From: an uncultured Planctomycetaceae bacterium
Lineage (GTDB): Bacteria > Planctomycetota > Planctomycetia > Isosphaerales > Isosphaeraceae
DNA: 64,000 nt
Direction of reading: 5' to 3'
Assembly (NCBI GenBank): GCA_963833985.1
Contig: CAWIAD010000001.1
Span: forward strand, 2,092,271-2,156,270
The translations under genes and the position numbers were made by a program. This document shows, in pieces, positions 1 through 64,000 of the stretch. The notes under the pieces were generated by a model. That model did not search any database. It saw only the letters and a program-made list of their open reading frames with translations, and was not told where the DNA came from. Positions within the stretch are counted from its first letter, which is position 1. The number at the start of each line of letters is the position of its first letter.

Positions 1-1539
1 TTCGACCGCATTGCGGCGGGCTTGAACAGCTCGTCGAGGTTCGGCACCGAGCCGTTGTGCAGGTACGGAGCCGTGGCCCAGATGCCATTGAGCGGCCGGG
101 CCTTGTACTGCACCGCCGGGACCGTCTGCGGAACGAATTGCCCCGCGGCAGCCACGTTGCCGATCCGGATTTGCGACAGGTAGTCGTGGGGCGCAGGCCA
201 GTAAGAGCCGAGGATCGTACCGATCACCTCGTTGGTCACCATGACCGATGCGCTCGCGACTGGCGGGATCCGGGTCGTGAACGGAACCAGGTTCACGTTC
301 GCTCCTTCAAGCTTGCCGGAGCGCCCGGTCCGGTTGAAGAAGTTGAGATACGTTGCGGGATCCGTCTGGTCTGGCTTCATGTAGGAGACGATCACCCGGT
401 TGGGATCCTTGCGATTGGCCACCACCGTATGGCAGGTGTCACACTTGAGCCGCTGGTAAATCGCCTGGCCCCTGGCCGCGTCGGCCTGCTGGATTGGAGG
501 AAACCCCGCCGGCCACTGCGGCGACCAGAGGGTCTTCAAGAGGTTCTCCAAGTCTGCGAGATTGCGCAGTGCGCACGGACGACGAATACCCCAGGGGCGA
601 CGGGTCGTCCGGAATCGTGAAGTCGGCAAAGACGCCGAGGACCTCGCCGACATTGCGTGCGAGGCTTTCGGCATCCAGCGGTCCGCCGCTCTTGGCAATG
701 CCGATCCACTGCTCCAGCTCCTGAAAGGGCGTATCCCAGATGAACGGATAACTCACCGGGGCGTTCGCCGGCTGCGTATTGTCGACCGGCGAGGCGGGTG
801 ACTTGAGCGCGTGGTAAAACACCTCGTTGACGATCGCTCCGACTGCGTCGAGGCGGCCATACTCGTCCGGCGCGGGGGCGGGGCGAGCGGGGTCGTATCC
901 CGGGAAATTCCGCTGGTTGTAAGCAACACGGCGGTCGATGACCGCGCCGATCTGGGCTTTCAGGTAGGCCTGTGCGGTGGGATTGTTCTGCTTGCCAAGC
1001 ACCCGCGCGGCGAAGCGCGCGAGCTTTGCCGGATCGTCGCGCGTCTGCTGCATCGCCGTGACCATGCCCGAAAGCAAGGCCCGGACGTCGGCCTGGGTGG
1101 GCGCCCCGTCCACGCGGTAGGCGGTGTCGCCAAGCCGGATCTCGCTGGTATGGCACGCGGCACAGGTCAGTCCCAGCCAGGCTCGACCCGTACCCTGGTC
1201 TGCCACGAAACCAACCGGCAGACCGTCGGGATTGAGGGCGCCAGACAATTGCGGCAAGTAGCGGTATTTGAGGATATTTTGATTATCCCGGAAGAGGGTC
1301 GCCGAATCGGGCTGCTCGAGTGCCAGGAACCAGTCGTAGGGGATGATCTGCGATCCCTGCGACGTGAAGTAAAACCGCAGGCTGACCGCGGGGGACCAGC
1401 CCTGATCGAGATAGACGACCTTCGTCGCCGGTTCGCCCAGCGGGTCTGCCGTGGGCACGAACGCGTCGCGTGAAGGGCCCGGTTCGTCGGCCGCGGCCGG
1501 GCACGACAGCACCAGCGCCATGAGGACAGGGCCAAGCAT
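1..1539 (-). CDS. Diheme cytochrome c peroxidase/RoxA-like secreted protein; apparent frameshift near 572; runs off the window's left edge
   Basis: Signal-like N-terminus MLGPVLMALVLSCPAAA and heme motif CAACH. A second frame continues NLADLENLLKTLWSPQWP...CDTCH...YKARPLNGIWATAPYLHNGSVP. Confidence 0.7.
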
Positions 1540-1823
1540 GGTGGAAGTCTCCGTGAAAGTTGCTCGCACGAGGTGGCAATTGCGTTGAGAAACGCCGAAA
1601 GCGTCCGAAAGGATTCCGTATTTTAGCGGTCCTCGGGAGCAAAGCCAGACACGAACCACACGAATCAGCAGAGAACGGCGCGAGCGGGACGGGCCTTCCG
1701 GCACCTTGACAGCCTCTTGGCGCGGCCCCGATGATAGGCGTTTTGCCCGATCAACCTTCTTGACGGCCACGGCGCGTCCCGCCCGGGTTCTTCGGATATG
1801 CCGAAAAAGAGGAGCATACGCTG

Positions 1824-3911
1824 ATGTTCTTGCGTTCTGGACATGGTTTTCTTCTTGCCAGTCTCTGCCTCATGAGCATTGTTGCGACGGCCTGTGCGGA
1901 TGAAGGCATGTGGGTCTTCAACAATCTTCCGCTCAACACTCTGAAGGCGCGGTATGGCTTCGAGCCGCCAGCCGGCTGGGCCGAGCACCTGAGGTCGGCC
2001 GCGGTGCGTTTCAACAATGGTGGATCGGGCTCGTTCGTATCGGCGGACGGACTGATCATGACGAACCACCATGTCGGTGCGGACACGCTGGCGAAGCTCG
2101 GGACCAAGGACAAGGACTATTACCGCGACGGGTTCTTCGCCAAGAGTTACGACGAGGAGGCCAAGGCCCCCGACCTGGAGCTGAACGTGCTGGTCGGCAT
2201 CGAGGACGTGACCGGGAAGGTCACCGAGGGCCTGACCTCCGGAATGGACGACGCGGCCGCCGAGAAGGCGCGGCGCGGGGCGATGGCCCGCATCGAGAAG
2301 GAGTCGGCGGAGAAGACGGGGTTGCGCAGCGATGTGGTGACGCTCTACCAGGGCGGGCAGTACCACTTATACACCTACAAGAAATACACCGATGTCCGGC
2401 TCGTCTTCGCGCCCGAGTTCGACGCGGCCTTCTTCGGCGGTGACCCGGACAACTTCGAGTACCCGCGCTACGATCTGGACATCTGCTTCTTCCGTGCCTA
2501 CGAGAACGGCAAGCCCGCCCGCCCTCCGCATCACCTGAAGTGGAGCAAGAACGGCAGCAAGGAGGGCGACCTCGTCTTCGTGGCCGGCCATCCGGGGCGT
2601 ACCGATCGCTTGAACACGCACGCGAGCCTGGAATTCCTGCGAGACGTCTCCTTCCCCGGACTCCTCGATTTCTTGCATACGAAGGAAGCCTTCCTGCTGG
2701 AATACGGCAAACGCGGGGCGGAAGCTTACCGGCAGGCGAAGGAGGACCTGTTCGGCATCCAGAACAGCCGCAAGGCCAGGGTCGGCGGCCTGGGAGGATT
2801 GCGCGACGAGACGTTCATGGAGCGCAAGAAGCAGGCCGAGAAAGAGCTCCGTGCACGGATCGCGGCCGATCCGAAGAAGAAGGAGGCCTACGGAGCGGCG
2901 TGGGAGCGAATCGCGGAGGCCCAGAAGTCGGCCGCCCGGCTGCTCAAGCCGTACAACTTCCTCGAGCGCGGGTTCGCGTTCGATTCAAGGCTCTTCCGGA
3001 TCGCCCGGGTCCTGGTTCGACTTGCCGACGAGAAGACAAAGCCCAACTCCGAGCGGCTCAGAGAGTATCGCGAGTCCGGCATGCCGTCCCTGGAGCTGCA
3101 ACTCTTCTCCGACGCGCCCATCTATCCCGAATACGAGGAGGCCAGCCTCACGCAATCGCTGGAATACTGGAAGAAGCACATGCCGGAGCATCCGCTGGTC
3201 GAAAGCGTGCTCCACGGACGCCCACCGGCGGAGGCCGCGCGCGAACTCGTTCGCCACTCGAAGCTGGCCGACATCGCCCTGCGCAAGAAGCTCGCCGAGG
3301 GAGGCAAGGCCGCGGTCGAGCAGTGCGATGACCCGATGATCAAGCTGGCACTCGCCGTTGATGCGGACGCTCGCGCTGTTCGCAAGGAGCGAGAGGATCT
3401 GATCGAAGGGGTGGAAGCCTCGAACTACGCCCTGATCGCCAAGGCGATCTTCGAGGACCAGGGAGACTCGGTCTATCCCGACGCCACCTTCACGCTCCGC
3501 CTGGCGTTTGGCGTGGTCAAGGGATATGAAGTCGACGGCAAGACGATTCCGGCCTATACGACCATCGCCGGCGCGTTCCAGCACGCCGAAAAGCACGGCA
3601 ACACGGACCCGTACGCGCTGCCGCGCTCCTGGCACGAGGCCAGGAAATCGGGCATGCTGAACCTGGAGACCCCGCTCAATTTCGTTTCCACGGCCGACAT
3701 CATTGGCGGCAACTCCGGCAGCCCGGTCGTGAACCGCGACAACGAGGTGGTCGGCCTGATCTTCGACGGCAACATCCAGTCGCTGGTCCTCGATTTCGGC
3801 TACGACGATCAGGTCGCACGCGCCGTGTCGGTGGACTCGCGCGGCATCCTGGAGGCGATCCGGAACATCTACCACGCCGAGCGGCTGGTCAAGGAGATCG
3901 AGACTCCATAG
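1824..3911 (+). CDS. S46 family dipeptidyl peptidase (DPP7/DAP BII-like)
   Basis: DEGMW N-terminus, TNHHV catalytic His, DIIGGNSGSPV catalytic Ser, FDGN motif. Confidence 0.95.
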   Translation: MFLRSGHGFLLASLCLMSIVATACADEGMWVFNNLPLNTLKARYGFEPPAGWAEHLRSAAVRFNNGGSGSFVSADGLIMTNHHVGADTLAKLGTKDKDYYRDGFFAKSYDEEAKAPDLELNVLVGIEDVTGKVTEGLTSGMDDAAAEKARRGAMARIEKESAEKTGLRSDVVTLYQGGQYHLYTYKKYTDVRLVFAPEFDAAFFGGDPDNFEYPRYDLDICFFRAYENGKPARPPHHLKWSKNGSKEGDLVFVAGHPGRTDRLNTHASLEFLRDVSFPGLLDFLHTKEAFLLEYGKRGAEAYRQAKEDLFGIQNSRKARVGGLGGLRDETFMERKKQAEKELRARIAADPKKKEAYGAAWERIAEAQKSAARLLKPYNFLERGFAFDSRLFRIARVLVRLADEKTKPNSERLREYRESGMPSLELQLFSDAPIYPEYEEASLTQSLEYWKKHMPEHPLVESVLHGRPPAEAARELVRHSKLADIALRKKLAEGGKAAVEQCDDPMIKLALAVDADARAVRKEREDLIEGVEASNYALIAKAIFEDQGDSVYPDATFTLRLAFGVVKGYEVDGKTIPAYTTIAGAFQHAEKHGNTDPYALPRSWHEARKSGMLNLETPLNFVSTADIIGGNSGSPVVNRDNEVVGLIFDGNIQSLVLDFGYDDQVARAVSVDSRGILEAIRNIYHAERLVKEIETP

Positions 3912-3930
3912 AGCGGTTTGCACCTGGACC

Positions 3931-3976
3931 GGAGGGCAGGCATTCTCTGGCAGACAGGAATGTCTGCCCCCCTTCC
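3931..3976. repeat. REP-like palindromic element / possible terminator
   Basis: Perfect stem GGCAGACA-GGAA-TGTCTGCC (3949-3968) nested in a longer imperfect palindrome between convergent genes. Confidence 0.6.
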
Positions 3977-4068
3977 AAGACCCGTAAACTGCCTGCAACC
4001 CTTCAAAAAATGGCTCTGGCAGGTGCTTGTCGCCGGCCCCTTACCACGGAGTGCCATCGCAATACCGT

Positions 4069-4764
4069 TCACGGCCGCGCGTAGCGCCGGCCTTTCACGT
4101 GGATGTCGTCGAACATCCCGGTGTCGTCGAACGAGCCGACACCAATCTGGCCGTGGCGGAACGTGCGATCGTGAGCGGTCATCGCGGGGTGATCCATGTC
4201 GTCGAAATAGACTTCGACAAGCCCGTCCGCGACCTTGCGGACGATGCGCACGTGGTGCCAGCCCTCGGTCCACGGAGTGCCGGCCGTGCGCGACCCGGCA
4301 ATCGAGACGCGCGGGGTGCCGTTGACGATGAAGATGCTGTTGGCATGCTCGTCAGCTTGCTTGCCGAGATGAACATAATAGAAATGGCTGGCATCCTCGC
4401 GGCCGAAGAAGAAGCAGAGGTCGCGGTGGCCATAGTCGCGGGTCGTGGAGCGCACCTTCACGTCGAGCACGAAGTCGGTCACATCAAGATCATTCGCCAG
4501 CGCGATGTTCAGCGGCGAGCGCACCGCGGGCTCGTACTTGCTCTGCCGGAATTGCTCGAGCACGCGGTTTGACCCGGGCTGGACGGTACTGATACGCCAG
4601 GCGGCCGGGTCGGTGAACGTCCATCCGGAGGGCTCGGCGCGCTCGAAGTTGTCTTGAAGCAGCGGTGCAAGCGGCTCATCGGCATTCAAGGATGCGGCCA
4701 GGCCTGCCAGGACGGCAAAGCCGGTGAGGGCCGTCCGCAGCGAGTGTCGAAAACGGTTCGTCAT
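4069..4764 (-). CDS. Secreted beta-sandwich (ConA/LamG-like) hypothetical protein
   Basis: AGGAG RBS before ATG 4764, signal peptide, WHHVRIVR and GQIGVGSFDDTGMFDDI motifs typical of lectin-fold domains. Confidence 0.65.
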   Translation of the reverse strand: MTNRFRHSLRTALTGFAVLAGLAASLNADEPLAPLLQDNFERAEPSGWTFTDPAAWRISTVQPGSNRVLEQFRQSKYEPAVRSPLNIALANDLDVTDFVLDVKVRSTTRDYGHRDLCFFFGREDASHFYYVHLGKQADEHANSIFIVNGTPRVSIAGSRTAGTPWTEGWHHVRIVRKVADGLVEVYFDDMDHPAMTAHDRTFRHGQIGVGSFDDTGMFDDIHVKGRRYARP

Positions 4765-4850
4765 GAGGAGTTCTCCTGTTTCGTGCAAGATAGCAGGTTT
4801 TCCAGGGGATGAAAGCATCGCCCGGGGCCGAACGCGGGTGAGCTGCGTTC

Positions 4851-4879
4851 TTGACAGCCGCGCTGGCGACTCCTATCAT
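4851..4879 (+). promoter_or_regulatory. sigma70 promoter
   Basis: TTGACA-N17-TATCAT, directly upstream of the riboswitch. Confidence 0.8.
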
Positions 4880-4894
4880 TCGGAGCGTCCTAGT

Positions 4895-5094
4895 GGTGCT
4901 GGTGGCCGGTCCGGTAGCCTGCCGGAACCGGCGAACAGGGAATCCGGCGCGAATCCGGAACGGCCCCGCCGCTGTGAGCGAGCGCTAAAGAGCGTCTTCC
5001 CCTCTTGTTGCCATTGTTGGTCCGGCCCGCGAGGGATCGGACCGATGAGAAGGCCAGACACTCCAGCTCGCGAGTCAGAAGACCTACCAGCACC
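4895..5094 (+). ncRNA. Cobalamin (AdoCbl, class I) riboswitch
   Basis: P1 GGTGCTGGT/ACCAGCACC; core AACAGGGAATCCGGCGCGAATCCGGAACGGCCCCGCCGCTGTGA; GCCATTG...AAGGC accessory arm; B12-box GAGTCAGAAGACCT. Confidence 0.93.
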
Positions 5095-5227
5095 CGTACT
5101 CGTATCGCTCTGCGCGGGACGAGCGATGCAGAACCGGTCCCCCCGGAATTCTTCCAGCCTCGGTGGCGCTGTGAATTGCGCCCTCGGGCGAAATTCACGG
5201 GGCGGGCACTGGAAGCCGAGGTTCTGA

Positions 5228-5455
5228 ATGATGGCGCGCTTCTCGACACGGGCGGGCGCTCGGGCGCTCGTGATGACCGCGCTCGTCGCCGGATCCGCCG
5301 CGGTGTGCGGCTGCGGGGCGAGCTCGGCGCCGAGCGATGGCACGCTCTCCGAAACCGCCCAGAAAGCACTCCTGAAGCGCAAGGTTGATGTTCAGGACCG
5401 TCCCGGGCGCAAGCCGCGTCCGCCGGGCTCGGGCTCCAGACTCCAGGGGCATTGA
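5228..5455 (+). CDS. Small putative lipoprotein
   Basis: Basic N-terminus, hydrophobic stretch, lipobox-like AVCGC; sits in front of a DUF1559 gene. Confidence 0.65.
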   Translation: MMARFSTRAGARALVMTALVAGSAAVCGCGASSAPSDGTLSETAQKALLKRKVDVQDRPGRKPRPPGSGSRLQGH

Positions 5456-5485
5456 ATCGCGCCCCGAGAACCAGAAAGGGCCACG

Positions 5486-6667
5486 ATGAGGCTGCATCAA
5501 ACACTCGCTCGACCGCGTCTCATGGACCGGCGCGGCCGGGGTTTCACGCTGATTGAACTGCTGGTCGTGATCGCGATCATCGCCGTGCTGATCTCGCTGC
5601 TCTTGCCGGCGGTGCAGTCGGCGCGCGAGGCCGCGCGGCGGGCGCAGTGCGTCAACAATCTCAAGCAGCTCGGGCTGGCCCTGGCCAACTATGAATCCGG
5701 TCAGGGAAGCTACCCGTACGGCATGGCACGCGAGAACACGGGAGCGAACTCGTTCTCGCCCAACGGCTATTACATCGGCAGCAGCGTCTTCGTCCGGCTG
5801 CTTCCTTACCTCGAGCAGCAGGTCCTGGCCAGTTCCTACAATTACAGCTTGACGAACTGGGTTGCCGACAATTCCACCGTGGGAGCGACCGGCCTGTCGG
5901 TCTTGTGGTGCCCGAGCGACGGGGCTGTCTCCGGGCTGCACTTGCAGTTCCCGGGCTGGGGCTGGGACGGCTCGACGCAGATCCTCACCTACACGAGCTA
6001 CGCCGGATCGATGGGCAACTTCTGCAAGGTGCCGATCCATGTCATATCAACGTCTCAGCATATGTCTGTGCTAGCGCAGGCCGACGGGCTTTTCTTCTAC
6101 CTGGGCTGGCCGGGGATCAGCCCCCCCGTGCAGCCGAACCCGATCGCACCCCAGAATCCCGGCGGGATTCCTCCGGTGCGGCTGGCCTCGGTCACGGATG
6201 GGCTCTCGAACACCCTGGCCTTCGGCGAGAAGGCTCACGGCAAGTTCAGCCAGACCCCGGATGCTTACGGATCAATCGATTATCAGTACAACGGCGCCTG
6301 GGTTTCCGGCAACTTCGGCGACACGCTGTTCACGACGCTCTTCCCGATGAACCCGTTCGGCCGGATCAGCGACGACCCCAACCCCAACGGCGATTTTTTC
6401 TACAGCTACGACAACCAGGAAGACAACTTCTCCATCGCTGCATCGAGCTATCACCCCGGCGGCTGCAACTTCGCGTTCGCGGACGGCTCGGTGCGGTTCC
6501 TCAAGGACAGCATCAACTCCTGGCCGTACGACCCCGCGACCGGCAAGCCGACCAACGTGGGCTATGACCCGACCACCTGCCTGTTCAGCGTGGCTCCGGC
6601 CCCTGGCGTGTACCAGGCGCTCGCCACGCGCTCCAAGGGAGAGATCATCAGCGCCGATCAGTACTGA
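5486..6667 (+). CDS. DUF1559 family protein (prepilin-type N-terminus, H-X9-DG motif)
   Basis: [43 protein letters not shown] and HPGGCNFAFADGSV. Confidence 0.97.
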   Translation: MRLHQTLARPRLMDRRGRGFTLIELLVVIAIIAVLISLLLPAVQSAREAARRAQCVNNLKQLGLALANYESGQGSYPYGMARENTGANSFSPNGYYIGSSVFVRLLPYLEQQVLASSYNYSLTNWVADNSTVGATGLSVLWCPSDGAVSGLHLQFPGWGWDGSTQILTYTSYAGSMGNFCKVPIHVISTSQHMSVLAQADGLFFYLGWPGISPPVQPNPIAPQNPGGIPPVRLASVTDGLSNTLAFGEKAHGKFSQTPDAYGSIDYQYNGAWVSGNFGDTLFTTLFPMNPFGRISDDPNPNGDFFYSYDNQEDNFSIAASSYHPGGCNFAFADGSVRFLKDSINSWPYDPATGKPTNVGYDPTTCLFSVAPAPGVYQALATRSKGEIISADQY

Positions 6668-6703
6668 GGCTGGCCGGCGCTGCTAAGTAGAGCCTCGACT
6701 CCA

Positions 6704-6772
6704 GGAATGTGGGCCAGCCGCCCTCGGCTGGCTCAGGACGGCCGAGGGCGGCTGTCCCACACTTTCCCTCTT
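6704..6772. repeat. Dispersed REP-like palindromic repeat, copy 1
   Basis: GTGGGCCAGCCGCCCTCGGC...GCCGAGGGCGGCTGTCCCAC; 26 nt (6709-6734) are identical in reverse complement to 49409-49434. Confidence 0.8.
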
Positions 6773-6784
6773 CTGGGGAGCTAT

Positions 6785-7918
6785 TTAGACATCGATCACG
6801 TAGATATCGACATCCTTCGTCAGCTTCATGAGCTGATCGAGCAGCGCCCCGCCCAGGAGCCGCCGGTACCAGGGCCGCCGGCTCTTGCCGATGACGATGA
6901 CCTTGATGGCGTATTCCCGGGCGAACGCACACATGGTGCTGGCCACGTTCGGACCACGGAACTGCATGGGCAAGCCGCCAAGCTGCTGGGCGAGTTCCAG
7001 GTTCTTGCTCAGAATGCGCTGGGTTGCCGCATCGATGCGGGTGAGGTCTTCCGAGGGGGTCTGAACGTAGACCGCGTACCAGGGCGCATTGAGCCGGTCG
7101 GCAATCCGTGCGGTCTTGCGCAGCAGCGCCGAGGCGTTCGGGCTGAGGCTCGAGATGCCGACCATGACCCGGTCCGTGGTGGCAATGGGCGCCTGGTCGG
7201 CCTCGGCCCTGCGCGTGCGGCGGTCGATCAGGTGGGCGATCTCGGTGAGCGTGAGCTCGCGCAGCCGCGTGAGGTTGACGGGAGTGAAGAAGTTCTCCAG
7301 CGAGGTGTTGATCCGCTCCTCGGGATAGATCTTGCCTGTCCTGAGCCGCTCGATCAGGTCCTCGACCGAAACATCGACGTTGACGATCTGGTCGGCGTCG
7401 GCCAGGACGCGATCCGGAAATCGCTCCTTGACCTTCACGCCGGTGGTGCGTTCGATCTCGTCGTAAAGGCTCTCGAAGTGCTGGATATTCACGGTGGTGA
7501 TGACATGGATCCCGGCGATGAGCAGGTCTTCCACGTCCTGGTACCGCTTGGAGTGCTTGCTGCCGGGAACGTTGGTGTGCGCCAACTCGTCCACGAGGCA
7601 GACGGTGGGCCTGCGCGCCACGATCGCCTCCAGATCCATTTCCCTGAGTTGAACGCCGCGGTATTCGATGACGCGCGGGGGGACGATTTCCAGGTCAGCA
7701 AGCTGCTCCTGGGTCTCCGCGCGGCCGTGGGTTTCCACGATGCCGATGACCACGTCAACGCCCTGCTTCTTCAGCCGCTGGCCTTCGCGGAGCATGGCGT
7801 AGGTCTTGCCGACACCGGCCGCCGAGCCGAGATAGACCTTGAGTCGTCCCCGGGCCTGGCGGCGGATCAGGGTGAGGAACTGCTCGGGGGTTGGCCGGGG
7901 TGGTTCGGCAACGCTCAT
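6785..7918 (-). CDS. kdpD: Sensor-only KdpD (KdpD N-terminal domain plus Usp domain; no TM or kinase domains)
   Basis: RGRLKVYLGSAAGVGKT, VDELAHTN, TTVNIQHFESL, followed by a Usp domain; ends at about 377 aa. Confidence 0.9.
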   Translation of the reverse strand: MSVAEPPRPTPEQFLTLIRRQARGRLKVYLGSAAGVGKTYAMLREGQRLKKQGVDVVIGIVETHGRAETQEQLADLEIVPPRVIEYRGVQLREMDLEAIVARRPTVCLVDELAHTNVPGSKHSKRYQDVEDLLIAGIHVITTVNIQHFESLYDEIERTTGVKVKERFPDRVLADADQIVNVDVSVEDLIERLRTGKIYPEERINTSLENFFTPVNLTRLRELTLTEIAHLIDRRTRRAEADQAPIATTDRVMVGISSLSPNASALLRKTARIADRLNAPWYAVYVQTPSEDLTRIDAATQRILSKNLELAQQLGGLPMQFRGPNVASTMCAFAREYAIKVIVIGKSRRPWYRRLLGGALLDQLMKLTKDVDIYVIDV

Positions 7919-7934
7919 GGCCGTACTCCACGCC

Positions 7935-8500
7935 TCATTCCGCGGCCTGAAGCTCATCCAGGGCCAGGTTCAGCTTCAGCACGTTGATGCGCGGCGGTGC
8001 GCCGATGATCGCCGCAGAGTGATCGGTGTGGCGAGTGATCAGCGCCGGACCCGTTCATCGGGAAGATGGCGGGCGGCCGCGACGCGTCCTGCCTGGTAGA
8101 AGGCGGCCTCCGGGCTGATCTCGGGGTCGAGGCCGGAGCCCGAGGCCGTCACCAGGTCAACCGGAATGGGGTTTTCCGGGGTGGCCTTGAGCGCCTCCGC
8201 CCGCTCGACGACCTTCTTCCGGAGGTCGGGGTTCCTGGTGCCGAGGTTCGAGCCTCCAGCGGCGTCCGCCTTGTAGTCGACGGCCGAGGGGCGGGGGTGG
8301 AAATAACGGTCCGAGGCGAACGGCTGCGCGATCAGCTCCGAGCCGATCACGGTGCGATCGCCCCTGAGGATCAGGCTCCCCTCCGCCTGGTGCGGGAAGG
8401 CAAGCTGGGCCAGCCCCCACACCACCGTGGGATAGGCCACGGAACAGAGGATGAAGGAAACGAGGCAAGCCAGCAGGGCTGTGATGGACTCGCGGATCAT
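7935..8500 (-). CDS. kdpC: K+-transporting ATPase subunit C; apparent 1-bp frameshift near 8045
   Basis: GSELIAQPF, YFHPRPSA, DLVTASGSGLDPEIS; the RINVLKLNLALD tail is in the next frame. Confidence 0.93.
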
Positions 8501-8547
8501 GGTCAAGAATTCTCCAGTCCCAGAGCGTTGAAATGCAAGACCTCGCC

Positions 8548-10695
8548 TCAGCCCATGCCCACAAGGGCGAGCAGCGGGTCGATCAACATGTCGATGAGCT
8601 TGATGCCAGCGAACGGCGCGATCACGCCGCCCAGCCCGTACCAGAGCAGGTTCCTGCGCAGCAATGCCTCGGCACCGACGGGCCGATAGGTCACTCCCTT
8701 GAGGGCGATCGGAATGAGCATCGGGATGATGACGGCGTTGAAGATCACCGCCGCCAGGATGGCCGAGTACGCTCCGCCGTGGGTCGCCAGGCCCATGATA
8801 TCCAGGTTTTTGAGCTCAGGGAGTGTGACGATGAACATCGCCGGGATCACCGCGAAGTACTTGGCCAGGTCGTTGGCGATGGAAAACGTGGTCAGGGCAC
8901 CGCGGGTCATGAGCAGTTGCTTGCCGATCTCGACCACCTCGATGAGCTTCGTCGGGTCGCTGTCGAGATCGACCATGTTGCCGGCTTCCTTCGCGGCCTG
9001 GGTGCCGGAATTCATGGCCACGCCGATATCGGCCTGGGCCAGCGCGGGGGCGTCGTTGGTGCCGTCGCCCATCATCGCCACGAGCTTGCCGCCGTGCTGC
9101 TCCTTGCGGATGTAGGCCAGCTTGGCCTCGGGAGTGGCCTGGGCGATGAAGTCGTCCACGCCCGCCTCCTCGGCGATGGCCTTCGCCGTGAGCGGGTTGT
9201 CGCCGGTGACCATGACCACGCGCAGGCCCATCTTGCGGAGTCGTGCGAACCGTTCGCGGATCCCCTGCTTGAGGATGTCCTCGAGCTTGACGATCCCCAC
9301 GAGCCGATCGTTCTCGGCTACCGCCAGCGGGGTGGCTCCGCGCGAGGCAATAGAATCGACGGTCGGCTGATAGGCCTCCGGGATGGTGCCGCCTTGCTCC
9401 TGGATGTAGCGCGCGATCGTATCGGGCGCTCCCTTGCGAATCCGCGTTCCATCGGGCAGGTCCACTCCGCTCATCCGGGTCTGTGCGGTGAAGTCGATGA
9501 ACCGGGAGCCGGCCGGAGCCTCGCCATCAAGAGCGGCTGGCCTGGCCAGGTCGAGGATGCTCTTCCCCTCGGGCGTGATGTCGGCCATGGAGGCCAGCCC
9601 AGCCAGCCGTGCCAGATGACGGTCGGACACTCCGCCCAGGGGAACAAACTGGGTGGCGCGGCGGTTGCCGATGGTGATCGTGCCAGTCTTGTCCAGCAGC
9701 AGGGTGTCGATGTCGCCGGCCAGCTCGACGGCCTTGCCGCTCTTGGCGATGATGTTCGCCATGAGGGCACGGTCCATCCCCGCGATGCCGATGGCGGCGA
9801 GCAGAGCGCCGATGGTCGTCGGGATCAGGCAGACCAGGAGCGCGATCAAGGTCGGAATGTCGAGGGTCAGCTCGAAGTACCGGGCCATGGGGTAGAGTGC
9901 CGCGGTGACGATCAGGAAGATCAGCGAGAAGGCGGCCAGCACGATGGTCAGGGCAATCTCGTTGGGTGTTTTCTGGCGGATCGCCCCTTCCACGAGGGCG
10001 ATCATCCGGTCCAGGAAACTCTGGCCCGGTTCGGAGGTGACCTCGATGATGATACGGTCGGAGAGGACGCGCGTGCCTCCGGTCACCCCGGAGCGGTCGC
10101 CGCCGGCTTCGCGGATGACCGGAGCACTCTCTCCAGTGATCGCGCTTTCATCCACCGATGCCACACCGGCCACCACCTCGCCATCGGCGGGGATGACCTG
10201 CCCGGCTTCCACCAGTACAAGGTCGCCGGTGCGAAGCTGCGTGGACGGAACGAGCTGGCCGTCCTGGGAAGCGAGGCTTTCGATCCGCAGAGCCGGCGTA
10301 TCCTGTCGGGTCGCACGCAGGCTGTCGGCCTGGGCCTTGCCGCGCGCTTCGGCCAGGGCCTCCGCGAAATTCGCGAAGAGAACGGTGAGCAAGAGCAGCA
10401 GGGTCAGCGCGAACTGATAGACGACGAGCCCCAGCGCGGCACCGGTGATGATGGACTGCACGGTGACAATGGCCGTGAGCACGGTTCCCACTTCGACCAG
10501 GAACATGACAGGATTACGCATCATGGACCGCGGGTCGAGCATGATGAACGAGCGAACGGTCGCCTGGCGGATCATGTGGGGGTCGAACAGGCCGAGCCGG
10601 CGCGCCTGCCGCCTCTGGAGCTTGAACGCCTGGGCTTCGGCGGCGGAGCGCGGCGAGACCGTGGACTGGGTCGAGACTTCGACGCTCATGGGCAA
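8548..10695 (-). CDS. kdpB: K+-transporting P-type ATPase subunit B
   Basis: [33 protein letters not shown]. Confidence 0.98.
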
Positions 10696-10765
10696 GGTTC
10701 CGATGGAAGATGGATGGTGTCAGACCGGGAAAAGCAGCGGCGCAGTCGGGCTCTCCGGACAGAGC

Positions 10766-12502
10766 TCACGGCGTGATGGCCGACAGGTGGTCTGCCACCG
10801 GGCCAAGCACGAGGGCGGGCATGAACGACAGCGCGCCGACCAGGAGCACGGTCCCGAGCAGCATGCAGGCGAAGGTCAGGTTGTCGGTGCGCAGGGTGCC
10901 GGTGGAGTAGGGCACGCGCTTCTTCGCCGCCAGGAACCCGGCCAGGACGATCGGCAAGACCAGGGCCGGAAATCGGCCCAGCAGCAACACCATTCCCGTG
11001 GCGACGTTCCAGGCCGGCGTGTTGTCTCCCAGGCCTTCAAAGCCGGAGCCGTTATTCGCGGACGCCGATGTGAACTCGTAGAGGATCTCGGAGAAGCCGT
11101 GCGCGCCGGGGTTCGCCGTCGCCTTCGCCCCCCAGTCGGTGGCCGCGAACAGGCCGGCCCCCGCCAGGATCAGCAAAGGATGCATGAGCATCACGATCAT
11201 GGCGAGCTTGACCTCGCGCGCCTCCACCTTCTTTCCCAGGTACTCCGGCGTGCGGCCGACCATGAGCCCGGCAAGGAAGACGGCGACGATGATGAACATG
11301 AGCATGTTCTCAAACCCGGCACCAATGCCGCTGAACACCACGTTCAGCATCATCATGGACAAGGGCACGATGCCGGTGATCGGGTTCAAGCTGTCGTGCA
11401 TGCTATTGACCGAACCGTTGGACGTTCCCGTGGTCATCGCGGCCCAGGTGGCCGAGGCGACCGGACCCAGCCTGGTTTCCTTGCCTTCCATGTTGGCGCC
11501 CTCGGCCACTCCGGAGAGGTTCGCCGTCGCGGCCGATGGCCTGGTTTCGGCCCAGATGGCCACCGAGGCCCCCACGACCATCAGGCTGAGCATCACGCCG
11601 AAGATCACCGCCGCGTGCTTCCGTTCCTTGAGCATCAGGCCGGCCATCACGATGGACGCCATGGGCAGCATGACAATGAGCGCGATCGATACGAGGTTCG
11701 TCCACGGGGTCGGGTTTTCGAATGGATGAGCCGAGTTGGGCCCGAAGAACCCGCCTCCATTGGTTCCCGCCTGCTTGATCGCCACCAGCGCAGCCACAGG
11801 CCCGCGGGCGATGGTTTGCGTCTCCATGCCGGCGCCTGCACCGTCGATCGTCTGCGCCGGGGCCGCGGCGCTGAAGGTCATGGGCGTGCCCTGGGAGACC
11901 AGGAACAGTGACACCACCACGGCGACGGGCATGAAGACATAGAGCAGCCCGCGCATCATGTCCAGGTAGAAATCACCCAGGTGCGTGTCACCGCGCAGGC
12001 CGCGGATGACCGCGAGCATCGCCGCCAGGCCCACCGCCGGCGTCACGAACATGAGCCAGACGATGCCACCAAGCTGGCAGAAGTACGAGAGGTGCTGTTC
12101 ACCGGAGTAATGCTGAAGGTTGGTGTTGGTGACGAACGAGCAGACCGTATTGAACACGACGGCCGTATCGGCGTCCTTGTGTTCCACTCCCGCGGCATCC
12201 TTGTAGCCGAGTGCGCCCAAGGAGCCCTTACCGTCAGGGTTCAGCGGCAGGTGCGGCTGCGCGTAGAGCAGGCCGAAAGTGATCACGAAAAGCGCGGCGT
12301 TGAAGGTCAGAAGTGCGAAGCAGTACTGCTTCCAGTTCATCGCCGCGGGCTGCCGCCGGCCGAGCAGCCGGCACAGGAACATCGGCACGGCATCGAGACC
12401 GCGTCCGATGCGATCCGGCCGCGGATCGAGCGCGCGGAACATCGAGTATCCCAGCGGCAACGACGCTGCGATGGGCAATCCGAACGCCCAGAACGGGTGC
12501 AT
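10766..12502 (-). CDS. kdpA: K+-transporting ATPase subunit A
   Basis: SFVTNTNLQHYSGE, GTNGGGFFGPNSAHPFENP, GRTPEYLGKK, SANNGSGFEG. Confidence 0.98.
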   Translation of the reverse strand: MHPFWAFGLPIAASLPLGYSMFRALDPRPDRIGRGLDAVPMFLCRLLGRRQPAAMNWKQYCFALLTFNAALFVITFGLLYAQPHLPLNPDGKGSLGALGYKDAAGVEHKDADTAVVFNTVCSFVTNTNLQHYSGEQHLSYFCQLGGIVWLMFVTPAVGLAAMLAVIRGLRGDTHLGDFYLDMMRGLLYVFMPVAVVVSLFLVSQGTPMTFSAAAPAQTIDGAGAGMETQTIARGPVAALVAIKQAGTNGGGFFGPNSAHPFENPTPWTNLVSIALIVMLPMASIVMAGLMLKERKHAAVIFGVMLSLMVVGASVAIWAETRPSAATANLSGVAEGANMEGKETRLGPVASATWAAMTTGTSNGSVNSMHDSLNPITGIVPLSMMMLNVVFSGIGAGFENMLMFIIVAVFLAGLMVGRTPEYLGKKVEAREVKLAMIVMLMHPLLILAGAGLFAATDWGAKATANPGAHGFSEILYEFTSASANNGSGFEGLGDNTPAWNVATGMVLLLGRFPALVLPIVLAGFLAAKKRVPYSTGTLRTDNLTFACMLLGTVLLVGALSFMPALVLGPVADHLSAITP

Positions 12503-12554
12503 CCAGGCATAAGAAGATCCCACAAATCACTCCTCTTGTGCAAATGGCTGTGAG

Positions 12555-12635
12555 TCAGAACCGTTCCGGCCGCAGCATGGCGTAGACGAGGTACACCAGG
12601 GCCGCCACGGTGACAAGCGCGGTGACATAGAGCAC
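12555..12635 (-). CDS. kdpF: K+-transporting ATPase subunit F
   Basis: (V)LYVTALVTVAALVYLVYAMLRPERF matches the KdpF YL..AL..PE.F signature. Confidence 0.9.
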   Translation of the reverse strand: MLYVTALVTVAALVYLVYAMLRPERF

Positions 12636-12654
12636 GTCGATCTCTCCCGGGAAA

Positions 12655-12735
12655 CTAGAGCCGGTCGCACGCGGCGACCAGGCCGAAAAAGAGCCCGAAC
12701 AGCAGCATTCCAAGGGCAAACGTCGCAATGGCCAA
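12655..12735 (-). CDS. 26-aa membrane peptide upstream of kdpF
   Basis: AGGAG RBS, TTG start, (M)AIATFALGMLLFGLFFGLVAACDRL; too short for the ORF track. Confidence 0.7.
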   Translation of the reverse strand: MAIATFALGMLLFGLFFGLVAACDRL

Positions 12736-12919
12736 GGTACGTCTCCTGAGAAGGGCCTTGAGGGTTCAAGAGACCCACGCGGGCCGTTTCCAAGCACCAG
12801 AAACGGGACAGAACAGTGATCTCGGCCGGGACTGCGGCTGCGGCCAGCGCATGTTCTGGCGATCCCCGGAAGTCGGCGTCGATCCCGCTTCGGCAATCGC
12901 CAGTCGCCAGGCCCGAACG

Positions 12920-13543
12920 CTACATTTGCAGCAGCTCTCCGACGGCACGGAACGAGAAGGTGTCAGGGTGCAGTCGGCAGGACTGAAGTGCCTGACGCAG
13001 CTTCTGCACCTGCGGCGTGCCCGGCCGGAGGCTGTCCGACACACGCAGGAAGAACTCGGCATCGTCGAACTCGCGGCGCTCCAGAGCCAGCCGGCAACGC
13101 CTGAGGTTCTCCTCGAACAGGGCGCTTGGACCAGGAGGTACCGGCTCCTGCCGATCCAGAGCGTGCCGGGTCGCGGCCCGGGCGCAGGCCTGGGCGGTGA
13201 CGGACCGCAGCGTGGTCGGGCTGATGGGCTTGGGCAAGAAATCCAGGGCACCGAGCTTCATCGCCGCCACGGCGTCGGGAACGCTGCCGTGCGCCGTGAT
13301 GATGATTACCGGTGTATCGTCGCCGGCATCACGCAGCCGCGCCAGGGTCTCCATGCCGCAGGCCCTGGGCATCTTCAGATCGAGCAAGATCAGATCGGTC
13401 GGCACCTGACGAAGCTGCTCGAGCGCCTCGTCGCCGTCGCCCGCCTCGGTCACCTGGTACCCGATCGCTTCCAGGGCGGTCCGGAAGACGAGCCGGACAT
13501 TGGGCTCATCATCCACGATCAGGATTCGTTGGCTCGTATCCAT
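12920..13543 (-). CDS. Response regulator with no recognisable DNA-binding output
   Basis: ILIVDDE, LLDLKMP, ITAHG, FLPKP, then a short helical C-terminal domain. Confidence 0.9.
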   Translation of the reverse strand: MDTSQRILIVDDEPNVRLVFRTALEAIGYQVTEAGDGDEALEQLRQVPTDLILLDLKMPRACGMETLARLRDAGDDTPVIIITAHGSVPDAVAAMKLGALDFLPKPISPTTLRSVTAQACARAATRHALDRQEPVPPGPSALFEENLRRCRLALERREFDDAEFFLRVSDSLRPGTPQVQKLRQALQSCRLHPDTFSFRAVGELLQM

Positions 13544-13568
13544 GGACTCGCCTGCATCCTCCCCTGAA

Positions 13569-15464
13569 TCAAACCTGGCTCACGGTGAGCCGGTTCTGGC
13601 CGGACATCCCGGTCCCGTCCTGCTCTTCCATGGCCGCCGGCAGACTGAACGTGAAGGTCGTCCCCTTGCCGAGCGTGCTCTGAACTTCGATCTGACCGCC
13701 GTGGGCGACGATGATCTCGTGCACGATCGCCAGCCCGAGCCCGGCCCCACCCTGGTGCCTTGCCCCGGGCGCACGGAAAAACTTGTCAAAGACGCGCGGC
13801 AGGAACTGTGCGGGAATGCCCTCGCCGCTGTCTTCCACCGTGAACCGTACCTGGCCTGGCTGCACGGCTGCCGCCCGCAAGGTGATGGTCCCCCCGCGTC
13901 CGGTATGCCGCAGCGCGTTGGTCATGAGGTTGTCGAAGACGTGCTGGATCCGCTCCCCGTCCACCAGGACCTGGGACAGATGCGGATCGAGCTGCGTCCG
14001 CAGCGTGATCCCTGCGTCCTGTGCTGCCGGCCTGTGCCGTTCGAGCGCATCGCTGACCAGCGACTCGGCGGCGGCCGGTTGCTGCTCGAGCGCCACGCGC
14101 CCCTGCTCGATCCGGGTCAGGTCAAGCAGATCATTGATCATGCCCAGCAGCCGGTCAGAATCTTGCCGCGCCGCCAGGAGCAACTCCGTCTGCTTGGGCG
14201 AGAGCGGCCCCACCGCCTCCTCGAGCAGCAAGTGGACGACCATTTGCAAGCTGGTCAGAGGCGTCTTCAGCTCGTGGCTGACGGTCGAGATCATGTCGCT
14301 CTTGAGCTGATCCAGGAGATGGAACTTCGTGACGTCGGAAAGCACGACCGCGGCACCGAGCAGCTCTCCCGAGTCGCTGCGGATCCGCAGCACGCGCGGC
14401 AGAAAATAGCGGTCCTGGTTGCCGTCGCGGAGAAACATCGCCTGTTCCAGGCTCAGCGGGAGGTAGTCTGCCTGACCCTGGAGCACGGAATCGAGATGCG
14501 CCTTGAGCGCCGGCGGGGCGATCCAGGGCAACGCCTCTCCCGCCGCATCGGGCATGACTTGCAGGAGCCTTCTGGCAGCCGGGTTGGCGCGCTCCACGCC
14601 TCCCTGGAGATCGACCACGACGACGGGATCGGGGAACGAGTCGATCGTGGCCTGAGCCGTCTTCTGGGCCCGCAGGAGGCGCAGCGTCCCCGCTTCGCGG
14701 TACTCACGAACCGTCCGGGCCATGGTATTGAACGCCTGACCCAGCTCTCCCAGCTCATCCTGGGTCGTCGCGGGCACCACCTGGTTCAGGTTTCCCTGCG
14801 CCACGGCACGCGCGGCCTGGGTCACGGCCACGATCGGTTCCAGGATCAGCCGCGTGAGCACCCGCGCCGAGGCAATCGCCAGGCCGACGGCCACCAGCAG
14901 CGCCGTGATCATCAACCGGGTGGAACTGGCCGCGTTTCGAAGTGCCTGCTCGTTCATCTCTTCCATGTTGCGCTGGTTCAGGAACAGGACGCGGTCCTCA
15001 AGCTTGCGAAGGTTTTCAAACCGGGGGAGGAGCCTCGCGAAATAAAGGTCGGCCCGGTCGGCGGTGGTGGTGTTCCCCACCAGCCTGAAGTAGTCGTCGG
15101 CCTGCTTGAGATACTCCTGGTACTCGGCTGTCAGTTCGGCAACGAGTTCACGCTCGCCGGGAACCGTGATGTTGTTCTGCTCCACCTGGAGCTGGCGTTC
15201 GAATTCCTCCTTCGACCTGTCGAACGAATCGCGAGCGTGGCCATACCGCCCACTGAAGGAAAACATGAGCGCTGAGTCCATCCGCTCGAGTGCTTCTTTC
15301 ATCCGTTCCACGGCAATCACGCTGCGGTAGTTCTCACGCAGGATCACGTCGATACTGCCTCCCAGTCCGTAGAACATGGCAATGGCCCAGAGCCCAAGGC
15401 CGATGAGGATTGCCAGCAACGGCAGGAAGCCAAACAGCAGCTTCAGTCGCAACGTTTTGAACAT
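13569..15464 (-). CDS. KinB-like HAMP/PAS sensor histidine kinase
   Basis: Two TMs around a helical sensor, HAMP (DELGELGQAFN), HELKTPL H-box, N/G1/F/G2 boxes. Confidence 0.93.
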   Translation of the reverse strand: MFKTLRLKLLFGFLPLLAILIGLGLWAIAMFYGLGGSIDVILRENYRSVIAVERMKEALERMDSALMFSFSGRYGHARDSFDRSKEEFERQLQVEQNNITVPGERELVAELTAEYQEYLKQADDYFRLVGNTTTADRADLYFARLLPRFENLRKLEDRVLFLNQRNMEEMNEQALRNAASSTRLMITALLVAVGLAIASARVLTRLILEPIVAVTQAARAVAQGNLNQVVPATTQDELGELGQAFNTMARTVREYREAGTLRLLRAQKTAQATIDSFPDPVVVVDLQGGVERANPAARRLLQVMPDAAGEALPWIAPPALKAHLDSVLQGQADYLPLSLEQAMFLRDGNQDRYFLPRVLRIRSDSGELLGAAVVLSDVTKFHLLDQLKSDMISTVSHELKTPLTSLQMVVHLLLEEAVGPLSPKQTELLLAARQDSDRLLGMINDLLDLTRIEQGRVALEQQPAAAESLVSDALERHRPAAQDAGITLRTQLDPHLSQVLVDGERIQHVFDNLMTNALRHTGRGGTITLRAAAVQPGQVRFTVEDSGEGIPAQFLPRVFDKFFRAPGARHQGGAGLGLAIVHEIIVAHGGQIEVQSTLGKGTTFTFSLPAAMEEQDGTGMSGQNRLTVSQV

Positions 15465-15495
15465 GCTCTTGCTCGTCACATCGAGACCCATTCAA

Positions 15496-15511
15496 AGCAA
15501 GCGCCATGCCA
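15496..15511 (-). promoter_or_regulatory. sigma54 (-24/-12) promoter
   Basis: TGGCATGGCGCTTGCT with GG-N10-GC spacing, about 30 nt before the kinase ATG. Confidence 0.85.
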
Positions 15512-15598
15512 GGCTCGTAGCCGCGAGCGGAAGTCATGGCCCGTCGTTGATTTATGATTTCTGGCCCAGTTCAGACGTGCGATCCGGGGCCGGCCGCC

Positions 15599-15650
15599 GT
15601 CATGCATTCCGCAAGACCTGGACCCCCGCGGGTCATGCAAGTTGCAAGAG
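15599..15650. promoter_or_regulatory. Tandem putative enhancer (UAS) sites
   Basis: GTCATGCATTCCGCAAGAC (15599) and GTCATGCAAGTTGCAAGAG (15632), 33 bp apart, each with a TGCA-N3-(T/C)GCA dyad. Confidence 0.6.
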
Positions 15651-15728
15651 CCAGAAGTGGGCGGCGTGCTTCACTCCAGGGCAGGGCGGGGGGGCCGTAC
15701 CCGTCCCTGCCCAGCGTCGCCGACCCGT

Positions 15729-17077
15729 TCAAAGCCCCAGTTGTTTTCGCTTGCGGTAAAGCGTGCTGGGATCGATGCCGAGGATGCGCGCGGCCTCATC
15801 CCGCGTTTCCGTGTTCTGGAGGATGAGCCGGATGTGCTCGGCCTCGAGTTGCTCGAGCGTGAACCGGCCACCCGGCCGGATCATTCCCTGGGGCCTCTCT
15901 GTCTCACCGGAAGGCGCGCCGGCCACACGTCCGGGCAGATCACCGAGCTCGATTGGACCGTCGCAAGCGAACAGCACGGCGCGCTCGATGGCATTGCGCA
16001 GCTCTCTCAGGTTCCCCGGCCAGGAGTACATGGACATTGCCTCCCGGGCCGCGGCCGAGAAGCCATCGGGTTTGTGGCCGAGCTGGCGGCTGAAGAAAGA
16101 GAGCAAGGCCGTGGCCAGCTCCATCCGGTCGGCACGCATACGAAGCGGAGGAAGAGTGAACTCGACGACATTGAGCCGATAGAGCAGGTCCTCCCGGAAT
16201 CGACCGGCGGCGACCTCGGTCTCGAGATCACGGTTGGTCGCCGCGATCAACCGCACCTCGGCGCTCTGCGTGCGGGTGTCGCCGACCCGCTCGTACTTGC
16301 GCTCCTGTAGAAACCGCAGGAGTTTGGGTTGCAGGGGCAAGGGCAAGTCGGCGATCTCATCCAGGAAGAGCGTGCCGCCGGCGGCCGCGGCCACCTTGCC
16401 GAAGGTATCACGGACCGCGCCCGTGAATGCGCCCGGACGTGACCGAACATCTCGCTCTCCAGCAAGTCGCTACTCAGGCTGGGGCAGCTTACCGTCACAA
16501 ACGGCCCGGACGCCCTTCCGCTCCAGCCGTGGATCCGCCTGGCAAGAACGCCCTTTCCCGTGCCGCTCTCGCCCCTGACCAGGACGATCGCGTCGCTGGC
16601 GGCCACGCGCCGGGCCTGCTGGAGGATCCTGGCGAGCTGCGGATCCGAGCTTTCCAGGACCGCCTCCGGCACCTCGCTGCGGACCTGCTCCTCGAGATCC
16701 GCGACGCGCCGGTGCAGCTTGCGAAACTGCTCCGTGCGCTCCAGCACCGCACGGATCTGTGCTGGAGTGAAGGGCTTGGGCAGAAAATCGAAAGCGCCTC
16801 GGCGCATCGCCTCCACCGCGCTGTCAATGCTGCCATGGGCCGTGATGATCACCACGGCCAGGTGGGGCCGTTCCCGGAGCGCCTGCTCCATGAGGTCCAG
16901 TCCCGATTCCACCCCCAGACGCAAATCCACCAGCAATGCGTCGTAGGAGTTCCGCTCGAGCTGCGCCAGGGCAGAGGACCGGTCGGTCGCCTCCGCGGCT
17001 TTGTGGCCCATGGCTTCGAGGGCGATCTTCAGGGTCTGGCGGATGTGCGGCTCGTCATCGACGACCAGGATGCGCAT
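15729..17077 (-). CDS. AlgB/NtrC-like sigma54-dependent response regulator; apparent frameshift near 16433
   Basis: Receiver domain; GESGTGK; GAFTGA is restored by adding one G; LFLDEI; WPGNLREL; [15 protein letters not shown]. Confidence 0.92.
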
Positions 17078-17185
17078 GGCAAGGGGACCACAGCAGGTGA
17101 GCGAGTTCGCGTTCACCCTATTGTGGCACACCGGCGGCAGCGGTGGGAATTCCGCCCTCGCCCTGAGGGGCGGAGCCTCGTTCGC

Positions 17186-19057
17186 TCATGAACTGGTGCA
17201 GGAGTGGTCCGCGGCGATGGGAGCCGCCCTGTCGGCCGCGCTCTGGCGGCCTCGTTTCTGCTCGGCGAAGAAGTTTTCGAGGTTCGACCGCGCCGTGCGG
17301 TCCTCGGGGCAAAGCTTGAGTGCCTTGACCAGGTGCGAGCGAGCCTCGTATGTCTTCCCCTGGAGGGCCAGGATCACACCCAGGTCGCGATGCGCCTCGG
17401 CGAGGTAGGGGTCCAGCTCCAGCGCCCGCCGCAACGGATCCTCGGCCAGGTCCGGGTGGTGCAGCAGCAGCAGCAAGCTGGCCAGGTGATGATGCATCTT
17501 GGGCAAATCGGGCGCGAAGTCCACGCCCCGGCGCATGGTACGGATGGCCTCGATATCATTCCCCTGCCGGGCCAATGCCTCGGCCAGGTAGAGATGCGCC
17601 TTGGCCGAACGCGGCGCGATCCGCACCGCCGCCTGGTACTGCACCATGGCGTCGTCGTCGAAACCCACCTGGGTCAATGCCAGCGCGAGATTGCCGTGTG
17701 CCTCGAGGGAACGGTCGGACCCGACCTGCAAGGCATGGTCCCAGAGCGCCACCGAATGACGCCAGGTCGCGCACTGGTACCAGCTCAGGCAGCAAAGGAC
17801 CAGGGCTGCCGTGACCGCAAGGCCGGCCGAGGCAATCCGGATGGCCGGCCGACATCCCAGGAGCCGCACCAGCAAGAAGGCCAGTACGGGCACCCAGGGA
17901 AGGCTTGCGGCATAGCTGTAGCGGTCGGCCGCGAGCTGCGGGCTGTAGCGAACGAGCCCCGAGTTGGGTGCCAGGATGATGAGGTAGGCCACCCATGCTG
18001 CCGCGAAGGCCGGCCACCGTCTGCGCTCTCGCCAGGCGAGCAGGCTGACAGCGAGCACGCCGGCCGCGCACGCCGCGAAGCCTGGCTGCGTGAGCCGCAC
18101 CCACCTGTCCTCCTCACGGGGATAGACGATTGTCAGGCCGATGGGAAGCATCGTCTTGGCGGGATAGAACCAGAGCCCGTAGGCCGCGTCGGCGAGCCGT
18201 GCGGAGAGCGGAGCCGCCACCGGCTCTCCGCTGTCGAACTGCGGGTAGTTCTTCGCCCGGTAGGCCAGGTACATCATCACCAGGCTGAAGATGAGGAGGG
18301 GCAGCTTCTCCGCCAGGATGGTCGCCCACCGCCAGCAAGCGCAAATGCGTGTCCCGTCCTGCCGAAACCGGCCCAGCGGGTGGGCATCCAGGACCAGGAG
18401 CAGCAGCGGGTAAGTCACGGCCACGGCCTTGAAGAGCATCGCGGCCGCTCCAAGCAGGTAGCCGCCGGCCAGGTAGATTCTCCGGGTCGACCAGGGAATC
18501 TCCCCATCAAAGGCTTTCACGTATGCGGCGATTCCCAGCAGCATGCATAGCACGCTGGGCAGATAGGGCTGAGCCGAAAGCCAGACCACCGCCTCGGTAC
18601 GGAGCGGGTGAACGCCGTACAGGAGCGTGGCCAGACCCACGCCAAGCAATTCCGCTCGCGAGTTCCGGCCGGGCCGGCCGCGCCGGGCGCGATCGAGCAA
18701 GATCCAGGCGGCCGCGAACAGTGCCACGCAGGTCATGGCGTGCAAGCCAAGACTCACCGCGTGATAGCCGCCAGGGTGTAGACTCCAGAGCGCGAACTCC
18801 AGGAAGATGAGGACCCAGGACAGGGGCTGGTAAACACCCAGCCAGCAGGTTGTCCAGGCCCAGGCCAGCTTCTTACAAACCGCATAGTTAAGCGCCTGGT
18901 TGCCGACGAAGTTCCGGTTATCGTCCATGTTCACGAAATCACAGCCGATCGCCGGCAGGAAGGCGATGACCGCCGCAACCGCGATCCAGAAGCCAATGCG
19001 CAATCCCAGACGACGACTGGAGCTCTCCTGATCCTCTTCCCCGCTCACCCGATTCAT
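17186..19057 (-). CDS. TMTC-like multi-TM protein with C-terminal TPRs (putative GT-C glycosyltransferase)
   Basis: FVNMDD, YQPL, HPLRTEAVVW, FKAVAV, EKLP, ADRYSY, W..SVALWDHAL, then TPR repeats. Confidence 0.85.
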   Translation of the reverse strand: MNRVSGEEDQESSSRRLGLRIGFWIAVAAVIAFLPAIGCDFVNMDDNRNFVGNQALNYAVCKKLAWAWTTCWLGVYQPLSWVLIFLEFALWSLHPGGYHAVSLGLHAMTCVALFAAAWILLDRARRGRPGRNSRAELLGVGLATLLYGVHPLRTEAVVWLSAQPYLPSVLCMLLGIAAYVKAFDGEIPWSTRRIYLAGGYLLGAAAMLFKAVAVTYPLLLLVLDAHPLGRFRQDGTRICACWRWATILAEKLPLLIFSLVMMYLAYRAKNYPQFDSGEPVAAPLSARLADAAYGLWFYPAKTMLPIGLTIVYPREEDRWVRLTQPGFAACAAGVLAVSLLAWRERRRWPAFAAAWVAYLIILAPNSGLVRYSPQLAADRYSYAASLPWVPVLAFLLVRLLGCRPAIRIASAGLAVTAALVLCCLSWYQCATWRHSVALWDHALQVGSDRSLEAHGNLALALTQVGFDDDAMVQYQAAVRIAPRSAKAHLYLAEALARQGNDIEAIRTMRRGVDFAPDLPKMHHHLASLLLLLHHPDLAEDPLRRALELDPYLAEAHRDLGVILALQGKTYEARSHLVKALKLCPEDRTARSNLENFFAEQKRGRQSAADRAAPIAADHSCTSS

Positions 19058-19338
19058 CTCCAGGGCTCCCCGGCTAACCTCCGAGAGTGGCGCAACGCGG
19101 TCCCCACACCTTTTAAATAGAACATGAAAGGCAATCGCTCAAACGACGGCCATTCCATGATCTCATGCGACGATACGAGATCCGGATCGCCCGGCCGCTG
19201 CCGGGGCCTCGGCGCTCGACCACAAAGTGAGTCTTTGCTCGTGACTTCCGCGATGACACCGGTATTATTCAGAGGACGCACTCATCTAGCTATTCATAGC
19301 ATCAACTTCGCCCGGAATTTGAGCGAGGAGGTCTGGAC

Positions 19339-20016
19339 ATGATCTCCGGTTCCCGGTGTATGCACTGCCAGCACGAACTGGCTCCCCCGGATGCACTGCG
19401 CCGCGGGCCACTCCGTTGCCCTGGCTGCGGCCGCGTGGTGGCCGACGAGGCTGCTTGCGAATCCGACCGGACAGCGCCCGTGGACAGGGTCGAATTGAGT
19501 CCGCCGGCCGCCGTCACGGCGATTTATGATCTTGTCATCCCTGACACGGAGTTGCCCGGGGCAATGGCCCTGGACTCAGCCTTGCCGCTTCGCTGCACGG
19601 CTGCTGCGGTCACGGGCCAGGCGAGGGCAGCCGAGGAGCGTACGCTGCTCGAGATCGTCAAGGATAGCGCCCTGGGAGCAAGTCAGCTGCAAGGACTCAG
19701 CCTCTGTCTGGTGGCGCTGAGCATTGCGGATATCCTGATGACGTTCGCGCTGCTGCGCAATGACGAGAGCTATTACGAGTCGAACCCGGTCGCAGGCTGG
19801 TTCTTCGCCCGCTGGAACATGGCTGGCCTGGTCGCGTTCAAGTTCTCGGCGATCGCCGGCGCCATCGCGCTGGGCGAGCTCATCGAGCGGCGCCGTGGTG
19901 GGCTCGGTAAGCTGGTGCTCGCGGTCGGCTGCGCGGCCGCGGCTGCCGTCGTCTGGCACAGCCTGCGTCTGTATCTGGGGACCTCCGGACTGCCGATCGT
20001 CGGAGACATCGGTTGA
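19339..20016 (+). CDS. DUF5658-like membrane protein with N-terminal Zn-ribbon
   Basis: CMHC...CPGC, then DILMTFALL...[10 protein letters not shown]...LVAFK. Confidence 0.7.
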
Positions 20017-20047
20017 TGCGGAGAGGGCGACCGGTTCCCGTGAATTC

Positions 20048-21059
20048 TCAGAACGCGTCCGCCGAGAGGATCTCGCCACCATCTCGTGTGGACAGGCTGC
20101 GCCAGGATGCCAGGCTGACGGAATCGCGCACGAAGCCGACATGGCCGTCGCAATAAAGCACGTTGACCCCGCCGGGATGGAAGCTGCGCCGGCCTTCCAG
20201 CCCGGGTTGTGATAAGTCACGCAGTCGTCCCGGATGGAATTCGGTCCCAGGTAATGATTGTAGAGAGTGTTCAAATAATTGCCGTCCCACCAGCTCGAGC
20301 CCTTGAAGAGCATCCACCCGCGGCCGGCGGCGGAGCAGGCGTCGTCCGTGAGCGGAGCCGACCAGACACGCGCGAAGGCCCGCACGCGCGGGCTCGGCGC
20401 CGGGGATGGCGAGGTCTGCGTGTAGGTTCCGGGAATTCCCAGCGGCTGCTCGGACGCGGCTGCGGTGCCGCTGGCGCCGTCGCGGATCGTCGCCAGCGAT
20501 TGCGACGGTCCGAGGATGAACGCCCCGTTGGCAAGAGTGGCGTCTCCTCCGTTGGAGCCGTCGCCGGCGCAGAAGGCGTAGTTCGTTGGCCCTGAGGTCG
20601 GATCGGGCGGAACCCCGCCATCGCTGGGGCACAGAAAGAGCGCGACGCTGGTCCCCATGGCCGTGGCATTGGCCGGGTAGTACGGCCAGAAGGCCGAGCT
20701 GGAACCGGATGCCGGCTGGTGGGCGATCGGAAAGTTGAAATTGAGGGCGCCATAAAGCACGGTCTGCTCGAGGAAGGGCGCCATCTGGGCCAGCGCCGAC
20801 CAGCGATACTGCTGCGGTGACGAGTCGGGCAGAACGTTGTTCTTCGTGGGATAGAGGAATCCCACGGGGAAGCAGTTGAGGGCCGAGTGGTAATTGTGCA
20901 GCGCGATGCCGAGCTGTTTCAGGTTGCTCAGGCACTGGGTGCGCCGGGCGGCCTCGCGCGCGGCCTGCACTGCTGGCAGGAGCAGCGCGATCAGCACCGC
21001 GATGATGGCGATCACGACCAGCAGTTCGATGAGGGTGAACCCCGGTTGCGGCCGGGCAT
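20048..21059 (-). CDS. DUF1559 family protein; apparent frameshifts near 20189 and probably 21043
   Basis: [33 protein letters not shown]; the C-terminal [17 protein letters not shown] is in another frame; start position is inferred. Confidence 0.9.
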
Positions 21060-21112
21060 GCAGCCGGAGACGCGCACGCGACGTTCCAGCGTCCCTCGCA
21101 TCATCCGGCCAG

Positions 21113-23024
21113 TCAGTCGTTGGGTCTGGGCCCACGCTTCAGATCCTCCGGAATCCGATCCGCGTTCGTCGCAGTCACGCCGCTCGGGGTCGGGGCGGCA
21201 AGGCCGTACACATCGACCCGCCCGTCATAGGTCGCCACCAGGACCTTTCCGTCCGCGACGCTCGGAGGGCAGAATTTGCTGAGGTTGAACGTGTTCCCCG
21301 GTATGTGCGTGCTGTCCCAGAGTAACTTGAGTCGGGGGGTGCCGTCGAGGTTCTTCACGGGGTCAAGCCGCGTTGCATCGTAGGCGCGGAGGATTCCTTC
21401 CACCACGTAGCGGTTGGCATCACCACGAATCGGGGCGGTCGCCCAGACAATCGCCGTGTTCGGCTTCGATCCGTTGGCCGAGATCACCGGGAACCCCCCT
21501 GGCATGCCTCCCTTGCCGCCGAACCCCGCGGACGCGACCTCCGCGCTCCTGGCCAGGAAGGTCGCGGCACCGCTGGTGCCGATGGACCAGGCTCGAAGGC
21601 TCTCGTTCTCCCCCCAGGCGAACAGGGTCGGCCCCTGGGCCGGGATGTTGCAGAACGCGGGCGAGCCATGCAGGTGGTGCGTCTTGCCGTCATAGAGATG
21701 ATCAAGGTTGCCAACCTGCGACGCGTCGATGCCGAACCCCGGAAAATACGTGAAGAAGATCGGCGGTGCCTTGAGCCGCGTGAAGTCCGCTCCCTGGCCG
21801 AAGGCGGCCGTGTCCCTGGGCAGAACGTAGAGCACGCCGTCCTTGCCCGCCCCGATCACGAGGTCCAGGCCGGGCAGTGGGACCGGTCCCGCCGAGCCCA
21901 GGTCGTAGTCCTGGAAGTTGTCGTCCCCCTTGCGGTTTCGCACGGTATCGCGAAAGGGCGTGAACCAGGCGACCGCTTCCAGCTTCCCCTGGGCGGCCGG
22001 CCCCGGCGGGGGCGTGTACCGGAGCTTCACGAAACTGTCCGGCAAATCGCCGGCCGCCGGCGGCTGGGTGTTGCCGGCCTCGTCCTCGACCCCGTAATTG
22101 CCGGTCATCACGTAGAGATCGCCGTTCTCGTCGGCCGCCGGCCCCTGGGCGGCCTGCCAGATTCCCGCGCCCGTCCCGTGTGGCGTGGTCGTCCAGGCGG
22201 CCGTCTGGCGGAAGGATCCGGCGTCAAAGGCAATGACCCAGCCATGCGTCGGGTCGTGCTCCTCGTGGGTCATGGCGAAGGCCACGAAGATGGTTTTCGT
22301 CGCCACGCCGGCGCTGCTGGGCCGGCTTGTCAAGAGCAGGCCGGAGCGCTGCTTCTGCCGCGAGGGAACGAACCGGGCGGTGGGGACGCCCTGGTCCGTG
22401 GCCGCGGCCTGGATCACGACCGGCGGATGGGCATCGCTGCCATTGGCCAGGTTCAATGCGTGCAACTGAAAGATCGCGCTGGCCACGCTGCCGTCGCTGC
22501 TGGTCCAGCTCACCACGTACATCGTTCTGGCATCCAGGTCGATGACCGGCGTACTGAGGATTCCCCAGAGCTTGTTCACGCCCCAGAGGTCGATTTCCGT
22601 CGAACCCGGAAACCCGCCCATCGGGGTGGGCTTCGGCTTGACGGGGCGGCCCAGCGAGCGCGGGCTGGACCAGATGGCCTGCCCCGCCCTGACGTCGAAC
22701 GCCCATACGTTGTCGGCCATGGTGCACACGAAGACCACGTCGTGCACTTTGCCGTCGTTCATGGTCAGCCCCGGGACATAGAGCGGCTGCGCCTCGATCC
22801 GGGGGTCATCGGTCACCTGCAAGCTGAGCAGCTTGACCATCAGGTTGCTGCCCACCTTCTCCGGCGTGAGAGCGATCTCCCGCTGGTTCGCGCTGGTGCG
22901 CGCTGTTGCCGGAGCGCGTCAGCCAGGGCGTCTGCGCGGGAAGTGACGCGGCCGCGGCCAGGAGAATGAGCGGAAGCCCCAGGACGGCATAAGCCTGCGT
23001 CGAGCCGCGATGGTTCCCGATCAT
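21113..23024 (-). CDS. Secreted PQQ-like beta-propeller protein; apparent frameshift near 22900
   Basis: Signal peptide plus [54 protein letters not shown]. Confidence 0.75.
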
Positions 23025-23134
23025 GGTGAGTTCCCGGCGGACGGTGAAGCAGAACGTGTCTCTCATGCAATCCAATCATGATTCGCGTGGGCAGACCGAA
23101 GCAGACAAGGACCGTTGCGCTCTGGCTACTTCGT

Positions 23135-23491
23135 TCATCGTGGCTCCCTGACGCCCAGAGTCGCGGGCGGTTCCCGCCAGCGCTGGCGGCGGCGGTCGAT
23201 GAGGCGGGCGACGAAGGTCTCATACTCCTCATGGGACCGGCGCCTCTTCGGGTCCCAGCGCCTCCCTTTCTCCCAGTTGCAAGAACCATGGACGAGACCC
23301 AGGTTCTCCAGCTCGTCAGTGCCTCCCCGGGAGCGTGCGCGGATGTGCTCCAGGGTGGCACCCACACCGGTGGCGCGATCGAAGGCCAGTGGTCCATTGC
23401 AGATCAGGCACTTGCCAACCCAGGTGGCTCCCACCAGCCGGAACGTCGTATCGGTCTCGGCAACCCGGCCGAGTCGTTCGGCAGGCTTCAT
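23135..23491 (-). CDS. Stand-alone HNH endonuclease
   Basis: CLIC...TLEHIRARSRGGTDELENLGLVHGSCNWEKG. Confidence 0.85.
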   Translation of the reverse strand: MKPAERLGRVAETDTTFRLVGATWVGKCLICNGPLAFDRATGVGATLEHIRARSRGGTDELENLGLVHGSCNWEKGRRWDPKRRRSHEEYETFVARLIDRRRQRWREPPATLGVREPR

Positions 23492-23624
23492 GAGGCACCC
23501 TCAATGGATCATGCCATCTCGGATTTGACAGGCCCCACTGGTGACCTAGATTCAGAATGCGGGCTGGTGCTGCTCGGTGCCCTGAATCGAGCCCGCACGC
23601 AGGGATCATCGAAGAAGCGCGGAG

Positions 23625-24681
23625 ATGACGGCCCCTGGGAACGATCTCGTCGGCGACCCAGGTTTCCGCGGCCGGTGTCGTGCAGCAGCGAGGCTCAACA
23701 TGGATGCTCGGGGCAAAACGCAGATCTGCATCTCCACCGTGGCCGGCGAAGATCCCGCAGCCGTGCCCACGGACACATCTCCCTTGCTCCTCTACCTGAT
23801 CATGGTCCGCGGCGGAGTACCGGGCACCATGCTCCGCCTTGCCCAGAAGTCCAGCAGCCTCGGCCGCTCGGCGGACAACACGTTCCAGATCCACGACAGC
23901 ACCGTCTCCCGGCGGCACGCCCTGATCACGGTTGATACCTCCGCGGCCGCGTGGCTCATGGACCTGGGCAGCACCAACGGTACGTTTGTCAATGGCCGGC
24001 GCATTCCCATGCACACGCCGGTCCAGATTGGTGATGGATCCAGAATTCAGCTGGGCTCGGCCACGCTGCTCAAGTATCTCAAGCTCGACCCCTGCGAGGA
24101 AGGCTTCCAGCGCGAGCTTTACGAACGCTCGGTCCGAGACAACCTGACCGGCCTGTACAACCGCGGCTACTTCCTCAGCCAGATCGGACCGCTTGCCGAG
24201 CTGAACACGATGTGCGAGCTTGGCCTGGCGCTGATCCTGGTGGACATTGACCATTTCAAGCAGGTCAATGACACGCACGGGCACCACGTCGGCGACCTGA
24301 TCCTCCGCGAGGTGGCGGACGTGCTCCGCGAGTCGGCCCGGGGAGAAGACCTGGTGGCCCGCTATGGAGGTGAGGAGTTCATCCTGGCCCTGCCGAGCTG
24401 CTCCCTGGAGCAAGCGTCGGAACTCGCCGAGCGGATTCGCGTCCGGCTCTTCGAGCCGGCTGGTCGAGGCCTCGGACGCGCGGGTGAGCGTGACCGCCAG
24501 CCTCGGCCTGTCGTTCGCACCTCCCGGCCGGATCCGCGACATCGCCGCCCTCATCACCGCGGCCGATCAGGCGCTCTACAGGGCCAAGCGAACCGGTCGC
24601 AACCGCCTCGTCGCCCACTCGATGAGCGACCAGGAACCGGGGCGCAAGACCGAATCCGCGGACGCCTTCGTCCTCTTCTGA
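23625..24681 (+). CDS. FHA-GGDEF diguanylate cyclase; apparent frameshift near 24450
   Basis: GR...SRRHA...DLGSTNGT (FHA); DNLTGLYNR, DIDHFKQVNDTHGH, RYGGEEF; tail VTASLG...ADQALYRAK in the next frame. Confidence 0.92.
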
Positions 24682-25049
24682 ATGCTCCGCCCAGCAGACC
24701 CGCCGCACTCTCATGTCCTGCCGCTTTCCGCCGGACTGGTCCGGGCACGACGCGCTCTTCACAAACCGGAGCCAGCGGTCTAAAGTCTTCAGGATCATCA
24801 TCTTATGGCCCTATTTGATGGTCCGTCCGGGGACCGCAGCGAGCGTCCGATCTGCGCTTCGGAGTGGGGCAGGCGGCGAACCCGTGGTCCTCGAGTTCGC
24901 CCGCGGACATGCAGTCTCGGACCGCGCGGCCGGCGGTAAAGAAGCCTGCTGCGTTGCAGTCATCGGGCGGATATGCTGGTGCGGGGCTGCGCCGTTTCGG
25001 CCCCGGCATCCTGGTTTGCAATGCTTGTCACGATCGGGAGAGACCACCC

Positions 25050-25916
25050 GTGCCGCAGTCGAACGACAGTCCTGGATCGGACCTTGCTCCCTGTTGCCTG
25101 GGCGTCTGTAGCTGGAGCCTTCAGGTTCGCAGTGTGCCAGAGCTGCAACGGCTGCTGGAGCGTCTGGGAATCGACGTGGTTCAGATGGCCTGCGGAGATC
25201 CGCAGCACGCGAGCTGGGACGAGGCCGACACCCTCCCCGAGGCTGCGCGTGCGTCCGGGATCGTCATGTCGGCGGCCATGCTGGGCTTTCCCGGCGAGGA
25301 TTACACCACTCCCCAGACCATCCAGCAGACGGGTGGATTTGGCAACCCCGCGACCCGCAGTGAACGGCTGGAACGGCTCGGCTGGGGGCTGAAGCGGACC
25401 GTGGACCTGGGACTTCGCGACCTCACGCTGCACGCCGGGTTCATTCCCGCAGTTGCCGATCCTGCGCGTCCGGCGTTCCTCGACACACTCAGAAAGGCCG
25501 CGGAGCTCGCCCGGCAGTACGGGGTGACCCTGGCGTTCGAGACCGGGCAGGAGACCGCCGGGCTGCTCCTTGCCACCCTGGAAGAGTTGCAGGCGACGAA
25601 CCTGATGGTCAACTTCGACCCGGCCAACATGCTGCTGTACGACATGGGCGACCCGATCGAGGCCGTGCAATTACTCGGGTCGAGAATCCGCTCCGTGCAC
25701 GTCAAGGACGCGCGCCGGCCAAAGGCGAAGGGAGAATGGGGAGAGGAAGTCCCCCTGGGTGAGGGCGAAGTCGGGATCGGGCGGTTTCTCGGTGCGCTGC
25801 GGGAGATCGGATATCAGGGCCCGCTGGTGATCGAGCGCGAGGTCGGAAACCAGGAGCAGCGCCTGCGTGACGTGGCCCACGGTCTGGAAGTTCTTCGCCG
25901 CTGCCTGGCCGAGTGA
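25050..25916 (+). CDS. Sugar phosphate isomerase/epimerase (AP endonuclease 2 TIM barrel)
   Basis: ETGQE, NFDPAN, VHVKD, LVIERE; GTG start inferred. Confidence 0.88.
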   Translation: MPQSNDSPGSDLAPCCLGVCSWSLQVRSVPELQRLLERLGIDVVQMACGDPQHASWDEADTLPEAARASGIVMSAAMLGFPGEDYTTPQTIQQTGGFGNPATRSERLERLGWGLKRTVDLGLRDLTLHAGFIPAVADPARPAFLDTLRKAAELARQYGVTLAFETGQETAGLLLATLEELQATNLMVNFDPANMLLYDMGDPIEAVQLLGSRIRSVHVKDARRPKAKGEWGEEVPLGEGEVGIGRFLGALREIGYQGPLVIEREVGNQEQRLRDVAHGLEVLRRCLAE

Positions 25917-26015
25917 TCGCCGGCAAACGGCAAGGAGCAGGCACTAGGCCTGCTCCGGCAGCCGTGAACCGGTGCGGGTTTGCTGGCGAAGATGATCAAC
26001 TGATGAAGATGCTGA

Positions 26016-26351
26016 TCAGCTGACCACGCTATCGACGACGTGGGCGAGTTCCCGCCCAGCCTCGGTCAGCGCGTAGAAGTTGTGCTTGCCCGACCGCCGG
26101 GGCTCGATGAGCCTGCCGTGCCGCAGCAGCGCCAGGTGATGGCTCACGGCGGGCTGGCTCTGCGTGCCGAGGTCGGTACAGAGTTCGGACACGTTACGCT
26201 CCTTTTCGCTCAGGAGCATGAGAACTTGTAGCCGCGTGGGGTCCGAGACCTGCTTGAGCAGTTCCGCGACCCGCCGGATCTCGGCCAGTGACCGGCCTGC
26301 CGCCGTGGACTTGGCCGTCCGGGTTGCTGACTTCGTGGTGGACGCTGCCAT
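26016..26351 (-). CDS. ArsR/SmtB family regulator
   Basis: SDPTRLQVL...NVSEL...SQPAVSHHLALLR...RRSGKHNFY. Confidence 0.93.
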   Translation of the reverse strand: MAASTTKSATRTAKSTAAGRSLAEIRRVAELLKQVSDPTRLQVLMLLSEKERNVSELCTDLGTQSQPAVSHHLALLRHGRLIEPRRSGKHNFYALTEAGRELAHVVDSVVS

Positions 26352-26446
26352 GGTTTTCCTCAACCATCCGTCTATCAAGGGTTTGCGCGAACAGTGACTC
26401 GGCCATGTGGAATCACGGTATCGTTAGTTATGGATCGCTAGAGGTC

Positions 26447-26475
26447 ATGATAGGATTATCCGTAGATCTCGTCAA
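26447..26475 (-). promoter_or_regulatory. sigma70 promoter for the ArsR gene
   Basis: TTGACG-N17-TATCAT on the minus strand. Confidence 0.65.
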
Positions 26476-26772
26476 GTGCTTCTGTCACTTTCATTCAATT
26501 CAGTTCCAGGGCCGACGACGTCCTAGAAATGCCGATGCGTTTGCATAAGGCGCGGCGGTCCTCAAGGTACGGAATTTGCAGACCCAATCGCTGAATTGAA
26601 CGGGTTTGTTTCAATTTGCGCTGCTTCCCCGGCTGCCGCGAAGCGATCCGGGGGGACTTGCTCTGCCGGTTATCTGAACTTATGATGAGATCACCGCAAG
26701 AAAACGGCGTTCAGGACGTGATCTCCAGCACGGGGCGCCTTGCCACTACTTCTCCGACGAAGGTCGTGATCC

Positions 26773-28236
26773 ATGCCCGGGGCCGCTGCCGCATCACAAG
26801 GGACCCGCACCGCACTTGAAGTTGCCTACCAGCAGTGCATCCACCCCGAGTGCGGCGCGACCTACCCGGTCACGGAAACACATTTCGCGTGCCCTGCTTG
26901 CGGCGATCTGCTGGACGTCGTCTATGACTGGGACCGCCTTCCCGTCCCCCGGAATCTCGCCGAGTTCCAGTCTCGATGGGCTGATCGACTGGATCCGCTC
27001 AACTTTTCCGGAGTCTGGCGCTTTCGCGACCTGCTTCCGTTCGCTCCGGCCGAGAGTGTGGTCACCATCGGCGAGGGCCAGACCCTGCTCCAGCAAGCCG
27101 ACAAGGTCGGGCAATATGTCGGCATGGCACCCGGTCGGTTGCTTCTCCAGTACGAGGGAATGAACCCCTCTGGGAGCTTCAAGGATAATGGCATGACGGC
27201 CGCGTTCACGCATGCTCGCATGGTTGGCGCCAAGCGAGTGGCATGCGCCAGTACGGGCAATACCTCCGCGGCACTGGCAGTTTACTGTTCAGCGACAGGC
27301 CTCGGGTTTCGGGCCATCATTTTTGTCGGTTCGGGGAAAATCGCCTACGGCAAGCTGGCACAGGCGCTCGATCACGGCGCGCTGACCATCCAGATCAACG
27401 GCGACTTCGACGATGCCATGCTCCGCGTCCGGCAAATCGCCGATCGCCTTGGCATCTACCTGATGAACTCGGTGAACCCGTTCCGGCTGGAAGGCCAGAA
27501 AACCATCATGTACCGCGTGCTGGAGGCCATGCGCTGGGAGGTTCCGGACTGGATCGTCGTCCCCGGAGGTAACCTGGGCAACTCCAGCGCATTCGGAAAG
27601 GCATTCATCGAACTGAAGCATCTTGGCTTGGTCGCCCGGGTCCCGAGGCTGGCGGTCATCAACGCCGCTGGCGCCTGCACGCTTGCCGAGCTGGTCGGCC
27701 AGCGCAAGCTTTCGTGGCGGAGCGGCCTGCCCGCGATGGACGTGATCAGCGGCTATTATGGAGAGCTCGATGCGCAGCAGCGGAAGGCGTCGACGATCGC
27801 CTCGGCCATCGAGATCAACCGGCCGGTCAACCTCAAGAAGTGTCTCCGGGCACTCGATTTTTGCTCGGGCGTGGTGCGGCACGTGAGCGACCAGGAAATC
27901 CTGGACGCCAAGGCTCAGGTCGGGGCCGGCGGTCTGGGTTGCGAGCCGGCCAGCGCGGCGACCGTGGCCGGCGCCCGGCGGTTACGCGAGGAGAACGTCA
28001 TTGCCGCCTCCGACCGGGTGGTCTGCATCCTCACGGGACATCAGCTCAAGGACCCGGGGGCAACGGTCGCTTACCACGGTGCCGACGAGCAGCAATTCCA
28101 GAAGGTCCTGGGGAGCCGGGGAGTGCACGCTGCCCCGTTCGCGAACCGGCCGGTCGTGGTCGCCAATGATCTGGATGAAATCGTGGAAGCGATTGCCCGC
28201 CACGCCCGGACCGCGGCTGCCCCGGTGGCTTCCTGA
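26773..28236 (+). CDS. thrC: Threonine synthase
   Basis: [10 protein letters not shown] (PLP Lys), [34 protein letters not shown]. Confidence 0.93.
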
Positions 28237-28284
28237 ATCCAAACACGCAGGGCCGGCTGGACCGGTCAGGAAGGACAGCATCGC

Positions 28285-29082
28285 GTGAATCAGAAAACAG
28301 TCCGCCTGGGACTCCATGGAGCAGGGGGCCGGATGGGCTTGCGGCTCGTGCAACTCGTCACCGAGGATCCTCGCGTGGAGCTGGGCTGGGCCATCGATCG
28401 GCCCGACCACCCGCGCCGGGGCGAGGACGCGGGCGTGCTGGCCGCCACCGGCCCGCTCGGTGTGCCACTCTCGACGCTCGCCCAGCACGGAGTGCACGTC
28501 GATGCTATGATCGATTTCTCACATCCCCTGGCCACCCTCGAGCTGGCCCGCGCCTGTGCGGAGCGGTCCATCCCCCTGGTCGTGGGCACGACCGGCCTGA
28601 CCGGCCCCCAGCGCGCTGAGCTGGAACAGGCCGCGGCGCGGATCCCGCTGCTGCTCTCGCCGAATATGAGCAGGGCCGTGAATCTGCTCATGCGACTGGT
28701 TGCGGAGACGGCCAGTGCACTCGGGCAATCGGCCGACATCGAGATCATTGAACGTCATCATCGACTCAAGCGTGACGCGCCCAGCGGCACAGCCCTGCGG
28801 CTGGCGGAGATCGCCGCCGGCGCCGCCGGGATCACTCGGTTCATCAGCGGCCGTGAAGGACAGGTGGGGCAGAGACCCGGCAACGAGATCGGCATCCATG
28901 CGGTCCGCGCGGGGGACGATCCCGGCGAGCATACCGTGATCTTCGGCCTGCCGGGAGAATCGCTGGAACTGTCGCATCGCGCCCTGAACCGCGATGGTTT
29001 CGTTCGCGGCGCCATCGATGCCGCGGTTTTCCTGGCAAGGCAGCCGGCGGGACGCTACACCATGAGCGACGTTCTCAGCTAA
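28285..29082 (+). CDS. dapB: 4-hydroxy-tetrahydrodipicolinate reductase
   Basis: GAGGRMG, IDFS, VGTTG, ERHHRLKRDAPSGTA. Confidence 0.96.
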   Translation: MNQKTVRLGLHGAGGRMGLRLVQLVTEDPRVELGWAIDRPDHPRRGEDAGVLAATGPLGVPLSTLAQHGVHVDAMIDFSHPLATLELARACAERSIPLVVGTTGLTGPQRAELEQAAARIPLLLSPNMSRAVNLLMRLVAETASALGQSADIEIIERHHRLKRDAPSGTALRLAEIAAGAAGITRFISGREGQVGQRPGNEIGIHAVRAGDDPGEHTVIFGLPGESLELSHRALNRDGFVRGAIDAAVFLARQPAGRYTMSDVLS

Positions 29083-29137
29083 GCGGACCGAGGATGCGTT
29101 GCCCCAGAAGCTCCTGGCCCCGAAAGGCGAGATCAGC

Positions 29138-29533
29138 ATGGCTCGTTGCGAACAGGGTTACCTCTGCGAGGTTTGCGGACAGGAGGTTGAGGACTTGACC
29201 GACTCCGACCTGTATCTGCGCTACGTCCTGGGCGAGGTCGCCCCCGAGCGGCTGCACTTGCTTCCCGAGCGGCACATTCGCTGCAATCCCGTGCTGGCCC
29301 AGTTCATCGCGACCGAGGGCTGGTTGCCCGTGGTGGTCGAGGGGGCCTTCTCCAGGAGTGCGCTGGACCGGGAATTCGTCGACCACGAGGAATCTCGAGT
29401 CACGCGCGGGTATCATCGACTCCGCGAACTCGTCCGTCTCGGGCTCCCCATCGAGGACTACCCCCTGGCATTGACGGCCGGGGATACCGATCACCCGGAC
29501 GGGCAGGGCGGCGCATCGTCCCCGCATGCATGA
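29138..29533 (+). CDS. Hypothetical protein with Cys/His motifs
   Basis: MARCEQGYLCEVCG...ERHIRCNP; good codon bias; operon position. Confidence 0.65.
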   Translation: MARCEQGYLCEVCGQEVEDLTDSDLYLRYVLGEVAPERLHLLPERHIRCNPVLAQFIATEGWLPVVVEGAFSRSALDREFVDHEESRVTRGYHRLRELVRLGLPIEDYPLALTAGDTDHPDGQGGASSPHA

Positions 29534-29566
29534 CCGACGGCGGTCAAGTTTCCAGAGAGAACACCC

Positions 29567-30160
29567 ATGCTACCTGGTTGGCTCCACTTCTCCGGGTCTG
29601 CTCTGGGGCCGGCAACTCCCGATGAGTACCAGCAAGCGGAGGCTCCATCACAATCGCCGGCCGCCCGCATTCTCTTTCTGGATGACGATCCCGGCCGGGC
29701 CCGGTTGTTCCTCAAGCGCCATCCCGTGGCCGTCTGGGTGCAAACCGCGGAGGAATGCATCATGCACCTTCAAGAAGATTGGGATGAGGTGCATCTGGAC
29801 CATGACCTGGGGGGCGAAATCTTCGTGGATCCAAACCGCGACGATTGTGGCATGGAGGTTGTTCGCTGGCTCTGCACCGACTCAGGACGGCCTCGAGCCG
29901 GGACCTGGTTTTTCGTTCATAGCCACAACTCCGAGGCCGCCGGCCTGATGGTACGTATGCTCCGGCAGCACGCTTACCAGGCCATCTATCGACCCTTCGG
30001 AGTGGACGTCCTGCACCGGGTTTCCAGCGACGAAGACACCACCGGCGACGGCGCCGAATTGCCGGCGGGACCCACCGGCGCGACGGGTTGCGCACCGCCA
30101 GCGAGCGCACCGGGTGTGCGCAGGTGGCTCGGTCGCTGGCTCCTCCGGTACCGCCGCTGA
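29567..30160 (+). CDS. Cyclic-phosphate-processing-type receiver domain protein
   Basis: [28 protein letters not shown]. Confidence 0.7.
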
Positions 30161-30335
30161 GCGCCCTGGCGGGCCATCTCCGGCCAGCGGTGAAGGCGTC
30201 GATGCCCTTCGGTTCGGGGCTGCGCGGGACCTTGCCGGTTTTGAAATCGCACCCGCTGCCGTATCATGGCGTACTGGTGAACGTGACCGCCGCGGTCACG
30301 GGGCTCGGGACGAGGTTCATGTCCGGAGGGTTGCC

Positions 30336-31268
30336 TTGAGAACCGTCATCACGGGAGGAGCCGGGTTCATTGGCTCGCATCTGTGTGAGCGCTTCCTCGA
30401 CGAGGGCCACGAGGTGGTCTGCGTGGATAACCTGCTGACGGGAACGCGTCGCAACATCGCGCACCTGGAGGGCAATCACCGGTTCCGGTTCCTGGAACAC
30501 AACATCTCCGAGCCGGTGGAGATCGACGGTCCGGTGGAGAACGTGCTCCATTTCGCCAGCCCCGCCAGCCCGGTGGATTACCTCGCCCACCCGATCCCCA
30601 CGCTCAAGGTCGGCTCGCTCGGGACTCACAACGCGCTGGGCCTGGCCAAGGCCAAGAATGCCCGGTTCCTGCTGGCCAGCACCTCGGAGGTTTATGGCGA
30701 CCCCGAGGTGCACCCTCAGCGCGAGGACTACTGGGGCCACGTCAACCCGATCGGTCCGCGGGGCTGCTACGACGAGGCCAAGCGGTTCGCCGAGGCGATC
30801 ACCATGGCCTACCACCGGTTTCATGGCGTGAAGACTCGTATTGTCCGGATCTTCAACACCTACGGCCCGCGGATGCGCCTGAACGACGGTCGCGTGCTGC
30901 CCAATTTCATTAACCAGGCTCTGCACGGCGAACCGATCACGATTTACGGCAAGGGGGACCAGACGCGGAGCTTCTGCTACGTCAGCGACCTGGTCGAAGG
31001 TCTTTACCGCTTGCTCCTTTCCGACCACTCGCTGCCGGTGAACCTGGGGAACCCGTCAGAGATCACCGTGCTGGAGCTGGCCAGGGAGATCATCGCTCTG
31101 GTTGAGGGGACGAAGAGCACCGTCATCCACTGCGACCTGCCTCAGGACGACCCGAAACGGCGCCGGCCCGATATCACCAAGGCGCAAACGCTGCTGGGCT
31201 GGAATCCGACGGTCGACCGTGGCGCGGGCTTTCGCCAGACGCTCGAGTATTTCCGGTCGGTCATTTGA
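30336..31268 (+). CDS. UDP-glucuronate decarboxylase (UXS)-like extended SDR
   Basis: [43 protein letters not shown]. Confidence 0.93.
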
Positions 31269-31385
31269 GTGGCCCGCGCGCTGCGATGCGCGTCTCCGGC
31301 CCCAGCCGACCGCTCGCAGTCTCGCCAGCCGGGACGAAATCAGCCTATCGTCCGTTGTCATGCATGAATCACGAAGCGGAGTCCC

Positions 31386-34300
31386 ATGGTTCGCTACATC
31401 ATCACGTGGAGTCTGCACAACCGGCTGATCGTCCTGCTCGGCGTGACCGGGCTGATCATCCTGGGTCTGAACTCGGCCTGGAACCTGGATGTCGAGGCCT
31501 ATCCCGACCCCACACCGCCGCTCGTGGAGGTGATCACCCAGAACCCTGGCGCCAGCCCTGAGGAAATGGAGCGGCTGATCGGCATTCCGATCGAGACCGT
31601 GCTCAACGGCATGCGCGGGCTCAAGTACATGCGAAGCACGTCGCTGGCAGGGCTCAACGACATCAAGTGCGTCTTCGAATACGGGGCGGATTACTGGGCC
31701 GTCCGCCAGGAGGTGATCAACCGCCTCGGCTTCGTGAGCAACCTGCCGCAGGGCGTGACTCCGGGTCTTTCTCCCTGGAGCCCCACCGGAGAGATTGTCC
31801 GCTACGTCCTGGAAGGACCGAAGTACACGCTGAACCAGATCAAGGCGGTGCAGGACTGGGTGCTCACCCGTCAGCTCAAGCAAGTGCCTGGCGTGATTGA
31901 CGTCACCGGTTTCGGCGGCACGGTGAAGGAATACCAGGTGCTGCTGGACACCCGGCTGATGCAGCAGTACGGCGTGACCCTCGACCAGGTGGAAAAGGCG
32001 ATACAGGGGGCCAACGCCAATGTCGGAGGCAACATCCTGACGCTCGGCAGCCAGGCCCACAATGTGCGGGCGCTCGGCCTCATTGGCGAGGGCATTGACA
32101 GCCTTGATCCGGCCAATGCCTCCCAGTCCACCCGGCTTGAGGGAATCAAGGTCCATGACATCAACCGGGTGGTCATCAATACCCAGGCCGACGGCACCCC
32201 GATCTTTGTGCGGCATATCGCCAAGGCCATCGTCGGGCATCACCCCCGGCTCGGCCTGGTCGGCCGGGCGACCATCAATCAGAGCAAGGGCGGTAGCGCC
32301 AGCGATGAGGACGACGTCGTCGAAGGCATCGTCCTCATGCGGAAATATGAGAAATCCAGGCCGACGGCCGACATGGTGCTCCAGAAGCTGAAGGACATTG
32401 AACGCGAGAAGCTGCTGCCCGAGGGCATGAAGGTCACGCTCTTCAACAACCGCACCGACCTCATCGAGGTCACCACGCACAACGTGCTGCACAACTTGCT
32501 TTTCGGCATGGGTCTGGTGATCGCCGTGCTGTTCGTCTTCCTGGGAAACCTGACCAGCGCCGGGGTCGTGGCGCTGATGATTCCGCTGGCGCTCTTCTTT
32601 TCGGTGAGCGTCCTCTACGCCCGGGGCGAATCGGCCAACCTGCTGTCCATCGGCGCCGTTGACTTCGGCATCATCGTCGATAGTTCGGTCATCATCGTCG
32701 AGAACATCTACCGGCACATCGCCACCCCGAGCGCTGACCGCAGCCGGAGCTGGATCGACCGCATCGCCGATGCGTCCCATGAGATCGAGCGGCGCTCTTC
32801 TTCTCCACCACCATCATCGTCTGCGCGTTTATTCCACTCTTTTCCATGACGGGGCCTGAAGGGGCCCTCTTCGGCCCCATGGCCAAGACGTATGCGTTTG
32901 CGCTCTGTGGCGCGCTCTGCCTGGCGGTGACGCTGGCGCCTGTGCTTTGCTCGTACCTGTTCCACGACGGCCTGCGCGAGAAGGACACCATCGTGGATCG
33001 GCTGATGAAGCTGCGTTACCTGCGGAACCTGAACCGGGTCCTGCGCTTCCGCTACCTCACCCTGAGCTTCATGTTCGCGCTCATCATCGTGACGGTCGTG
33101 CTGATTCCGCATCTCGGCGGCGAGTTCATGCCCCCGCTCGAGGAGGGGAACCTGTGGATCCGCGCGGTGATGCCGCGGACCACGTCGCTGGAGCAGGCCG
33201 CGAAGCTTGCACCCCGGCTGCGCGACGTGATCACCACGATTCCCGAGGTGCGGGGCGTGATGTCGCAGATTGGCCGGCCCGACGACGGCACCGACGTCAC
33301 GGGCTTCTTCAACATCGAGTTCAACGTGCCGCTCAAGCCGATGGAGCAATGGCGGAAGGATCGCTGGGGAAGGCCCATCTCCCGCGAGCAAATCCAGGAC
33401 GAGCTGGCGAAGCGTTTCGACGAGTTTCCTGGCCTGAACTTCAACTTCTCGCAGTACATCCGCGATAACGTGGAGGAGGCGCTCTCGGGCGTCAAGGGCG
33501 CGAACTCGGTGAAGCTCTTCGGCAACGACCTGGCGCAGCTCGAGGAGATCGGCAAGCAGGTGCTCCAGGTGCTCAGAACCGTTCCGGGAGTGGAAAACGC
33601 GGGGCTCTTCCACATCGTCGGCCAGCCCAACCTGGAGATCAAGATCGACCGCGACGCCTGCGCCCGCTACGGCGTGAACATCGCGGACGTCGAGGACGCT
33701 GTGCAGGTAGCCATCGGCGGCAAGGCCTTCTCGCAGATGGTCGAGGGAGAGAAGCTCTTCGACATCGTCCTGCGGCTCCCGCTGGAGGCGCGCGACGATC
33801 CGGGCGTGATCAGCCGGCTGCCGGTCAGCGTTCCCGGCAGCGGCCCCGACCAGCCGAGCTTCCGCATTCCGCTCTCACAGCTCGCCCAGATCACGCCGCA
33901 CAAGCCGGGCGCCTCGTACATTTATCGCGAGAACAACCGCCGCTACATCCCCATCAAGTTCAGCGTCCGGGGCCGCGACCTGGCCTCCACCATCGCCGAG
34001 GCCAAGCGGAAGGTGGACGACCCGATCAACGGCGTCAAGCGGCCGTCCGGTTACAACATCGAGTGGTCCGGCGAGTTCGCCCAGATGGAGCAGGCCAACA
34101 GCCGGCTGCTCTGGATCGTTCCGCTGTCAGTGGGCCTCATCCTCATCTTGCTCTACAGCGCCTTCAACAACTTCAAGGACGCCATGCTGGTGATGGTCAA
34201 CGTCATCGAGGCCTCGATGGGGGGCGTCTGGGCGCTCTGGCTCACCGGTACGCCGTTCTCGATCTCGGCGGCGGTGGGTTTCGTATCAATCTTCGGTGTC

Positions 34301-34675
34301 GCCGTCCAGGACGGCGTTCTGTTGATCTCTTACTTCAATCAGATGCGGGCCGCCGGCCGCGGGGTGCGCGAGTCGATCCTCCGCGGAGCCGAGTTGCGCG
34401 TGCGGCCGGTGGTCATGACCTCATTGACCGCGGCCCTCGGCCTCTTTCCCGCGGCCATCGCCACATCGATCGGCTCGCAGGCGCAGAAGCCGCTGGCGAT
34501 CGTCGTGGTCGGCGGCATGCTCGTGACGCTCTTCCTGACGCGCTACCTCATGCCGGTCCTGTACAGCTTCTTCCCCGGTCCGCGCGGGCACTCCGGGCAA
34601 GGAGACCTCGTCGAGGGATCTCACTACGCGGACCAGTTCCTGGCCATGCCCTCTCGGCTGGACCGGAAAGATTGA
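31386..34675 (+). CDS. czcA: CzcA/CusA heavy-metal RND permease; apparent frameshift near 32791
   Basis: AYPD, SIGAVDFGIIVDSSVIIVEN, GEFMPPLEEG, FGVAVQDG, RPVVMT...PLAIVVVGG. Confidence 0.9.
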
Positions 34676-34800
34676 AAATGGTGTGCTGATGCCAGTGCAA
34701 TGGCACGGCCCCTCGCGTGCGCACGGAACGCGGAGCGAGGGGCCGATGCGGTCCTCATGGAATCACGCCCGCGACCCCGGGAGCAGGGGCAGGGTCCGCA

Positions 34801-36873
34801 TCATTCCTCCTCGCTGCCGGCCTCCTTGAGGCTCTCGAGCTCTTCGACCAGTTCCTTGACCTTACGCTCGAGCGCCTCGATGCGCGCGTCTCGGTCCTTC
34901 CGGACTGGCTTGACCCCGCTCTTCCTGGATGCGGCCTTGGCCCCGACCCGCTGCTTGAGCTCCGCCTCGTGTTTCCTGGCCATGTCCTCAACCATGGCTT
35001 TCATCTTCTTCTCGAAGCCCGAACCCGGGCCGAACTGCTGCTTGATCTCCTTTTCAAAGCCCGAACCCGGGCCGAGCTTCTGCGTGATCTTCTTCTCGAA
35101 ATCCGAGCCCGGACCGAGCTTCTCCTTGATCTTCTTCTCGAAATCCGAACCCGGGCCGAACTGCTGATTGATCTTCTTCTCGAAATCCGAACTCGGGCCG
35201 AACTGCTGCTTGATCTTCTTCTCAAAATCCGAGCCCGGGCCGAACTTCTCCTTGATCTTCTTCTCGAAGTCCGAGCCCGGGCCGAGTTCCTTGGCCATCT
35301 TCTCGCCCATGGCTTTCATCTTCCGGGCGAACTCGGATTCCTCACCGAACTGCTTCTCCATGTCCCGGGCCAGGATCTCCGCATACTTGGCATGCTCCGA
35401 CTGGCTGAGCATTTTCTGCTTGATGTCCCGGGAGAGCTTTTCGAGTATCTCGGCGAGCTTTTTCTCAAAATCCGGGCCGAGGGCGGACTCGATCTGCTTG
35501 TCGATGTCCTCCGCCTCATGATCGCCCTTGGTTTCTGCCCTGGCAGAGTTCGATTTCGCCGGCTTCGTCCTGCTCTTCGCCACGTCCTTCCCTTGAGCAC
35601 TGCCGGGGCCGTCCTCGTCGTCATCGTCCGGGGCAAGAGCAGCAGCCTTGTCCTCATCGGGTTCGCCGCGCTCGGCGAGCTCCGAGGATTCAGGGGAGCC
35701 GGCCCGCGCGGAGGCCTCCACACGCCGCGGCTCGTCAGTGGAGGCGAGGATTCCAGACGGCAGCGACGCGATGATCATGAGGCCGGCGGCCAGCATGGCC
35801 ATGGGGGAGACACGGAGAGTCGCATGCTCATGCAAGATCATGGTTAACCTCTTTTCAAAGAATTTGCCCGCCCCGCCGATACCCAGTGCGGGCGACGGCA
35901 CCTCGGTCCTGGAACACTGCGCGCACACGTGGAGAAGGGCCTCGGCGTAGTCGAGCCGCTCCTCGGGGAGGGCCCACACAGCCCAGGCGTCACAGGACAG
36001 CTCGGCCTCGGCATCGAGCTGTCGGCAGACGAACCAGTACAGCGGGTTCCACCACCAGAGCAGACCCGCCACCAGCTCCATGCGGCAAACCCAGGGATCG
36101 CCGCGCTTGATGTGGGCCAGCTCATGGGCGAGGATTCCCCTCCAGCGCTCGGCCGCAATCGACTTGACCAGGTCAGCCGGCACGAGCAGCCTGACCGGGC
36201 CCAGACACCAGAGCATGGGAGTTGTGATCTCCGGGACAAAGCAGATCTCGGGTACCTTCACCCGGAGCCGCTCGCCAATCGCCCTGGCTTCCTCGACCAG
36301 CCAGAATGGGGCCGGTGACGCTTCATCGAGCAGCCTCCGGAACCGGGCCAGCCGGTATCCCTGCAAGACCGCGATGAGGACGGCTCCGCAACCCCAGAGC
36401 CAGAGCGTGAGCCTGCCGATCGGAATCCCGGCGCGGGCAGTTTGTTTCCCTGGCGCGCCGCGAGCGGCCCGCGGCATTTCCGCCGGCTGCAAGACCGGGG
36501 CAGGGGCCGGCCCCTCGTTACGATTGGCGTTGCCGGCGACAGCAGGGACGTGATCCGGGTCCGATCCGGCCGTCGCCGTCGCCTCGCTGCGATCGCCGAG
36601 CGCTGCGCGGAGGGCGGCTTCCGCACTGGAGTCTTCGCCCGGCATCGCGGCAGGCCCCGCGATCATGCCGGCCCGAGCGCCACTCCAGGGCGACTGCGGC
36701 ATGGGAAAACGCCAGGGTGATGCAACAATCGGAGGCATGATCAGCCTGATGAGCACCACCAGCCAGAACGCATGCCGTGCCGACGAATTGCTGAAAGGCA
36801 GCCGCCCGAACGCCCCGGCAAGAGCCGCCAGCCCCCCGGCCACGAGCGTCGTCTCGATCAACCACCCGAGCAT
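34801..36873 (-). CDS. M56 (BlaR1/MecR1-like) metallopeptidase with a repeat-rich C-terminus
   Basis: RHAFWLVVLIRL, TTPMLW, LAHELAHIKRGD, WWNPL, ELSCD; adjacent to a BlaI gene. Confidence 0.92.
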   Translation of the reverse strand: MLGWLIETTLVAGGLAALAGAFGRLPFSNSSARHAFWLVVLIRLIMPPIVASPWRFPMPQSPWSGARAGMIAGPAAMPGEDSSAEAALRAALGDRSEATATAGSDPDHVPAVAGNANRNEGPAPAPVLQPAEMPRAARGAPGKQTARAGIPIGRLTLWLWGCGAVLIAVLQGYRLARFRRLLDEASPAPFWLVEEARAIGERLRVKVPEICFVPEITTPMLWCLGPVRLLVPADLVKSIAAERWRGILAHELAHIKRGDPWVCRMELVAGLLWWWNPLYWFVCRQLDAEAELSCDAWAVWALPEERLDYAEALLHVCAQCSRTEVPSPALGIGGAGKFFEKRLTMILHEHATLRVSPMAMLAAGLMIIASLPSGILASTDEPRRVEASARAGSPESSELAERGEPDEDKAAALAPDDDDEDGPGSAQGKDVAKSRTKPAKSNSARAETKGDHEAEDIDKQIESALGPDFEKKLAEILEKLSRDIKQKMLSQSEHAKYAEILARDMEKQFGEESEFARKMKAMGEKMAKELGPGSDFEKKIKEKFGPGSDFEKKIKQQFGPSSDFEKKINQQFGPGSDFEKKIKEKLGPGSDFEKKITQKLGPGSGFEKEIKQQFGPGSGFEKKMKAMVEDMARKHEAELKQRVGAKAASRKSGVKPVRKDRDARIEALERKVKELVEELESLKEAGSEEE
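34990..35283 (-). repeat. Seven tandem 42-bp (14-aa) coding repeats
   Basis: GP(G/S)S(D/G)FEK(K/E)(I/M)xxx(F/L/V) seven times, 42-bp period. Confidence 0.95.
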
Positions 36874-36918
36874 GTTGGGCCTCCACGCGGTCGGAGAAGA
36901 TTCTGGGTATCCGGCTGG

Positions 36919-37323
36919 TCAACCCCTGGGTTTTCGTGATTTCCGGGCGCTCGCGGCCTCATCCAGCAAGCGCCGGAACCGTACCAGTTCCTCTTCCGAA
37001 AAGCGGTGGCCCTGCACGAGCGCCAGGACCAGCGGGGCAGTCTTGCCGTCGCACAGTTCCTCGGCGGCATCCTTCAGCCGGCGATCGAGCAGCTCCTCCC
37101 GCGTGACCGACGCCCGAAAGACGTGGGGCGTGACGGATGCGTCCGACTCGACATACCGTTTGGCTTGCAGCCTCTGCAAGAGCGTCGCCACCGTCGTGTA
37201 GGCCCAGGTACGTCCCAGCTGCGTGAGAACCTCCCTGATCCCGCGCACCGAGGCCGGGCCGTGGTCCCAGAGCACCCTGAGAACCTGGCGCTCCGCCTCG
37301 CTCATCTCCGGCTGACCTGACAT
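36919..37323 (-). CDS. BlaI/MecI/CopY family repressor
   Basis: SEAERQVLRVLW, AYTTVATLLQRL..K, L.G..APLVLALV. Confidence 0.95.
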   Translation of the reverse strand: MSGQPEMSEAERQVLRVLWDHGPASVRGIREVLTQLGRTWAYTTVATLLQRLQAKRYVESDASVTPHVFRASVTREELLDRRLKDAAEELCDGKTAPLVLALVQGHRFSEEELVRFRRLLDEAASARKSRKPRG

Positions 37324-37360
37324 GGCTGCTCCCGTACTTCCTGAAACCGATCGCCATTCT

Positions 37361-37406
37361 CTACAGGCTGTAGTAGGACGTTACTACAAACCGTAGGAGG
37401 ACGCAA
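37361..37406 (-). promoter_or_regulatory. Probable BlaI operator pair overlapping a sigma70 promoter
   Basis: CTACAGGCTGTAG (37361-37373) and CTACAAACCGTAG (37384-37396); TTGCGT-N17-TAACGT on the minus strand. Confidence 0.65.
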
Positions 37407-37468
37407 GGGGCAATTCGCAGCTCTCTGGGAATTCCTGGATTGAATCTCTGTTTTTCGGCATTGCATAC

Positions 37469-39415
37469 TTGAGGAAGCGATTCAAGCTGAGAGGGGAGCA
37501 AGGCAATGCACGGGCGTTTTGCTGGTCTGCGCGCGGGCTCTGGCCCGGGGTCATGGTCCTGGCGGGTCTCGCTCCCGTGGGCTTCGCGCAGACTCACGCC
37601 GCGAAGCCAGGGCGCCAGGTGGAAACACTCGGCCGCGGACTGGTCGCCCTCAGCGCGGGGCAGGGCCAGGTCTTTCTGAGCTGGCGACTGCTGGGGACCG
37701 AGCCCGATTCCATTGCCTTCAACGTCTACCATGCACCGGCCGGCGGCGCGGCGAGACGGCTCAACGACCGACCCTTGACCGGAGCGACATGCTATGTGCA
37801 CAAGATCAAGAGTCCGGGCGGGACGTACTGGATCAGGCCCGTGCTCGACGGTCGCGAGCTCGAGGACGGTCCCTCGCGCATGCTGGCCGCGGGCATGGCG
37901 GATCGACCTTACCTCACCATCCCGTTGCGGACCCCGGAAGGCTACAGCCCGAACGATGCCTCCGTGGGTGACCTGGACGGCGACGGCGAGTACGAGATCG
38001 TCCTGCACCAGGCCGCCGGCGGGCGCGACAACTCGCAGCGCGGGCAGACCGGTGAGCCTCTGCTTGAAGCCTACAGGCTCGACGGTACGTTCCTCTGGAG
38101 GATCAACCTCGGCAAGAACATCCGCGAGGGGGCGCACTACACACAGTTCCTGGTTTACGACTTCGACGGCGACGGCAGGGCCGAGGTGGTCTGCAAGACG
38201 GCCGACGGCACGGTCGACGGTCGCGGCCATGTGATCGGCGATGCCCGCGCGGACTGGCGCAACCCGGCGGGGTACATTCTGGCCGGCCCAGAGTTCTTGA
38301 CGGTCTTTGATGGCCTGACCGGAGGTGCCCTCGCCACGGCTGATTACCTGCCGCCACGTGGCGACGTCGGCTCATGGGGAGACACGTATGGCAACCGGGT
38401 GGACCGCTTCCTGGCGTGCGTGGCCTTTCTTGATGGAGTTCGGCCCAGCATCGTCATGTGCCGCGGTTACTACACGCGCACCGTGCTGGTTGCCTGGAAC
38501 TGGAGGGACGGAACGCTCAGCCGGGTCTGGACCTTCGACAGCGACGATGGCACTCCTGGCAACCGTTCCTACCGGGGGCAGGGCAACCACAACCTGAGCG
38601 TCGGCGACGTCGATGGCGACGGCAGGGACGAGATCATCTTCGGTGCCTGTTGCATCGACCACGACGGCAAGGGGCTCTACTCGACGGGATGGGGCCACGG
38701 CGATGCACTCCACCTCTCCGACCTTGACCCGGATCGGCCCGGCCTGGAGGTTTTTGACATCCACGAACGCCCCCGCCACCCCCATGGCGCCGAGTTTCGC
38801 GACGCCGCGACCGGCGCATTGCTCTGGAGCAAGCCATCGCCCGACGTGGGTCGCGGCCTGGCAGCCGATATCGACCCACGCCATCTCGGCTACGAAATGT
38901 GGGCGTCGGGCGCGGGACTCGCGGGACTGTGGGACGTGAAGGGAAGGTCGGTCTCCGACCGCAAGCCCCGATCGTGCAACTTCGCGGTCTGGTGGGACGG
39001 CGACCTGCTCCGGGAACTGCTCGACGGCAATACCATCAGCAAATGGCAATGGAAGACCGGCTCGGAGACGACCCTGCTGCGTGCCGATGGCTGCATCGCC
39101 TGCAACGGAACCAAGTCAACCCCCTGCCTCTGTGCCGACATCCTGGGCGACTGGCGTGAAGAGGTCGTCTGGAAAACCACCGGCAACCGTGAACTGCGAA
39201 TCTACACCACCACCATCCCTACCCTGGTCCGCCTCCCCACCCTGATGCACGACCATCAGTACCGGCTCAGCGTGGCCTGGCAGAATGTCGGCTACAACCA
39301 GCCCCCACAACCCGGCTATTACCTGGGCGAGGGCATGAGTGCTCCGCCTCGGCCCGCGTCCACGACACAATCACCCGCCGACACACAGCCTCTCCGCAAG
39401 ACAGCCTTGCCATGA
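37469..39415 (+). CDS. Rhamnogalacturonan lyase (PL11, YesW/YesX-like)
   Basis: VETLGRGLVA, FLSWRLL, DLDGDGEYEI, GAHYTQF, NRVDRF, GQGNHN, NGTK.TP, DILGDWREE, YNQPP; start uncertain. Confidence 0.93.
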   Translation: MRKRFKLRGEQGNARAFCWSARGLWPGVMVLAGLAPVGFAQTHAAKPGRQVETLGRGLVALSAGQGQVFLSWRLLGTEPDSIAFNVYHAPAGGAARRLNDRPLTGATCYVHKIKSPGGTYWIRPVLDGRELEDGPSRMLAAGMADRPYLTIPLRTPEGYSPNDASVGDLDGDGEYEIVLHQAAGGRDNSQRGQTGEPLLEAYRLDGTFLWRINLGKNIREGAHYTQFLVYDFDGDGRAEVVCKTADGTVDGRGHVIGDARADWRNPAGYILAGPEFLTVFDGLTGGALATADYLPPRGDVGSWGDTYGNRVDRFLACVAFLDGVRPSIVMCRGYYTRTVLVAWNWRDGTLSRVWTFDSDDGTPGNRSYRGQGNHNLSVGDVDGDGRDEIIFGACCIDHDGKGLYSTGWGHGDALHLSDLDPDRPGLEVFDIHERPRHPHGAEFRDAATGALLWSKPSPDVGRGLAADIDPRHLGYEMWASGAGLAGLWDVKGRSVSDRKPRSCNFAVWWDGDLLRELLDGNTISKWQWKTGSETTLLRADGCIACNGTKSTPCLCADILGDWREEVVWKTTGNRELRIYTTTIPTLVRLPTLMHDHQYRLSVAWQNVGYNQPPQPGYYLGEGMSAPPRPASTTQSPADTQPLRKTALP

Positions 39416-39558
39416 ACCTCGTGGGGGTCCCCGGCGTCTTCGCCCACCCGCGCTGCGGAGCCGAGGCACTTCTGGTCTTCCCTGCCGCCACGCTGTAAAT
39501 TGGGAGCAACTGCTCCTGGCTTGCTCTCTGGATACTGTGAAACGAGGAGTTTTGGTTT

Positions 39559-40575
39559 ATGATCATGCGTTTGGTACCTGTTTTCATCAGCTTCGTGATG
39601 ATCTTCATCTCCGGCGCAGGCCGGCTCTCTGCGCAGGACGAGTTCGCGGGGCTGAAGACCTTCAGCTCGATCGGCAAGGGCTCGCCGGCGCTCGATGGTT
39701 ACAAGGAGGCGGAACTGCTCGCCCACACGGGCAAGGGCTGCCTGACGCACATGTGGTTCGGGGGTGATTGGCCGGGATACGATCGCACGCGCCTGCGCAT
39801 TTACGTGGACGGCGAATCGGAGCCGTCCATCGACATGGAACTGGGTCTCGGCCACGGCCAGGCCTTCGAGCATTCCGGTCCGTGGGGCGGCGACCGGGTC
39901 GGCCGCACAGGGCAGCCCAGCGGCATCTACAACACCTACAAGATTCCCTTCGGCAAGTCGATCCGGGTCACCGCCCAGCGCGACAAGGAGTCGCCATCAG
40001 CGTCGGCATTCTGGTGGATCATCCGCGGAACGGAAAACCTGCCGGTGAGCATCGCGGGCGTGCGACTGCCGGAGACGGCCCGGCTCAAGCTCTACCGCCT
40101 TGAGAACTACACCGCCCGGCCGCTGGAGGAGTTCAAACTCTGCGACGTTGCCGGCTCCGGTGCCCTGTACCAGGTGACCATTGCCGCGAAGGGCCTGCGT
40201 CAGACCGGCGACTGGAAGAACCTGAGCTTCCTGGAAGCCTGCATGCGCGCCTATATCGACGGTGCCACCGAACCGATACTGCTTTCGTCCGGGCTGGAAG
40301 ATTACTTTCTGGGCACTTATTACTTCAACAAAGGCCGGTATGCGAATAACATTGCCGGTCTTACGCATCTGGATGTGAAGGAACAAACCTTCTCGGCCTA
40401 CCGCTTCCACGATACCGACCCGGTCTTCTTTCACTCCGGCCTGAAGCTGACGTGCCGTTGCGGCGAGAGCGAGGATGGCTCGAAACACGGCAAGACGGTT
40501 GGCGACCCGCCCGAGACGCGCTACACCACGTACACCTGGGTGTACTCATGGCCAGAGACAGGCGGCAGGCCCTGA
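39559..40575 (+). CDS. DUF2961 family secreted protein
   Basis: G.G.LTHMWF, LRIYVDGE, SGLEDYF, YRFH..DPV.F. Confidence 0.8.
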   Translation: MIMRLVPVFISFVMIFISGAGRLSAQDEFAGLKTFSSIGKGSPALDGYKEAELLAHTGKGCLTHMWFGGDWPGYDRTRLRIYVDGESEPSIDMELGLGHGQAFEHSGPWGGDRVGRTGQPSGIYNTYKIPFGKSIRVTAQRDKESPSASAFWWIIRGTENLPVSIAGVRLPETARLKLYRLENYTARPLEEFKLCDVAGSGALYQVTIAAKGLRQTGDWKNLSFLEACMRAYIDGATEPILLSSGLEDYFLGTYYFNKGRYANNIAGLTHLDVKEQTFSAYRFHDTDPVFFHSGLKLTCRCGESEDGSKHGKTVGDPPETRYTTYTWVYSWPETGGRP

Positions 40576-40764
40576 GCAGATGGACATCCCGAGCCGGCTC
40601 AAGGCACGTTTCCAGCCCTACCCCCAGGGCATCCCGCGGCGCCCCGCGGCAAGGATTCCTCGCTTGTTGACGTTTTCCCATACGAAGCAGGGCGATTCGA
40701 CGATATAAGGAGCGTAGAGAGCAGGGTCCGTCGTATATTTTCGTGATCGCAGGAGCCCGATGGC

Positions 40765-42768
40765 ATGGATGCCAGCAAGATCGCACCTCAGCCCGCCCCC
40801 GGTCAAACGCTGGAGGATTCGCCCTGGTTCACCAGGCTGGCCCCGAGGTTGGGCCTTCCGCTCTTCGTCGTCATCGCGGCGTTGCCGTCTCTGCGCCGCT
40901 TGCTCCATCCAACCATCTTTGGCGATGATGTGATCCGGATTTGCAAGCTGACCGCGCGGCCGCTTTCGGAACTTCTGTTCTCGCCTTTCTACGAGCATGT
41001 CTGTCCACTCTTCGAGTTCGTGTCGTGGACGACCTGGCAAATGATAGGCCGCGACGTCGGCCTGGCCCCGCTCGGCTTCAGCATCGCTTCCGTCATTGCG
41101 TGGTTCCTGGTCCTGATCTTGCTGGCCATCTGGCTTGAGCGCGAGACCGGCTCGCGAACCGCCTCGCTGCTCGCCGTGGCGGTTGTGGCGCAATCGCCCC
41201 TGGTGGTTCAAACCGCGTGGTGGTACTCCGCCAGTACCTTCTCCTGGGCCATCGCCGGCATCCTGCTTGCACTCATTGGCGCCGGGCGCGCGGTGGACCG
41301 GCCGCGGCGATCGTTGCTGCTGGTCTGGCTGGGCTCGGCGCCGGGGCCGGCCGGCACATCGCTCGGTCACCTGGCCATGCCGCTGGCAATCCTCCGCGCG
41401 GTCGCGGACCCGGCGCTTTCCCGGAGGTCCAGGCTCGGCGTCATCTGCGCCGCTCTGGCGGGGACAGGCTGCTACGTTGCGGCATGCACTCTGGGCGGTG
41501 CGGATCTGCTCGGTCCATTCCGAAGCCATGGCGGGGGCATCCGTGACGCGCTCACGGGTGACTTGATGCCCAATGCCGGATCGCTCGACCTGGCGCTGGC
41601 GCTCAAGTACGCCGTCATCTTACCCGCACAGGTCCTTCTGCCTTCGTTCGTGGGCGTACCAGCTTCGTGGAGCCTCCATGCGTTGCCGGGCTGGTTCAAC
41701 TGGGCGCTGGGGTCGCTGTTCCTGGGCGGCGTGGCCTGTGGCTGTCTCTGGCCAGGGCAGAGGCGGAACCGCCCGCTCCTGCTGGTCGCCGCTGGAATGG
41801 TCTACATGGGCTACGTGCTGGCGATCGCACCCCGGATCGGCTACATCAAGGAGGGGTTCACCACCAGCGCCAACCTGGTCTACTTCCACGGATCGCGTTA
41901 CCAGGTGCTGCCGTTGCTCGGCCTGGCCGCTCTCTTTGCGGTATGGCTTGCCTGTTTCGAGCGCTTGCGCCGCTGGGATGCGCGTCCCGGCAGGTCCGCG
42001 ATGATGGCGAGCCTGCTTGGCCTTGTGTTGCTGGGAGTGCAATTTCCCGAGGTCTCGCGCCACTGGGTCCCATTCTTCCTGGATCATCCCGACCAGAAGC
42101 GAACGCTCTCGGCGCTGCACCGGGTAGAGGTCGTGGTGCGCGACGAGGGGCTGACGCGGACCCAGTTGCTCCGGATCAATGCTCCGGTCTTGCGGGCCTG
42201 GTGCGGGGGACTGGTGGCCAACCAGCCACTCGGGTTTCCGCTCATGATGATGATCGCCGCCCCGCAGCAGACCACCGAGGTCAAGAGCGACGACGAGGCA
42301 CGTGCGCTGTTGCGCCAGCGGCTGACACGCGTCGAGAAGGCCGCGATCGGGATGGGATCGTGTGCGCCGTTCGGACCAGCGGAGCCCATTCCGGCGGCCC
42401 GCACAATTGCGGTGGCCAGGTTGGCCGAGACGATCGACATGGAGGAATGCGGTCCCGGCAAGTACCGGGCGCCCGCTGGCCAGGGAGTGCTCTGCTATGA
42501 GTTCTCGCCGGCCGCCAGGGCACGGTACCTGGTGTTTCCCGGTCTCCGCGCCAATCAGGATTTCGCGATCCAGTGGAGTGAGGCGCCCGGCCGGTGGCAT
42601 CCGGCTCAAACCCTTTACTGGCTCATACCACCCACTCCGACCGAGATGGCAGTGATCGACCTCGGGTCGATCATGCATATGGCGGATGCGCCCATCACCC
42701 AGGTCTCGCTCCGACTGGCCAAACCCGGTGAACTCTCGCTCCAGGCCCCCCCGCGGTTGCTGCGGTGA
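40765..42768 (+). CDS. Multi-TM hypothetical protein (possible GT-C fold)
   Basis: About 10 hydrophobic segments, N-terminal DD and PFYEH loop, soluble C-terminus. Confidence 0.6.
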   Translation: MDASKIAPQPAPGQTLEDSPWFTRLAPRLGLPLFVVIAALPSLRRLLHPTIFGDDVIRICKLTARPLSELLFSPFYEHVCPLFEFVSWTTWQMIGRDVGLAPLGFSIASVIAWFLVLILLAIWLERETGSRTASLLAVAVVAQSPLVVQTAWWYSASTFSWAIAGILLALIGAGRAVDRPRRSLLLVWLGSAPGPAGTSLGHLAMPLAILRAVADPALSRRSRLGVICAALAGTGCYVAACTLGGADLLGPFRSHGGGIRDALTGDLMPNAGSLDLALALKYAVILPAQVLLPSFVGVPASWSLHALPGWFNWALGSLFLGGVACGCLWPGQRRNRPLLLVAAGMVYMGYVLAIAPRIGYIKEGFTTSANLVYFHGSRYQVLPLLGLAALFAVWLACFERLRRWDARPGRSAMMASLLGLVLLGVQFPEVSRHWVPFFLDHPDQKRTLSALHRVEVVVRDEGLTRTQLLRINAPVLRAWCGGLVANQPLGFPLMMMIAAPQQTTEVKSDDEARALLRQRLTRVEKAAIGMGSCAPFGPAEPIPAARTIAVARLAETIDMEECGPGKYRAPAGQGVLCYEFSPAARARYLVFPGLRANQDFAIQWSEAPGRWHPAQTLYWLIPPTPTEMAVIDLGSIMHMADAPITQVSLRLAKPGELSLQAPPRLLR

Positions 42769-42847
42769 GGGCATCGCTCTTACAGTGGAATGAGGGTTCG
42801 CTCAAACCGATGTCAGATTTGAATCCATGTGGGAAAGGGGCGAAGCG

Positions 42848-43396
42848 ATGCGCCCACCGGCTATCTCGCTCGATCTGATCGCTGACTTGCCAAAGGTCTA
42901 CCGGGTGATGATTCCACCCGCCTATGAGGACCGGAACGGCCACATGAACATGCGCTGGTACCTGGCACTCTATGATGAGGCCGGTGATGCGCTGTACCCG
43001 CTGCTCGGGCTCAATGTGGAAGAGCTGGCAGCCTCGGGCATGGGGGGGTTCGATCTCGAGCACCACATCTGGTATCTGGCAGAGGTACGCATCGGGGACA
43101 CCGTGGCCATCAGGGTGCGCCTCGTCGCAAGAAGCGAGAAGCTGCTGCATTACCTGATGTTCATGGCAAACGAGACGCGGGGCGTGCTCTCGTCGATCTT
43201 CGAATGCGTGCACGCGCATGCCGACCTGAGGATACGCCGCACCGCCCCTTTTCCCACACCGGTTGCGGCCAGGATCGACGCTTTCCTCGCCGCGCACCGT
43301 GCACTCGCCTGGCCCGCGCCGGTCTCTGGATCCATGGCCATCCAGACCAGCCACCGGTCGCCGACCTCTCGACAGTCCGCGGTCGGCGAGTCCTGA
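42848..43396 (+). CDS. Thioesterase (4HBT-like hotdog fold)
   Basis: DRNGHMNMRWY; H.DL..RR..PFP. Confidence 0.85.
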   Translation: MRPPAISLDLIADLPKVYRVMIPPAYEDRNGHMNMRWYLALYDEAGDALYPLLGLNVEELAASGMGGFDLEHHIWYLAEVRIGDTVAIRVRLVARSEKLLHYLMFMANETRGVLSSIFECVHAHADLRIRRTAPFPTPVAARIDAFLAAHRALAWPAPVSGSMAIQTSHRSPTSRQSAVGES

Positions 43397-43500
43397 CCCT
43401 GGTGAGTCATCACGCGCAAGCCAATCTGGGGTAGACCCAACAGTCGTGTCACCAGGGGCCATTTGGGGCCAAGGGAAGCGAGGCACGACCCCGCCCCGCT

Positions 43501-44048
43501 CTACGAGTGCAGCGCCCGATAGAGCGTGGCACAGTGAACGTTGAGGACCTTCGAGGCTTCCGGGATCGAAGTCCCCTCGGTCACCAAACGGCGTGCGAGT
43601 GCAACCTGGTCGGAGATCAGCTTCGGTGGGCGGCCGAAGCGCACGCCACGCGCCTGGGCGGCCTTGCGCCCGGCATGGGTATGCTCCCTGATTAGTTCGC
43701 GCTCGAACTCTGCGATGCCCGCGAAGACCGTCAGCACCATCCGGCCCGCTGGCGACGTGGTATCCGCCCACGGTTCGTGCAGTGATCTCAGGCCAGCTTG
43801 CGCCTCGTTCAACTGCTCGGCGATCTCCAGCAAGTCCCGCGTCGACCGCGCCAGCCGGTCGAGTCGTGACACGACCACCACATCACCGGCCCGAAGCTGG
43901 TCGAGCATCCGAACTAGTTGCGGGCGATCCCGCTTCGCGCCCGTTACCTTTCTTCGTAGATCCGCTTACAGCCGACGCCCTCGAGCACCGCGCGTTGCAA
44001 GGCGAGATCCTGATCATCGGTCGAGACGCGGGCATAGCCGATCAGCAT
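43501..44048 (-). CDS. tnpR: Serine resolvase; apparent frameshift near 43950
   Basis: MLIGYARVST..QD...Q, VVVSRLDRLARS, IAEFER, FGRPP, C-terminal HTH. Confidence 0.92.
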
Positions 44049-44061
44049 GTCGGGACCGCCT

Positions 44062-44174
44062 CGTTGCAAATGTCGTCGCAAAACATTCTCCTTTTGCGAC
44101 AGACTTTTGCAACGCAGAAATGAGGCGTTTCACCCGTCTGCCGGGGCCGTCGCAAAAGTTAGGAGTTTCGCGAC
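44062..44174. promoter_or_regulatory. Putative res site between divergent tnpR and tnpA
   Basis: Nested dyads CGTTGCAAA/TTTGCAACG and GTCGCAAAA/TTTTGCGAC, plus a third GTCGCAAAA...TTTCGCGAC. Confidence 0.7.
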
Positions 44175-45516
44175 TTGGACGGCGATGAGCGGGACATCCC
44201 CGAGGGCTGGACCCTGACACCGGCGGACCTGACGCTCGTCATGGCCAAGGGCCAACCTGACCGCTCTGAAGGCCGAGGTCACCGCGACCTGGCCCATGAC
44301 CAGCCTGCTCGACATGGTTAAGGAAGCCGACCTGCGTCTGCACTTCACCGAGGCCCTGAAGAGCCCGACCGCCTACGAGGCCCTGGATCGGTCCGTCCTG
44401 CGACCACGGCTCTTGCTCTGCCTACACGGGATCGGGACCAACGCCGGCTTGCAGCGCATGGCCGGGCAGGAGTCCGGGGTGACCTACAAGGACCTCGCCT
44501 ACGTGCGGCGGCGCTATCTCAGCGTCGACGCGCTGCGGCGGGCGATCGCCGTCGTGACCAACGGCACGTTGCACGCCCGCAACCCGGCTGTCTGGGGCGA
44601 GGGGACGGCGGCCTGCGCGTCCGACTCCAAGCACTTCGGCGCCTGGGACCAGAACCTCACGACGCAGTGGCACGTCCGCTACGGCGGCCGCGGCATCATG
44701 ATCTACTGGCACGTCGAGCGGAAATCGCTGTGCATCCACTCCCAGCTCAGGTCGCCCTCCTCGTCCGAGGTCGCGTCCATGATTGAGGGCGTCGTGCACC
44801 ACTGCACCGAGATGGAGGTCGACCGCCAGTACGTCGATTCCCACGGCCAGAGCACGGTGGCGTTCGCGTTCTGCCGGCTGCTCGGCTTCCAGCTCCTGCC
44901 ACGGCTCAAGGCGATCCACAAGCAGAAGCTGTCCCGGCCGGACGTCGGCCAAGTCGACGCCTACCCGAACCTCCGGGCGGTGCTGACGAAGCCGATCAAC
45001 TGGGAGCTGATCCGCCAGCAGTACGACCAGATGGTCAACTACGCGACCGCGGTCCGCCTAGGCACGGCCGAGACCGAGGCGATCCTGCGGCGGTTCACGC
45101 GCAACAACGTGCAGCATCCGACGTACAGAGCGTTCGCGGAACTTGGCAAGGGCGTCAAGACGATCTTCCTGTGCCGCTACCTTCATGGCGAGGGGCTTCG
45201 CCGCGAGATCTACGAAGGGCTGAACGTCATCGAGCAATGGAACGGCGCCAACGACTTCGTGTTCTTCGCCCGCCGCGGCGAACTGGCCAGCAACCGCCGT
45301 GAGGACCACGAGGTCAGTATGCTGGCGTTGCACCTGCTCCAGAACTGCATGATCTACGTCAACACGCTCATGCTACAGCAGGTGCTGGCGCAACCGCACT
45401 GGAAGCAGAAGCTCGAACTCCGCGACCTGAGCGCGCTTACGCCACTGATCTGGGAGCACGTGAACCCGTACGGCCGCTTCGAGCTTGATATGAACTCACG
45501 GATATTACTTAAGTGA
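44175..45516 (+). pseudogene. tnpA: Internally deleted Tn3-family transposase
   Basis: About 25 N-terminal codons ([14 protein letters not shown]) joined out of frame to the C-terminal ~420 aa holding the DDE residues (CASDS, VDSHG, IEQWN); full-length Tn3 TnpA is about 1000 aa. Confidence 0.88.
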
Positions 45517-45857
45517 CACGATACGCGTTCACGGGCCGATGGTGACAATCATTCAGGGACAAACAAGGTGCGGCAGCGTGAAAGCCGATCCAGTCGACGT
45601 GGGATCAGAGGCAAGCTCGCAGGGCGCGTCGGTCTTGTCGGACCGGAGCGGATGATTCTCAGACCGAGACAAAGTCGATCCCCGCAGCACGGGCCGGACC
45701 GGTCGATTCGGCGGCCAGGCCCTGGCAGGATAGGTCCCATGGCACGCCGGGTGGCCGGACGGTCCAACCATCTCCCTCGACCGGGGAGGGAGTCGCTGGG
45801 AAACGGCCCTTTCGCCCATGATCCCTGACTTCCGGGATCTCCCCCACCTGGCAATCC

Positions 45858-47723
45858 TCAATTTTTCACCTTGTCCCCATCATGGACCTTTCCGACTCCA
45901 TCGCTGACGATCCTGTCGCCCACTTTGATCCCCGCCTCGACGACGAATTCGTCATCCACCACCGCCCGAACGGTAATCTCTCGCTTGCGTGCAACGTTGT
46001 TATCCTCGACGAAGTAAACATACCTCTTGTCGTGATCTTCGAACGTCACCCTCTTGGGGATGACGATGGCGTCCTTCAACACGCGGTTGATCGACACGGT
46101 GCCCGTCTGGTCGCGTTGCAGGATACCGTCCGGGTTCGGAAAATCCGCGCGGTGGGCGATCATCCCATTCACGTCCTTGGATCCGGCATCAATCGCACCG
46201 AGCTTGCCGGGGTGCGAGAACTTGCGTCGATCCGCCAGCATGAGCTCGATGGCGGGACTTCCTTCGCCTTCCCGCCGTCCGGCCATAGATTCGAGGTAGC
46301 TCTTCTCCGGCACGTTGAAATAGACCCACATCACGCTGTTGTCGGCCAAGCTCGTGAGCTTGTCGCCCTCCTTGACTTTGCTGCCCACCTGCGCGTTCAG
46401 GCGACCGACGATGCCGTCGAAAGGTGCCTTGATGGTGGCGAAGTCCAGTTCGGCCTTCACCAGGTCCACCTTAGCCTGGGCCTTCGCCAGCCTGGCCTTG
46501 GAGAGCTTCACCTCATCGTCGGAGACGGCCTTCTGCTCGGCCAACTTCATGGCGTTATTCAACTTCACTTGCGCGAAGTCTCTCTCGGCCAGCTCGACGC
46601 CCAGCCTCGCCTTGAGGATGGGCGACGTGATCTCGAACATCCGATCGCCCGCCTTCACCGCCTGGCCTTCCTTGATCGGGATCGGCGCGAGAAACCCTTC
46701 CACGAGTGCCTGGATCTGTATGTGACGACGCGAATGGATCTGCGCTGCGTATTGTTGCTTGATGGTGACGGTGGTCGGCCGGACCGTCCGGACCGAGATC
46801 CTGGGGGCCTGGTCATCCTGCCCCGGAGGGCCTGCAATCTCCCCCGCCTCGCCCCGCGTCACGCCCGCGACGCGACCCGCGCCAACCATGCAGACGAGCG
46901 ACGCGGCCATCAGGCCGGCCGCGATCATCGACGTTTTCAAAATGGTCATCCCCCTCAGCGTCGTCCCCACCAGCGCGGCGACGGAAGCCGGGACCGTCCC
47001 GGCCGCGCCCGTCCTGACCGCCATCCGGATCGTCGCCGAGACCAGGGACGCCGGCACGACCGCCGCGGCCTCCGCCTGGCCCGAGGCCGCGAGGATCGCG
47101 ACCGAGGGGGCCACGCCCCTCCTCAGGAGTCGAGGCCGGAGCCGGACTCGGGCCTCGGCCAGGCGGCTCCGCACGGTACCGACCGCCCAGCCGAGCTGGC
47201 TCGCGGCCTCGTCGTGCGTCAGGCCCTGGAAATAGCAGAGCACCAGCGGCTCGCGGTACTTCGCCGGCAGCCGGTCGACCTCCTCATGGAGGATCGGCGC
47301 CTCATCGAGGCGATCGACGTGAGCCATGGATTCCTCCGGCCCCGGCCCGGCATCGACCCGTTCCCGATCCCTCCGCCGCATCGCGCATCTCCGGGCGGAT
47401 CGGGCGACCCGCAGCGCGACGCCGTGGAGCCAGGGCCCGAGCGACGATCGCTTGCGGATCGCGCCCGCTCGACGGACGAGGACCAGGAACGTCGCCTGGA
47501 AAGCGTCGTCGGCGTCGTTGGACTCGCGGAGCGTGTCGCGGCAGACGCGCCAGACCATCGGCCCGTGCCGCTCGACCAGCGCCGCGAAGGCTAGCTCGGC
47601 GGCCGGCCCGCCCGTCGTGAGGAAGAGATCGAGTAATTCTCCATCCGACTTCCCGACGACGGTCCCCACCCCGAACAGCGTCCGAAGCCCTGCCCCCACC
47701 GAAGTTTTGGTCCCGTATGCCAA
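45858..47723 (-). CDS. ECF sigma factor fused to an RND periplasmic adaptor (MFP) domain
   Basis: SDGELL, LVERHGPMV, DAFQATFLVL, LP.KYR...LCY..GLT.EAA..LG..GTVRSRL; then a TM; then IKAPFDGIVG, VYFNVPE, FPNPDGIL. Confidence 0.88.
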   Translation of the reverse strand: MAYGTKTSVGAGLRTLFGVGTVVGKSDGELLDLFLTTGGPAAELAFAALVERHGPMVWRVCRDTLRESNDADDAFQATFLVLVRRAGAIRKRSSLGPWLHGVALRVARSARRCAMRRRDRERVDAGPGPEESMAHVDRLDEAPILHEEVDRLPAKYREPLVLCYFQGLTHDEAASQLGWAVGTVRSRLAEARVRLRPRLLRRGVAPSVAILAASGQAEAAAVVPASLVSATIRMAVRTGAAGTVPASVAALVGTTLRGMTILKTSMIAAGLMAASLVCMVGAGRVAGVTRGEAGEIAGPPGQDDQAPRISVRTVRPTTVTIKQQYAAQIHSRRHIQIQALVEGFLAPIPIKEGQAVKAGDRMFEITSPILKARLGVELAERDFAQVKLNNAMKLAEQKAVSDDEVKLSKARLAKAQAKVDLVKAELDFATIKAPFDGIVGRLNAQVGSKVKEGDKLTSLADNSVMWVYFNVPEKSYLESMAGRREGEGSPAIELMLADRRKFSHPGKLGAIDAGSKDVNGMIAHRADFPNPDGILQRDQTGTVSINRVLKDAIVIPKRVTFEDHDKRYVYFVEDNNVARKREITVRAVVDDEFVVEAGIKVGDRIVSDGVGKVHDGDKVKN

Positions 47724-48204
47724 GGTTGTCTAACCCCCAGTCCGGCGCGATCTCACTCTGTAGTGGCGCGAGGGCAGCAAGCCAATCTGATTTTCTCGGG
47801 AAATCGGCGAAGAAGAGCCCGAGACCCTCATGGTCATCGCCGGCCACTCAGGCATCAACTCTCCGCCCGATCCTACTGACGAGCCGGATCAGGGAAGAAC
47901 GTCACGCAGGCATGGCCTAGCCGACTTGACCCGTGGGCTCACCCTGCACACGTCCTCAGAGGATTCCATTGCCTGCTTCGGTGTGGTCGATCAACGCGCC
48001 CGGAAGTAGCTTCGCGGGTCGACGCCTTCTGTAGGCTTGTCGCCCTCGACTCGTAAACGGCTACCTGACCCAGATGGCCCCTGGTGACACGACTGTTGGG
48101 TCTACCCCAATCTCACAGAACCGATTCCCTTCGACCCACAGGACACCGAGTGATGTCTTGGCGGCGGACTGGTCCCACCGGTAAGGAAGTGGTAAGCAAA
48201 TCAA

Positions 48205-48279
48205 TCGGGCCGAGGAGATTTGAACTCCTGACCTCTTGCACCCCAAGCAAGCGCGCTAGCCAAGCTGCGCTACGGCCCG
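48205..48279 (-). tRNA. tRNA-Pro(GGG)
   Basis: Cloverleaf with CGGGCCG/CGGCCCG acceptor stem, CTTGC-TTGGGGT-GCAAG anticodon arm and TTCAAAT T-loop; CCA not encoded. Confidence 0.96.
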
Positions 48280-48390
48280 ATTCCTGGCCAAGAAAAACGG
48301 CTCGTTGCCGAGCCGGCTTGTCCCTGGCGGAAATCTTATTGTAAGATACCCGGCTGATCTGTCAATCCGGCCCTGACGGGGAGCCGCTTC

Positions 48391-49326
48391 TTGGACTTCG
48401 CTGACCAGCTCATTGACGCCGTTCGGACCAAGGGCAACCCGGTTCTTGTCGGCATCGATCCTCGGCCCGAGGAACTGCCACCGGGATTCCTGGATCGGTT
48501 CCCGGGCGACCGACCCGGCATCGCGGCCGCGCTGCGGACCTTTGGATGCGATGTCGTCGACACGGTCGCCAGCCTCGTCGCGGCGGTCAAGTTCCAGTCG
48601 GCGTTCTATGAGGCGTATGGGCCCGACGGACTGGCCGCACTCCATGCCACGGTGGAATACGCCAAGCAAAAAGGCCTGATCGTCATCTTCGACGGCAAGC
48701 GGAATGATATCGGCTCGACCGCCGAGGCTTACGCTCGGGCCTATCTTGGCAAGGTCCCCGTGGGCGGTGCCTTCGACCCGTCCTGGCATGCCGACGCCAT
48801 GACCGTCAACCCCTACTTCGGGACTGACGGCGTGCTGCCCTTCGTGAAGATCGCCGCGCGGGAACAGAAAGGCGTCTTCATCCTGCTGAAGACCAGCAAC
48901 GCGTCGGCGAGCGAGTTTCAAGATCTCGTGGCCGACGGCCGTCCCGTCTATCGCCACGTGGCCGAAAAGCTCCTGCACTGGGCGAGCGGCCATCAGGGCA
49001 GGTCAGGATATCATCTGGTGGGCGCGGTGATTGGGGCCACGTATCCGCGTCAGATCGAGGAACTTCGTACGCTGCTTCCGGGAATCCTCTTTCTCATCCC
49101 CGGGTACGGGACGCAGGGCGGCCAGGCGCGAGACCTGGCCGCCGCTTTCGATGAGAATGGCCTGGGGGCACTCATCAACAATTCGCGCGGGATCACCTTC
49201 GCCTACGAGCGCCACGCGTTTCAAGCCCGGTTCGCCGATCGCTGGCAAGGGGCCGTTGAAGAGGCCGTTCGAGAAATGATCGACGACCTGGCGGTCAATA
49301 CCCCGGCCGGCCGGCTCCGCGGCTGA
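48391..49326 (+). CDS. pyrF: Orotidine-5'-phosphate decarboxylase
   Basis: VGIDP, AVKFQSAFYE, DGKRNDIGST, TVNPYFG, KTSN, LIPGYGTQGG, NSRGI. Confidence 0.97.
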   Translation: MDFADQLIDAVRTKGNPVLVGIDPRPEELPPGFLDRFPGDRPGIAAALRTFGCDVVDTVASLVAAVKFQSAFYEAYGPDGLAALHATVEYAKQKGLIVIFDGKRNDIGSTAEAYARAYLGKVPVGGAFDPSWHADAMTVNPYFGTDGVLPFVKIAAREQKGVFILLKTSNASASEFQDLVADGRPVYRHVAEKLLHWASGHQGRSGYHLVGAVIGATYPRQIEELRTLLPGILFLIPGYGTQGGQARDLAAAFDENGLGALINNSRGITFAYERHAFQARFADRWQGAVEEAVREMIDDLAVNTPAGRLRG

Positions 49327-49380
49327 AGAGTTGACGATGGAAAGTGCAGGCGCCATCCTGGCTGTTAAATAGGTCCCCGT

Positions 49381-49440
49381 AAGATGGAAAGTGTGGAACG
49401 ACCGCCCGGAGCCAGCCGAGGGCGGCTGGCCCACTTTCCA
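49381..49440. repeat. Dispersed REP-like palindromic repeat, copy 2
   Basis: GGAAAGTGTGG...GAGCCAGCCGAGGGCGGCTGGCCCACTTTCC; inverted homolog of 6704-6772. Confidence 0.8.
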
Positions 49441-49475
49441 AGAGGCGAGGATCTATTTAGTGACGTTCCATCGGC

Positions 49476-49721
49476 TCAGAATTCCGGAAGCGTTCCCTGC
49501 TTCACGGCCCGGCGAACCATGAAGGCTCCCGTGGTGAGGAGTGAGAACGGAGCCCCGAGCAGGAGCATGATGCTCCAGTTGTAGCCGCGCGCCATGTTCG
49601 CGACATCTTCAGCGGGCGCGGAGACAGCCTCCTTGCAGTTCGGGCAAGCGGAGGCCGAACCAGCCAGGCCGATCGCCAGCACACCAGCCAGTGCCACGTT
49701 CCGGAACCGAAGAAGAGTCAT
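49476..49721 (-). CDS. Small membrane/secreted protein with CxxC
   Basis: Signal peptide ending ASA-CPNCK, then a C-terminal TM. Confidence 0.65.
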   Translation of the reverse strand: MTLLRFRNVALAGVLAIGLAGSASACPNCKEAVSAPAEDVANMARGYNWSIMLLLGAPFSLLTTGAFMVRRAVKQGTLPEF

Positions 49722-49861
49722 ACAAGACCTCTCGCGAGAAAAGCAACCCATGCCAGGTGCACGAAGCATGACCGGTCTGACTTTAGAAAGTGTAGTCGGA
49801 TCGTCGTCACGCGTCAAACGGTGCACCCGGTGGAACTGGCAGAGCGGCAGAGCCGAACGGA

Positions 49862-52800
49862 TCAAGCACGACCGATCAGCCGCCGGCCCCTGGCCATCGA
49901 GAACGGATACTGACGCACCAGGAACGGCGGGCTCTTGAGGTTGACGCGAATGTCGCCGAAATTGCCCAGGCCGCCGATCGCTGCCAGTGTCGTCACGCTG
50001 CTGCGCTGACCGCGTGATCGCCCCACGGAGCCAGAGATCACGGTCCTGTGCGGCACGCCCCCCTCGAGCGTGAGCACGAGGCCGTTCCCCGATGGATCAC
50101 GCGTCAAATCAAGGTACCCACCGCCGGTGACCTTGAGCGTGACCAGATTGCCCGAGCCGTCATAGTATCTCAGCGACGTGCCCATGCCGACGAGTACCAC
50201 GTAGTTCGTACCAGCCAGGCCGGCGCTGGCGCCCGCAAGCGGATTGCCCGCCAGGTCGCGCACCGGTGCAGCCCCGGTGCCCGCGACGGCGATCTGGTAA
50301 AAATGGCCGGCCAGCATGGGCGACTGCGGGGTGAGAGTGACTGTATCGCTGGCAGCGTTGTAGGCCGGCGGAGCCAGCCCGAGCTGCCAGCTTCCCGGCG
50401 CATTCGCCAGGCCGCTCGTCCCCATGTCACAGACCTGATAGTCGGCAGGGTTTGTGGCCGAGCCTGGCTGAAGCGGCTTGCTGAAGGAAATCGTCAGGCT
50501 CGTGATGACGGTCGAGGATCCGCTCCATTGAACGTTCGTGACCAGGGGCGGAGTGAAGTCCGGGTCGGTATCATGAATACGCAGGATGGTCGTTGTTGCG
50601 GCTCCCAGAACCGCCCCGCCTGTAGGCGAGCTGATGGCGAGCGCCACGTACTCATCGTGGTTGTCGTACGGGTTGTTCAGCACGGGGACCAGGATCGTAC
50701 CGGAGGTCTGACCGTTTGCGAGCAGCAACGTGCCCGCGATCGGGGTGTAGTCCAGACCGGGCGTTGCGGCCGGTCCCGAAAGCGTCTGGTAAGAGACGGT
50801 CACCGGCCCCAGGGCCCCCACCGTCCGAACCACGGAGATGGCGGCCACACCGGCCGTCTCATTCACCGTGGTCATCGGGCTGGCGAACTGAAGCACGCCC
50901 GGCGACTGGGCCACGGCCACCGTGGCGGTCGCCTGGTTGCTCGTGAGGTCGAGATCGAACTCGTTGCCGGCGACCGTGGCCGTCCAGGAATCCTGTCCGG
51001 AGGCCATCGGCACCAGCACGATCGAGAGCTGGGCGCTGGCTCCAGCAGCCAGGCTGCCCAGCGGCACAACCATCAATCCGGGCTGGACGAACGGCTGCCC
51101 CGCCGGCAGGCCTCCGGGCGCGGTCACGGAGCGAACCTGCGAACCGTTGGCAAGCGGCAGACTCAGCACCACTCCGGTGGCCGGCGCGGGGCCGAGGTTG
51201 CTGATGCTGGCAAAGAGCGTCAGGGTCGTTCCAACCTCACCGCTGGCCTGAGCCGGCAGCAGCGCCACGGCGAGATCGTCCGAAGGCAGCACAGCAACAG
51301 AGGTCCCGGCCGAATTGTCGCTCGGATGGGGGTCGAACGCATTACCAGCGACCGACGCGGTGATCGGCAGCCCCGGTGTGGCCCCGACGGACTGAGACGG
51401 GCGGACGAGGATGGTGACCGCGGCCGACTGCCCCGCGGACAGGGAGCCGATGACCGAGGTGATCACGCCATTCAGCAGCGCGGGTGGATTGCCGACGACC
51501 GACGTCCCCGAGACGAAGGCGGTTCCGGGCGGCAGGGGAGCGCTGATGATGACGCCGGTGTCGTCGGACGGACCGGTGTTCTTGACCACGAGCGTGTAGC
51601 TCAGGTTCTGGTCCTGATGGGCCGGTGCGGACTGGGGCACGATGGCGATGGTTAGCGCGGCCGAGGGCGCAACAGCCACGGAGGTGGTCGCCTGTGCGAG
51701 CGCCGGGTTGAGGTTTGCATTGTAGCCCTGGGCGAGGGCCGTCATCGTCAGCAGCCCGAGGGCCAGCGGCTGTGGCGCGACCGTCAGGGTGACCGTGGCC
51801 GAGCTGCCGACGGCAAGGGGTCCCAGGTCCGCGGAAAGCCATCCCGAGGCGACCACCGGAGGGGCCGGCTGGGTGGACGTTTCCGCGAGGACACTTACGT
51901 CAGCTGGTAGAGGAACCGCCACGCTCGCGTCCGGGTCATCGGTCGGTCCCGTGTTCACAACGGTCATCGTGTAGCGGACGGGCTGACCAACCGGCACCGA
52001 CGGCAGGCTGGGGGTCATGGTCACGACGAGGTTGCTGACGACTCTCACGGGCACGGTGATCGATGCCGTGTTGTTCGCCGGGTTCGCGTCCAGCTCCGCG
52101 GAAGCTGCCGAGGCTGTATTGACCAGCAGCGCGCCCGGCGGCACGGTCGGTTGTACGGTGATGAATACGGTGGCCGAGGAGCCGACGGCGAGAGCGCCGA
52201 TGGCCGCAGTCACGCTCCCCGCGGAGAACACGGGGGTCGCGTTCGCGGTCGACGTCGCCGAGACGAAGGTGACACCGCCGGGCAAGGTATCGGTCAGGCT
52301 TACGGCCGAAGCGTCGTCAGGTCCCGAGTTGCTGACCTGTACCGCGTAGACCAGGTTCTGTCCCTCGGCCACCGGCCCGGGGTTGGCCGTCATGCTCACT
52401 GCCAGGTCGACGACCGGCTCGATGGTCAACGAGGCAGTTGCCGAGTTGTCGCTGGCAGTCGGGTCGGCCTGGTCGCTAGCGATGCTGGCCGTGGCCGCAT
52501 AGGTTCCAACCTGGCCGGCCTGGACGACCACGCTGATCGTGGCCTGGCTACCCGAAGCCAGGGTACCCAGAGCGGCGGAAAGCACGCCTCCCGACCAGTT
52601 CGCCTGGCCCTGACTCGGCGTTGCCGCCACGAAGGAAAGGGCAGGCCCCAGCGGCAGCGAGAGCTCGACGTTCGTGGCCGTGGAAGGCCCCTGGTTCGTC
52701 GCGACCAGAGTGTAGGTGAAGCGATCGCCAACGTGCGCCGTGCTCGCCGCCGGTGTCATCTGCAAGGCAAGGTCGGCCACCGTGGCAACCTTGGTGGTCA

Positions 52801-54778
52801 GAGTGGCCGAGTCGTTGCCGGGCGTGGGATCAATCTCGGCGAGGGTCACCGACGCGGTATCAGTGACGGTTGAGCCAGCGGCAGCCATCACCGTTCCGGT
52901 GACGGTCACGGTGGCAACGCCACCCGCCTTGATCGTGCCCATCCTGGCGATGACCATCTGCGCCATCAGCGTGGGGGCCTGGCCCTGGCTGGAGACTTCC
53001 GAGGACGCGGAGAACAGGTAAGGCAGCTCATCGTTCAGGACCACCTGGTGGGCATCGAGATTGCCCACATTCGAGACGGTCACGGTGTAGGTCAGCGGCC
53101 CGCTGGCGGCTGCCGGCGTCGGATTCGGAGTGATCGCGACGGTCAGGTCCGTAACACCCAGCACGGTGGCATCCGGGGAGAACTCCGACGTGTTCCCCCC
53201 GCTGTCGGTGGCCGTGGCCGAGATCGCTGCGCCGGCCGGCGGGGCAGTCGGCAGCGTGAGACTGATCGCGGCGTTGCCGCTGGAGTCAGTGGTCACGGAG
53301 GTGGTCCGCATCAGGTTCTGACCCTCCCCGTAACCGGAAGGATCAGCGCTCGGGCTCCAGAAGACTTGCAGCGTGTAGGTGCTCGTCGGCATCCCCAGCA
53401 GGTTACCGTGGACGGTGGTCGTCTTGCCGTCGGTCTGCGCCCCGTTGAAGACCGGAAAGTTCTGGAAATTATTCGGGCCCGGCGTTCCCGGCTGGTGACT
53501 GGGAGTCGGTCCGCTGCCCAGGTTGATGCCGAGACCGGCATTGTCGTGGATGGAATTGGAGAGGATGGTGTCCTGGTTCACCAGGCCGACGAGCTGAATT
53601 CCCGCCCCGACATTCCCGATGCCGTTGTTGGCGATCACGTTGCCCGCACCGCTACCGGTCCCGCCGATCATGTTGCTGCTGCTGCCCAGGCTGAAGCCAT
53701 TGACCCGGTTGCCTAGCGCCATCGTCCCCGAGCGGTCGGTACCGACCTCGTTGCCCTGGAACAGGTTGCCGGTCGCGGAGTTGACCGTTTCCACCCCGTT
53801 GCCCTGGTTGCCCGAGAAGACGTTGCCGTCGGCCGCTCCTGTCCCGCCGATGGTATTCGCGGTCGACCCGTCGAGCAGGATGCCGTCACCGCGATTCCCC
53901 AGGACATGGAGACCATCGGACGTGGTGCCCACCAGGTTGCCGGCCACCAGGTTCCCCGTGGCGCCGGCCGCCAGTACGATGCCGTTCTGCTGGTTTCCTG
54001 AGATCACATTGCCGATGGCGGGCGCCGTCGCCCCGACGAGGTTGTTGCTGACCCCTTCCAGCAGGATGCCGTCTCCCTGGTTGCCCAGGGCAGCGGTGCC
54101 GTCGCCCGTGGTGCCCACGAGGTTGCCCAGGATCAGGTTCGCTGTGGCATCCACCGTGGAGCGGTCGAGCTCGATGCCCGCTTCCAGGTTGCCCGATATC
54201 ACGTTCGCCGCGCCGGTGGCCGTTCCGCCAATCGTATTGAACGATGAACCGATGATCTGGATGCCCGTGCCGTTATGCCGCGCGACCGTTCCACTGGCGT
54301 CGGTGCCGACCCGGTCCCCCTGGATCAGGTTGCCACTCCCGCCGTCCAGAACGATGCCGGCTCCCGTGAACCCAGAGATGGCCAATCCCTGGATGGTGCT
54401 CTGACCCGCGGCGAGGACCAGGCCGTTGCCCTCCGCGCCGGCAGCGGCGCCGTTGATCTCGATCAGCGGCTGACCCGCAAAGCCCGGCTGGCTCGTGCCA
54501 TCCAGAAGCACCGGAACCGTGATCCGCGGAAGCGGACTCTGGAGCGCGATTTGCTGCACTCCCGTGCCAGGGATGTCAAACTGGATCACCCCGGGGCTGG
54601 AACTCTCGTTCAGCTGGAGGATCGCCCAGCGCAAGGTGCCGGCGCTGCCGTCATCGGCCGTGCTCTGCACGACGAACCCGGTCAATAAAAGGCGCTCTTC
54701 CATGAGCTCCACCCGGGGCCCATGGCACCTGCGGCGCGGCCGCATCGCTCGGCGCTTGGATTCGTTACTACAGCTCAT
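49862..54778 (-). CDS. Large surface protein: beta-helix repeats, multiple DUF11 domains, Calx-beta
   Basis: RVELMEERLLL extracellular motif; GN.VGT repeats; repeated DL.V...LTYT.TV.N.GP; LQFASP..TVNETAG. Confidence 0.85.
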   Translation of the reverse strand: MSCSNESKRRAMRPRRRCHGPRVELMEERLLLTGFVVQSTADDGSAGTLRWAILQLNESSSPGVIQFDIPGTGVQQIALQSPLPRITVPVLLDGTSQPGFAGQPLIEINGAAAGAEGNGLVLAAGQSTIQGLAISGFTGAGIVLDGGSGNLIQGDRVGTDASGTVARHNGTGIQIIGSSFNTIGGTATGAANVISGNLEAGIELDRSTVDATANLILGNLVGTTGDGTAALGNQGDGILLEGVSNNLVGATAPAIGNVISGNQQNGIVLAAGATGNLVAGNLVGTTSDGLHVLGNRGDGILLDGSTANTIGGTGAADGNVFSGNQGNGVETVNSATGNLFQGNEVGTDRSGTMALGNRVNGFSLGSSSNMIGGTGSGAGNVIANNGIGNVGAGIQLVGLVNQDTILSNSIHDNAGLGINLGSGPTPSHQPGTPGPNNFQNFPVFNGAQTDGKTTTVHGNLLGMPTSTYTLQVFWSPSADPSGYGEGQNLMRTTSVTTDSSGNAAISLTLPTAPPAGAAISATATDSGGNTSEFSPDATVLGVTDLTVAITPNPTPAAASGPLTYTVTVSNVGNLDAHQVVLNDELPYLFSASSEVSSQGQAPTLMAQMVIARMGTIKAGGVATVTVTGTVMAAAGSTVTDTASVTLAEIDPTPGNDSATLTTKVATVADLALQMTPAASTAHVGDRFTYTLVATNQGPSTATNVELSLPLGPALSFVAATPSQGQANWSGGVLSAALGTLASGSQATISVVVQAGQVGTYAATASIASDQADPTASDNSATASLTIEPVVDLAVSMTANPGPVAEGQNLVYAVQVSNSGPDDASAVSLTDTLPGGVTFVSATSTANATPVFSAGSVTAAIGALAVGSSATVFITVQPTVPPGALLVNTASAASAELDANPANNTASITVPVRVVSNLVVTMTPSLPSVPVGQPVRYTMTVVNTGPTDDPDASVAVPLPADVSVLAETSTQPAPPVVASGWLSADLGPLAVGSSATVTLTVAPQPLALGLLTMTALAQGYNANLNPALAQATTSVAVAPSAALTIAIVPQSAPAHQDQNLSYTLVVKNTGPSDDTGVIISAPLPPGTAFVSGTSVVGNPPALLNGVITSVIGSLSAGQSAAVTILVRPSQSVGATPGLPITASVAGNAFDPHPSDNSAGTSVAVLPSDDLAVALLPAQASGEVGTTLTLFASISNLGPAPATGVVLSLPLANGSQVRSVTAPGGLPAGQPFVQPGLMVVPLGSLAAGASAQLSIVLVPMASGQDSWTATVAGNEFDLDLTSNQATATVAVAQSPGVLQFASPMTTVNETAGVAAISVVRTVGALGPVTVSYQTLSGPAATPGLDYTPIAGTLLLANGQTSGTILVPVLNNPYDNHDEYVALAISSPTGGAVLGAATTTILRIHDTDPDFTPPLVTNVQWSGSSTVITSLTISFSKPLQPGSATNPADYQVCDMGTSGLANAPGSWQLGLAPPAYNAASDTVTLTPQSPMLAGHFYQIAVAGTGAAPVRDLAGNPLAGASAGLAGTNYVVLVGMGTSLRYYDGSGNLVTLKVTGGGYLDLTRDPSGNGLVLTLEGGVPHRTVISGSVGRSRGQRSSVTTLAAIGGLGNFGDIRVNLKSPPFLVRQYPFSMARGRRLIGRA

Positions 54779-55009
54779 GGGAGAGATTCAAGAGGAGGCA
54801 ACAGAGCTAGGCACTGAGGATGGCGAGTCGTCGCAGTCAACGACTCAAGCACTCATGGTGCCGGGGACGTGTCGAGTCACGCTACTCCCCATCCTCGGAT
54901 CAGATCAATAATACAAGCGAGGGAAGAAGCAGGTCGAGCGAAATCTTTCGTGCGCGCGTGGGAACTCGAGGATCCCCGGCGTGCCGTGGCGTATCCGCCG
55001 CACGAGCAT

Positions 55010-56179
55010 TCAGACGGGCAAGGCGGAACTCGGGGCCGCGACAGGCAAATGATACAGCATGAGGTAGATCACAACGCCCGTCACTGAGACATAAATCCAG
55101 ATGGGAAAGGTTGTAGCGGCGATACTGCGGTGGCCGGCACGGTCGCGGCGAATGGCCCGCAGAAGTGTCAGCAGGACGAGAGGCACGACGCCGAACGTGG
55201 CGAGCAGCGTGTGTGACAGGAGCACCGTGAAATAAAGCCAGCGCATCGGCCCCTGACCCAGGAAAGGGACGCTGCCTGCGTGGTAGTGATACACCAGGTA
55301 GAAAGCCAGGAAGAGCGTGGAGGTGAGCACGGCAAGGATCATGCACAGGCGGTGAGCACGGATGCGCGGAGTATCGGGCCAGGAGGTTCCTATCGCCGGC
55401 TGGCGATCAAGGCGAGCGCTCTCGCTTCGAGCCGTGCCGAGGCCGTCGCGGCCCCGGATCAGCCTCCAGCCGACCAGAAGCAGAAGGGCGCAGGTGGCGT
55501 TCAGGCTGGCATTGACGGCAGGTAGTGCCCGGACCCAGGAAGGCAACGACCGTCGCCTGGCCTGAGCCACGAGCGTGCCGATTGCCGCGGGTTCGTTGGA
55601 ATCGAAAAGGCCGATGACCCGGCCGCGATCCACCAGCGCGAGCCGATCGCTGTGGGCAATGAGCTCGGATCTTCCCTCCGGATCGGGGGCCGGGTTTTCC
55701 ATCACGCTGAGCTTGAACCTGCTCTCGATCAGGTCGTAGATGAGCGCACGTGAGCCCGTGAGAAACCACCACCGTGCGGGGTCCGCGTCGAAGCGGCCGG
55801 CATAGTCGGCCAGCACCGTTGGAGTATCGTGTTCAGGGTCGACCGAAAGGCTGACGAGGAGGACGCCGGAGCCGGCCAACCGCGGCTGCAAGCTCTTCAT
55901 CACGGAGGTGATCCGCGGACACGAGAGCTGGCAGCGCGTGAAGATGAACGAGACGATGCACACCCGGTCCGCCAGGTCGGCCTGCGTGATCGTCCGGCCC
56001 GATCGCTCGACGAGCTGAAAGTCTCCCAGTGCCTCCGCCCGCTCGCCCAGGTCCTGTGCGGCGCGGGGCGGAGAGAGCGCTGGCCGCGACCCGGCCAGCA
56101 GCAAGACCGTCACGGCCGAGGCCAGCACGGTCACCAGGACGATCTGCACCCCGCGAAGGTATGAGCGGCGAACACTCAT
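55010..56179 (-). CDS. SCO family copper chaperone fused to a DUF420 membrane domain
   Basis: FIFTRCQLSCP, SVDPEHD, HSDR..LVD; then NASLN, H..CM, FL..Y..YH, W.YVSVTGV. Confidence 0.9.
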   Translation of the reverse strand: MSVRRSYLRGVQIVLVTVLASAVTVLLLAGSRPALSPPRAAQDLGERAEALGDFQLVERSGRTITQADLADRVCIVSFIFTRCQLSCPRITSVMKSLQPRLAGSGVLLVSLSVDPEHDTPTVLADYAGRFDADPARWWFLTGSRALIYDLIESRFKLSVMENPAPDPEGRSELIAHSDRLALVDRGRVIGLFDSNEPAAIGTLVAQARRRSLPSWVRALPAVNASLNATCALLLLVGWRLIRGRDGLGTARSESARLDRQPAIGTSWPDTPRIRAHRLCMILAVLTSTLFLAFYLVYHYHAGSVPFLGQGPMRWLYFTVLLSHTLLATFGVVPLVLLTLLRAIRRDRAGHRSIAATTFPIWIYVSVTGVVIYLMLYHLPVAAPSSALPV

Positions 56180-56640
56180 GAAGAGAGGCCGAAGCGATCA
56201 GAACCGGAAGGGACGGAAGGACGGCGTGGTAACAGGGCACACACGCTCGGGGCCGTTGCGTCCTCGAGAGCCGGGCGCGGGGAAACCCACGTCTCATCCT
56301 CGTCTGCGTTTTCCTCGTCGACCGGCTTCATGGCCATGTCCGGGCAGAGGGCCAGTGTCAGGAAGACGGCCATCACGCAGGCCGGGATGATGAGAATGTA
56401 AACCCACTTCTTCTCGAACTTCAGGTGCATGAAGAACCAGCCGACCATGGCGGCCTTCACCAGGGCCAGGGAGACCAGGCCAATCACGAGGACCCCGAAG
56501 TAGCTCTTGAAGAGGAACGCATAGAAGTATTCCACGGCGGTCAGGACCGCCAGCAGGAACCATACTTTCATGTAGGGAGCGTGCGACTCGACGGCAAGCT
56601 CTTCCGCCATGTCGGGAGTCACGGAGTGTGCCTCGGCCAT
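56176..56640 (-). CDS. Cytochrome c oxidase subunit IV family
   Basis: W.LL.VLT..E, ALVKA.MV..FFMHLKFE. Confidence 0.88.
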   Translation of the reverse strand: MAEAHSVTPDMAEELAVESHAPYMKVWFLLAVLTAVEYFYAFLFKSYFGVLVIGLVSLALVKAAMVGWFFMHLKFEKKWVYILIIPACVMAVFLTLALCPDMAMKPVDEENADEDETWVSPRPALEDATAPSVCALLPRRPSVPSGSDRFGLSS

Positions 56641-56695
56641 AGATCACGTCCTCTCAGGAACAGGCAGGGCGCGGAGCGAATCCGGTCGCCGGCGG

Positions 56696-57646
56696 TCAGA
56701 TCAGGTAAACGATGGTGAACAGGATGATCCACACGAGGTCGACGAAGTGCCAGTACAGGCCGGCGAACTCGATGGGGTTGTAGTGGGTCTGCGTGTAGAC
56801 TCCGCGCAGCGACTGGATGAAGATGAGGATGAGCGTGATCACGCCGCCGGTGACGTGCAGACCGTGAAACCCCGTCATGGTGAAGAAGCAGGACGCGAAC
56901 AGGCTGACATCCGGCCGGAAGTGCCCGGTGGCGCTGATGCCGGGCGGGTAGCTCCTGCCGAACATCAGCTCGTAGTACTCGATCACCTGGATGCTCAGAA
57001 AGACGCTGCCGATGAGGATGGTTGCGCCCAGGAACACCAGGCTGCGCTTCCGCTTACCCTGCTGGATGGCCGAGAGCGAGAGCACCATGGTGACCGAGGA
57101 GCAGATCAGGACGAAGGTATTGAACGCCGTCAGGTCGATGCTCAACGGGTTGGTGAGCTTGTCGTAAGGTTTGGGCCAGTTGTGCGTCACCAGTTGTTCC
57201 ACGTGGGCGTCGACGCCGGTCGCCTGTAGCTTGCCGGCGAGCTCCTCAGCCTTCGCCTGAGTCAGCCGGTTGACCACCGTCACCTCGTGCGCTTCCTCAA
57301 CTATCTTGCGGGCGGCATCGGCGGTCACGGCCGGAGCCGCGGCACGGATTGCTTCCTCGGCCTGCTCCGGGCTCGAGCCGGACGATGCCAGGACCACCCC
57401 GTATGTGTCGGCCAGTTCGTGCAGGTTGGTGGTCGGCTCGTAGAGGTTCGAGTAGTACGTGGAGGGACTCCCCGAACGGAGCACGATGTATGAGCCGATC
57501 AGCCCGGTGAAGAACATGACTTCCGTGGCAAGGAAGAGCCACATGGCGACCTTGCCGGGAGTGACCGGGGCGTGATGGTCGTGGGACGGCGATCCGCCGT
57601 GAGTCGCAGGGGCGGCAGCGGTGGGAGAAGCGGTGGCGTCGGCCAT
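56696..57646 (-). CDS. ctaE: Cytochrome c oxidase subunit III with an inserted loop domain
   Basis: MWLFLATEVMFF, NT..LI.SS.T, FF..TGFHGLHV, GLYWHFVDLVWI. Confidence 0.93.
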   Translation of the reverse strand: MADATASPTAAAPATHGGSPSHDHHAPVTPGKVAMWLFLATEVMFFTGLIGSYIVLRSGSPSTYYSNLYEPTTNLHELADTYGVVLASSGSSPEQAEEAIRAAAPAVTADAARKIVEEAHEVTVVNRLTQAKAEELAGKLQATGVDAHVEQLVTHNWPKPYDKLTNPLSIDLTAFNTFVLICSSVTMVLSLSAIQQGKRKRSLVFLGATILIGSVFLSIQVIEYYELMFGRSYPPGISATGHFRPDVSLFASCFFTMTGFHGLHVTGGVITLILIFIQSLRGVYTQTHYNPIEFAGLYWHFVDLVWIILFTIVYLI

Positions 57647-57709
57647 CGTGTTGGGATCCCTCGAAATCAAGGCCAGCGGTGCGCGCCGGCCGGTCCGGGC
57701 AAGAATGCC

Positions 57710-58642
57710 TCAGGCCGGCAGCGGATTGAGTACCAGGAGAATCAGGACCAGAGGCAAGTACAGGAACGACATCCGCAGGAGCCGGCGTGCCGCTGTTTCG
57801 GAGACGTTCATCCAGAAGCCGACGGCCGCGGCAAGGTAAACCAGTCCCAGCACGAGTGATCCGGCGAAGTAGACCGCTCCCGCCATGCCCACGGTCGCCG
57901 GCAAGAGCCCGGCCGGCACAAGCGCCAGGGCGTACAGAGAAGCTTGCCGGCTGGTGAGTATCCCCGCGGGATCAACCCGTGGCAGCATCTTCAGGCCGCC
58001 CCGGGCATAGTCTTCCCGGTAGATCCAGGCAATCGCCAGAAAGTGAGGGAATTGCCAGAGGAACACGATCAGGAACAGAGCGAACGCCTCGATGCCCAGG
58101 GTGCCCGTGGCGGCCGCCCAGCCGATCACCGGCGGGAGGGCCCCCGGAACGGCGCCGATGGCCGTATTCAGGGTGGTCCACGGCTTGAGCGGCGTGTACA
58201 CGAACACGTAGAGCAGAAGCGTCGCCATGGCGACCGCGGCCGCGAGCCAGTGGCAGGCCGCGAGCAAAAGCGCCGAGCCGGCCAGTCCGAGACCGGTGCC
58301 AAAGAGGGCCGCCTCGCCGGCGCCCAGGCGGCCGCGCGGCAGAACCCGGTTGGCGGTCCGGCGCATCCGCGCGTCACGCGCCCGCTCCATCCACTGGTTC
58401 AGCGCACTGGCGCCTCCGGCCACCAGCCCCGTGCCCAGCAGGGTCAAGGCCAGCTTTGCGGGATGCGAACTGCCTCGAGCCCCCAGCACGAAGCCCACGC
58501 CCACCGTCACCAGCACCATCACCACGATGCGCGGCTTCGTGAGCGAGACGTAGGCGGACAACCGGTTCGCGGCCGCGTTCAGCAAGGCGTCCGTGGAGGA
58601 CGCAACCAGGACAGGTTTCGCAATCGTGACCGCCGTTTTCAA
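57710..58642 (-). CDS. ctaB: Protoheme IX farnesyltransferase (heme O synthase)
   Basis: LTKPRI, LNQWMER.RD..M.RT.NR, YTPLK, GAVPGALPP, WQFPHF; TTG start overlaps the ctaA stop. Confidence 0.93.
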   Translation of the reverse strand: MKTAVTIAKPVLVASSTDALLNAAANRLSAYVSLTKPRIVVMVLVTVGVGFVLGARGSSHPAKLALTLLGTGLVAGGASALNQWMERARDARMRRTANRVLPRGRLGAGEAALFGTGLGLAGSALLLAACHWLAAAVAMATLLLYVFVYTPLKPWTTLNTAIGAVPGALPPVIGWAAATGTLGIEAFALFLIVFLWQFPHFLAIAWIYREDYARGGLKMLPRVDPAGILTSRQASLYALALVPAGLLPATVGMAGAVYFAGSLVLGLVYLAAAVGFWMNVSETAARRLLRMSFLYLPLVLILLVLNPLPA

Positions 58643-59643
58643 AGTGCGACCTCCAGACCACCGGGAACTGCCGGGCCGCCGGTGTGCAGGGAAAGAGCTT
58701 CTCCGGCGGCAAGGCGCTCGGCTGCCGTCATGGACCGCAGATGCCGGCGGGCCCGCAGGGCCAGGACGACGCTCGCGGCCAGCAGCAAGGCGGCACTCGT
58801 CTGGTGGCCGGTGCGTACGACCGCCTCGTAGAACCCCGTCTGGCGGGGCATCCCATCCAGCGGCAGGATGTACACCAGTGCCGCAAGTCCGAGCGCCGCC
58901 TGGACCAGGACGGCGATCGCGAGCAGGCGAGACGGAATCAGCAAGGCCGGCACGTCGCGGCGATGCCGCTGGACCCGCCCCGCAAGCCAGAGCGCGTGGG
59001 TCAGTACGGCCGCGGCGCACACGGCGTGCACGGCCACGGCCGCCGGGGTTGCGTAATGGCGAACCCAGGCACCCAGCATGATCTGGCCGTAAACCAGCCC
59101 GAGCATCACCAGCGAGCGCCGGCGGAACCGGTGGTGATCCGGCGCGGGGACCGCCGGACCGTGCCAGTCGCGGCCGGTCAGGACGCAAAGTGCGATCATC
59201 AAACCGAAGAACGCTTGCCCGGTGCAGCCGTGCACGGCGGCCAGCAGAGTGGAGACCTGCGTGACTCGCGTGCCTCCGAGGATTCCCTGCACGATCACCG
59301 CGGCCAGGGCACCCACCCCAAGCGCCTTCATCCACCGCCGAGGCTCGTAGCACAAGAACCAGAGGGCCAGGCCCACGGTGGCCAGGCCCACGGCCGCTCC
59401 ATAAAGCCGGTGCAGATGTTCGACCCGCACGCCGAAGGGCGCATTCCAGAAATCGTACAGGAACATGTTGAAGCCGAACGTCGTGGGCCAGTCGGGTACG
59501 GCCAGGCCCACCCGGTACGTCGTCACCGAGCCGCCCACGAACAGCAAGGGAAGCGTGAAGACCGCGGCCAGAACCGCCAGCGCGTGCGGGCTCCAGCGGT
59601 AGCCGGACCGAGGTGCCTGGGATGAAAGGTCGGGTGCCGTCAT
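58639..59643 (-). CDS. ctaA: Heme A synthase (COX15/CtaA)
   Basis: GL.VPDWPT, EHLHR, QGILGG, H, VRTGH. Confidence 0.9.
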   Translation of the reverse strand: MTAPDLSSQAPRSGYRWSPHALAVLAAVFTLPLLFVGGSVTTYRVGLAVPDWPTTFGFNMFLYDFWNAPFGVRVEHLHRLYGAAVGLATVGLALWFLCYEPRRWMKALGVGALAAVIVQGILGGTRVTQVSTLLAAVHGCTGQAFFGLMIALCVLTGRDWHGPAVPAPDHHRFRRRSLVMLGLVYGQIMLGAWVRHYATPAAVAVHAVCAAAVLTHALWLAGRVQRHRRDVPALLIPSRLLAIAVLVQAALGLAALVYILPLDGMPRQTGFYEAVVRTGHQTSAALLLAASVVLALRARRHLRSMTAAERLAAGEALSLHTGGPAVPGGLEVAL

Positions 59644-59747
59644 GGTGGCGATATCAGGTCCAGCTCGAGGGCAAGGAGGCGTTCAGCAAACCGTACAAGG
59701 CAAACCGCGGGCCGATCGCATGCGACCGGTCCGCGGATCGTGGCAGG

Positions 59748-61610
59748 TCACGCCATCACCGGATCGAGAACGATGCCCGCGGGCATCGGCTCGGTCTGGG
59801 GCAGATAATCGTCGGGGACGCCCGGTACGCTGTACTCGTAAGGGGCGTGGTACACAGTCGGAATCTTGGCGAAGTTGTAATGCGGGGGCGGCGACGAGAT
59901 CGACCACTCCAGCGTGTTGGCGTGCCAGGGGTTGAGCGGCGCCTTGGGACCGATGAAGAGGCTGCTGATAAAGTTGTACGCGAAGATGAGCTGGGTGAGC
60001 CCCAGCCCGAACGCGCTGTAGGTCATGAAGGCGTTCATGCCCATGATGCCCGCGCCCTGAAGATACGGGTAGATTGTCGGATCGGCAATCCGCCGCGGGT
60101 GGCCGTGCATGCCGACGATGTGCATCAGGAAGAAGGTGCCGTTGAAGAAGATGAACGAGAGCAGGAAGTGGATGAGCCCCAGCCGCTCGTTCATCATCCG
60201 GCCGAACATCTTCGGGAACCAGTAGTAGATCGCGGCGAAGATGCCGAAGGTGCTGCCGCCGAAGAGGACGTAGTGGATATGGCCCACGATGAAGTACGTG
60301 TCGTGAATATGCATGTCGACGGGCGTCGCGGCCATGAAGATGCCCGACAGGCCGCCGATGATGAACATGGCCACGAACGCCATGGCGTTGAGCATGGCCG
60401 CGGTGTACTGGATGCGCCCGCCCCACATGGTTCCCAGCCAGTTGAACACCTTGATGGCCGACGGTAGCGCGATCATCATCGTCGAGAGCATGAAGGTGGC
60501 ACCCAGCGCGGGGTTCATGCCCGACTGGAACATGTGGTGCCCCCAGACGATGAAGCCCAGGCCCGCGATACCGGCAATGGCCAGCACCATGGGCTTGTAG
60601 CCGAAGAGCGGCTTGCGGGAGAAGGTGGCGATGATGTCCGAGACCATGCCCATCGCCGGCAAGATCATGACGTAAACGGCCGGGTGCGAGTAGAACCAGA
60701 AGAGATGCTGGAAGAGCAGGGGACCGCCGCCGCCGGTCACGGGGGGGGCGTTCGCCACCGTCCAGCCTATCGGGCTGAAGAAGTTGGTTCCGGCCAGCCG
60801 GTCAAGCGTCTGCATGATCAGCGCCGAGGTCAGTACGGGTAGGGCGAAGGCCTGGAGGATGGCGGTGATGAACATGGCCCACACCGTCATGGGCATGCGG
60901 AACATCTTCATGCCGGGCGCCCGCAGCATGACGATGGTGGTGATGTAGTTGATCGACCCCATGAGCGACGAGATGCCGGCGAAGAGCAACGCCAGCAGCC
61001 AGAACGTCTGCCCGTTCAAGGACCCCGGCGTCGACCAGCGGGCAATCGAGAGGATCGGGTAACTGGTCCAGCCGGCCTCGGGCGCACCTCCCTCCACCAG
61101 AAAGGAATAGGTGATCATTACGAACGCCGGCCACATGAACCAGTACGAGAACATGTTCAGCCGCGGGAAGGCCATGTCGCGGGCGCCGATCATGAGCGGG
61201 ATCAGGAAGTTGCCGAACGCACCCGTCAAGAGCGGGATGATCACGAAGAAAATCATGATCGTCGCGTGCATCGTGAACAGCTTGTTGTAGAACTCCGGAG
61301 GCATCTGGTAGCCCAGTGAGGGGCTTGACCAGAGCGCCTGGCTGAGAATCGGTATCGGCTTCCAGGGCCAGGCCAGCTGCCAGCGAATGGCCATCGCCAG
61401 CAGGCCGCCCAGGACGAAGAAGATCAGCCCGGAGAACAGGAACTGCAGACCGATGATTTTATGATCATGCGAAAAAACATACTTGAAGATGAAGTTCGAG
61501 GGAGCCGGATGAATGTGGTCGTCGCCGTGGCCGTGGTCGGATTCGTGACCGTGCGAGGCCGCCACGGCTCCGGAGCCATTGCCGATCGCTGCCGAGTTCA
61601 TGCCTGTCAC
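59748..61610 (-). CDS. ctaD: Cytochrome c oxidase subunit I, A2 type
   Basis: H ligands (TMHA, WFYSHPAVY, WGHH, GHIHYV); YS motif of A2 enzymes. Confidence 0.97.
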   Translation of the reverse strand: MTGMNSAAIGNGSGAVAASHGHESDHGHGDDHIHPAPSNFIFKYVFSHDHKIIGLQFLFSGLIFFVLGGLLAMAIRWQLAWPWKPIPILSQALWSSPSLGYQMPPEFYNKLFTMHATIMIFFVIIPLLTGAFGNFLIPLMIGARDMAFPRLNMFSYWFMWPAFVMITYSFLVEGGAPEAGWTSYPILSIARWSTPGSLNGQTFWLLALLFAGISSLMGSINYITTIVMLRAPGMKMFRMPMTVWAMFITAILQAFALPVLTSALIMQTLDRLAGTNFFSPIGWTVANAPPVTGGGGPLLFQHLFWFYSHPAVYVMILPAMGMVSDIIATFSRKPLFGYKPMVLAIAGIAGLGFIVWGHHMFQSGMNPALGATFMLSTMMIALPSAIKVFNWLGTMWGGRIQYTAAMLNAMAFVAMFIIGGLSGIFMAATPVDMHIHDTYFIVGHIHYVLFGGSTFGIFAAIYYWFPKMFGRMMNERLGLIHFLLSFIFFNGTFFLMHIVGMHGHPRRIADPTIYPYLQGAGIMGMNAFMTYSAFGLGLTQLIFAYNFISSLFIGPKAPLNPWHANTLEWSISSPPPHYNFAKIPTVYHAPYEYSVPGVPDDYLPQTEPMPAGIVLDPVMA

Positions 61611-62425
61611 CTTTCCTGTGAGTCCGTGACCATGGTGAGCTGACTACGGTTCTGTTCCGCGAGTTTCTCGTCAACCCATTTCTGGAATTCTTCTTCGGTC
61701 TCGTGGACCGTCACATTCGCGCGCATCTTGTAGTGCCCCCACCCGCACAGCTCCGCACAGGCGAGCTCGAACTTGCCGGCGGTGTCCGAGTCGAACCAGA
61801 CCGGAATTGTCAGTCCCGGGACCGCGTCCTGCTTGATGCGCATTTGCGGCAGGAAGAAGGAGTGGATCACGTCGGATGACTTCAGGTAAATCAGTGCCGT
61901 CCGGTTCTTGACGAAATGGAGGTCGTTGACGGTGAACAGATCATCGCGAGTGTTCAGCTTGCCGTCGGGGCCCGGATAGCGCATCACCCACTGGAACTGA
62001 CGGCCGGTGATCTCGGCCAGGGGCGGCACCTTCGGTGCGGCGCTGCGGAACTTGATGCTGGCCCAGGTCCCCATCTGGTAGAGGGCGATGAACACGAGGA
62101 TGGCAGCCGGGATAATGGTCCAGATAACTTCCAGCCGCTGACTCCCATGAAAGTAGAGAGCCTGCCGGACGGGCTTGCCGTTCTCGTCCTTCCTGTCCGC
62201 ATATCGATAACTCGCCCACACCAGCACGATTTGCGTACCGATGAAGACCAAACCCGTGATGACGAGAATGATGACGAAGAGGCTGTCGATATCCCGGCCG
62301 AAGGTAGAGACGACAGGGTGGCCGGTGGGATTGGGCAGCCACCATTCCGGGGCGAAGGGGGCGTAGAGGAACGTCCCCACGCTGAAGATGGCGGCCAGGG
62401 CGAACAGGATGCTCCAGTAACGCAC
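61607..62425 (-). CDS. ctaC: Cytochrome c oxidase subunit II (CuA, no fused cytochrome c)
   Basis: LEVIWT, QFQW..RY, DVIHSF, CAELCGWGHYKM. Confidence 0.96.
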   Translation of the reverse strand: MRYWSILFALAAIFSVGTFLYAPFAPEWWLPNPTGHPVVSTFGRDIDSLFVIILVITGLVFIGTQIVLVWASYRYADRKDENGKPVRQALYFHGSQRLEVIWTIIPAAILVFIALYQMGTWASIKFRSAAPKVPPLAEITGRQFQWVMRYPGPDGKLNTRDDLFTVNDLHFVKNRTALIYLKSSDVIHSFFLPQMRIKQDAVPGLTIPVWFDSDTAGKFELACAELCGWGHYKMRANVTVHETEEEFQKWVDEKLAEQNRSQLTMVTDSQER

Positions 62426-62505
62426 GGAAATAGGCTCCCCTCATCGGCTGGATATTGACCAGACTGCAATGCGATTCGCGGCCGGGCGCCGGCTTCCCGG
62501 GCGAC

Positions 62506-63780
62506 CTACCGCGTGGCCATGACCGGCATCTCGGCAGCCCCGGGAGCGGGCGCCTGAGTGAGCAATTCCGGCTCGTAGGGCAGGGCCAGGACGAAGTTCA
62601 CAAGGTCCCAGACCTGCTTCTCGTTGATCAATCCCGGATAGTGGGACGGCATCTGGGCACCCGTGATGCCCTTGGCGATCCGCCAGTAAATATCGAGGGG
62701 CCGGCGGCCTCCCTTGTAGACCCCGCGATTCAGGTTCGCCGGTCGCAGGGGATTGCCCCAGTCGTCAAGCTTCTGGCCCCACAGGTCCTTGGTCTTCTGA
62801 TCGAGCTGCGCGATCCGCTCTTCGCGCTCGCTGGGGTTGCCGCTGAAGACCACGAAGTTGAAGACGTTCTGGCTGACGAAGCTCTGGCCGTCGCCCCGGG
62901 CCAGCGTGCCGTGGCAGTCGGTGCAAACGAGCTTTGCTTCCTTGACGCGTCCCAGGAAAAGCTCACGGCCGCGCAGAATGCTCTCACGCGTTGACGGCGT
63001 GCGCGGGGTTGTGGGGTTCATCACCAGCCGCTGAGCGGTCTTCCACTTGTTGATCACGGCGTCCACGGCCTCGTGGCCGACGTCCAGCGACAGCGTGTTC
63101 ACGTCGTTCTCGTCCGAGGTCGCACCGATATCGATGAGCTCCAGTTCGGTCTCGCCGCGGATGCTCAAGAAAATGACGTAATCCACGACCTGCGCGATCT
63201 CGTCGTCCGTCAGCAAGGCCTCGAACGCCGGCATCGAGGTGCCGTGCAGACCATTCTTCACCGTGCGAAGCAGGTCGTCGCGGGCCGGCCGGGCACCGTT
63301 CGGTGTGGACGTGAACTTGAAGAGCCCCCTGCGATAATCGCGGGGAGTTGGATACAAAAATGCCGACGTGGGACCGTCCCCAGCCCCGGAAACACCATGG
63401 CAGTGCAGACAGTTGCGGCGGTAGAGGCCGTAACCTCCGGGGACCGTGGCGCCATCCTTGGTGACGTTGCGGGCCACGCTCTCGCCGACTTTCTGGTAAT
63501 TGCCCAGCCGGGCACCACCGCCAGTCAGTAGAACGCCCATTCCCTCCGGCACGGTGATCCGGGTGGGATTCTCCCCGAACAGCTTCGACAGCACCGTGCG
63601 GACCTTGTCTTGTAGCTTCGGTTTTCCAGCAAGGCTGGTCTTTCCCTTGACCTCCCTGGTCAGGGCGTCGTTTTCCACGTACTTCATGGGTCCCATGAGA
63701 ACGCGATCGGAACAGCCGGCGAACGCAAGAAGGAGGGAGCAAGAGCCGATACAAACCAAACGACGACACCACACGATCAC
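62506..63780 (-). CDS. Diheme cytochrome c lipoprotein
   Basis: GGAGG RBS plus GTG start, lipobox FAGC, CLHCH and CTDCH, axial-Met motifs GTSMP and GAQMP. Confidence 0.85.
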   Translation of the reverse strand: MIVWCRRLVCIGSCSLLLAFAGCSDRVLMGPMKYVENDALTREVKGKTSLAGKPKLQDKVRTVLSKLFGENPTRITVPEGMGVLLTGGGARLGNYQKVGESVARNVTKDGATVPGGYGLYRRNCLHCHGVSGAGDGPTSAFLYPTPRDYRRGLFKFTSTPNGARPARDDLLRTVKNGLHGTSMPAFEALLTDDEIAQVVDYVIFLSIRGETELELIDIGATSDENDVNTLSLDVGHEAVDAVINKWKTAQRLVMNPTTPRTPSTRESILRGRELFLGRVKEAKLVCTDCHGTLARGDGQSFVSQNVFNFVVFSGNPSEREERIAQLDQKTKDLWGQKLDDWGNPLRPANLNRGVYKGGRRPLDIYWRIAKGITGAQMPSHYPGLINEKQVWDLVNFVLALPYEPELLTQAPAPGAAEMPVMATR

Positions 63781-64000
63781 GCGATCATCCTCCCCACGAC
63801 AGGTGCAATCACAGCCCGCCAGAAGCCAGCGGTGACCCATCACCAGAGGGCCAGTATCAGAGGTCGATCTCGAAGATCCTAGATGGCAATCAAGGTGGCG
63901 GGATGCCTCGCAGCAGCGTCCAGCCGGCCCGATCTCGTTGTGGTCATCCGAGCGGAAGTCAGTGATGACCAAAGTGTGAGGGTATTTTGAGATCGGCGCA

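Follow-up and report, generated by a model that had tools for sequence, protein, structure and literature searches.

A predicted cobalamin riboswitch marks a conserved lipoprotein and DUF1559 gene pair of soil planctomycetes as a candidate for corrinoid acquisition

The window, meaning the whole 64-kb stretch of DNA that was analyzed, contains a compact unit in which a promoter, a cobalamin riboswitch, and a leader precede the genes for a small lipoprotein and a prepilin-type DUF1559 protein (Table 1). Sites like the promoter, which the initial annotation had already proposed, are expected 0.2 times in shuffled sequence by the same consensus scan. Of 9 aligned orthologous leaders, 8 keep its -35 and -10 boxes, and its position sets transcription to begin at the aptamer's 5' edge. 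A covariance-model search of the whole 64 kb (RF00174 gathering score, 31.5 bits) identified this aptamer as the only riboswitch in the window, with a score of 86.1 bits (E 8e-20) over model positions 1 to 189, i.e., the full model. Aptamers at orthologous loci score 69 to 87 bits, and the B12 box and core junction nucleotides (GAGUCAGAAGACCUACC, GGGAAUCC...AAUCCGGAACGG, and GCCAUUGU) are invariant across 9 to 13 loci. These matches bear out the earlier description of an intact riboswitch; as judged by the Rfam model, the element is a genuine RF00174 member, with AdoCbl as its predicted ligand.

Table 1. Positions of the features at the locus, numbered from the first letter of the window
Feature	Position	Strand	Basis or remarks
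Sigma-70-type promoter, TTGACA-17 nt-TATCAT	4851..4879	+	Consensus scan, 11/12 matches
Cobalamin riboswitch aptamer, RF00174	4883..5105	+	P6 extension, B12 box AGUCAGAAGACCUACC
P13 hairpin, loop UGCGCGGGAC	5102..5129	+	Minimum-free-energy and centroid folds
Variable leader	5130..5227	+	With window-specific 33-codon uORF, ATG 5126 to TGA 5227
Small lipoprotein ORF, 75-aa precursor, ~49-aa mature	5228..5455	+	Signal peptide and lipobox
DUF1559/H-X9-DG prepilin-type protein, 393 aa	5486..6667	+	Pfam and NCBIfam matches
22-bp GC-rich hairpin	6708..6761	.	Centroid structure, z = -4.45, then ACUUUCCCUCUUCU

The two open reading frames behind the leader had been called as a lipoprotein gene followed by a DUF1559 gene, and both assignments hold. 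The lipobox region of the first, read from the window sequence alone, is ...LVAGSAAVCG/CG, and x-x-G-C-(G/D) stands at the aligned position in all lipoprotein orthologs. The window protein also has the helix motif (I/L)PEAARKSLLQKKVDV, which is conserved, and ends in a basic tail rich in Pro, Ser, Arg, and Lys. The lipoprotein has no Pfam or NCBIfam match. It is kept, lipobox included, at all riboswitch-bearing loci examined, in Aquisphaera giovannonii, and at the sister-clade locus L080, and by this comparison it is a real conserved gene.

The DUF1559 protein, whose 381-aa database form begins at the alternative start M13 (position 5522), carries a class III signal peptide with the prepilin cleavage motif RG/FTLIE at residues 18 to 24, Glu+5 included. 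It matches the N_methyl models (PF07963, 34.4 bits; TIGR02532, 29.6 bits), DUF1559/SBP_bac_10 (PF07596, 168.8 bits; cutoff, 23.3), and H-X9-DG (TIGR04294, 46.1 bits; cutoff, 19), and H323...D333-G334 is invariant in 148 sequences. Partial matches to GspG, ComGC, and PilA models and to pilin structures were also obtained. Every score against a pseudopilin equivalog model was far below its cutoff; that for GspG (TIGR01710) was 40.3 bits versus a cutoff of 88.85 and covered residues 18 to 78 only. An AlphaFold model with a pLDDT of 86.4, built from the 148-sequence alignment that includes paralogs (47 close orthologs gave only pLDDT 46), consists of a 52-residue N-terminal helix (residues 22 to 73) and a globular domain of about 320 aa. 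Foldseek against the PDB matched the pilin helix alone, with nothing for the globular domain at E <= 0.001, and a PDB sequence search with the protein likewise returned only pilin helices. The protein thus resembles GspG/PulG and type IV pilins in G/FTLIE with Glu+5 and in its long hydrophobic N-terminal helix but differs from them in its approximately 320-aa H-X9-DG globular domain without a PDB match and in having dozens of DUF1559 paralogs per genome. No T2SS or T4P gene cluster surrounds the gene in the window.

Downstream, none of 200 shuffles folds as well as the GC-rich hairpin, which from its predicted structure and its place between convergent genes is likely a bidirectional terminator closing the operon. 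Beyond it lie convergent kdpD-like, kdpC, kdpB, and kdpA genes, in agreement with the initial annotation, which had noted that no BtuB, BtuF, or B12-independent isozyme follows. There are no B12 genes among the 33 further open reading frames of the window, and the window's second DUF1559 gene has no riboswitch. The cassette proteins themselves have no Pfam or NCBIfam match to BtuB, BtuF/Peripla_BP_2, BtuCD, BtuG, BtuH, or BtuJ/DUF4465, and neither a PDB sequence search nor Foldseek linked the DUF1559 domain, in sequence or in fold, to any solved B12 binder. A search of sequencing runs returned no RNA-seq run with the locus and one soil-metagenome DNA run with 5% of the sampled words.

Classical cobalamin riboswitches of the L5-L13 kissing-loop type include those of E. 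coli btuB, env8, and Thermoanaerobacter, and in the classical members that act on translation, P13 holds the ribosome-binding site beside the start codon. The element described here shares with them the full RF00174 aptamer, the B12 box, and an L5-complementary hairpin directly 3' of P1; unlike in those switches, the lipoprotein start lies 122 to 387 nt downstream, the range of leader lengths among the orthologs, and no Shine-Dalgarno sequence is conserved across the orthologous leaders. The P13 loop is complementary to aptamer loop L5 (CCCCG, ~4964 to 4968). Its four loop-proximal pairs are kept in 13/13, 11/13, 13/13, and 13/13 loci, and their variants (CG/UA/UG, CG/UA, and GC/CG) constitute compensatory changes; these were counted with the loop as anchor, the MAFFT alignment having a one-column register shift between subgroups. 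L13 is either GCGCGGGAC or GCGAGGGAC, L5 is either GCCCCG or GUCCCG, and both switch together between two subgroups, so that at least four contiguous pairs remain possible. On this comparative evidence, the conserved element of the expression platform is P13, with an L5-L13 kissing loop predicted from complementarity.

The initial annotation had instead looked to leader hairpins in which CCTCGG (5158 to 5163) would pair with CCGAGG (5216 to 5221) across the ribosome-binding site. Both segments exist and are complementary, but their pairing probability is 0.002, forcing the helix costs +4.3 kcal/mol relative to the minimum-free-energy structure, and the pairing is not kept in orthologous leaders; this helix was rejected as the main mechanism. 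The ribosome-binding region is mostly paired in the predicted fold, with other partners, and a consensus scan of the leader found no intrinsic terminator. The uORF of the window adjoins the lipoprotein ATG, and its own ATG lies 6 nt past the GGGAC of L13. Loci L002 to L005 have GTG, TTG, or CTG at the corresponding position. A leader peptide was considered and rejected: L001, L006, and L007 offer no start codon at this spot, the ORFs vary from locus to locus in length and frame, and the uORF is thus no conserved feature.

Among 14 assembled loci with a DUF1559 protein of at least 67% identity, 13 carry the riboswitch, as does each of the 8 informative metagenome contigs, defined as those with the full gene and at least 650 nt upstream; these loci jointly conserve promoter, aptamer, P13/L13, lipoprotein, and DUF1559 gene. 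Since more than 20 further loci have the same riboswitch ahead of the orthologous pair, its association with these genes is far beyond chance, and since the neighbouring genes vary between loci, the riboswitch belongs to the lipoprotein and DUF1559 pair. By this pattern, the riboswitch and the two genes make up a conserved, self-contained cassette of one group of soil planctomycetes. The DUF1559 orthologs are 67 to 84% identical in Isosphaeraceae. They share their domain architecture with other DUF1559 (PF07596) paralogs of Planctomycetota, which also often have a small lipoprotein upstream; they differ in clade-specific insertions (residues 204 to 225, 260 to 263, and 300 to 306) and conserved aromatic residues and in the riboswitch itself, found at none of about 70 paralog loci (22 searched with the covariance model and about 50 more with nhmmer). 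At about 20 of the 70 paralog loci, the ORF directly upstream is small, with a lipobox and a basic, low-complexity tail. Lipoprotein-DUF1559 pairs are thus common among paralogs, and the architecture of the pair is uninformative on B12. The regulatory link between riboswitch and DUF1559 pair is real and apparently unreported: our literature search found nothing linking DUF1559, pseudopilins, or Planctomycetota to B12 riboswitches, nor DUF1559 to cobalamin, and both DUF1559 and B12 go unmentioned in a 2025 review of the phylum.

In two of about 20 genomic contexts, viewed over flanks of 10 kb to either side, and only in these, B12 genes accompany the cassette. In L003, the pair is followed after 7 to 22 nt by bluB (TIGR02476, 274 bits) and then by cobQ, cobO, cobT, and cobS, with the pair, bluB, and the cob genes all behind the locus's only riboswitch. 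In L001/L097, a gene of the Peripla_BP_2 (BtuF) family follows, overlapping the DUF1559 stop codon, and the best PDB sequence match of its product is 5ysc, a "Vitamin B12-binding protein." Riboswitch and B12 neighbours together place the pair in the B12 regulon, a statement about regulation that does not imply function. The L003 neighbours are late and nucleotide-loop genes rather than cobalt-chelation or early-pathway genes, which suggests that cobalt scavenging fits less well than corrinoid salvage. The initial proposal of a corrinoid or cobalt uptake module may therefore stand in its corrinoid half, with a conserved cassette and B12 genes in L003 and L001/L097 behind it, more readily than in its cobalt half. 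A further gene family, F1, lies directly downstream in L006, L007, and L001, where it could be taken for a third operon gene. Its product is cytoplasmic and resembles a GNAT-type acetyltransferase by eye, with no Pfam or NCBIfam match; with a likely start 84 nt past the DUF1559 stop, it is probably unrelated.

The same neighbours bear on whether the pair instead imports or captures a non-corrinoid in greater demand at low B12, for example cobalt, a lower-ligand base (DMB, other benzimidazoles, or phenolics), methionine, or some other compound made in a B12-dependent reaction. In L003, bluB, which encodes the DMB synthase, immediately follows the pair, so that a lower-ligand connection is conceivable; moreover, cobalamin riboswitches are established regulators of cobalt transporters and B12-independent bypasses as well, and no known B12-binding fold was recognized. 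However, the L003 neighbours serve salvage and nucleotide-loop assembly rather than cobalt chelation or the early pathway, and the L001 neighbour belongs to the BtuF/heme/siderophore family, which takes large tetrapyrrole-like ligands and not ions or amino acids. We consider import of such a non-corrinoid unlikely.

The initial annotation had named orthologs in relatives without the riboswitch as evidence against its idea, and, taken to the letter, such orthologs exist. Aquisphaera giovannonii OJF2, accession CP042997.1, has a syntenic ortholog, 81% identical, and keeps the pair without a riboswitch; a sister clade at 58 to 62% identity has no riboswitch either. The module can therefore do without B12 regulation. 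In the tree, A. giovannonii is nested inside the riboswitch-bearing clade, a placement that indicates a clean secondary loss, and its pair is apparently co-transcribed with an S46 peptidase. This loss, the sister clade, and the arrangement in L003 would all suit a historical accident, in which the riboswitch once served a cob/bluB operon (the L003 state) and the pair was inserted behind it with no B12 function. We think such an origin very improbable, however: about 19 loci without a following cob gene maintain the promoter, a 69- to 87-bit aptamer, and a P13 with compensatory changes ahead of the pair alone, which argues for selection on the regulation.

The targets of cobalamin riboswitches are overwhelmingly B12 or cobalt transport, B12 synthesis, and B12-independent isozymes. 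Corrinoid acquisition is the best, if unproven, reading of the pair, and we give about an even chance to a B12-repressed, two-gene envelope operon whose products act in the acquisition of exogenous corrinoids. In such an operon, the sigma-70-type promoter would drive a class-I-like cobalamin riboswitch. With sufficient coenzyme B12, L5 of the ligand-bound aptamer would dock on the P13 loop and turn the downstream genes off, a shut-off that we infer from the workings of this riboswitch family; the step after P13 may be a translation block or else termination, Rho-type or otherwise premature, within the long untranslated leader. Under B12 scarcity, the cell would make the small lipoprotein and the prepilin-type DUF1559 protein, the latter presumably processed at G/FTLIE and anchored by its N-terminal helix, either to the inner membrane or within a pseudopilus-like fibre. 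The pair would then acquire exogenous corrinoids, be it cobalamin, cobinamide, or a related cobamide. In the likeliest division of labour, the DUF1559 globular domain would be the putative corrinoid-binding capture subunit, and the lipoprotein would partner it in the envelope.

Alternatively, the pair may be an envelope or fibre protein, such as an adhesin or a pseudopilus subunit, that is merely tuned to B12 status, for instance for attachment to B12-producing partners or for surface remodelling in starvation. A pilin-like protein with an intact class III signal peptide would be at home in such a role; DUF1559 paralogs respond to general stresses in Rhodopirellula, and the family has no assigned function. 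Yet riboswitch regulons are, as is well established, normally tied tightly to the metabolism of their own ligand, and in two genomes the operon is joined with bluB/cob genes and with a BtuF-like gene. A role of this kind therefore seems to us quite unlikely.

Precedent for corrinoid acquisition comes from BtuG, BtuH, and BtuJ of Bacteroides, whose location in riboswitch-controlled loci led to their recognition as B12 binders. Like them, the cassette encodes envelope proteins without an E. coli counterpart at a cobalamin-riboswitch locus, and one of its partners is also a lipoprotein. Unlike them, the cassette shows no sequence or fold similarity to these proteins and has no adjacent TonB-dependent BtuB; its large protein is of prepilin type, its lipoprotein has just ~49 aa when mature, and its capture of B12 is only putative. 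If correct, corrinoid acquisition by the pair would represent a B12 acquisition route unrelated to BtuB/BtuG/BtuF. Should it fail, the locus would still offer a clean cobalamin riboswitch with a kissing-loop hairpin 120 to 390 nt away from the start codon under its control.

No paralog family of planctomycete genomes is larger than DUF1559, which counts 68 members in Planctopirus limnophila, including two essential ones, and 74 in Rhodopirellula baltica, and which has no assigned function or ligand. Judged from the sequence comparisons, the riboswitch would be the first ligand-level clue, pointing to B12 or related corrinoids, to the function of any DUF1559 member. A ligand-sensing RNA kept before one DUF1559 clade yields a concrete and cheaply testable hypothesis, through B12 or cobinamide binding and B12-dependent expression. 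More broadly, though we hold this less likely than not, DUF1559/H-X9-DG proteins may serve a pilin- or pseudopilin-based import apparatus of Planctomycetota as its substrate-recognition subunits (pili-like fibres of planctomycetes bind dextran and have been seen to do so at crateriform structures), with one substrate per paralog and lipoprotein and with the cassette clade specific for cobamides, replacing outer-membrane capture of the BtuB/BtuG type. If so, the cassette would provide the first ligand for the phylum's largest paralogous family and a handle on the uptake machine.

A precedent for substrate-dedicated proteins of this kind comes from a verrucomicrobium, where one of the 67 paralogs of a PulG-like pseudopilin lies in an alginate-utilization cluster. 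Most genes of that cluster were overexpressed on alginate, and one pseudopilin, which may or may not be the cluster member, was among the overexpressed genes. The two families are alike in being massively expanded and pilin-like; they differ in phylum, in substrate, and in regulation, which in the verrucomicrobium does not involve a riboswitch, and the authors of that study read their protein as serving secretion, not uptake. If corrinoid acquisition by the cassette proves true, it would support a view of the expanded pilin-like families of Planctomycetota and Verrucomicrobiota as substrate-specific uptake components.

The cobalamin riboswitch of the window, the only riboswitch within the 64 kb, heads a two-gene operon encoding a small lipoprotein and a DUF1559 protein. 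The RF00174 match spans the whole Rfam model and starts 4 bases after the promoter, and the two ORFs are separated by 30 nt. Beyond the hairpin that ends the unit lie convergent genes (kdpD-like, kdpC, kdpB, and kdpA), and scanning the remaining ORFs of the window revealed no B12-related gene. The initial annotation had described this arrangement, with no BtuB/BtuF or B12-independent isozyme gene downstream, correctly. The riboswitch itself is an ordinary RF00174 member; the novelty lies in the genes under its control.

Features of the riboswitch-headed operon, a second DUF1559 gene of the window, and the corresponding riboswitch-less region of Aquisphaera giovannonii
Feature	Position	Strand	Details
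Promoter, sigma-70-type	4851-4879	+	TTGACA-17 nt-TATCAT
Cobalamin riboswitch RF00174	4883-5105	+	Rfam, 86.1 bits (gathering score 31.5), E 8e-20
P13 hairpin	5102-5129	+	sole conserved element 3' of aptamer
Lipoprotein ORF	5228-5455	+	75-aa precursor, signal peptide and lipobox; no Pfam or NCBIfam match
DUF1559 ORF	5486-6667	+	393 aa; PF07963 N_methyl (RG|FTLIE), PF07596 DUF1559/SBP_bac_10 169 bits, TIGR04294 H-X9-DG
22-bp hairpin ending the unit	6708-6761		z = -4.45
Second DUF1559 gene	19576-21135	-	519 aa, longer; DUF1559/N_methyl; no riboswitch
A. giovannonii riboswitch-less region	L090 7700-8001 (CP042997.1 3473097-3490332, reversed)		promoter, riboswitch, and leader cleanly lost

Many orthologs of the DUF1559 protein, at 67 to 84% identity, were found in Isosphaeraceae genomes and in soil and peat metagenomes. 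RF00174 was present in all seven species-representative genomes (71 to 79% identity), on the same strand approximately 450 to 850 nt upstream and at 69 to 87 bits. The riboswitch was likewise present at L084/L085, which represent one distinct locus (69% identity; 84 bits), at all four loci L086 to L089 (74 to 83% identity; nhmmer E < 1e-54, the profile being derived from the first nine), and in 8/8 metagenome contigs, counting those that include the complete DUF1559 gene plus 650 nt or more of upstream sequence. The Rfam covariance model detected it at 0 of 22 paralog loci with 39 to 46% identity, and nhmmer gave no match at approximately 50 further paralog loci. Neighboring genes vary by locus (S46 peptidase, kdp, cytochrome oxidase, PFOR, and glycoside hydrolases), and the set that travels together comprises the promoter, aptamer, leader, lipoprotein gene, and DUF1559 gene. 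The regulatory link between riboswitch and DUF1559 is solid. In two metagenome contigs with deletions of approximately 600 nt, L093 (689-2031) and L104 (2-1136), a DUF1559 gene is fused to the riboswitch, and both the lipoprotein and the pilin helix at the N terminus are missing. Each is either a pseudogene or an artefact of assembly.

Aquisphaera giovannonii OJF2 (CP042997.1) retains both the lipoprotein gene and the DUF1559 gene, whose product is 81% identical. A search of the locus relaxed to E <= 1 gave no cobalamin riboswitch, and the S46 peptidase stop codon is followed approximately 15 nt later by the ATG of the lipoprotein. Since a neighbor-joining tree places this protein inside the riboswitch-bearing clade, beside those of L003, L087, and the window, the absence indicates a probable secondary loss. 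A sister clade (L080 to L083; 58 to 62% identity) has the upstream lipoprotein and no riboswitch. Orthologs in relatives without the riboswitch, which the initial annotation had named as evidence against its proposal, do therefore exist, but they do not show the link to be spurious. The distribution shows B12 control that was apparently gained once at the base of the clade and lost at least once. A. giovannonii, which is cultured, provides a natural comparison strain without the riboswitch.

Some genes flanking the cassette provide an independent B12 context. At L003, bluB (5,6-dimethylbenzimidazole synthase; TIGR02476, 274 bits versus a cutoff of 150) starts 7 to 22 nt past the DUF1559 stop and is followed on the same strand by cobQ (633 bits), a cobO fragment, cobT (351 bits), and cobS; the sole riboswitch of this locus is the one ahead of the lipoprotein/DUF1559 pair. 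At L001, and at the metagenome contig L097, which is nearly identical to it, the DUF1559 stop codon is overlapped by a gene of Peripla_BP_2, the family of BtuF, heme, and siderophore binding proteins. Its product has as best PDB sequence match 5ysc, "Vitamin B12-binding protein" (E 3.5e-9), with a weak BtuF equivalog score (39 bits). These neighbors are late, nucleotide-loop, and salvage genes and a large-ligand binding protein, and of the scavenging of corrinoid or cobalt proposed initially, salvage of corrinoids suits them better than uptake of cobalt. No B12-related neighbors were found in the other approximately 19 genomic contexts. The most likely reading of the pair, held with about even confidence, is an envelope module that is repressed by B12 and serves to acquire corrinoids; as a precedent, BtuG, BtuH, and BtuJ were discovered in riboswitch-controlled loci. 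Three rival readings are less likely: handling of a different B12-linked substrate by the pair is an outside chance, an envelope role without transport is judged somewhat less likely still, and a historical hitch-hike of the pair behind a former cob operon is considered quite improbable.

How the riboswitch signal is read out may differ from what was first proposed. The four loop-proximal pairs of P13 are kept in 13/13, 11/13, 13/13, and 13/13 loci, and the variants among them (CG/UA/UG, CG/UA, and GC/CG) are compensatory. Loop L13 is UGCGCGGGAC or UCGCGGGAA in loci with GCCCCG as aptamer loop L5, and GCGAGGGAC in those with GUCCCG; every L5/L13 variant still allows at least 4 complementary bases in a row. 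On this complementarity, the two loops are predicted to form the expected L5-L13 kissing loop. The leader helix CCUCGG:CCGAGG of the initial annotation did not hold up (ensemble probability 0.002; forcing it costs 4.3 kcal/mol; missing in other leaders). A 33-codon uORF (5126-5227) opens 6 nt past the Shine-Dalgarno-like GGGAC of L13, in the frame of the lipoprotein, and its TGA abuts the lipoprotein ATG (TGAATG). Its start position is GTG, TTG, or CTG in L002 to L005, with none in L001, L006, and L007, and the uORF was ruled out as a conserved leader feature, being specific to the window. Because the lipoprotein starts 122 to 387 nt further downstream across loci, no conserved Shine-Dalgarno sequence precedes it across orthologous leaders, and neither helix nor uORF is upheld, read-out of the kissing loop via leader-region translation, Rho-type termination, or other routes is possible.

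The small lipoprotein is, judging by its conservation, a real gene: the x-x-G-C-G lipobox is kept at all riboswitch-bearing loci, along with the helix motif (I/L)PEAARKSLLQKKVDV and the basic tail. Since approximately 20 of 70 DUF1559 paralog loci (L009 to L045, upstream of the DUF1559 match at about 6001) also have a small lipobox ORF directly upstream, its tail basic and of low complexity, the pairing suggests a general two-part module, of which the riboswitch clade would be the copy under B12 control. An AlphaFold model of the DUF1559 protein from 148 sequences including paralogs (pLDDT 86.4, pTM 0.84; close orthologs alone gave pLDDT 46) has a 52-residue N-terminal helix of pilin/pseudopilin type and then a globular domain of approximately 320 aa. 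Foldseek found no match in the PDB at E <= 0.001. Because its weak matches were to type IV pilins over the helix only, in agreement with a PDB sequence search, the protein is predicted to be unlike any solved B12 binder and pilin-like only at its N terminus. Relative to paralogs, the clade is set apart by insertions at 204-225 (Pro-rich), 260-263, and 300-306 and by conserved aromatic residues of its own; these are candidates, nothing more, for a specificity site. Two further precedents are known: a verrucomicrobium is reported to have a PulG-like pseudopilin inside an alginate utilization cluster, with a pseudopilin also among the genes overexpressed on alginate, and pili-like fibers of planctomycetes bind dextran. 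DUF1559 is described as the largest paralog family, with 68 to 74 copies; it is functionally uncharacterized and was once labelled solute-binding. Our literature search found no paper joining DUF1559 to cobalamin and no relevant link of pseudopilins or Planctomycetota to B12 riboswitches, and a 2025 review of Planctomycetota leaves B12, cobalamin, DUF1559, and pilin all unmentioned; the regulatory link appears to be unreported so far.

Several further features were observed. At L086, the region 5 to 8 kb upstream of the cassette (1997-5056) holds a T2SS-F gene along with several pseudopilin-like genes of the N_methyl type, which could be assembly machinery for such proteins or a coincidence. 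The second DUF1559 gene of the window shares a 23-nt overlap with a 580-aa ORF (21113-22855; no Pfam match), near a TPR protein (17186-19057). The kdpD homolog (6785-7957, minus strand; 390 aa) has sensor and Usp domains only, and its counterpart in L092 matches a "KdpD-like non-kinase potassium sensor" model below the model cutoff. Some relatives (the P0093 locus and L092) have the kdp block in synteny with the cassette, and A. giovannonii lacks it. An AcrB/RND transporter is encoded in two plus-strand ORFs (31386-32849 and 32846-34675; 4-nt overlap) covering Pfam ACR_tran positions 2-431 and 452-1020, either a frameshift/pseudogene or a genuinely split gene. Finally, a Tn3-family DDE transposase (44296-45516, plus strand; 446 bits) lies approximately 2.7 kb from a tRNA gene (48205-48279, minus strand), and the two may mark a mobile-element insertion.

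Follow-up and report, generated by a model that had tools for sequence, protein, structure and literature searches.

How a Kdp potassium pump is controlled where its locus offers neither a canonical full-length KdpD nor an OmpR-type KdpE is the question raised by this locus of an uncultured soil bacterium of the Planctomycetaceae. All positions refer to the window, the whole stretch of 64,000 nucleotides that was analysed. Every element named in the original prediction lies on the minus strand where it had been placed (Pfam, ORF check), including the activator, sigma-54 promoter, kinase and second receiver protein that it had set upstream of, and co-oriented with, the pump genes. Read along that strand, the order is activator, two dyads, sigma-54 promoter, kinase, REC-TPR protein, a 26-aa ORF, kdpFABC and a shortened kdpD (kdpD'). 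The pump is encoded by kdpF (12555 to 12635, 26 aa; PF09604, 1.1e-9; TIGR02115), kdpA (10766 to 12523; PF03814, 1.7e-208), kdpB, a P-type ATPase (8548 to 10695; Pfam E1-E2_ATPase and Hydrolase), and kdpC (7935 to 8506; PF02669, positions 3-151 of 182 covered). Beyond the kdpD' stop is a hairpin (6705 to 6762) of -57.7 kcal/mol (z = -4.2; RNA fold of 6690-6800, minus strand), a stability reached by 0 of 200 shuffles. It sits between convergent genes, carries no U-tract after it and, judged from the fold, is likely the 3' end of the operon.

The KdpD' protein (6785 to 7957; 390 aa, though it may really begin at the ATG at 7918) comprises a KdpD N-domain and a Usp domain, the only two Pfam matches found (PF02702, 3e-92; PF00582), as the original prediction had described it. 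It stops after Usp and is thereby separated from a canonical KdpD, which continues through DUF4118 TM, GAF, HisKA and HATPase regions; no TM, GAF, HisKA or HATPase domain is present (Pfam). The claim that no OmpR-type kdpE accompanies it was likewise borne out, as no Trans_reg_C domain occurs in any ORF from 5486 to 19057, leaving kdpD' without an OmpR-family KdpE beside it. A KdpDE pair encoded elsewhere, which the original prediction had named as part of a finding that would speak against it, did not emerge from a genome-wide domain search: the KdpD' of this locus holds the single KdpD domain of the genome, and neither a KdpD-type kinase half nor a KdpE candidate was found at another site. 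Three DUF4118 kinases encoded elsewhere were considered as KdpD C-terminal halves and rejected, all being hybrid PAS kinases with no OmpR-type neighbour. The genome encodes rpoN.

Regulation by sigma-54 is suggested by the DNA ahead of the kinase gene. The predicted promoter TGGCATGGCGCTTGCT (15511-15496, minus strand; GG-N10-GC) is the sole match to the sigma-54 consensus with at most one mismatch in the 64-kb window and places the predicted transcription start near 15485. Upstream of it lie two dyads, putative enhancer (UAS) sites within 15601 to 15646 on the minus strand, TGCAACTTGCATG at 15646-15634 and TGCGGAATGCATG at 15613-15601. Their centres are 33 nt apart and precede the -24 GG by ca. 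110 and 140 nt, and no other site of the TGCR-N3-TGCA type occurs in the window. Neither a sigma-70 consensus nor an excess of terminators came out of the scan of the locus; the negative sigma-70 result is weak evidence, because planctomycete sigma-70 promoters are poorly defined.

Conservation across relatives gives this motif arrangement its weight. A synteny survey, which the original prediction had proposed as a check, covered ca. 70 related loci in three gene orders, through which kinase, KdpD' and kdp stay linked, the kinase being joined to KdpD' or kdp in about 60 of them. The dyads precede the kinase gene in 24 of the 32 loci arranged as in the window; they precede the kdp genes in 13 of 14 loci of Gemmataceae type and in all three from Singulisphaera, against a background rate of 0.45 per kb. 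The sigma-54 motif (at least 9 of 11 positions) recurs in 21 related loci, in most cases ahead of the kinase gene at the corresponding position. In the other gene orders dyads and promoter stand directly before the small ORF/kdpF (12/13 Gemmataceae-type loci and three Singulisphaera genomes), so that a pair of TGCR-N3-YGCAYG dyads, set ca. 100-140 nt ahead of a sigma-54 promoter, heads the kdpFABC-containing operon in all three orders. Because dyads and promoter always head that operon, this supports one kinase-RR-kdpFABC-kdpD' transcript here, as the original prediction had proposed. Comparative support for sigma-54 control of kdp is strong at the level of sequence, and the predicted wiring is conserved across planctomycete families. 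The broader proposal, which connects kdp with a sigma-54 activator and a kinase other than KdpD in place of a KdpDE pair, likewise holds up on comparison of the ca. 70 loci. In Gemmataceae-type loci, the overlap of the kinase and kdpD' genes hints at a closer partnership than a role at the pump only.

The sensor histidine kinase (13569 to 15464, minus strand) is read from the ATG at 15464 rather than from 15491, because the latter lies upstream of the predicted transcription start. Its architecture, from Pfam and AlphaFold2, comprises a TM helix, a periplasmic four-helix bundle, a second TM helix, HAMP, PAS, HisKA and HATPase_c. Residues 1-222 were modelled with a pLDDT of 91.7, and the best Foldseek matches of the sensor, which is conserved in 49 loci, are other four-helix-bundle sensor domains (4k0d, MCP2201, PcaY, Tar/Tsr, NarQ), with KinB absent from the top 50. 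In NCBIfam the kinase comes closest to WalK/PnpS/PhoR and the activator to AtoC/NtrX/NtrC, in no case reaching the cut-off. Of the earlier designation "KinB/AlgB-like", the domain order with an NtrC-family partner stands, while a specific relationship in sequence or fold does not (NCBIfam, Foldseek). The receiver partner of the kinase is assigned from gene adjacency only. The second receiver protein (12920 to 13543, minus strand; Pfam REC only) joins a REC domain to a helical, TPR-like tail of ca. 90 aa and has no DNA-binding domain; orthologues in most Isosphaeraceae have a longer tail with sub-threshold TPR matches.

The NtrC-type activator (15729 to 17077, minus strand; Pfam REC, sigma-54 AAA+, AAA lid and HTH_8) is split in the assembly into two frames, ORFs 17131-16247 and 16394-15729, the first bearing REC and positions 4-75 of the Sigma54_activat profile, the second positions 90-167, the lid and HTH_8. 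The break is in the G-run at 16434-16432, a 1-nt deletion within the VRGAFTGA codons, where GGG stands for the GGGG of relatives and GCGC follows directly. As assembled, the activator lacks GAFTGA. Intact orthologues of 464 aa with GAFTGA exist in relatives (e.g., L009), and DNA alignment gives one more base at the G-run in 7 of 8 aligned relatives, the gap being shared only by a Nanopore MAG (L015). The kdp locus is accordingly taken to encode an NtrC-type response regulator with GAFTGA, though the assembly disrupts these codons. No second copy of the activator was found in the same genome, where the next paralogue is 40% identical; in Singulisphaera an unlinked orthologue is 62-64% identical, while the next paralogue reaches 48%. 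A similar break affects kdpC, which as assembled ends at a stop at 8039 after 155 aa, with a 1-nt deletion near 8047 (GGCGC) hiding its last ca. 35 residues; these continue in another frame to a stop at 7937-7935. S. acidiphila KdpC has 190 aa, and its C-terminus (IGAPPRINVL.LNLALD) is present in the window in the second frame. Both frameshifts are visible in the deposited sequence and had been missed by the original prediction. Comparison of domains or sequences confirmed that three more genes in the window are split.

The KdpD' protein scores 351 bits against the KdpD equivalog (residues 3-372) and 385 bits against NF038185, "KdpD-like non-kinase potassium sensor" (positions 3-370 of 373; below the 550-bit cut-off), and matches 2R8R at 2.6e-67. 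The KdpD N-domain has been established experimentally as an atypical serine kinase acting on KdpB (Silberberg 2024, PMC11018627). The motifs that go with this activity are present, namely a Walker A of the G-X5-GKT form (GSAAGVGKT) and a Walker B with D-E (VDELAH) in KdpD', and ITGES, with the regulatory serine preceded by Glu, in the translated KdpB. KdpD' is thus most likely, on these motifs, mainly an atypical serine kinase that phosphorylates KdpB. Three DAC-domain genes are present in the genome. The Usp region contains SLS-X20-WYAVY and also RKTAR-X8-WYAVY, which matches the E. coli-type RXXXR-X8-WXAVY rather than the c-di-AMP-binding SXS-X20-FTAXY; because the motif is of the E. coli type, control of KdpD' by c-di-AMP is uncertain.

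Directly upstream of kdpF lies an ORF of 26 aa, LAIATFALGMLLFGLFFGLVAACDRL (12655 to 12735, minus strand), with a single TM segment and no family match in Pfam or NCBIfam. In 51 of the 55 loci checked, across Isosphaeraceae, Gemmataceae-type loci and one Verrucomicrobia MAG, this position is occupied by an ORF with C-[DE]-x-[LVI] at its end, which is flagged here as a conserved, so far unannotated peptide linked to kdpF.

Taken together, the locus is probably, with confidence short of high, a sigma-54-dependent Kdp regulon in which the kinase signals to the activator, a single transcript carries the operon, KdpD' serves as a serine kinase and the frameshifts are artefacts. When K+ is limiting, or under osmotic stress, the adjacent NtrC-type activator would receive phosphate from the kinase, bind the dyads and open the sigma-54 promoter with ATP. 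The resulting transcript would span the kinase, REC-TPR protein, 26-aa ORF, kdpFABC and kdpD', and, since it would start with the kinase gene, the kinase would be positively autoregulated. When K+ is plentiful, KdpD' would phosphorylate the TGES serine of KdpB and shut off existing pumps; with KdpD' in that role, transcription and pump activity would fall under separate proteins. The REC-TPR protein may be a second phospho-acceptor of the kinase, acting as a phosphate sink or a protein-binding output.

Several other explanations bear on parts of this proposal. The deposited sequence does contain both deletions, and that in the activator removes the GAFTGA loop, which is essential for contact with sigma-54, so the locus could be decaying, with switch and pump inactive in this organism. 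This is very improbable, as 731-927 similar frameshift-like junctions occur genome-wide, 83% of them having a GCGC no more than 25 nt away, compared with 37% of controls, and both deletions fall at GGCGC/GGGCGC. The one MAG that shares the G-run gap is not the closest relative, closer relatives being intact there, and the remaining genes of the locus align with their orthologues along practically the whole length. Given the number of such junctions and their position beside GCGC, the two frameshifts are almost certainly assembly errors rather than real lesions; hundreds of GCGC-linked single-base deletions would have given this assembly false pseudogenes, two of them inside the kdp locus. The extent of the transcript is a separate matter. 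No gap in the locus is longer than the 184 nt that separate the receiver gene from the small ORF (12919-12736), and this spacer, planctomycete promoters being poorly defined, could hide an unrecognised promoter, in which case kdpFABC-kdpD' would be under other control and the sigma-54 promoter would merely autoregulate the kinase and receiver genes. On scanning, however, the spacer showed no sigma-54 motif, dyad, sigma-70 consensus or riboswitch, and neither sigma-54 motif nor dyad appears in the receiver gene-kdp spacer of the loci arranged as in the window. Where the kinase and receiver genes do not precede kdp, dyads and promoter adjoin the small ORF/kdpF, and a sigma-54 response regulator of D. 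vulgaris provides a precedent for binding upstream of kdp, all of which makes a separate promoter unlikely.

The partners of the kinase and of KdpD' allow further readings. The REC-TPR gene always adjoins the kinase gene in Isosphaeraceae, even in types Ib and II, whose activator gene is unlinked, and the kinase might signal mainly to this protein, which would act on the pump or KdpD' by contact while another kinase or signal served the activator. Against this, Gemmataceae-type loci, from which REC-TPR is absent, keep activator, kinase and KdpD', and the activator gene lies beside the kinase gene in at least 38 loci; such a division of labour is quite unlikely. A co-sensor role of KdpD', signalling to the kinase as the original prediction had suggested, is possible, though it too falls well short of probable as a full account. 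Here the soluble protein would sense cytoplasmic K+, ATP or a nucleotide and dock on either the HAMP-PAS kinase or the activator-DNA complex, tuning the balance of kinase and phosphatase, as if KdpD had been split in two and its N-terminal part re-partnered with an unrelated kinase. Canonical KdpD itself fuses the KdpD/Usp module to a kinase; in E. coli the N-domain is in contact with the C-terminal half of the protein, and providing KdpD/1-395 in trans renders kdpFABC expression constitutive (PMC2714519). In Gemmataceae-type loci kdpD' comes right after the kinase gene, often overlapping it, in an operon apart from the pump genes, and locus L042 runs activator-kinase-RR-KdpD' with no kdpABC in between. 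On the other hand, the present kinase is without the TM/GAF region, the contact site of the N-domain in E. coli, and brings a large periplasmic sensor of its own; regulation of one pump by both proteins would account for their co-location equally well; and the experimentally established serine kinase function retains its motifs intact in KdpD'. The two roles may hold side by side, with serine kinase activity towards KdpB preferred as the main one.

A joint reading, which must be called doubtful, would combine these elements. KdpD' would be both a KdpB serine kinase and a co-sensor docked on a non-KdpD kinase, with the KdpD input moved from an OmpR/sigma-70 to an enhancer-binding-protein/sigma-54 output; REC-TPR would form a phosphorylation-dependent link to the pump, and the C-[DE]-x-[LV] peptide would be a new component of KdpFABC in Planctomycetota and Verrucomicrobiota, either its fifth subunit or a regulator.

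Among known systems, E. coli KdpD/KdpE likewise controls kdpFABC, and its N-terminal KdpD/Usp module is homologous to KdpD'. It differs in possessing the TM/GAF/DHp/CA half and an OmpR-type KdpE, both lacking in the planctomycete locus, and in a sigma-70 promoter activated by KdpE, where the planctomycete genes have a sigma-54-type promoter with distant, putative enhancer sites. Cyanobacterial kdp operons also end in a short KdpD-N protein and draw kinase function from a separate protein; their partner, however, is a kinase resembling the KdpD C-terminal half together with an OmpR-type regulator, not a sigma-54 activator. P. aeruginosa KinB/AlgB shares the order of TM, periplasmic helical domain, TM, HAMP, PAS and HisKA/HATPase with an NtrC-family partner, but no specific relationship in sequence or fold was found and its regulon is unrelated. 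Closer to KdpD' is the KdpD of Deinococcus geothermalis, which is likewise limited to the KdpD N-domain and Usp, with Walker A G-X5-GKT and Walker B DE, and species with such short proteins also have the KdpB TGES serine and diadenylate cyclases and lack KdpE (PMC11018627). The Usp motif of the planctomycete protein sets it apart from these kinases, being E. coli-type, with c-di-AMP control in doubt. Post-translational control was taken to be the sole kind in those species (PMC11018627), and likewise in species with short KdpD and no KdpE in a large recent survey of KdpD domain organisation, whereas the planctomycete locus would add a dedicated two-component/sigma-54 system.

The nearest counterpart is DVU3334-DVU3339.1 of D. 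vulgaris Hildenborough, where kdpFABC is accompanied by the KdpD/Usp-only DVU3336, the PAS "sensory box" kinase DVU3335 and the GAFTGA regulator DVU3334 (PMC3333781, PMC4641369), a sigma-54 response regulator that binds upstream of kdp (DAP-chip; Rajeev 2011, PMC3333781; Kazakov 2015, PMC4641369). The planctomycete locus has the same parts and likewise no KdpE, namely a separate KdpD/Usp protein, a PAS kinase without a KdpD domain and, by its motif at 15511-15496, a sigma-54 promoter heading the kdpFABC operon, the two being likened by gene content, not sequence. Because DVU3334-3339 already has these parts, the proposed circuit is, by this analogy, not new in kind. It differs in phylum and in order, which is kdpFABC-KdpD'-kinase-RR in D. 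vulgaris, while in the planctomycete the activator forms a separate upstream unit and the kinase gene comes first in the operon. It also has an extra REC-TPR protein, the conserved 26-aa ORF and a periplasmic four-helix-bundle sensor in its kinase. In a phylum with almost no known transcription factor-target pair, the comparison gives a concrete regulon proposal of enhancer motif, promoter and activator, and, as in Desulfovibrio, kdp transcription would be controlled by a different kinase and a sigma-54 activator in two or more planctomycete families.

All genes of the Kdp locus lie on the minus strand of the window, which has a G+C content of ca. 65% in a host genome of 10.2 Mb. An NtrC-type activator (17077–15729; REC, sigma-54 AAA+, lid and HTH_8 by domain search) is separated by a 218-nt non-coding stretch with putative enhancer sites and promoter from a sensor kinase (15464–13569; HAMP, PAS, HisKA and HATPase_c). 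A receiver protein with a tail of ca. 90 residues follows (13543–12920) and then, after a spacer of 184 nt, a hydrophobic ORF of 26 amino acids (12735–12655), kdpF (12635–12555; PF09604), kdpA (12523–10766), kdpB (10695–8548), kdpC (from 8506) and the gene of the short KdpD, termed KdpD' (7957–6785), which contains a KdpD domain (3e-92) plus Usp and no further domain. Directly 3' of the kdpD' stop, between this gene and the convergent gene of a neighbouring DUF1559/N-methyl protein, RNA folding gives a very stable hairpin of ca. 22 paired bases (6705–6762; −57.7 kcal/mol for a 111-nt stretch, z = −4.2), which is not followed by a U-tract. Together with the related loci, the DUF1559/N-methyl neighbour assigns the window to Isosphaeraceae (Planctomycetota).

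Two of these genes are broken as assembled, a point absent from the original prediction. The activator is split over two frames, with one G missing from the GGGG run in the VRGAFTGA codons (16432–16434, relatives aligned), while kdpC stops at 155 amino acids (break at ca. 8047), the KdpC of S. acidiphila having 190; its conserved C-terminus, IGAPPRINVL.LNLALD, is found in the second frame, reaching 7935. A genome-wide likelihood frame-plot scan for coding-frame switches on one strand without a gene boundary (fixed GC3 thresholds missed a known case) yields 731–927 frameshift-like junctions across the whole genome. Of these junctions, 83% have GCGC no more than 25 nt away, versus 37% of control coding windows, and CTGCGC is 4.4-fold enriched at them; CCGG was ruled out as the error-linked motif (0.51 at junctions, 0.45 in controls). 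The window itself holds five frame-switch places, and at three of them one domain proved to be divided between frames: in the activator, in an FHA-GGDEF protein (ca. 24455–24482) and in an AcrB-type pump (ca. 32789). GCGC directly adjoins the deletion in the activator (GGGCGC), in kdpC (GGCGC) and in the AcrB-type gene (GGCGC). Furthermore, the Nanopore MAG L015 carries an identical gap at the same G-run, whereas relatives closer than L015 are intact. The GCGC-linked junctions and this shared gap thus form a pattern of systematic, motif-linked base-calling deletions, possibly linked to methylation, and the activator and kdpC lesions are very probably assembly artefacts. Programmed frameshifting in the activator is ruled out, since seven of the eight relatives aligned there read a single frame and the site matches the error pattern seen throughout the genome. 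Elsewhere in the window, a cREC_REC receiver ORF (29660–30321, plus strand) is followed by a similar frame switch, with no domain detected in the second piece, and a RoxA-like cytochrome c protein (1–1557, minus strand) has a frame switch near 570–600, perhaps another assembly frameshift.

The lack of a canonical system, noted for the locus in the original prediction, extends to the genome: KdpD' has the sole KdpD domain in the 10.2 Mb, with no kinase half elsewhere. Three DUF4118 proteins encoded at other sites are hybrid kinases with multiple PAS domains and fused receivers, and none has an OmpR-type regulator beside it. The single KdpD domain and the architecture of the DUF4118 kinases rule out any further KdpD in the genome, and likewise a C-terminal half of KdpD encoded elsewhere with KdpE.

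Within the 64-kb window, TGGCATGGCGCTTGCT at 15511–15496 is the sole match with at most one mismatch from the sigma-54 consensus, and its position places the predicted transcription start near 15485. The kinase thus begins at the ATG at 15464 (MFKTLRLK...), in agreement with all orthologues; a start at 15491 was rejected because it lies upstream of the predicted transcription start and is unlike the orthologues. Sigma-70 promoters and terminators in the locus are absent or at chance level, and no riboswitch or leader RNA is found there, an Rfam scan at E ≤ 1 giving just one chance miRNA match. Together with the rpoN gene encoded in the genome, the single KdpD domain and the lack of a KdpD half, OmpR-type neighbour or riboswitch confirm the initial observation, with corrections, and the interpretation placed on it is partly supported overall.

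A survey of synteny, proposed at the outset as a check, reveals three gene orders among relatives, with the kinase linked to kdp or KdpD' in each. A scan with KdpD' gave 80 loci, onto which the window's proteins were mapped. The window's own order, type I (activator / kinase-RR-kdp-KdpD'; RR, the receiver protein), occurs in 24 loci, with five more without an adjacent activator and four with the upstream region not covered. Type II (kdp-KdpD'-kinase-RR) is found in three loci from three Singulisphaera genomes, and type III, in which kdpCBA diverges from activator-kinase-KdpD', in 10 loci of Gemmataceae and allies, with five more having kdp out of view and six without an adjacent activator. In the type II loci (L086, L087 and L088) the activator orthologue is unlinked (62–64% identity, the next paralogue reaching 48%), in S. 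acidiphila at a distance of ca. 1 Mb from kdp, yet upstream of kdp the enhancer-like dyads persist, as does a promoter variant, YGGACCGCCATTTGCT. An Isosphaeraceae MAG (L042:5600–11100) has activator-kinase-RR-KdpD' with no kdpABC in between, and the regulatory genes are therefore separable from the pump genes.

The position of the regulatory elements follows the pump across these arrangements. In 21 type I loci a sigma-54 motif (at least 9 of 11 positions) precedes the kinase gene, its position being the same in most of them, and upstream of the motif stand two dyad copies, TGCR-N3-YGCAYG, ca. three helical turns apart; the pattern with an N4 spacer had no relevant match. Of 32 type I loci, 24 carry the dyad ahead of the kinase gene (background rate, 0.45 hits per kb), whereas in types II and III it precedes the small ORF and kdpF (all three and 13 of 14 loci, respectively). 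Within 0–160 nt upstream of the small ORF, 12 of 13 type III loci have a sigma-54-like promoter and all three Singulisphaera genomes the conserved YGGACCGCCATTTGCT, while the type I spacer that separates kdp from the receiver gene contains neither dyad nor sigma-54 motif. The enhancer-promoter module thus stands in every case at the head of the operon containing kdpFABC, whatever other genes that operon includes. This placement is the best available evidence that kdp would be controlled by this activator and sigma-54, and supports a predicted single transcript from the kinase gene to kdpD' in the window; the proposal that the promoter drives kinase-RR-kdpFABC-kdpD' thereby gains comparative, sequence-based support from three gene orders.

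Residues 1–222 of the kinase are modelled as a transmembrane segment, a four-helix bundle and a second transmembrane segment (pLDDT 91.7), a sensor domain conserved in all three locus types. In fold, this domain most resembles periplasmic four-helix-bundle sensors from kinases and chemoreceptors, KinB being outside the top 50 matches. At the sequence level both regulators are generic, a HAMP-PAS HisKA kinase and an NtrC-family activator, so the proposed likeness to KinB/AlgB is limited to domain order. Orthologues of the receiver protein carry a TPR-like tail and are restricted to Isosphaeraceae, which makes this protein an accessory branch. The 26-residue ORF ends in ACDRL. Of 55 loci checked, 51 have a single-transmembrane counterpart of 26–31 amino acids directly ahead of kdpF, with a C-terminus of the form C-[DE]-x-[LVI]; they span Isosphaeraceae, loci of the Gemmataceae type and one Verrucomicrobia MAG. 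Neither Pfam nor NCBIfam has a matching family, and the ORF may encode an additional subunit of Kdp or else a leader peptide.

Over 213 residues, KdpD' can be aligned with 2R8R, a KdpD N-domain of known structure (2.6e-67), and it retains Walker A (GSAAGVGKT, G-X5-GKT) and Walker B (VDELAH). The KdpD N-domain is an atypical serine kinase that phosphorylates KdpB Ser162 (TGES), thereby inhibiting the pump when K+ is high; species lacking KdpE commonly encode a short KdpD/Usp protein, and the one from Deinococcus geothermalis is activated by c-di-AMP (Silberberg et al. 2024, PMC11018627). ITGES is present in the window's KdpB, and the genome has three DAC-domain genes. The Usp region of KdpD' fits the E. 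coli-type RXXXR-X8-WXAVY (as RKTAR-X8-WYAVY), matching the c-di-AMP-binding SXS-X20-FTAXY only partly. The primary function of KdpD' is probably that of a serine kinase. The original prediction cast KdpD' instead as a co-sensor for the kinase, a role in keeping with E. coli KdpD/1-395, which works in trans and touches the kinase half (PMC2714519). In type III loci the kinase and kdpD' genes often overlap or abut (L056, L067, L068, L069 and others), which suggests translational coupling and a close partnership of the two proteins. The co-sensor role, which is compatible with the serine kinase reading, appears the less likely of the two.

A comparable circuit exists in Desulfovibrio vulgaris, where DVU3334, a response regulator of the sigma-54 type with GAFTGA, binds in front of its own operon, which comprises kdpFABC, DVU3336 (KdpD domain/Usp) and DVU3335 (sensory-box kinase), and where the split sensor was already remarked on by the study authors (PMC3333781, PMC4641369). 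A literature search found no description of such wiring for Planctomycetota. The two systems agree in their components and in their logic, so this kind of circuit is already known and the additions are lineage-specific: unlike in D. vulgaris, the activator of the window is a separate upstream unit, the kinase heads the operon, and the REC-TPR protein and the small ORF are present. To this known kind of circuit, the comparison contributes a defined, predicted enhancer motif, TGCR-N3-YGCAYG.
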